The notes beneath the pieces are model-generated. The model searched no databases, was not told the DNA's origin, and was given only the letters and a program-made list of their open reading frames with translations. Made by a program: the position numbers and the translations under genes. From Macrostomum lignano (Eukaryota), in assembly GCA_002269645.1 (NCBI GenBank), contig NIVC01004952.1, forward strand, positions 1-30,379: 30,379 nt of DNA. The letters are read 5' to 3'. This document shows, in pieces, positions 1 through 30,379 of the stretch; position 1 is the stretch's first letter, and each line of letters opens with the position of its first letter.

Positions 1-258
1 TATATGGGACAAATTTGAAAAGAGGAGGCATCCAAACACTGTTCAAAGTCTATGCAGTCCAGACCTCAACTTGTGCAATTGCTCCTTTAGCTAGATGAAG
101 AGAGACCTATGCCATAGATAGTTTGCTAATTATTCAAGGTTGAGGCAGCCGTGTTGCATTGGGCAAAGAGCCTAGACAAAAATGCCCTTGCTGCTGAAGT
201 GTGTAAGCTTCTGGAATATTGCAAAACTGTCATTGGTCTAGGGGATGTTATGTTATAA
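1..258 (+). mobile_element. Degenerate mariner/Tc1-superfamily transposase C-terminal fragment (stops and frameshift; runs off the left edge)
   Basis: Piecewise translation gives IWDKFEKRRHPNTVQSLCSPDLNLCNCSFS*MKRDLCHR*FANY then, after a shift, FKVEAAVLHWAKSLDKNALAAEVCKLLEYCKTVIGLGDVML*. This follows the mariner C-terminal pattern HPPYSPDLxPxD...LKxxLxGxRF...EVxxAVxxW...GIxKLxxRWxKCxxxxGDY. Recognised by eye, no search run. Confidence 0.62.
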
Positions 259-311
259 ACTGATACAGTTTTGCTATCAGTGAATCACTTGTTCTTATGC
301 TATTCATTGAG

Positions 312-1212
312 CAGTGTTGGGCACCATTAATGAAAATCTTAACTTCCATTTATAGCAAAAGCGTTAGCATTAAAACAAAAAATCTTAACTTTTTAACTCC
401 TAATTCTGTTAAGTTAACTGAAAGTTAACTGATAATCGTTAATAAGCGTTAATCCATTAAAGTTAACACAGAAAATATGGAAATCTTGCACGTTTTTTTC
501 CAAAACAGACTTCGTAATGCACGTCTTTGCTTTTCCATCTTTTTAGCGAAACACAGAGGTCATCTAAGTGATTTTTGAAAGCTAAAAAAGTAATAAATAA
601 TCATTTTAAAAACTTGCATGCATAATACTACTAAAAGTAAAGCATGTAGTAAAAAAGTAACTTATTTTATTTGAAACTTAAAGCTAATAACGAGAAATTC
701 ATAATTAAGTTATAATTAAGAAATAACAACTTATATATATTTAAATACGCATAGGAAGGTTGTTTCAGTACCATTAGCAGGTGCAGCAGAAAGTTGCGAA
801 AGATTGGGACAGAAGTGAATCAAAGCGATCGATGCTCACGCGCAAGAAATAAAGTTTCACACTATTTTAATTCATTATTTTAAAATTTATTTGTAAGAAG
901 TTGTTAATTACATGTACGTCTGTATGATCATCGTCATAAATAAAGAGAAGGTAAGCTCAAATACGTTCGTAATGTTTAAACTTCTTGTAAGACTTCTATT
1001 TTTCGTTCCTTCTTTGCGTCTTTGGTCATTGACATAGACACTACCGTTAACAATGAATTTATCATTAATTCACAAATTTTTTAATGCAAATTTGTTAATC
1101 CATTAGTTCAAAAAAATCTTAACAACAGTCTGTTAACGTTAATGAAAATCTTAATGCTTATTAACGCTTATTAACGGATTAACGCTTATTAACGGACTGG
1201 TGCCCAACACTA
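312..1212. mobile_element. Non-autonomous hAT-type element (901 bp) with 8-bp TSD
   Basis: AGTGTTGGGCACCA (313-326) is the exact reverse complement of TGGTGCCCAACACT (1198-1211). Flanks TCATTGAG at 304-311 and 1213-1220 are identical. Subterminal TTAAC/TTAACG and AAAATCTTAAC repeats lie at both ends. No ORF. Confidence 0.88.
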
Positions 1213-1958
1213 TCATTGAGTTGCATGATTATCCAGATACACAAAGTAATAGCAGGCTTATTTGAATAATGCCAACTAAATAAGCATTACTAATAAAATA
1301 TGCACTTAGGCCTATCAAAAAGTAAAATATGCATTGTTTTATTATATAAGAAGATAATGACTAGTAACTTTGGTATAAACTAAACAAATAAATAAAAAGA
1401 AGTCAAAACTAAGTTAAGCCTTGCAATATAGATTTTTAGACTATACTATAAGTACTATTATAATATTTTGTCTACTATAAGTTAGTTACACTTAGTATTA
1501 ATTATAAATATTTGCAACTTACCCCTGGTCCACCACAATTTATGGTGGCCAGATTGGCCAGCAGTTGCGCATGTATGCATAGCACAATATGTTTGCAACT
1601 GTTCAAGCTCAAGTATTTCCTCAAGATATACCACATGTTATCATCTTTTAATTATAAGCCATAGCTTATAAGCCTAGGCCTTAACTCCTAATAGGCTAAC
1701 ATTCTTGTTTTTTCAAACACAAACTTTTCAGTCTTTAATTCCTAAATTCCTATTTATCCTAAATTCATTCCCTTAGGCTTAAATTATAAGCCACAAAACC
1801 AATATATAAGGCCTAGACCCTAATTCTTAATTTGTTCCAAATCTTTAACTTATATCAAAGTGATTATTAAGTATTTAGATTATCAACTTTCCAAATCCAA
1901 TTCAAACTAAATTTTTAGTCAATTTGATTTAATTCCAAATATTTGTCTTATTTTTAAC

Positions 1959-2270
1959 CAGGGGTAGATTTAGGGGTATAGGGGAGGGTAGCTGCCCCCC
2001 CCCTAAATTGCTTGACAAAACATATTGCGCCCCTTAAAATCAAATTTGTGCCCTTTCAACTTGATTTTTCACTTTTAAATGCCTTTTTTATGCCCCTAAG
2101 CTTGATTTTTTGCTCTTTACATGCATTTTTACACCCCTAAGCTTGATTTTTTGCCCTTCCACACATTTTTAGCATCCAATAGCTTAAAAATTGGTGCTTC
2201 TTATACTCATGTTGGTACTATAAACTTGGACTACCCCCCCCCCTAAAATGAAACTTTAGATCTACCACTA
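1959..2270. mobile_element. hAT-type MITE (312 bp) with imperfect TIRs and internal ~42-bp repeats
   Basis: Left end CAGGGGTAGATTTAG; right end reverse complement TAGTGGTAGATCTAA. Flanks TTTTTAAC (1951-1958) and TTTCTAAC (2271-2278) match 7/8. About three CTTGATTTTT...CCCCTAAG units lie at ~2060-2185. Confidence 0.7.
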
Positions 2271-3644
2271 TTTCTAACTATGCCTCTAAAGGCTAGGATA
2301 CTACATATATAAGTCTAGATAGGCTTAATTATATAAGTTAAATTTTTTATCTAGGCCTTTATTATGTTTTTTTATATTATATAAATATAATATTATATTT
2401 TTTATCTGGGCCTTTATATATTTTAAATATTTATAATTATATAATAAATATAATAAATATATAAAAATATCATATAAAAATTGGCATTAACTATAACTTA
2501 TAAATATTTGGCATAGTTCTAGTTTACTTCATTATTTTTATACCAAGTCAAATTATTATACTTTTATACTTACTTAATTTCCCAAGTGAAAGTTTTTTCT
2601 TCGAATCCCTTGTAAGTGTTGCATATATAGTTGAATCTGCTTGTGACCAATTAGTGTTTTCATATTTTGATATTGAGATATATCTCATGCGATTTAATGT
2701 AGCAATTGCCACAAAATTATTTTGTGTTGAGAAAGGCAATTTTTTACTTGTTAATTTTATAGGTAGAGTCATAGTTGTTTGTTGAACATGACTTGTATCA
2801 ATATCTTTGTTTTTAGGATAGCCATCTGATAATTGCATTTGATAACCAAGCAGTTTTTTATTTAAGTCCATTGTTATATTATTATTATTGCAAATAGGCT
2901 AGGCTAAGGCTTGTAGCTCCGACAGTCTTCTTTTGGCTTTATAATATGACTCTATCAGGTGTTTTAGGAAAGGCCCACACTTAAAAAGTTACTGCTGGTT
3001 GGGCTCAGAAAGAAACAATTTCTTTGTATAGTAGGCCTAGGCCCCTATGGCCTACGTCTAGATAAGTACAATGTAGCGTGCTAAAATACTAAGTCAAGTT
3101 CAACCGCTTCAACACTAGCAAAAATCAGAATCTTAGCAGATCGTCGAGGAGTCGAGGACGAGGTGCTATTAATGTAGTGAACTAAATTAATAGATATATA
3201 GTATAAGGGCATTTTCAATTTTACTTCAACATTTTTAATGCAAAGAGATCTACTAAGGAGTAGTAATTTTCTGATTTTATAATTATTACTCTATGCCTTT
3301 TATTACTATTTGCCTGCCTCACTGCCTGTAGCCGAAGTCTACTAACTCTCTATGCCCGATTTTAGCACACCGCGGTCGTACCGTTAATGTTCGCATAAAG
3401 TTAAACTTTTGTTGATAACAGATAACACCTTTTAACAAACGAAGTGCCCCAGGAGACAAGAAGGACCCTTTTTGAATTTTGTACATGTATGTAGTTGAAA
3501 GGGGAAAAAGAAAACAATGAAGCTAAATAGTAATGTAGCATCATACGAAAATCGTTATAATTTCTTTTTATTTGAAAATACATAGTGTAAATTCAATAAC
3601 GAACTAGCTATATAGTGCTGAGTTCCGCCTTTTTAAGCCTTAAT

Positions 3645-3824
3645 CAGGGACAACTAAAACATTCGGGACGCGAAACGAGCCAAATCCTTTCAGCAGCTAA
3701 GCTGATCGTAATGCATTTAATGCATGAAAAACTGGGTGCCCATAGACTAAAACAAGGTCCGGCCTCCAACTTTTTTCACAATGATTTGGCTCGCTTCGCG
3801 TCCTGAGTGTTTTAGTTGTCCCTG
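3645..3824. mobile_element. hAT-type MITE (180 bp) with 42-bp TIRs and perfect 8-bp TSD
   Basis: 3645-3686 (CAGGGACAACTAAAACATTCGGGACGCGAAACGAGCCAAATC) pairs with 3783-3824 with 3 mismatches. GCCTTAAT flanks both sides (3637-3644, 3825-3832). Confidence 0.88.
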
Positions 3825-4488
3825 GCCTTAATTGGAGGCTTGGATATTAGAACATTAGAAATTAACTAGCCATTTAGCCCCCGCTGGGGGCCTTACAATG
3901 ACACCAAATTATTGCCCTGAATCAAAACTTTCCTTCATCAACCCAAAACCCTTTCTCAATCAGCAAATAGTGCTTATCCTTTCAAGCACAAACTCTTAGT
4001 GCATATTTTCACTGGCCGGGGCATATTCTAGTCTATAGCAGGAGCTCACGGCCTTAATTAGACCCCTCTTTATTAGCCTAACTCAAAGAACCAAACCTTT
4101 ATTAAATACACTGATATTTCCTATTACAAGAAATCAGCATCACTTGTGTGCACTATTTCGTTATCTTAAATACATGAGCTACCTGAGCCGTACTACTTGA
4201 CGATCTTACAATCGCTCAGCAACCTAACCCCCTCCCCAACAATTCAGCCATCCCCTATTGAGCCATGATATTCCAAGAGTGATATTCCAAGGGCTATCTC
4301 AAGACCCCAGTAGGCCTTGATATCTCAGTAATTCCCCCAGTAAGCCTTGGCATCTGAGGAATTCCCTCATTAAACATCGACATCGCAGCAATTAAACTCG
4401 AGCGTTGACATCTACGCAATTTGCCCAGCCCAGTAAGCGTTGGGGAGCAAAGAAAGAATGTAATAATTTTAATAATGATGTAATCTAC

Positions 4489-5280
4489 CAAGCATCCCCC
4501 AGACAGCAAGCAATCCCCTAGACAGCAAACAATCCCCCAGACAGCAAACAATCCCCCAGACAGCAAACAATCCCCCAGACAGCAAGCATCCCCCAGACAG
4601 CAAGCATTCCTCAGACAGCAAACATCCCCCAGACAGCAAGCAATCCCCTAGACAGCAAGCATTCCTCAGACAGCAAACATCTCCCAGACAGCAAGCAATC
4701 CCCTAGACAGCAAACAATCCCCCAGACAGCAAACAATCCCCCAGACAGCAAGCATCCCCCAGACAGCAAGCATTCCTCAGACAGCAAACATCCCCCAGAC
4801 AGCAAGCAATCCCCTAGACAGCAAGCATTCCTCAGACAGCAAACATCTCCCAGACAGCAAGCAATCCCCTAGACAGCAAACAATAATCTCCCAGATAGCA
4901 AACAATCCCCCAGACAGCAAGCATCCCCCAGACAGCAAGCATTCCTCAGACAGCAAACATCTCCCAGACAGCAAGCAATACCCTAGACAGCAAACAATAA
5001 TCTCCCAGATAGCAAACAATCCCCCAGACAGCAAGCATCCCCCAGACAGCAAGCATTCCTCAGACAGCAAACATCTCCCAGACAGCAAGCAATCCCCTAG
5101 ACAGCAAACAATAATCTCCCAGATAGCAAACAATCCCCCAGACAGCAAGCATCCCCCAGACAGCAAGCATTCCTCAGACAGCAAACATCCCCCAGACAGC
5201 AAGCAATACCCTAGACAGCAAACAAGCCCCCAGACAGCAAGCATCCCCCGACCCCCAGACAGCAAGCATCCCCCAGACAG
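4489..5280. repeat. Minisatellite of 18-22-bp monomers (CAGACAGCAAGCATCCCC-like) with a 114-bp higher-order repeat
   Basis: Directly visible. The diagnostic CAATAATCTC variant recurs at 4881, 4995 and 5109 (period 114). Confidence 0.95.
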
Positions 5281-5735
5281 AGGGCACACACAGACACCAT
5301 TTTTAGCATCAGCCATATATGCTTCGGCACTGCAGTCAAATACATAGCAGTGATATACACAGTGAGTGATATATAGCAGTGAGGCCTATACACAGTTGCG
5401 CAATACTTCAATACTTTTAAAGTGCACTGGCTGATATCTCTCCTCTATGCAAAAAAGCATGTTTTCGAATACTCGTATTTAATTATTTATAGCTCGTAGC
5501 ATTAGATCAAGAAGTTGAAGTTTAGTCTATGGCCATAGACATATTGAGCCCTCACTGCGAGTAAAATACACTAATTAGATAGGGAAAATACAGTTTTTCG
5601 AATATTAACTTGCTGGACCAAATTAAATGCCGCTGTGCCAGCCTTGCTACCATAGACAAAAGCTCCGTTGCATTGGCAAACGTATCTTGGAATAAATTAA
5701 ATGCGCGTAAGCCCAAATGGGCTGCAAAATGGTAT

Positions 5736-5877
5736 ATAATAAACGCCGTTTAATTCATCATAGTCTATATCCTCGGCTGCAATCAATGGTCCTCGGCTCG
5801 CTTTGCTCGCCTCGGGACCATTAAATGCAGCCTCGGATATTCTAACCACAGAATGTGAATTAAACGGCGTTTATTAT
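5736..5877. mobile_element. Small foldback/palindromic element (MITE-like, possible TA TSD)
   Basis: ATAATAAACGCCGTTTAATTCA (5736-5757) pairs perfectly with 5856-5877. The inner arms ATATCCTCGGCTGCAATCAATGGTCC and GGACCATTAAATGCAGCCTCGGATAT pair imperfectly. TA lies at 5733-34 and 5879-80. Confidence 0.6.
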
Positions 5878-5902
5878 TTACTTAAACTAGACGGCAAAAT
5901 GC

Positions 5903-5908
5903 TTTATT
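5903..5908 (-). promoter_or_regulatory. Candidate polyadenylation signal (AATAAA) for the 5995-6768 gene
   Basis: TTTATT on the + strand, ~87 nt past the TAG at 5995. Confidence 0.35.
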
Positions 5909-5994
5909 AAGCTCTTAGCATTAAACGCTGGATTTCTGCCTCGAAAATTTCAGCACGTGAAAAGCAAACAAGCAAAGTGCAACACTCAATCAAA

Positions 5995-6768
5995 CTATTG
6001 AAACGGGCCAGATATAAAGAGTCCTCTCAACCAAGCAGGTTCAATTAGCGTCTCACCAAAGTCGTAGCTCAGGGACGGCCGACTCTCGATGAAGCTATGG
6101 TAGTTGACACCGAAGATGGCGTCTTCTGACTCGATGTCGCTCGATGAGGGGCGGCGCTGAAACCGGGGGAGGGAAAGTCGGCAGTTGGAGAGGATGTTCA
6201 CTCAGACGGTCCCCCAGGGTTGCTCAAAGAACTGAAATGTGTCGGGGGGGGGGGGGGTGAAGCAGAGATCTCCGAACGGAGTGAAGAGGTTTGGTTCCAA
6301 GCAGGAAAAATCAGCGGTCCAAAGAGGAACCAACTGGCCCGGCGATTCTTGAAATACTTCGATTCTGATTGGCTGAGCCGATTTTCTAATCGCCAACTGT
6401 GTGTGTTCTGATTCGTTGATCTTGATGTTAGCCGAACCTGAAAGCCCCGGAGAACCCTCGAAAAGTGATAGGTGCAGCCATAAATCAATAAATCATCCCA
6501 TTTAATAAAATATGATTTATGAGTATCAGCGATGCCAAGTCCAACATCAACCTGAAAATATACTCGTACATTAGATTGTTGATGAAGAGGAGAGTGCAAT
6601 GGGATTATCTATGAGGTGACTAGGATTAAAACGAATATACTTATAAGGGTGAAGGTCACAGCTGACAGTCAAAATACCGTCTCGCTTGGAAAAATCTGAA
6701 CAATAGAATGAGAGAAAAAAAGCGCGAGTCACGTAGCCAGGGAAAGCAGCGTACAACCTGTTTGACAT
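5995..6768 (-). CDS. Probable unrecognised protein-coding gene, exon structure unresolved, divergent from the serine racemase gene
   Basis: One frame reads GSANIKINESEHTQLAIRKSAQPIRIEVFQESPGQLVPLWTADFSCLEPNLFTPFGDLCF... from a candidate acceptor at 6438-6439. The same frame resumes ...RRPSSSDIESEDAIFGVNYHSFIESRPSLSYDFGETLIEPAWLRGLFISGPFQ* after a strong pyrimidine-tract acceptor near 6157. A minus-strand AATAAA lies at 5903-5908, and a candidate ATG at 6768. No family recognised. Confidence 0.4.
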
Positions 6769-7062
6769 GTGTTTAACCCATTCGTTAGAGGGAGTGTGCA
6801 CTGGTATTGCATGTACAGTGCATGCATGGACTGCACGATTTTATATGTACACTTCGACTATTGGCTAAGTAAATGCTTGGAACTGTTCATCTGTGTCTTG
6901 CTAAAATGTCAGATAAGCATTCGCAAGGGAGAGATTCGGGTTGAATACTGCATGGCGTGGGACACAAAAAAGCATACGAGATTTCGAAAGCCAAATTTTA
7001 GCATTTTCACGAACCTCAGGATTGATTGAAAGAAATACTGATTCAATAAAACCAATGCAAAG

Positions 7063-9222
7063 ATGTCGGTGTCGACTCCAACAGCCGCGGCCGCAGCGCC
7101 CCACCATTCTAAGCAAATATCATTCGATAAAATCGCCTCGGCAGCGCAGCGTCTGCGCGACCGGCTGCACCGCACGCCGGTGATGACCAGCAGAATTCTG
7201 GACGCCATGTCATCGCGCCAGCTGTATTTCAAGTGCGAACACCTGCAGCGGACTGGCAGCTTCAAGGCGCGCGGAGCGCTGAACGCCGTCCTGTGCCTGC
7301 TGGAAGAGGCGCGGGAGAACGGCCGCGCCACGCCTGCTGGAGTGGCGACGCACAGCAGTGGCAACCACGGGCAGGTGCGGCTCATTTGCCGATGGCTTTT
7401 ACAAAGCGGAAGTTTTACCTAGTACAAATGTCAACTTTATCCCTAATTAGGCCCTGGCCTGGGCAGCCCGAGAATGCGGCCTCACCTGCTGCGTGGTGGT
7501 GCCCGAGGGCACCTCGCCAGCCAAGACGGCTGCCATCCGAGCCTACGGAGCCGAGATCTTCCTCTGCCAGCCGAATATGCGCGCCAGGCGCCAGGCTTGC
7601 GCTCGGCTGGCCGAGGAGCGCGGCCTTGTTGTGGTGCCGCCGTTTGACGACTACCGCGTGATGGCTGGGCAGGGCACCGTGGCCCTCGAGCTGCTGGAGC
7701 AGGTGGCCGAGCTGGACGCTGTCTTGGTAAGTCCCTGGTGCTCTGTTTGTTAGTTTATACCTGCAGTGGGGCTTCGGGCACTCCCACAAATCAAAGCAAC
7801 GGCGGCCCCGACTTTCTCATAGTTTCCAGGCGAGCGTTGCCCTGAGAAGTCCCAGGCGAATTCTCGCGCTCGAGCCAGCGCAGCTCAGCAATTGACACTT
7901 ACGACTCTTGCTCCATGATAGCCCGGGTTGCGATCCGTGTTCGCGTGGCCACATCAAACTGGCCAGATGCTTCCCCTCTCATCCGCGGGGGATTTCATTA
8001 GCGCGAAATTTCATAACCTCTAAATGTTATCTACTTTTGCAACAGCGAAACTTCGTAATGGCTAAATCACCAACTAAAGTTACATTTAGCGGGTATGAAG
8101 TTTCGCGTTTGTGAAAGCAACCCAAATCACTTTGTCTCCAAGCCCTCCTGCTACTCGTACAATCGAAAGTCTAGCAAGATGCCTAGCATGAGTTAAGTTT
8201 TGTGGCGCATTTTCGTGTAACTTCGTCTGAATCACAGATAAAATTAATTTTTCTAATTGTGGTTTCATCTTTACTGGAAACTGCTCCGGAGAAATGAAAC
8301 ATATCATACGAGTACAACTTACGCAGCATACGCGACTTAAAATTTACATAAAAATCTCATAAAGTTACATAAATTTTCTTTAAACGTTTAATAGCTACCG
8401 CATGTACAACTATCGGTGCACACAAGCATGTTTTTTGTTTTTCTACTATTATCGTCGAAATTCAATATCTAGCTCGCAGGAATAGCGCAACGTTGGAAAC
8501 TTCCGATTTTGAGCATGAAACCGAAACAGAACAAAGTGTCCAAGGCCAAATCATCAGACCGGAACATTTTCAGAGGACGTAAACCACAAACAAAATATTT
8601 TGAGTGCGCCTAATGGCTACATACCGCGCCACTGACCTTCCTGACCTGCAGGTGCCCATCAGCGGCGGCGGCCTCAGCAGCGGCATCGCGGTGGCCTGCC
8701 GCCACCTGAAGCCGGAGCTCCGCGTTCACTGCGTGGAGCCAGCCGGTAAAGGCCTCGCCGAATGCCTGGCGGCCCGCCAACCTCTATGGCCCAACCCCGA
8801 CGCCTTCTTGACGACCATCGCAGATGGCCTGCGGCTGCAGTCGGCGGGGGAGCTCACCTTCCCGGTGCTTTGCGACCTCGCCCAGCCCGTCGTGCTGTCT
8901 GTCTCGGACGCCGAAATGGCGCTGGGCTGTCGCCTGGCCTTCCGCTACCTGAAGCAGGTGCGTCAGGTGTCTGTTTAAGGTAGAGCAGGACAGAAGGGGC
9001 AGCGCAAGTCACCTGTAGGAGAGGGGATGAAGAAACCCTAAAACATCTCCGTGCCGTCAGGTCATCGAGCCAGCCAGCGCCGCGGCTCTGCACGCCGCGG
9101 TGTTCGCCGCAGCGGACCGCCTGCCCGATCATCTGCGCCACATTGGAGTTGTCCTCACCGGAGGCAACCTGGATCCCGACACTCTGCCTTCGCTGCTGGC
9201 CATGGCGGGTGGCAGCGAATAA
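7063..9222 (+). CDS. SRR: PLP-dependent serine racemase / serine-threonine dehydratase family protein, 351 aa; exons 7063-7374, 7451-7726, 8652-8957, 9061-9222
   Basis: The exons join in frame through three phase-0 GT-AG introns. Motifs: EHLQRTGSFKARGA (PLP lysine), THSSGNHGQALAWAA, PPFDDYRVMAGQGTVALE, VPISGGGLSSG, TIADGL, IEPASAA, VLTGGNLD. The fold-type II PLP family is secure; the SRR symbol rather than a dehydratase paralogue is inferred from the HSSGNHGQA motif. Confidence 0.93.
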
Positions 9223-9251
9223 AGTTGACGAGTGAAAGTCACTTGTCACGT

Positions 9252-9257
9252 AATAAA
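9252..9257 (+). promoter_or_regulatory. Polyadenylation signal of the serine racemase gene (a second AATAAA overlaps the stop codon, 9218-9223)
   Basis: AATAAA 30 nt after the TAA stop. Confidence 0.5.
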
Positions 9258-9876
9258 AACTGCAGTAAAGCACATGGGTTGCAGACATTTCACCCGAATT
9301 GCTGCATTCTAGACTTGCGATTGGTGGTTGAGGGTGTGCAGGTGCATTGTGATTCACCTGAGTTTCGGTTATAAGTAATTTTAAATGAATGATGCGAATA
9401 AAAATTGTGTTAGCGATTCCTGCCTATTTAAAAGTTCATGGGCTAAGACTCGGCGAGTAATTTTTTTGCAATTTATTTTGCTGTTTTAAAATTTCCGGCA
9501 CTTCCAGGGGAAATTCTCAGTGATGCAACAGCACTGCTCTTAGTAGCAATGTGGACCGATTCTGCTTGAATTTGTTGAAGTTGAAAAATTTGCAATACAA
9601 CAGTTATCTCAATTTTTCAGCAATAAGCAAATTTTCAAACTTGTGACATCCAGAGCACAGCTCTGCCGCATTCCGCAGCAACATTTCAGTTATCTGAGCT
9701 TTACTTCCGAAAATCCGAAAATTTAATTGCTAAGTTTTAATTCCAACGAAGGCCCAGCTCTGCTAGGCCAGCAACTAGAGCTTTTTGTGTTGCTGGGTAA
9801 GCATAATACATTAGTATTGTACTCGTATATACATCTCATTTTAGCCTCGATATGCAGTCTGAGAGCCAATAATCAG

Positions 9877-9882
9877 TTTATT
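9877..9882 (-). promoter_or_regulatory. Polyadenylation signal of the SLC5 gene
   Basis: TTTATT on the + strand, 60 nt past the TAG at 9942-9944. Confidence 0.5.
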
Positions 9883-9941
9883 TGATAGCTACTGTTGGAG
9901 ACACGACGCTTGTACAGTGCGGTTTGAGCGGTTGGGACCCG

Positions 9942-12900
9942 CTAGGCGTAGAAGCCCCAGACGAACAGGCAGACGGTGACGATAATGAAGGCGTTGATGT
10001 CGACAACTCGCTTCATCTTAGGGTCCTCGTCCAGCGATACAGCCTCCTTCTCCAAGCGCTTGAGCTCTTCGGGATCGATGTGAGCGGCGGGGTCCTCCAC
10101 TTCGTCCTCGATGCCGCAGACCCACTTGCCGGCGCGCACGTACCAGGGCGGGGGCGCTGCGGGGGTTCGGGTGGCGGCCAGTGAGGGTTCGAGAGGGCCT
10201 ACTGAAGAGTAGCAAGCGAAGAATTTAAAGCGGATCTCTTAGTGTGTGCAAAAATCTTAGTGTGTGCGCTGATAGTTTTTATCGAACTTCGAAAGTGTGC
10301 TCGGGAAAGTCCAGATGACGAAGAGTGAAGACTCAGAAACCGATCCTGGCCTGTCGCATGTAGGCGCTCAGAGATGTAGCTCGTAATTGAGCGAAATCTG
10401 ATTGAAAACTGTGACATCTTCTTGCGTGCTCTTTTAAAGAAACCAGCAAACAAGGGAACGATTTGAATTTAGCTGTAAATCAGGGATCGGCAAACTTCTG
10501 CCCGCCAAGCCTTTCTGCGCTCGTGTGCAGGCCCTCGGATTCCTTGACCCCACATTAGCCACCCGGCCGCTCAAGTTTGGTGTCCCTCTCTATTCTCTCT
10601 TCTCTCCCACGTTCTCTCCGCTCTCTCCTCTCTCCTCTCCTCTCTCCCCTCCTCTCTCCTTCCTCTCTCCTTCTTCTCTCCTCTCCTCTCTTCTCTCCTC
10701 TCTCCCCTCCTCTCTCCTTCCTCTCTCCTTCTTCTCTCCTCTCCTCTCTCCTCTCCTCTCTCCCCTCCTCTTTCCTTCCTCTCTCCTTCCTCTCTCCCCT
10801 CCTCTCCCCCCTCTCTGCCCTCCTCTCTCCTTTCCTCTCTCTCCTCTCTCCTCTACTCTCTCCTTCCTCTCTCCCCTCCTCTCTACTTCCTCTCTTCCCT
10901 CCTCTCCCCCCCTCTCTGCCCTCCTCTCTCCTTTCTTCTCTCCCTTCCTCTCTCCTTTCCTCTCTCCTTTCCTCTCTCTCCTCTCTCCTCTCCTCTCTCC
11001 TTCCTCTCTCCCCTCCTCTCTACTTCCTCTCTCCCCTCCTCTCTCCTTTCCTCCCTCCCCTCCTCTCCCCTCCTCTCTGCCCTCCTCTCTCCTTTCCTCT
11101 CTCCCTTCCTCTCTCCTTTTCACTCTCCCCTCCTCTCTCCTTTCCTCTCTCCCCTCCTCTCTCCTTTCCTTTCTACTCCCCTCTCTCCTCTCCTCTCTCC
11201 CCTATTCTCTCTTCTCTCCCATGTTCTTTTCTATCTTCTCTCTCATATTATTTCCTTTCTTCTCTTCCATCTTCCAAGTTCTTTTTTATTTTCTCTCCCA
11301 TATTCTTTTCTCTCTCCTCTCCTCTCCTCTCCTCTCCTCTCCTCTCTTTCCTTTCTTCTCTTTCTTCTCTCCTATTCCTTATCTCCTCTCCTCTCTTCTC
11401 TTTTCTATTCATCTCCTCTCCCCCTCCTCTTGCCCGCAGTCATGCGAAGATTCTCCACCTGCCCGGGAGATAAAGAGGTTGCCAGCCCCTGGTGTCAATA
11501 TTCACGCCTCTACATCCTGTAAAATTCTTCCAACACGCAATCAAAGCCATGACTGCACATTCGGGAGCACAATGACCAGGAGATTATACGGCTGCACAAA
11601 TATGAATGATGTTACGTGAGCAATCGATAGCAGGCTTCCAATTGAGTTCAAAGCAAATTTCCCGAAGAAAAGCAGAGTTGAGAAATCCGTCACGGCCATC
11701 CTCACCAGTCGCAGCAAATTCAACGTCGCCAGCCGTGCCCGGCTGCTCCTCCTTCTGTAGCGACTTCTTCGAGCCATAGAAGCCCTGATTGTCCTTGCCG
11801 TTGTTGTCGGGCGATTTGTCGATGTCGGCCTCCTCCGCCTCGCCGCGGCATGCGCACCTGACCTCATCCTCGGGCATGTCCACCCGCTCCAGCTCCGAGT
11901 AGCGGTCCCAGAAGGTCAGGCGGTGCAGCTGCAGTGAGCAGGTATCAAAGATAGTTCGAGTGATACTACAGACCTTCCTAGAGCTCAAAGTTTCTCTAAA
12001 GTTTTGTTCACGGATTCTTTTTATTAGAGGCAGGGGCTGTGTGCCCCCTGACATTGTCCCACAACCGGCGAGAGGCATTACTGCTCATTCCGCCGACTTT
12101 CCTGAGCAGGCACGCAAGCGCGCGGGTAAGTATACAGTCATACGCACAGGCACACTCTCACACTGGAGTGTACAGTACAGTGGCCCTAACTTTATTTATC
12201 GTAAGGCATGTACACTTCACCGTGCCTTGGGGTTGGCCCTCAAGGGCGTTAATTGCAAGATCAGGGCCAAGCTGAGATTCCAATTTAGCCCCAAATTAAT
12301 GCGACTGCACTTGGAATCGAGCCTGGGCCGCTGGCACACCAGAGCGCCGCACGAGTCCACTGGGCTGCAGCTCCCGTTTTGCTCACTGAGTATTGAAGGT
12401 TGCCGGCGGCAAAACCTGATTTGCAGTTTCGCTCGATCTAGTCTTTAATAGTACTTATCGACATGTACTTTATTCGGAAAATTTTCCATGATATTGAAGT
12501 GTCCTCACTGACATTGCTTCTTGCAACCTGCCATTCCCACTGGCACCTGCCTGTGCTACTCACGTGAACATCCGGGATCGGCTCGGTGAGCAGCGACACC
12601 ACAACGATGACAATCAGGCTGATGACGAACAGCAGAATGCCGAAGTGCAGATAGTGCATCTTGCCGATCACGTCAGGCAGCGTGCTCTTATAGGCCTCGT
12701 GGCAGGAGAATTTTTCATAGGAGTATTCCACGATGAAGCGGATCATGCCGACCACGAAGCCAACGATCAGGCCCCAGAATGCGCCCTGTGGTGGGGAGCA
12801 GCCCCGAACGTGCGACAATGAAACTCAAGAGCCGTCCGTTACATTGAAACTCGGAATTTGAGTGTTTCATGAGGACAAAACTATTTCCTCAAAGTTACAG

Positions 12901-15900
12901 GTCTCATTCCCCTCCCCCACCTCTTATTCCCCTCCCCACCTCTTATTCCCTTCCCCCATCTGTTATTCCCTTCCCCCACCTGTTATTCCCCCCCACCTCT
13001 TATTCCCCTCCCCCACCTCTTATTCAGTTCCCCCACCTGTTATTCCCCTCCCCCACCTATTATTCCCCTCCCCCACCTCTTAATTCCCCTCCCCCACCTC
13101 TTATTCCCCTCCTCCCCTCCACTTCTTATTCTCCTCCTCCACTTCTTATTCCCCTCCCCCACCTCTTAATTCCCCTCCCCCACCTCTTAATTCCCCTCCT
13201 CCACCTCTTATTCCCCTCCTCCAGCTCTCATTACACCCCCACGTCTTATTCCCCTCCTCCCCTCCACTTCTTATTCTCCTCTTCCACTTATTCCCCTCCC
13301 CCACCTCTTATTCTCCTCCTCTTCCCCTCATCTCCATTTCTCTTTTCCTTCTCTTCTCCGTTTAAAAACAGAGCAAGCCGCACCTTCTCGTTGCAGCGTT
13401 TCCACAGGACGGCGGCCATGTAAACTGCGCAGACCGGCGGCGACAGGTAGCTGGTCACAGCCTGGATGTAGTGGAAGAGCTCCGCGCCAGACTTCACAAT
13501 TGGTATCCAGGCGACTCCGACAGCGACCATGCCCAGGACAAAGACTCTGCAATACCAGTCATTATATGTTTGCGGCGAGATTCGATTTCGTAAGCAACCT
13601 GAAAGCTGGCACTCAAACCACTGGCACTCACCGCCCAACGATCATGAGTTCCATGTCCGGCGCGTGGCTGCGGATTCGCTTCCAGATGTCGATGGTGAAA
13701 ATGGTCGAGGCCGAGTTGAAGATCGAGGTCAGCGAGGACACCAGAGATGAGATCATGACGGCCATCATGAGGCCCCGCGGTCCGTCGCCGAGGAGTTGCA
13801 GCACGAGCGTCGGGTAGGCCAGGTCGGTGCAGCCGCTCTCCTTGTCGCACACGTCCTTGCAGATCGCAGGGTCCGAGCAGCCGACGGTGTCTGAGGAGCG
13901 TGACGCGAGAACATTAGCCAGCAGCTGGAAGGGAGCTCACACCCAGCAGCTCACAATCCAGCAGTTCACAATCCGGCAGCTCACAACCCAGCAGCTCACA
14001 ACCCAGCAGCTTACAATCCGGCAGCTCACAATCTAGCAGCTCACAATCCAGCAGCTCACAATCTAGCAGCTCACAATCCAGCAGCTCACAATCTAGCAGC
14101 TCACAACCCAGCAGCTCACAATCCAGCAGCTCACAATCTAGCAGCTCACAATCTAGCAGCTCACAATCTAGCAGCTCACAATCTAGCAGCTCACAATCTA
14201 GCAGCTCACAATCTAGCAGCTCACAATCTAGCAGCTCACAATCTAGCAGCTCACTCACCGGGAAACAGGACTCGGGAGATCATGCCGGGGAACACCAGCA
14301 GCCACATGGGTAGCAGCTTCAGGTAGCCCGCCAGCAGAGTGCCCGCCTTCGCGTAGGTGAAGTTCTTCGCCGCAAGAGCGCGCTGGACAATCACCTGTGC
14401 ATGGTGTAGGTGGGGCTGGCTGTGACGACTCTCAATATTGCCACAGCAGTCTCGCGAGCAGCGGGAGGTCACAGTTTCTTTTCACGTTGTGTGATGTGAA
14501 ATCCCCATTTTCCTCTTTATCCCTGGCGCTTTTACTAGTTGACTTATGGGATCCAGTTAAACTTTTCAAAGGCTTTAGCAACCGGTGTCCCAGCCGTACC
14601 TGGTCGCTGCACCAGTACCAGATGGCGTTCACGGCGAGTCCCATAGTGGCGCCGAGCCAGGGAAGCTGGTCATCGTCGATCGGCTTCATCAAGTTCATGG
14701 AGGTTTCTGGTATGACACCGCAGGAGGTGTTCGAAGTGAGGATGTCCTTGGCCAGGCGGATGGGAAACAAGCGGACCATTTCTTCGTATCCGCCTACCTC
14801 GATAAAGCCTGGATGAATGAAAGAGAATTAATGAATTCCCGTTCAAGTGTAACACTACTTTCATATTGCAACGGATTGGCTAAATTGTGTAAATTGACTC
14901 GGGTTCAAATTAACTGCTTCAGTATGAACATTGACTCCGACCCTCATTGGCTGGCTTGATATGCACATTGACTCCGGCCCTCATTGGCTGGCTTGATATG
15001 CACATTGACTCCGGCCCTCATTGGCTGGCTTGATATGCACATTGACTCCGGCCCTCATTGGCTGGCTTGATATGCACATTGACTCCGGCCCTCATTGGCT
15101 GGCTTGATATGCACATTGACTCCGGCCCTCATTGGCTGGCTTGATATGCACATTGACTCCGGCCCTCATTGGCTGGCTTGATATGCACATTGACTCCGGC
15201 CCTCATTGGCTGGCTTGATATGCACATTGACTCCGGCCCTCATTGGCTGGCTTAACTACGCTTAATTTGAAGCCACAGTTCTCAGTCACTCTATGTACCG
15301 GTAGCAAACAATGTTCAAAGTGTGATGAGCATAACTTGGCTTTAAGTATTTATACGGCGTTTTTGATATATTTCAGAATGCTTCTGATAGTCACATTTGC
15401 ACTTTAGCCTAATTAATAAGCTCTGACCTGAGTATTTCTAAATAGTAAGATATCTGACACTATTGAGGGATTCAGGCTATGCTTTTAACCAAAAAGCAAA
15501 TATGGTTGACTTGAATAACTTATAATGCATGCATAAGTCAATTTTTTATGATTAATGAAATCGCGCATGCCTAAGGCTGTTTGTCGCGCCTGAGCAGTTC
15601 GGTGGGTGGGCAAGAAAGCTGCATAAATCTGCATGGCAATGCGATAATGCTCAGCTCACGGTGAAACTGCCTGCAAATGCTAATTTATGGTGAATAAAGC
15701 CCGATCTCACCTGCAATCATGAGCCAGAACGCGCCAATCACCATGATGATGGTCTGGATGAAGTCGGTCCAGATCACGGCCGTAAGCCCGCCCAGAATGG
15801 TGAACAGCGCCGCAATGCCCAGCAGGATGATGACGGCCACGTACAGGTCGAACTGCAGCGACTGCTCGATGAAGACGGCGCCAGCGTACAGGTCGGCCTG

Positions 15901-18900
15901 AAGAGGCGGTGGTGGAGCAGCGACTCATCAGCCTATTGCTCTCCTCGATGGCTCTAACTAGTGACCAGTTTGGTGAGTCAGTTTGTATGGTGGCATAAAT
16001 CAGGTAAATCAAATCAATGATGCACTGAGTCTACAGCAGCCCCAATTTCTCTTCCTTAGACACGCTTACACTCCGGGCTTTGGTGGCAGGTCTTGCTTGA
16101 ATCGAGCTGCAAACCTAAGGCCCAAATAGCAGCCCCAATTTCTCTTCCTTAGACACGCTTACACTCCAGGCTTTGGTGGCAGGTCTTGCTTGAATCGAGC
16201 TGCAAACCTAAGGCCCAGCAGCCCCAATTTCTCTTCCTTAGACACGCTTACACTCCAGGCTTTGGTGGCAGGTCTTGCTTGAATCGAGCTGCAAACCTAA
16301 GGCCCAGCAGCCCCAATTTCTCTTCCTTAGACACGCTTACACTCCGGGCTTTGGTGGCAGGTCTTGCTTGAATCGAGCTGCAAACCTAAGGCCCAAATAG
16401 CAGCCCCAATTTCTCTTCCTTAGACACGCTTACACTCCAGGCTTTGGTGGCAGGTCTTGCTTGAATCGAGCTGCAAACCTAAGGCCCAGCAGCCCAATTT
16501 CTCTTTCTTAGACACGCTTACACTCCAGGCTTTGGTGGCAGGTCTTGCTTGAATCGAGCTGCAAACCTAAGGCCCAGCAGCCCCAATTTCTCTTCCTTAG
16601 ACACGCTTACACTCCGGGCTTTGGTGGCAGGTCTTGCTTGAATCGAGCTGCAAACCTAAGGCCCAGCAGCCCCAATTTCTCTTCCTTAGACACGCTTACA
16701 CTCCGGGCTTTGGTGGCAGGTCTTGCTTGAATCGAGCTGCAAACCTAAGGCCCAGCAGCCCCAATTTCTCTTCCTTAGACACGCTTACACTCCGGGCTTT
16801 GGTGGCAGGTCTTGCTTGAATCGAGCTGCAAACCTAAGGCCCAAATTATTGTGAGCAGACGCGGATTTGAACTGCGGCAAAGCTGATCAAGCCTTACAAT
16901 TCCCGTCCAACCCAGGGTTCGAACACCCCGCTCAGCAACTCTCTGAGCTACAAAATGAACTTGTCACCGTCAATGTCACCTTCTGTCTCATGTGCTGAGA
17001 TAGCATAGAGCACGCATTATCTTATCTGCCCTGCTCGAAAAGAGATTGTTTAGCACTGAGTTGATTAACCATGCAAACGAACACTGCTCGCTGAGCAATG
17101 CTTTGCAAATCAAGCTGCTTTCACTTTACAAGACAAGAGGCGGAGGACACACGCGGGCCTCCGTGCATAGCAAGCGGCATTCGTTGCTATGCATGCAAAG
17201 CATTGGCAGTTTATCAGTTATGCAGCTGTGGGTAGTTACATAAATCAGAATTAATTTCGAGTGCAGGCAACGGCCGAGAAAAGAAAGTCATGAGACTCAC
17301 TCTGTACCCGAAAGAATCTTATAAGGTTTAACAAACTGAAATTAATGGTTGCTTAGCAACCGCAGCACAGGGCCAACTGTCCGCCCCACGATAGCACAAG
17401 ATAAGCCACTCCCGCCCAATTGAATCCTTTGTACTTCTGTTGCTCACTGAGACTTTCGTGAAGATGTAGAGAATGAGGGTCAGGCAGGACAGGTAGATCC
17501 GGATCCGCTGGCCGCCGAACCGCTTTTTCAGGTACTCGGGCATCGTGAACACCTGGGGCATTGTGACGAGTAAAAATTATTTCGATTAGCTAAAACAAAC
17601 ATCGGCGATGGAAGAGGATTTTTTACGAACTGGAGGCATTGTTTGAGGGTGTTGAGAAAGCGTGGGGATTAGGAACTCTGGGAATTAGGGATAAGAAAAT
17701 GCAGGGATATTATTCGCAGCTGGGGACTTGAAAAGTTTGAGAATTTGGGGTAAATCTCTGCATTCTTCTGGCTAGGTGTCTATTCTGTGGTTTCACGTGA
17801 AGCATCGAAGAAATGAACTAAAAAATTCAAACAAGGCTGACCCCGGAGGAGATGTACACCGGGACAAAGACCCAGCCGAGCAGAACCAAGACCAGCATTG
17901 CGCTGAACTCGAAAACGGCAATGCCGATGCCTCCGGCCGCGCCCGAGCCGGCCAGCCCGATGAAGTGGCCGGAGCCGATGTTGCTGGCGAACAGGGAGGC
18001 GCCCACCTGCGGAGAAGACGCACAGGTGTGTCCATGTGAGACACAGGCGTGTCTGTGTGAGACAGGTGTGTCTGTGTGAGACAGGTGTGTCCGTGTGAGA
18101 CAGGTGTGTCCGTGTGAGACAGGTGTGTCCGTGTGAGACAGGTGTGTCCGTGTGAGACAGGTGTGTCCGTGTGAGACAGGTGTGTCCGTGTGAGACAGGC
18201 GTGTCCGTGTGAGACAGGTGTGTCTGTGTGAGACAGGTGTGTCCGTGTGAGACAGGCGTGTCTGTATGAGACAGGCGTGTCTGTGTGAGACAGGTGTGTC
18301 AGTGTGAGACAGGTGTGTCAGTGTGGGACAGGTGTGTCAGTGTGAGACACAGGTGTGTCCGTGTCAGGACACAGGTGTGTCTATGCTAGTCAATTTCTCT
18401 AGAGTAGGTAAGTTCTCAGGCTCAATCACTCATCACTTTTTTTAACGGTCGACAAACATTAGGCAGCGCCGAAGTGCCTGATGTGCCAAATGATGGGGAC
18501 GCCCTGCGCCACGCAATCTGCGCACTTTTAGCTCAATTGAGCGCTGCAGTGCTGGTGGAGCACTCGAACAGGAGGCCGCGACTACAAATTTAGACTGGCT
18601 TTGTGCTCAGCTGGTTTCGCTAATTTCACCTACAGCTTTTCTCGCTAATTTTGTCGGCTCAGTGTTGATTTTAATACTTTCTTATGCAAAAACTGGCTTT
18701 ACTTGTGCTTTGGGAGCTAAAAACCATGAAATCCTAATTCAAACTGGCCTGGTGGCCTAAACGCAGACGTACCTGCTGGTCTTGCTGCCTGTTCTCAGTC
18801 TGTCTCCTTCCGGTGTCTCCCTTTCCGACTGCCTCCCCTCTAAGACTGTCTTCCCCTCCGACTGTCTTCCTTTCCGACTGTCTCCCCCTCTCCGACTGCG

Positions 18901-19296
18901 TCTCACTCCGACTCTCACAGAGACTCTCACAGTGTCTCACAGACAGACGAGTGCAGGAGCAGCATGCAGGTGAGGTGCATTAGAGTTAGAGTCGACCCCA
19001 GGCGGCAACTCACGGGAATCCAGTGCATGGAACGGCCAGCCAAAAAGTAGCCACCGACGCTTCCACGGTTGCGGCAGGAGGACTGCGGGATGGGCGGCGG
19101 GGTGCGAGCCGCGGACTTACATGTAGATGGAACTTCGAGTGTATTTCTGCAGTACATGCATATGCAGTCACTTGGTACTGAATGTGAAGACACAGACACT
19201 GCACTCTCTTACCCATAGGCCCACTGCAATGACGGCGGAGAAGAAAAGAACCACAACAATAATGTCGATCACGCCGAGACTTCCAACGACCGTCAT
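9942..19296 (-). CDS. SLC5 sodium/glucose (SGLT1-like) cotransporter, 692 aa; exons 19213-19296, 19014-19082, 17842-18006, 17448-17552, 15711-15897, 14600-14808, 14259-14394, 13632-13890, 13384-13546, 12564-12785, 11706-11928, 9942-10198
   Basis: Twelve exons join in phase through GT-AG introns (2079 nt). SSS-family motifs: [110 protein letters not shown], and a C-terminal TM helix. The exon 11 donor is the least certain junction. Orthology within SLC5A1/2/9/10/11 cannot be assigned by eye. Confidence 0.95.
10481..11491. mobile_element. Non-autonomous hAT (Charlie-like ends) element in the last SLC5 intron, filled by a CT-rich tract
   Basis: Left end CAGGGATCGGCAAACT; right end reverse complement CAGGGGCTGGCAACCT (12/16). 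Flanks CTGTAAAT (10473-10480) and GTGTCAAT (11492-11499) match 6/8. Confidence 0.65.
10584..11430. repeat. Low-complexity polypyrimidine (CTCTCTCCT-type) tract
   Basis: Almost purely C/T on the + strand for ~850 bp. Confidence 0.95.
12906..13330. repeat. ~20-bp minisatellite (TCCCCTCCCCCACCTCTTAT) in SLC5 intron 9
   Basis: Directly visible; G-rich on the transcribed (-) strand. Confidence 0.92.
13935..14254. repeat. 15-bp minisatellite (- strand GTGAGCTGCTAGATT, ~21 copies) abutting the SLC5 intron 7 donor
   Basis: Directly visible; starts 4 nt into the intron. Confidence 0.95.
14929..15253. repeat. 37-bp minisatellite (CATTGACTCCGGCCCTCATTGGCTGGCTTGATATGCA), ~9 near-identical copies, SLC5 intron 5
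   Basis: Directly visible; period 37 (14929, 14966, ...). Confidence 0.95.
16034..16846. repeat. 89-bp (occasionally 94-bp) tandem repeat, 9 copies, SLC5 intron 4
   Basis: CAGCAGCCCCAATTTCTC...CTAAGGCC units; identical ORFs at 16545 and 16634 confirm the 89-bp period. Confidence 0.95.
18021..18382. repeat. 19-bp minisatellite (GTGTGAGACAGGTGTGTCC), ~19 copies, ending ~15 nt from the SLC5 exon 3 acceptor
   Basis: Directly visible. Confidence 0.93.
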
Positions 19297-19396
19297 TTTT
19301 GCAAGAAAAAAATCGTCTCGACTGCAGCAGTTCGCTGGGGCTTCACACGCGTGTATAAAATTGCAGCGCCAACCCGCACGGCGAAAAGCAGACTGG

Positions 19397-19410
19397 AGTT
19401 TTATAAAACT
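19397..19410 (-). promoter_or_regulatory. Candidate TATA box (TATAAAA on the - strand) inside the perfect palindrome AGTTTTATAAAACT, ~100 nt upstream of the SLC5 ATG
   Basis: Position and sequence only; no TSS data. Confidence 0.3.
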
Positions 19411-19983
19411 TTGAGCCCCGAGCAAAAAATTTTCTAACATTTTAAAATGCTTGATAATACAAAATTAAATTAATAAATTAATATTGGCTTCCAATAATAG
19501 GCTAAAAACTTTTAACCTTTTCGTTTCTTTAATTCTGTAAATTTGTTAATATCTTCACCACACCGGAGCAAAAAGTAGCGCTCTGATCAGCTAGCTCTCG
19601 CGTACTACACTGGCCCCCGCTATCTACCTGCAAATACGGTTTAGAAACCACTCGCCAGCAGGGTCTGCTGCAGTGTTCGAAACTCTTTCTAAACCGAAGT
19701 CATTTTGCAGTCATTTGCAGCTGGTGTGCTGCATCATCACACCTGCGAAAACTGATAATGCAGCCTTGGGTTGAATTGAATGTTTAGAAAATTTCTAAAT
19801 TTTTAGATTCGAGCATATTTATAAAAAGCGACCGAGAAAAAACTTCCTAAGGCTCAAATTTATCATCAATAAGTGATCGGCATCTTCTACAGGTACAGAC
19901 AGGTACGGGTCCACAGGTACATAATTCTGAAAATATTCGAAAACAATCTGCCCAGGAGCGTTGCCATGGGAACATGCCATAAA

Positions 19984-20612
19984 TGCACATGCACATGTAG
20001 AATGTGTATCGCATGTTTCACATGCACATGTAGAATGTGTATCGCATATTTCACATGCACATGTAGAATGTGTATCGCATGTTTCACATGCACATGTAGA
20101 ATGTGTATCGCATGTTTCACATGCACATGTAGAATGTGTATCGGATGTTTCACATGCACATGTAGAATGTGTATCGCGTGTTTCACATGCACATGTAGAA
20201 TGTGTATCGGATGTTTCACATGCACATGTAGAATGTGTATCGCGTGTTTCACATGCACATGTAGAATGTGTATCGGATGTTTCACATGCACATGTAGAAT
20301 GTGTATCGCATGTTTCACATGCACATGTAGAATGTGTATCGGATGTTTCACATGCACATGTAGAATGTGTATCGCGTGTTTCACATGCACATGTAGAATG
20401 TGTATCGCGTGTTTCACATGCACATGTAGAATGTGTATCGGATGTTTCACATGCACATGTAGAATGTGTATCGCGTGTTTCACATGCACATGTAGAATGT
20501 GTATCGCGTGTTTCACATGCACATGTAGAATGTGTATCGGATGTTTCACATGCACATGTAGAATGTGTATCGCATGTTTCACATGCACATGTAGAATGTG
20601 TATCGCATGTTT
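19984..20612. repeat. 33-bp minisatellite (CACATGCACATGTAGAATGTGTATCGCATGTTT), 19 copies, intergenic
   Basis: Directly visible; variation is almost confined to CGCAT/CGGAT/CGCGT. Confidence 0.96.
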
Positions 20613-21241
20613 TACAGCGAGAGCCGCACGCGCTGATGGCTGTCATGTCGGTAGGAACCCGGCAGGCAGGATGAGAGAAGCCCCCAGGAGGGCTGGGCGT
20701 ACAATTTCTTACCCCATGCCAGCCAATCAGCGCGCGGAGGCACCCACCCCTGAGGTGGGCTCCGATTCTCAATGCACTGGCTTGACTTTCCCATCATCAG
20801 GCACGTCTAGTGTACACTCCATGCCTTTGAGGTTGGCCGCAGGCAAATTTCTGAGCACAAACCCCCGCCCCAAAATAAGGAATGGAACTCGGGGAGATCC
20901 AGGCCACACGTTTAATGATGCTTAACGGCTTCTTTTCACTAAATATTATATAATCTTACCCTTATTAATATTATGTTAGGAATTTCATGAGAAACAAATC
21001 AATCATGATGCTGAATGAATTGGATCTGTGAATTCAGTATATTTGAATCGGATTAAATTTATAAACACTGTCACCTGCACTTGAGTACACAGGAACTCCT
21101 AGCTTTGGTGTCGCATAAATACAGCCAGAGTCGCTTCGCTGGGATTGCAAAGCCGATGCCTAATAAACTCAATGAAAAGTCATCACAGTCGTTCATAAAG
21201 TTACTTTCTAAACATATCGGCAACTAAGCAGCTGCCGACCG

Positions 21242-24200
21242 CTACGCGCCTTGATCGGCCATCCGCTGCAGCCTGGTGGCAGCTGAGTCTGACGCCAAGG
21301 TGCCCTGCGCCACTCCCATAGTGCAGCGAAGGGCGCGACAGGCCAGCATCAACACGGCGCTGAACCTCGCATTGCTGCTGTCGTCTTCCTCGTCGTCGAC
21401 CACCAGCCGGCTGTCAATGAAGCCGCTTTCGTCGCCGTCCTCCAGCTGCAGCAGCTCCTGCTCAGTTTGGCAATTGCAAAATGTTTTGAGCTGCTGGCCG
21501 CGGCAGGCGGCGAAGCCGGCCTTGTCCTTGTGGCGCATCCGGCCGGTCAGCAGCTCCACGGCCAGGTCCAGCAGCTGCAGGAAATTGTTGGTCAGCAGCG
21601 CCCGGTCGTCCTGGCAGTCCGCCAGGCAGTCCGGCCACCAGATGATCGGCCGGCTGAAGACGTCCAGACGGATTGACTCGCAGGCCAGCAGCCGCGGTGA
21701 CCGCACCAGGCAAAGCCGCTGGCCGTGCAGGTGGCACAGGGCGCTCATGAGGCTGCCGAGCTGGCCAACCCGGACGGGCATGGACAGCCGCCTGGCCGAG
21801 GCGTCATCTGACAGGACGTCTGCCAGAGTGCACGCGTACACTGGCAGGAAGAGGTCCAGGGACAGCGCGCTGGAGTCCGGCTGCGACTCCAGCTTGGTGC
21901 CCATCAGACAGGCCAGGCTGGGGTGGCGCAGCTCCTGCAAACAATTCGGCGATTAAGAGATGGCGGCTTCCGTTAGTGAAAACAACATCTGGAGCTATAA
22001 AAGTGCACGCCAAAGCAAAAGTACACACTGAACCGCATTGCAAGCCTAGCATGCACGTCAAAACAGAAGTACACACTGATGTTACATCCGCATTGCAAGC
22101 CAAGTGCGCATGTCAAAACAGAAGTACACACTGAAGTTACATCCGCATTGCAAGCCAAGTGCGCATGTCAAAACAGAAGTACACACTGAAGTTACATCCG
22201 CATTGCAAGCCAAGTACGCATGTCAAAACAGAAGTACACACTGAAGTTACATCCGCATTGCAAGCCAAGTGCGCATGTCAAAACAGAAGTACACACTGAA
22301 GTTACATCCGCATTGCAAGCTAAGTACGCATGTCAAAGCAAAAGTACAATCTGAACTCAAGAAGAAACACGGAGCCCTGCACACCTGCAATCGCTCGATC
22401 ATGGCTTGTACATCACTGGCCGTGGAACCGTCGGGCTGAAGGCGGACAATCCAATGAACAACGCGACAGAAGTTGCCTCGGACCTCCACGATCGACGGGG
22501 AGACCAGCTGCGGCACTGAGGAGATTTCGTCAGCGTTGAAGCTGATGGCCGTCAGGCCTTTCAGCACTACCTGCGGCGGGCAGGTCTGCTGCGGCCCCAG
22601 GGCTTCATCGTCAGTCTCAGGCGGCTGCGGCTGGGGCTGCGGTGGCGAGTCGATGATTCCGGCGATTTCTGTGACTTTGGGACTCTGAGCTGGCTGATCT
22701 GGTGCGCCCTGCTGCACCTGCTGCTGCTCGAACTGCGATGGTTCGGGCGACTTTTATGGGTTATGAGGCGGCTCTTCATCCGGGACAACCCCAGGTCACA
22801 TGCAGGACAACCCCAGCTCACATCCGGGACAACCCCAGTTCACATCCGGGACAACCCCAGTTCACATCCAGGACAACCCCAGCTCACATCCGGGACAACC
22901 CCACACACATCGGCTCACCGGGACATCGCCAGCTGCAAAGTCCATCATCTGCATGTCGGCACCGTCGGAGAATTCAGCAAGGGGCTCCAGGCCTGTCAGA
23001 AGCTGTGGACAGGCCTGCCGCAGCGCGTGCACCGCATCGACAATCGGTGGCTCCTTCGCCATGATGACAGCCACGTCCCGCATAGTCGGCATCCGCATGC
23101 GCCATTTAAGGAAAAAGCGCTTCGAGAGCTCCATGCTGTTGCCTGTGTGATTGGGTTTGGAAGTCGCACTTTGTGCTGGATTTGGCACTGTGTTGGATTT
23201 GGCACTGTGCTGGATTTGGCACTCTGTTGGATTTAGCACTGTGTTGTATTTGGCACTGTGTTGGATTTGGCACTCTGTGTTGGATTTGGCACTCTGTGTT
23301 GGATTTGGCACTCTGTTGGATTTAGCACTGTGTTGTATTTGGCACTGTGTTGGATTTGGCACTCTGTGTTGGATTTGGTACTCTGTGTTGGATTTGGCAC
23401 TCTGTTGGATTTAGCACTCTAATGCTGAATTTGGCACTCTGTGTTGGATTTGGCACTCTAATGCTGAATTTGGCACTCTGTGTTGGATTTGGCACTCTGT
23501 GTTGGATTTGGCACTCTGTTGGATTTAGCACTGTGTTGTATTTGGCACTGTGTTGGATTTGACACTCTGTGTTGGATTTGGCACTCTGTGTTGGATTTGG
23601 CACTCTGTTGGATTTAGCACTCTAATGCTGAATTTGGCACTCTGTGTTGGATTTGGCACTCTAATGCTGAATTTGGCACTCTGTGTTGGATTTGGCACTC
23701 TGTGTTGGATTTGGCACTCTGTTGGATTTAGCACTGTGTTGTATTTGGCACTGTGTTGGATTTGGCACTCTGTGTTGGATTTGGCACTCTGTGTTGGATT
23801 TGGCACTCTGTTGGATTTAGCACTCTAATGCTGAATTTGGCACTCTGTGTTGGATTTGGCACTCTAATGCTGAATTTGGCACTCTGTGTTGGATTTGGCA
23901 CTCTGTGTTGGATTTAGCACTCTAATGCTGGATTTGGCACTCTGTGTTGGATTTAGCACTCTAATGCTGGATTTGGCACTCTAGATTTGGCACTCTGTGC
24001 TGGATTTAGCACTCTAATGCTGGATTTGGCACTCTAGATTTGGCACTCTGTGCTGGATTTAGAAATCTATGACATTTACATGTATAGGGGCTAATGCTAA
24101 GTTTAATTATATATAATTTTACAATGTGGTGTATCTCACAGCTGTAAATTAAGTATATGCAATTAAGCTAAGTGTTTCATATTTACTAAAAACACTTACC

Positions 24201-24359
24201 ACCTTTAGCTCGGATCATAAGAATATCATTTTGTGAGAATCCAACCCGAGATGCCACCTCTTCAAATGAGCCAGATAATGCCACAGCATTAACCAGCTGG
24301 AAGAACAGCTTTGGACTCACATTGCCCAGGTAGGTGTTGCTGATATCATCATTAGACAT
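21242..24359 (-). CDS. Death domain plus pseudokinase protein of IRAK/Pelle/Tube architecture, 474 aa; exons 24200-24359, 22919-23142, 22385-22732, 21242-21934
   Basis: Four exons join in phase (1, 0, 0) through GT-AG introns (1425 nt). The N-terminus TYLGNVSPKLFFQLVNAVALSGSFEEVASRVGFSQNDILMIRAKGGNSMELSKRFFLKWRMRMPTMRDVAVIMAKEPPIVDAVHAL fits a death-domain helix pattern. A Q/P-rich linker follows. Then SFNADEI, RGNFCRV, MIERLQELRHPSLACLMG, TLADVLS, LSMPVRV..SALCHLH and VELLTG match IRAK-type kinase subdomains in order, while the VAVK, HRD, DFG and APE motifs are absent. Confidence 0.8.
21998..22345. repeat. 55-bp tandem repeat, ~6 copies, intron 3 of the DD-pseudokinase gene
   Basis: GTACACACTG recurs at 22069, 22124 and onward (period 55). 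Confidence 0.92.
22776..22913. repeat. 22-bp minisatellite (- strand GTGAGCTGGGGTTGTCCCGGAT), ~6 copies, next to the intron 2 donor of the DD-pseudokinase gene
   Basis: Directly visible. Confidence 0.88.
23165..24062. repeat. Compound minisatellite of ~17-21-bp monomers (GGATTTGGCACTCTGTGTT) with a ~203-bp higher-order repeat, intron 1 of the DD-pseudokinase gene
   Basis: Directly visible; near-identical ORFs at 23322 and 23525 give the 203-bp period. Confidence 0.93.
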
Positions 24360-26287
24360 GTTATCAAAACTGCATTAGTCTATGGCTAAAAAATTGTAAT
24401 AAAGTTTGTTATAACAAAGTATGAATCTAGATGTTTTTATATAAGAATTAAATTTGTATAAATAATTAAAACTTTATATAAGTTTGTATTATTTAAAATG
24501 CTCAATTTCTAAATAAATAATTAAAATAACAACTTTCCATTTTAAATAATTAGTAATGTTCTAATTAATTAGAAATAAATATATAAATAAATTCAAATCT
24601 AGGATATCAGACTATATTAGACACCATTTTCATAAAATTTAAAACTTTATATTTGGCTTTATAGTTTTACCTATTATGAATAATAAAGTTTGGTAATTGT
24701 AAAGAAGTGCATATTTAATTGTTTTTTAACTTAAATGAACACCCAAGTCTCAAAGATCCAAAAGTACATAGCAACTTGATTGAAGAGACATAGGCACACT
24801 GCAAGGCAAAACACATAGCACACAGCAGCAACTCTTTGAGATGTACCCAGAAGAGTTCATGTGGCACAAGCTTCATCCCACCAAGCAATTTAGTTGGATT
24901 CTCTACTAGATCAGCCACTATTACCCATGGGCCACAACTACTGCTGCTATAACCTACTGAAAAGGTATCATTGTCTACTTGACAAGTTGTACTCTCTTTT
25001 TGAACAGTTTTGTGTCGTTAAATGTGTCTCCTATCACAATAAATATGCTTTGACATTCATTTAAATTTGCACTTCTATACAATTGCCTAAAGTTTCTATT
25101 CAAGTTAGCTAGTTTTTCATTTAATATTTATTGTAATCTACAAAACTATTGCATTGTTTAGCAAATCAATATAAATCATCCTATTAATATTAATTATTTA
25201 TTAATATTATTTTACAAAAGTTAGAAAGCCTGCATATTGCCAGCTGCCACAAGGCAATATTTCAGTTACCAGTCATTTTAATTTTTTTAATTATAAGTGA
25301 TCAATAGTCATTGCTATATGTTTGTCAATTCTTTCTATTCTTGACTTTCCTAGTTGTTTGCTGGATAGTTATAGCGACTTGCAACGATCATTATAGTTAA
25401 AATACTAAATAACATACTCACACGCGGTGAATGAAGTATTATTACTCCCTCTAAGTCTCTAACACTAATCAGGAAATTAGGGATGTGCTTTCCTAGAAAA
25501 AGTAAATTTCGAATTTTCATCTTTTCGTCAGGTCAGAACCAAAAAATATATATGTCTCATCTTTGACCTTTCAAAACTAATTAAACGTGTCTTAGTTCAT
25601 CAAGAAACTCCTATTTTAAAATGATAAAGCTTAATAAATGCGCCAGTTATTTCTGCATTTTCGGTTCCATTCTGAATTAAAATAAAAAGTAAATACATTT
25701 TACGATATGTCAAATCATTAAACAAACTTAACTTGCAGGAGTAAACATATTAGTGGCAATTGCCAGATTTCAAAAATTAGATATTCATTCCCTGTCAGTA
25801 CAAATATTTTCAGATAAGTTGTTAAAAAGAATTCGCGCAGTTTGATGTAGATCTGAACTTGGCCGCAAGACTACAAAAACTTCCTTACAAAACATGTATT
25901 TATAACTCCTCTCAGAAGCAAATTATTTCAGTCATTTTCCTTGTTTTATTTTTTTGCTGCAACGCTTGCAGGTCTCGCTGAAAGTTTTTAGATGAATTAT
26001 AAAAAATAAAATAAGTAGACTAAAAGAACACTTTTCTTGAGAGCGATGAACTAAAGTGAAAAATTCAAAAAGAAAACGAAGGAAAAACAATAAGTAGCCT
26101 TGAAATTTTAGAACTAATTAAATATGTACAAGGCTCCTTTGACTCACAGTGCAACATGGATAGATAGATATTTTCATTGATCACGGCGTAAAAACTCCCC
26201 AAGCCAAGCCGATACGCATGCATCCAGGGATCTCAAAGCTAACTCTAAGGGAATCGAGCACGGGGGCTGCGGGGTCAGTTCATCCGA

Positions 26288-29200
26288 TCAGAAGCTGCGA
26301 TCCGCCGAGCAGCCGCAGGAATTCACGAACGGGCGAACGGAGCCGGGCAGCCGATGCTCCTTCACGTTGCTAGCGATCCACTGCAGGCTGCGCTGCCAGC
26401 GCCGTTGCTGCTCCAGGCAGTCACCGAGGGTCCGCTCTAGCTCGGCCAGCTGTCCTGTTGCCCTGCTGGCCACCATCCGGCCTAACTGGCGCAGCAGGAA
26501 GTGCCTCGAGGCGCACACCGCGCAGGTGGACGAGGCAGTCGGCGACGGCTTTAGAGAGGCTTTGAAACCGCCGGGAGTAGAGTGCAGGAGGCAGAGCCGC
26601 TGGCACAAGCTGGTCTGCGTCACTGCCGGTGGCGGCTGATAATGCTGATGCTGATGATGCTGATGTTGGTGATGGTGATGATGCTGATGGTGCTGGCGAT
26701 GCTGATGATTACGTTCGCGATGCCGATTGCGATGCCGCTGTTGATGATGCTGGTTATCCTCCAGACCTCGGGCTAAACTGTGCTCTGCATCAAAATGAGC
26801 AATACCTGTAGAGAAGCTGCGGTTGTGGCGGTTAGGAGTTTTAATATACATGTGTACGAGCTTTCATGGTGTATTTATAAAAACAAACGTGTGCCTTGAC
26901 CCGCTGCCGCTAGTACAAGTGCAAAGCTGCTGGTTACATGTAAAGTGTTGAAACAATGGGGGTAGCTTATAGCTTCTATCACATCACAGCAGCAGCTAGG
27001 TGGACTGGAGCCCAGCTTGCCTTGCAAATCACTCGCGGTGGCTGCCTGCCTCGAGAGGTTGCGAGGGCTACTAGTATATTTACACCCACTAAGACGTATA
27101 TGTACGTATTTGTAAGTTCCATTAGTCAGTATATGGTGCGGACCTGGCGGCGAACGCGCGAATTAATTCTCAGAGCTATCGACCCCAGAGCTTAAAATAA
27201 GCTCATTAGGGCTTGTTGATGCATAGTCAGTCTTCTGATGGCGACTCTTCAAGGGTTTGGAGGCGACTCTTGAAGAGTTTGGAGTGATTCTTAGACTTTG
27301 GAGGCGACACTCGTGAGTTTGGAGGCGATTCTTGAAGAGTTTGGAGGCGATTCTTGAAGAGTTTGGAGGCGATTCTTGAAGAGTTTGGAGGCGATTCTTG
27401 AAGAGTTTGGAGGCGATTCTTGAAGAGTTTGGAGGCGATTCTTGAAGAGTTTGGAGGCGATTCTTGAAGAGTTTGGAGGCGATTCTTGAAGAGTCTGGAG
27501 GCGATTCTTGAAGAGTTTGAAGGCGATTCTTGAAGACTTTGGAGGCTTGCGGACCACGTAAAGATGATTCTTAAGAAGTTCAAGGGGCGCTTTTCATATG
27601 GTATAAAAATTAAGGATGGAAATTGCGCGGTTAATGCGTGCTTGTATAAACGGAAACGTGCGAAACTCAGGTGATCGTGTGCACTCAGCTAATATTCACA
27701 ATGCGCACCTGGACGTTTGCTTTGCTTGCGGCTGCTGCCGGTACGAGTTGCTGCCGTCTGTGTTCAGCGCCGGGACCACCGCGGCGGCCGCGGCGGGCTG
27801 CAGTTCCGGCTGGTCCACCTGAAGAGCGAACTCGACCGACTTCAGCGTGGAAGGCGTCGAGGCGGAGCAGCTTCGGCTTTGCCGGCGAGTCAGCCGGCGC
27901 TGCTGACGGCGCTGTCGGCTGCTGCGTCGGCGGCGGCGCTGACGGCGGGGCGGTGAAGGCTTCCGCGTAGATGTGCTGCTGGCGCTGCGGCGGGTGTCTG
28001 CGGTGGCTGGGTGGGTGAGAGTTCGCGGATGTCTGCAGATGTCACGGGTGAGAGTCCGGGTGTCTGTAGATGGGGTGGGTGAGAGTCCGGGTGTCTGTAG
28101 ATGGGGTGGGTGAGAGTCCGGGTGCTGTAGATGGGGTGGGTGAGAGTCCGGGTGTCTGTAGATGGGGTGGGTGAGAGTCCGGGTGTCTGTAGATGGGGTG
28201 GGTGAGAGTCCGGGTGTCTGTAGATGGGGTGGGTGAGAGTCCGGGTGTCTGTAGATGGGGTGGGTGAGAGTCCGGGTGTCTGTAGATGGGGTGGGTGAGA
28301 GTCCGGGTGTCTGTAGATGGGGTGGGTGAGAGTCCGGGTGTCTGTAGATGGGGTGGGTGAGAGTCCGGGTGTCTGTAGATGGGGTGGGTGAGAGTCCGGG
28401 TGTCTGTAGATGGGGTGGGTGAGAGTCCGGGTGTCTGTAGATGGGTGGGTGAGAGTCCGGGTGTCTGTAGATGGGGTGGGTGAGAGTCCGGGTGCTGTAG
28501 ATGGGGTGGGTGAGAGTCCGGGTGTCTGTAGATGGGTGGGTGAGAGTCCGGGTGTCTGTAGATGGGGTGGGTGAGAGTCCGGGTGTCTGTAGATGGGGTG
28601 GGTGAGAGTCCGGGTGTCTGTAGATGGGGTGGGTGAGAGTCCGGGTGTCTGTAGATGGGGTGGGTGAGAGTCCGGGTGTCTGTAGATGGGGTGGGTGAGA
28701 GTCCGGGTGCTGTAGATGGGTGGGTGAGAGTCCGGGTGTCTGTAGATGGGGTGGGTGAGAGTCCGGGTGTCTGTAGATGGAGTGGGTGAGAGTCCGGGTG
28801 TCTGTAGATGGGGTGGGTGAGAGTCCGGGTGTCTGTAGATGGGGTGGGTGAGAGTCCGGGTGTCTGTAGATGGGGTGGGTGAGAGTCCGGGTGTCTGTAG
28901 ATGGGGTGGGGTGAGAGTCCGGGTGCTGTAGATGGGGTGGGTGAGAGTCCGGGTGCCTGTAGATGGGGTGGGTGAGAGTCCGGGTGTCTGTAGATGGGTG
29001 GGTGAGAGTCCGGGTGTCTGTAGATGGGTGGGTGAGAGTCCGGGTGTCTGTAGATGGGGTGGGTGAGAGTCCGGTGTCTGTAGATGGGTGGGTGAGAGTC
29101 CGGGTGCCTGTAGATGGGTGGGTGAGAGTCCGGGTGTCTGTAGATGGGTGGGTGAGAGTCCGGGTGTCTGTAGATGGGGTGGGTGAGAGTCCGGGTGTCT

Positions 29201-30130
29201 GTAGATGGAGTGGGTGAGAGTCCGGGTGTCTGTAGATGGGGTGGGTGTGAGTCCGGGTGTCTGTAGATGGAGTGGGTGAGAGTCCGGGTGTCTGTAGATG
29301 GGGTGGGTGAGAGTCCGGGTGTCTGTAGATGGGAGTGGGTGTGAGTCCGGGTGTCTGTAGATGGAGTGGGTGAGAGTCCGGGTGTCTGTAGATGGGGTGG
29401 GTGTGAGTCCGGGTGTCTGTAGATGGAGTGGGTGAGTCCGGGTGCATGCAGATGGGGTGGGTGGCGAGACGGAGTGCCAGAAGACGAGTCCAACTCACTG
29501 TCCCTGTCGGAACTCACTGTCCCTGTCGGCAGCCCCGGTGAGCATCGGGCAGGTGAGCGCCTCTCCGCACAGCCTGAGTTGCTTCGCCAGCAGCGAGTCG
29601 ATGAGCAAGCCGCGCGCACCTGTCAGGAAAGAAGACTCGACGCCAGCCGTTCGGCCAGGAGAGCCCGGCATCGAGATGAGGCGGCCAGCTGCTGGCAATG
29701 AGGCGGAGTCTGCGCGTCCATCGCAGTGATGGTGTCCCGCTCGTGCTGCGGTCGGCGGGCGGCGCCGGCCTGCGCAGGCAAAACGGTCCACCAGACTCGG
29801 TAAGGCCTAAGGAGTCGGCGAGCGCGGAGCGCAGGAATTCGCTGAGCAGGTGGTCCCGAACTCGAACCGCAGAGTCCTGGCCAACAGCAGGCGGATCTGC
29901 CGCATGCCGCGATTCGCCAAGTCGCTGTCAAAGCCCTGGCCGGCGCTGTGGAAGTCGCAGTCCGCTTCCTCCTCGTCCTCGTTGCTGATGGAGGCCAGGA
30001 TGTCGGACAGCTCCGAGTCTGTCGCCGACAAGAGCGACTGCATGGTGCAGACGGGGGCGCAGGCGGAGTTTGGGGGGTACCGCAGCGAGGTTGGCGCGAG
30101 AAATGCCGGCGAAAGAAAGCGGCCGGCCAT
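26288..30130 (-). CDS. Unrecognised multi-exon gene; approximate exons 29499-30130 (three apparent 1-nt deletions), 27709-27997, 26288-26805; His/Gln tract and C-terminal predicted helix/coiled coil
   Basis: Three GC-rich blocks are bounded by GT/AG on the - strand. Coding-like segments include MQSLLSATDSELSDILASISNEDEEEADCDF..., HIYAEAFTAPPSAPPPTQQP..., HHQHHHHHQHQHHQHQH and RQLGRMVASRATGQLAELERTLGDCLEQQRRWQRSLQWIASNV. The exon 2 to 3 phase and the true start (30130 vs 30171) are unresolved; it could be a pseudogene. Confidence 0.6.
27236..27548. repeat. 22-bp minisatellite (GAAGAGTTTGGAGGCGATTCTT), ~11 clean copies plus degenerate ends
   Basis: Directly visible. Confidence 0.93.
28005..29465. 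repeat. 31-bp G-rich minisatellite (GTCTGTAGATGGGGTGGGTGAGAGTCCGGGT), ~46 copies, filling one intron
   Basis: Directly visible; units of 29-32 bp. Confidence 0.97.
29492..29529. repeat. Perfect 19-bp tandem duplication containing a splice donor (- strand CCGACAGGGACA|GTGAGTT x2)
   Basis: AACTCACTGTCCCTGTCGG at 29492-29510 and 29511-29529. Confidence 0.9.
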
Positions 30131-30379
30131 GCTGGCGGGGACTGCCGGTCTGCGGGGGCGGCCAAAGGCATTTCGGCTCTGCCAGCCCGCGCTTCTGCGG
30201 CTCCCCGTCTATGGCCTGCGGGCTAAAAATAGACTGAGGACGAGATGCACGCTCATAATCTGTGTGCGAAGAGTGATCTATAGGGATCGCAATAGTTTGA
30301 GGCCGCCAGTCTGAGGAGAAATGAAAATTTCATTGACAAAAATAGTTTCCTTGCAAGATCTTGCAGGATATTGGCACTT

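What the first reader, a model, noticed from the sequence alone, without database searches (positions are those of the whole stretch)
21242..24359. Death-domain pseudokinase of IRAK/Pelle/Tube type with a collapsed activation segment
Seen: a 474-aa spliced ORF whose 53-codon first exon is missing from the ORF track. It has an N-terminal death-domain-like region and a kinase-like region lacking the beta3 lysine, HRD, DFG and APE. Only ~19 residues (WWPDCLADCQDDRALLTNN) stand where the DFG-to-alphaF stretch is about twice as long, and an acidic insert (EDGDESGFIDSRLVVDDEEDD) sits in the C-lobe. Established: DD plus kinase defines the IRAK family in Toll/IL-1R Myddosome signalling; IRAK2/3 are pseudokinases and Drosophila Tube has lost its kinase domain. 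Inference: a far more eroded intermediate between IRAK4 and Tube, acting as scaffold or decoy. If the host is a flatworm, a lineage reported to lack canonical TLR/NF-kB components, it would point to a non-canonical death-domain immune or apoptotic complex.
Basis: partly seen in the sequence, partly recalled or inferred. Interest (0 to 1): 0.75.

Follow-up and report, generated by a model that had tools for sequence, protein, structure and literature searches.

The report
Flatworm death-domain gene, possible kinase relic
An unannotated four-exon gene of the flatworm Macrostomum lignano encodes a protein with a fairly well supported N-terminal death domain and a C-terminal part that only weakly resembles a dead IRAK/Pelle-type kinase, so it is a modestly interesting orphan adaptor candidate, not a proven pseudokinase.

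Summary
The 474-aa spliced ORF is real in the sequence: four minus-strand exons, all GT..AG, with the model frame best by codon usage in every exon.

The protein is an orphan. An exhaustive phmmer search of 1.84 billion representatives found no homologue and no self-hit, so I infer the gene is absent from the public annotation.

The death domain is reasonably supported. Pfam Death is the only family hit (E 0.04-0.1, below threshold). It appears only when exon 1 is joined to exon 2. A low-confidence AlphaFold model of aa 1-108 gives 15 death domains as its 15 best PDB matches.

The kinase claim is weak:
- Pfam, PDB phmmer, IRAK4 profiles and a generic giant-virus kinase profile give nothing.
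- Two IRAK/RLK-weighted profiles align aa 237-315 to kinase alphaC-alphaE in one register (p about 1e-4 and 0.008).
- G-loop, catalytic loop, DFG, APE and alphaF are not detectable.

Expression and partners are untested.

The parts
24200..24359 (-). Exon 1: ATG at 24359, 53 codons + 1 base, donor G|GTAAGT. It encodes death-domain helices 1-3.
   Evidence: An in-frame stop lies 6 codons upstream of the ATG. GC3 is 0.43, yet the model frame is the best codon-usage frame.
23143..24199 (-). Intron 1 (1057 nt), mostly a 19-bp minisatellite (23166-24060, about 49 copies).
22919..23142 (-). Exon 2 (224 nt): acceptor cacacag|G, donor G|GTGAGC. It encodes death-domain helices 4-6 and contains the alternative start Met56 (ATG 23133).
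22733..22918 (-). Intron 2 (186 nt), with a 22-bp x 6 tandem repeat.
22385..22732 (-). Exon 3 (348 nt): P/Q-rich linker (aa 129-182) and the region where a kinase N-lobe would lie (aa 183-244).
   Evidence: No kinase signal for the G-loop/beta3 block.
21935..22384 (-). Intron 3 (450 nt), with a 55-bp x 5.9 tandem repeat.
21242..21934 (-). Exon 4 (693 nt including the TAG at 21244-21242). GC3 is 0.87. It encodes aa 245-474.
23012..24314 (-). Death domain, aa 16-97, split by intron 1.
   Evidence: The Pfam Death hit covers aa 29-77, E 0.044-0.1, and appears only for the joined exons. The AF2 model has helices 16-29, 32-38, 43-51, 56-69, 74-82 and 85-97. The Foldseek top 15 are all death domains.
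22571..22732 (-). Low-complexity P/Q-rich linker, aa 129-182.
   Evidence: 12 P and 12 Q in 53 residues.
21722..22408 (-). The only segment with a measurable kinase-like signal: aa 237-315, aligned to kinase subdomains III-VIa (alphaC to alphaE). It spans intron 3.
21584..21640 (-). aa 343-361, WWPDCLADCQDDRALLTNN: the short stretch between the putative catalytic-loop position and the putative alphaF (ELLTG).
   Evidence: No statistical support for either register.
21380..21442 (-). Acidic insert, aa 409-429, EDGDESGFIDSRLVVDDEEDD.

Best explanation
An intact four-exon gene of Macrostomum lignano, apparently missing from the public annotation, encodes a 474-aa orphan protein. It has three parts: an N-terminal six-helix death domain (aa about 16-97), a P/Q-rich linker (aa 129-182), and a C-terminal region of about 290 aa.

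The C-terminal region is most likely the catalytically dead, heavily eroded remnant of an IRAK/Pelle-type (TKL) kinase domain. Only the alphaC-to-alphaE core (aa 237-315) is still recognisable.

The protein would work without enzymatic activity. The death domain would join helical death-domain oligomers with other death-domain proteins. The C-terminal domain would serve as a docking or regulatory module. M. lignano has no TLRs, so the upstream partner would be something else, for example the death-domain-bearing TNF receptor reported in this species.

Shown here: the gene model, the coding signature, the species, the orphan status and the death-fold evidence. Inferred: kinase ancestry, expression, partners and function.
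For: Gene and species:
- Canonical splice sites and an open 474-codon frame.
- Codon usage is best in the model frame for all four exons.
- The species and contig are identified.

Death domain:
- Pfam Death is the sole hit among 24,736 families, and only when exons 1 and 2 are joined in order.
- In the Foldseek search of the aa 1-108 model, ranks 1-15 are all death domains, probability up to 0.94.

Kinase relic:
- HMM of 12 kinase domains against aa 175-474: 6.5 bits, HMMER P 2.3e-4, matched or exceeded by 4 of 30,000 global and 3 of 30,000 windowed shuffles.
- hhalign on the same alignment gives P 4.2e-4 and is collinear over aa 212-459.
- An independent profile of 12 real RLK-type domains from metagenome contigs recovers the same register, aa 237-315, at p = 0.0075.
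- Real negative proteins score 2.9 bits or less.
- Domain order (death domain, linker, then a domain of about 270 aa) and overall size match IRAK/Pelle (established knowledge).
Against: - No Pfam kinase hit, even on fragments, and no PDB sequence hit.
- The mammalian IRAK4 HMM, Smith-Waterman (z = 0.08) and hhalign are all null.
- A generic profile of 65 real giant-virus kinases gives no score.
- The G-loop/beta3 block and the HRD-to-end block are at chance, p about 0.3.
Corrected for all Pfam families, P = 1e-4 would not be significant.
- The full-length AF2 model is unusable, pLDDT 37.7.
- There is no homologue, no transcript evidence and no self-hit in public proteomes.
- The Death hit is below Pfam's gathering score, and the death-domain model has pLDDT 52.5 with Foldseek E of 0.13 or more.
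Confidence: 0.45

Rival explanations
1. A death-domain adaptor whose C-terminal 290 aa is a lineage-specific domain, or a largely helical or disordered region, unrelated to kinases. The kinase resemblance would be a chance run of common hydrophobic motifs (L..L.HP.L..L.G, L.D.L, LH).
For: - All standard searches are null for a kinase.
- Only about 80 of about 290 residues align.
- The signal drops from 1e-4 to 0.008 when the profile changes.
- The catalytic loop, DFG, APE and alphaF blocks are at chance.
- The hypothesis was generated from the same sequence patterns that the test then re-measures.
Against: - Three different TKL-weighted profiles give the same register.
- hhalign is collinear over the whole domain length.
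- The order death domain, linker, then a domain of about 270 aa is what IRAK/Pelle proteins have.
Confidence: 0.35
2. The locus is not a working gene. It would be a recently decayed or never-expressed copy, or a prediction artefact, whose frame stays open because GC-rich DNA has few stop codons.
For: - There is no self-hit among 1.84 billion representatives although the neighbouring M. lignano genes are present, so I infer it is not in the public annotation.
- There are no homologues anywhere.
- All catalytic motifs are lost.
- Exon 1 has atypical composition, GC3 0.43.
- All introns are filled with unstable minisatellites.
Against: - There are 474 codons without a stop across four exons with canonical splice sites.
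- GC3 periodicity is strong and codon usage is best in the model frame for every exon.
- The death-domain profile match runs in register across the exon 1/2 junction.
Confidence: 0.15
3. Part of exon 4 (aa 299-385) derives from a retroelement integrase core.
For: The best database hit, P0001, aligns aa 299-385 to a stretch overlapping its rve domain.
Against: - The score is only 10.2 bits per copy. The E-value of 1.8e-5 arises from five tandem copies in P0001.
- Pfam rve does not hit the protein.
- None of the integrases that should be abundant in the library is reported.
Confidence: 0.03

Closest known systems
IRAK4 / Drosophila Pelle (TKL group, IRAK family)
   Same: An N-terminal death domain, a Pro/Ser/Gln-rich linker and a C-terminal domain of kinase size. 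There is a weak alphaC-alphaE similarity with the L..L.H..L..L.G and LS...R......L..LH patterns.
   Different: - No detectable G-loop, beta3 Lys (Arg at the hhalign position), HRD (VRS), DFG or APE.
- The stretch between the catalytic-loop position and alphaF is about 20 residues shorter, and there is a 21-residue acidic insert.
- No Pfam kinase hit.
- No measurable similarity to real IRAK4.
IRAK2 and IRAK3 (IRAK-M) pseudokinases
   Same: They are death-domain plus inactive-kinase scaffolds in Myddosome-type assemblies (established knowledge). This is the proposed mode of action.
   Different: IRAK2 still scores strongly as a kinase: a recalled IRAK2 sequence scored 156 bits against the same HMM that gives this protein 6.5 bits. 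IRAK3 was not scored here. This protein is far more degenerate than IRAK2.
Drosophila Tube
   Same: A death-domain adaptor of IRAK4 ancestry with no kinase activity (established knowledge).
   Different: Tube has short C-terminal repeats instead of a kinase-sized domain. No internal repeats are present here.
Death-domain adaptors and receptors (FADD, TRADD, TNFR1, DR3, ankyrin, THOC1 death domains)
   Same: They are the best structural matches of the aa 1-108 model. M. lignano is reported to have a TNF receptor, and death domains are predicted in most platyhelminth TNF receptors (PMC7519573).
   Different: Their domain partners differ (DED, TNFR cysteine-rich domains, ZU5-UPA). The model is low-confidence, so the death-domain subtype cannot be assigned.

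Membership tests
Death domain superfamily, DD subfamily (Pfam PF00531) | Sequence match to the Death profile at or above Pfam's gathering score. | tested here: inconclusive
   It is the only Pfam hit, E 0.044-0.1 and 13-14 bits against a cut-off of 22.6, with aa 29-77 matching profile positions 15-63 of 86. Real IRAK4 entries also carry no precomputed Death hit, so a sub-threshold score is common for this kind of death domain.
Death domain superfamily, DD subfamily (Pfam PF00531) | A six-helix antiparallel bundle of about 80-90 residues. | tested here: inconclusive
   The single-sequence AF2 model (pLDDT 52.5) has six helices in aa 16-97. Foldseek PDB ranks 1-15 are all death domains, with E 0.13-2.6, probability up to 0.94 and TM 0.36-0.55. 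This is suggestive, but the model confidence is low.
IRAK/Pelle family (TKL protein kinases) | A C-terminal protein-kinase fold detectable by Pkinase or PK_Tyr_Ser-Thr profiles. | tested here: not met
   There are no Pfam families for the C-terminal region or five sub-fragments at E up to 10. There are no PDB sequence hits. Only custom profiles run with filters off give a weak partial match over aa 237-315.
IRAK/Pelle family (TKL protein kinases) | Catalytic motifs: beta3 Lys, alphaC Glu, HRD, DFG and APE. | tested here: not met
   In the hhalign alignment the positions read R (IVRLQ), VRS, deleted, and WPD. The blocks containing them score at chance.
IRAK/Pelle family (TKL protein kinases) | Architecture: an N-terminal death domain, a linker, then a kinase-sized domain. 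| tested here: inconclusive
   The death domain (aa 16-97) and the P/Q linker (aa 129-182) are present. The identity of the third domain is unresolved.
IRAK/Pelle family (TKL protein kinases) | Phylogenetic grouping with IRAK1-4, Pelle or Tube-like kinases. | not testable with these tools
   Too little of the sequence is alignable. The IRAK-only sub-profile scores 2.0 bits and the mammalian IRAK4 profile gives nothing. No orthologues are available to build an alignment.
Pseudokinases of the IRAK2/IRAK3 type | The kinase fold is retained although catalytic residues are lost. | tested here: inconclusive
   The full-length AF2 model is unusable, pLDDT 37.7, and Foldseek on it is meaningless. There is only a partial sequence signal.
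Tube | A death domain followed by short C-terminal repeats. | tested here: not met
   The best internal self-alignment score is 28, below the shuffle mean of 34.7.

The most novel reading that the evidence does not exclude
Macrostomum lignano belongs to an early-branching flatworm lineage without TLRs. It may keep a vestigial IRAK-family protein, with an intact death domain and a kinase domain eroded beyond routine detection. This protein would have been rewired into a TLR-independent death-domain signalling complex, for example downstream of the death-domain-bearing TNF receptor. That would make it the first IRAK-family relic documented in Platyhelminthes and an extreme end-point of pseudokinase decay.
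Probability: 0.2. Interest if true: 0.6.

Novelty: new variant of a known kind. Interest (0 to 1): 0.4.

Why it matters
Flatworms are reported to lack TLRs, and parasitic flatworms are reported to lack NF-kB and the IRAK family. How they wire innate immune and death signalling is therefore open.

A death-domain protein that is invisible to annotation pipelines and to ordinary homology search would show two things. First, death-fold adaptors in this phylum are under-counted. Second, if the kinase ancestry holds, pathway loss can leave behind repurposed scaffolds.

Practically, the gene is a concrete target for RNAi and in situ hybridisation in a tractable regeneration model. If the kinase resemblance is chance, it is simply one more orphan death-domain protein.

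Tried and rejected
Searches for homologues, all null:
- The search for homologous proteins with the full protein found no hit at E up to 1.
- The exhaustive phmmer search of representatives found two hits, both artefacts. P0001 is a fivefold tandem retroelement protein scoring 10 bits per copy in its rve domain. P0002 is a low-complexity repeat.
- PDB phmmer with the full protein, the N-terminal part, the C-terminal part and the aa 229-321 block found only a flagellin at E 0.24-0.37, which is noise.

Kinase tests, all null:
- Mammalian IRAK4 HMM.
- Smith-Waterman: kinase z = 0.08, death domain z = 1.85.
- hhalign against IRAK4: probability 0.14%.
- A generic kinase profile from 65 real giant-virus kinases gave no score.

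Structure:
- The full-length single-sequence AF2 model had pLDDT 37.7, and its Foldseek hits were meaningless.

Attempts to reach a second copy or check the annotation:
- The exon-4 ORF and a neighbouring ORF are not on record.
- Locus L001 ends about 2 kb short of the gene.
- No paralogue lies next to the second serine racemase paralogue.

Other:
- Rfam found nothing in the window.
- No sandbox copy of the Pfam HMMs exists.
- I did not feed AlphaFold an IRAK4-seeded alignment, because that would be circular.
- I dropped my earlier idea that the 33-bp minisatellite is part of the symporter CDS. The symporter's N-terminal exon is at about 19296-19440.
Full report
**Observation**

On the minus strand, four exons join through canonical GT..AG sites into a 1425-nt ORF of 474 codons. 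The exons are 24359-24200, 23142-22919, 22732-22385 and 21934-21242.

As a mechanical ORF it is 57 aa, so a 60-aa cut-off hides it.
- An in-frame stop lies six codons upstream of the ATG.
- All three introns consist largely of minisatellites.

**Is it coding?**

- GC by codon position is strongly periodic in exons 2-4. GC3 is 0.73, 0.72 and 0.87, against GC2 of 0.41-0.45. Exon 1 is atypical, with GC3 of 0.43.
- I trained a codon-usage log-odds on the neighbouring serine racemase gene. It is highest in the model frame for each of the four exons.
- For exon 4 the sense frame scores +0.44 with no stops. The 226-aa antisense ORF scores -0.26.
- The sequence therefore behaves like a gene, or a very recently dead one.

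**Where it comes from**

- The concatenated serine racemase exons of the window (7063-9219, plus strand) are 100% identical to a Macrostomum lignano protein, BOX15_Mlig013346g2.
- The window is the whole 30,379-bp contig NIVC01004952.1 of assembly GCA_002269645.1. A copy about 99% identical lies on NIVC01000716.1.
- Downstream on the same strand lies a sodium:solute symporter gene. Its N-terminal exon is at about 19.3-19.4 kb, roughly 1.8 kb from the stop codon of this gene.

**Orphan status**

- The word-indexed search found nothing at E up to 1.
- The exhaustive phmmer search over 1.84 billion cluster representatives returned two artefacts and no self-hit.
- The neighbouring M. lignano proteins are in that collection. 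I therefore infer that this gene is not in the public annotation and has no recognisable homologue in any sampled proteome.
- I could not reach the second genomic copy.

**Death domain**

- The full-length protein hits no Pfam family.
- N-terminal fragments hit exactly one of 24,736 families, PF00531 Death. E is 0.044-0.1 at 13-14 bits, below the 22.6-bit cut-off. Residues 29-77 align to profile positions 15-63.
- That stretch crosses the exon 1/2 junction at aa 53/54. Exon 1 alone, exon 2 alone and the two pieces in swapped order all give no hit.
- Real IRAK4 entries carry no precomputed Death hit either, so a sub-threshold score is not unusual.
- A single-sequence AlphaFold model of aa 1-108 has low confidence: pLDDT 52.5, rising to 64-75 for aa 31-70. 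It shows six helices in aa 16-97.
- Foldseek of that model against 350,542 PDB chains puts death domains at ranks 1-15: THOC1, ankyrin, TNFR1, DR3, PIDD/RAIDD, Fas/FADD and p75NTR/TRADD. E is 0.13-2.6 and probability reaches 0.94. Pelle/Tube is at rank 26.
- I put the death fold at about 85%. The subtype cannot be assigned.

**Kinase-like region: null results**

- Pfam on the C-terminal part and five sub-fragments.
- PDB phmmer.
- An HMM of 94 real mammalian IRAK4 sequences, where the real protein scored below about half of the shuffles.
- Smith-Waterman against the IRAK4 kinase domain, z = 0.08.
- hhalign against IRAK4, probability 0.14%.
- The full-length AlphaFold model, pLDDT 37.7, with meaningless Foldseek hits.

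**Kinase-like region: the weak positive signal**

Pfam's speed filters hide anything weaker than about P = 1e-5, so I built profiles and ran them with filters off.

That provenance is a weakness. As a check, the profile scores real IRAK4 at 29-109 bits and real negative proteins at 2.9 bits or less.
- It gives aa 175-474 a score of 6.5 bits, HMMER P 2.3e-4.
- That score is matched or exceeded by 4 of 30,000 global shuffles and 3 of 30,000 windowed shuffles.
- hhalign on the same alignment gives P 4.2e-4 and probability 34%. Its alignment is collinear over aa 212-459, but it is confident only for aa 232-262 and 278-318.
- Split into blocks, all the signal sits in alphaC-to-alphaE, at 12.3 bits. 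The G-loop/beta3 block and the HRD-to-end block are at chance, p about 0.3.

*Profile B.* This used 12 real RLK-type kinase domains taken from metagenome contigs. It recovers the same register, aa 237-315, but only at 0.9 bits, p = 0.0075.

*Profile C.* This used 65 real giant-virus kinases and gives no score at all.

*Sub-profiles.* These show no special affinity to IRAK: TKL 6.7 bits, IRAK-only 2.0, RLK-only 3.9, non-TKL 0.9.

*Assessment.* A reproducible but marginal similarity to the TKL-type alphaC-alphaE region exists. It would not survive correction for all Pfam families. It gains weight only because a death domain followed by a linker and a domain of about 270 residues is the IRAK/Pelle architecture. 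I put kinase ancestry at about 45%.

**Catalytic motifs and the activation segment**

- At the hhalign positions the beta3 Lys is Arg, HRD is VRS, and DFG/APE are absent.
- The span between the catalytic-loop position and the ELLTG helix is about 20 residues shorter than usual.
- There are no internal repeats of the Tube kind.

**Mechanism**

The best-supported reading is a non-enzymatic death-domain adaptor. The death domain would join helical death-domain oligomers, and the C-terminal domain would act as a docking module. This follows from established knowledge of death-domain assemblies and of IRAK2, IRAK3 and Tube. It is inference here.

- TLRs are absent from the M. lignano genome (PMC8609888).
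- TLR, NF-kB, IRAK and TRAF6 are reported absent from helminths (PMC4484250), and TKL/IRAK is absent from schistosome kinomes (PMC4669435). A review nonetheless cites IRAK and MyD88 transcripts in Schmidtea (PMC6043800).
- M. lignano has a TNF receptor and several TNF ligands, and death domains are predicted in most platyhelminth TNF receptors (PMC7519573). That offers an alternative upstream partner.

**Rivals**

- The C-terminal part is unrelated to kinases (0.35).
- The locus is unexpressed or decaying (0.15).
- Part of exon 4 is an integrase fragment (0.03). This rests on a chance hit inflated by tandem copies.

**Verdict**

- The finding is an orphan flatworm death-domain gene, apparently missing from the public annotation, with a possible and extremely eroded IRAK-type relic.
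- I rate it a new variant of a known kind, of moderate interest.
- The decisive data are transcripts across the three junctions, the second copy and congeneric orthologues for selection tests, and alignment-based fold prediction. None of these is obtainable with the present tools.

Noticed in passing
window 19986-20616; 22033-22355; 22777-22911; 23166-24060: Dense minisatellites: 33 bp x 19, 55 bp x 5.9, 22 bp x 6, and 19 bp x 49 with 203/406-bp higher-order structure. They fill all three introns of the gene and the spacer to the next gene, and they create many long spurious ORFs on both strands.
   Followed up: partly
window 1-3000 and 24100-26000, against exons at 7-9 kb and 21-23 kb: Composition alternates sharply between AT-rich blocks (GC 0.28-0.32) and GC-rich exons (GC3 up to 0.87). 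Exon 1 of the death-domain gene sits at such a boundary and has GC3 of only 0.43.
   Followed up: partly
window 7063-9219 (+): A four-exon serine racemase gene, 100% identical to the M. lignano protein BOX15_Mlig013346g2. This identified the species and the contig.
   Followed up: yes
window 9942 to about 19440 (-): A sodium:solute symporter (SSF/SLC5) gene. It is annotated as 718 aa here and 678 aa on the 99%-identical contig. Its N-terminal exon ([16 protein letters not shown]...) is at about 19296-19440, roughly 1.8 kb downstream of the death-domain gene's stop on the same strand.
   Followed up: partly
L001 (NIVC01000716.1 217390-239550, reversed) against window 1-18381: The window has a second copy about 98-99% identical on a 462.6-kb contig (haplotype or recent duplicate). 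The fetched locus ends about 2 kb before the expected second copy of the death-domain gene. A 359-aa Pkinase gene lies at L001 1-323, outside the window.
   Followed up: partly
window 27696-29619 (-): Long degenerate proline/histidine/threonine-rich tandem repeats give 525-600-aa mechanical ORFs. They are probably not genes.
   Followed up: no
window about 24380-24392 (-): A pyrimidine-rich ttttttag acceptor-like site lies about 25 nt upstream of the ATG at 24359. It could be a 5'-UTR splice or spliced-leader acceptor.
   Followed up: no
protein aa 299-385 (window 21512-21772): An ungapped 87-residue resemblance to the integrase-core region of a retroelement protein (P0001), including LDVFSRPII against LDIFTKFVI. 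It scores only 10 bits per copy and I judged it to be chance.
   Followed up: yes
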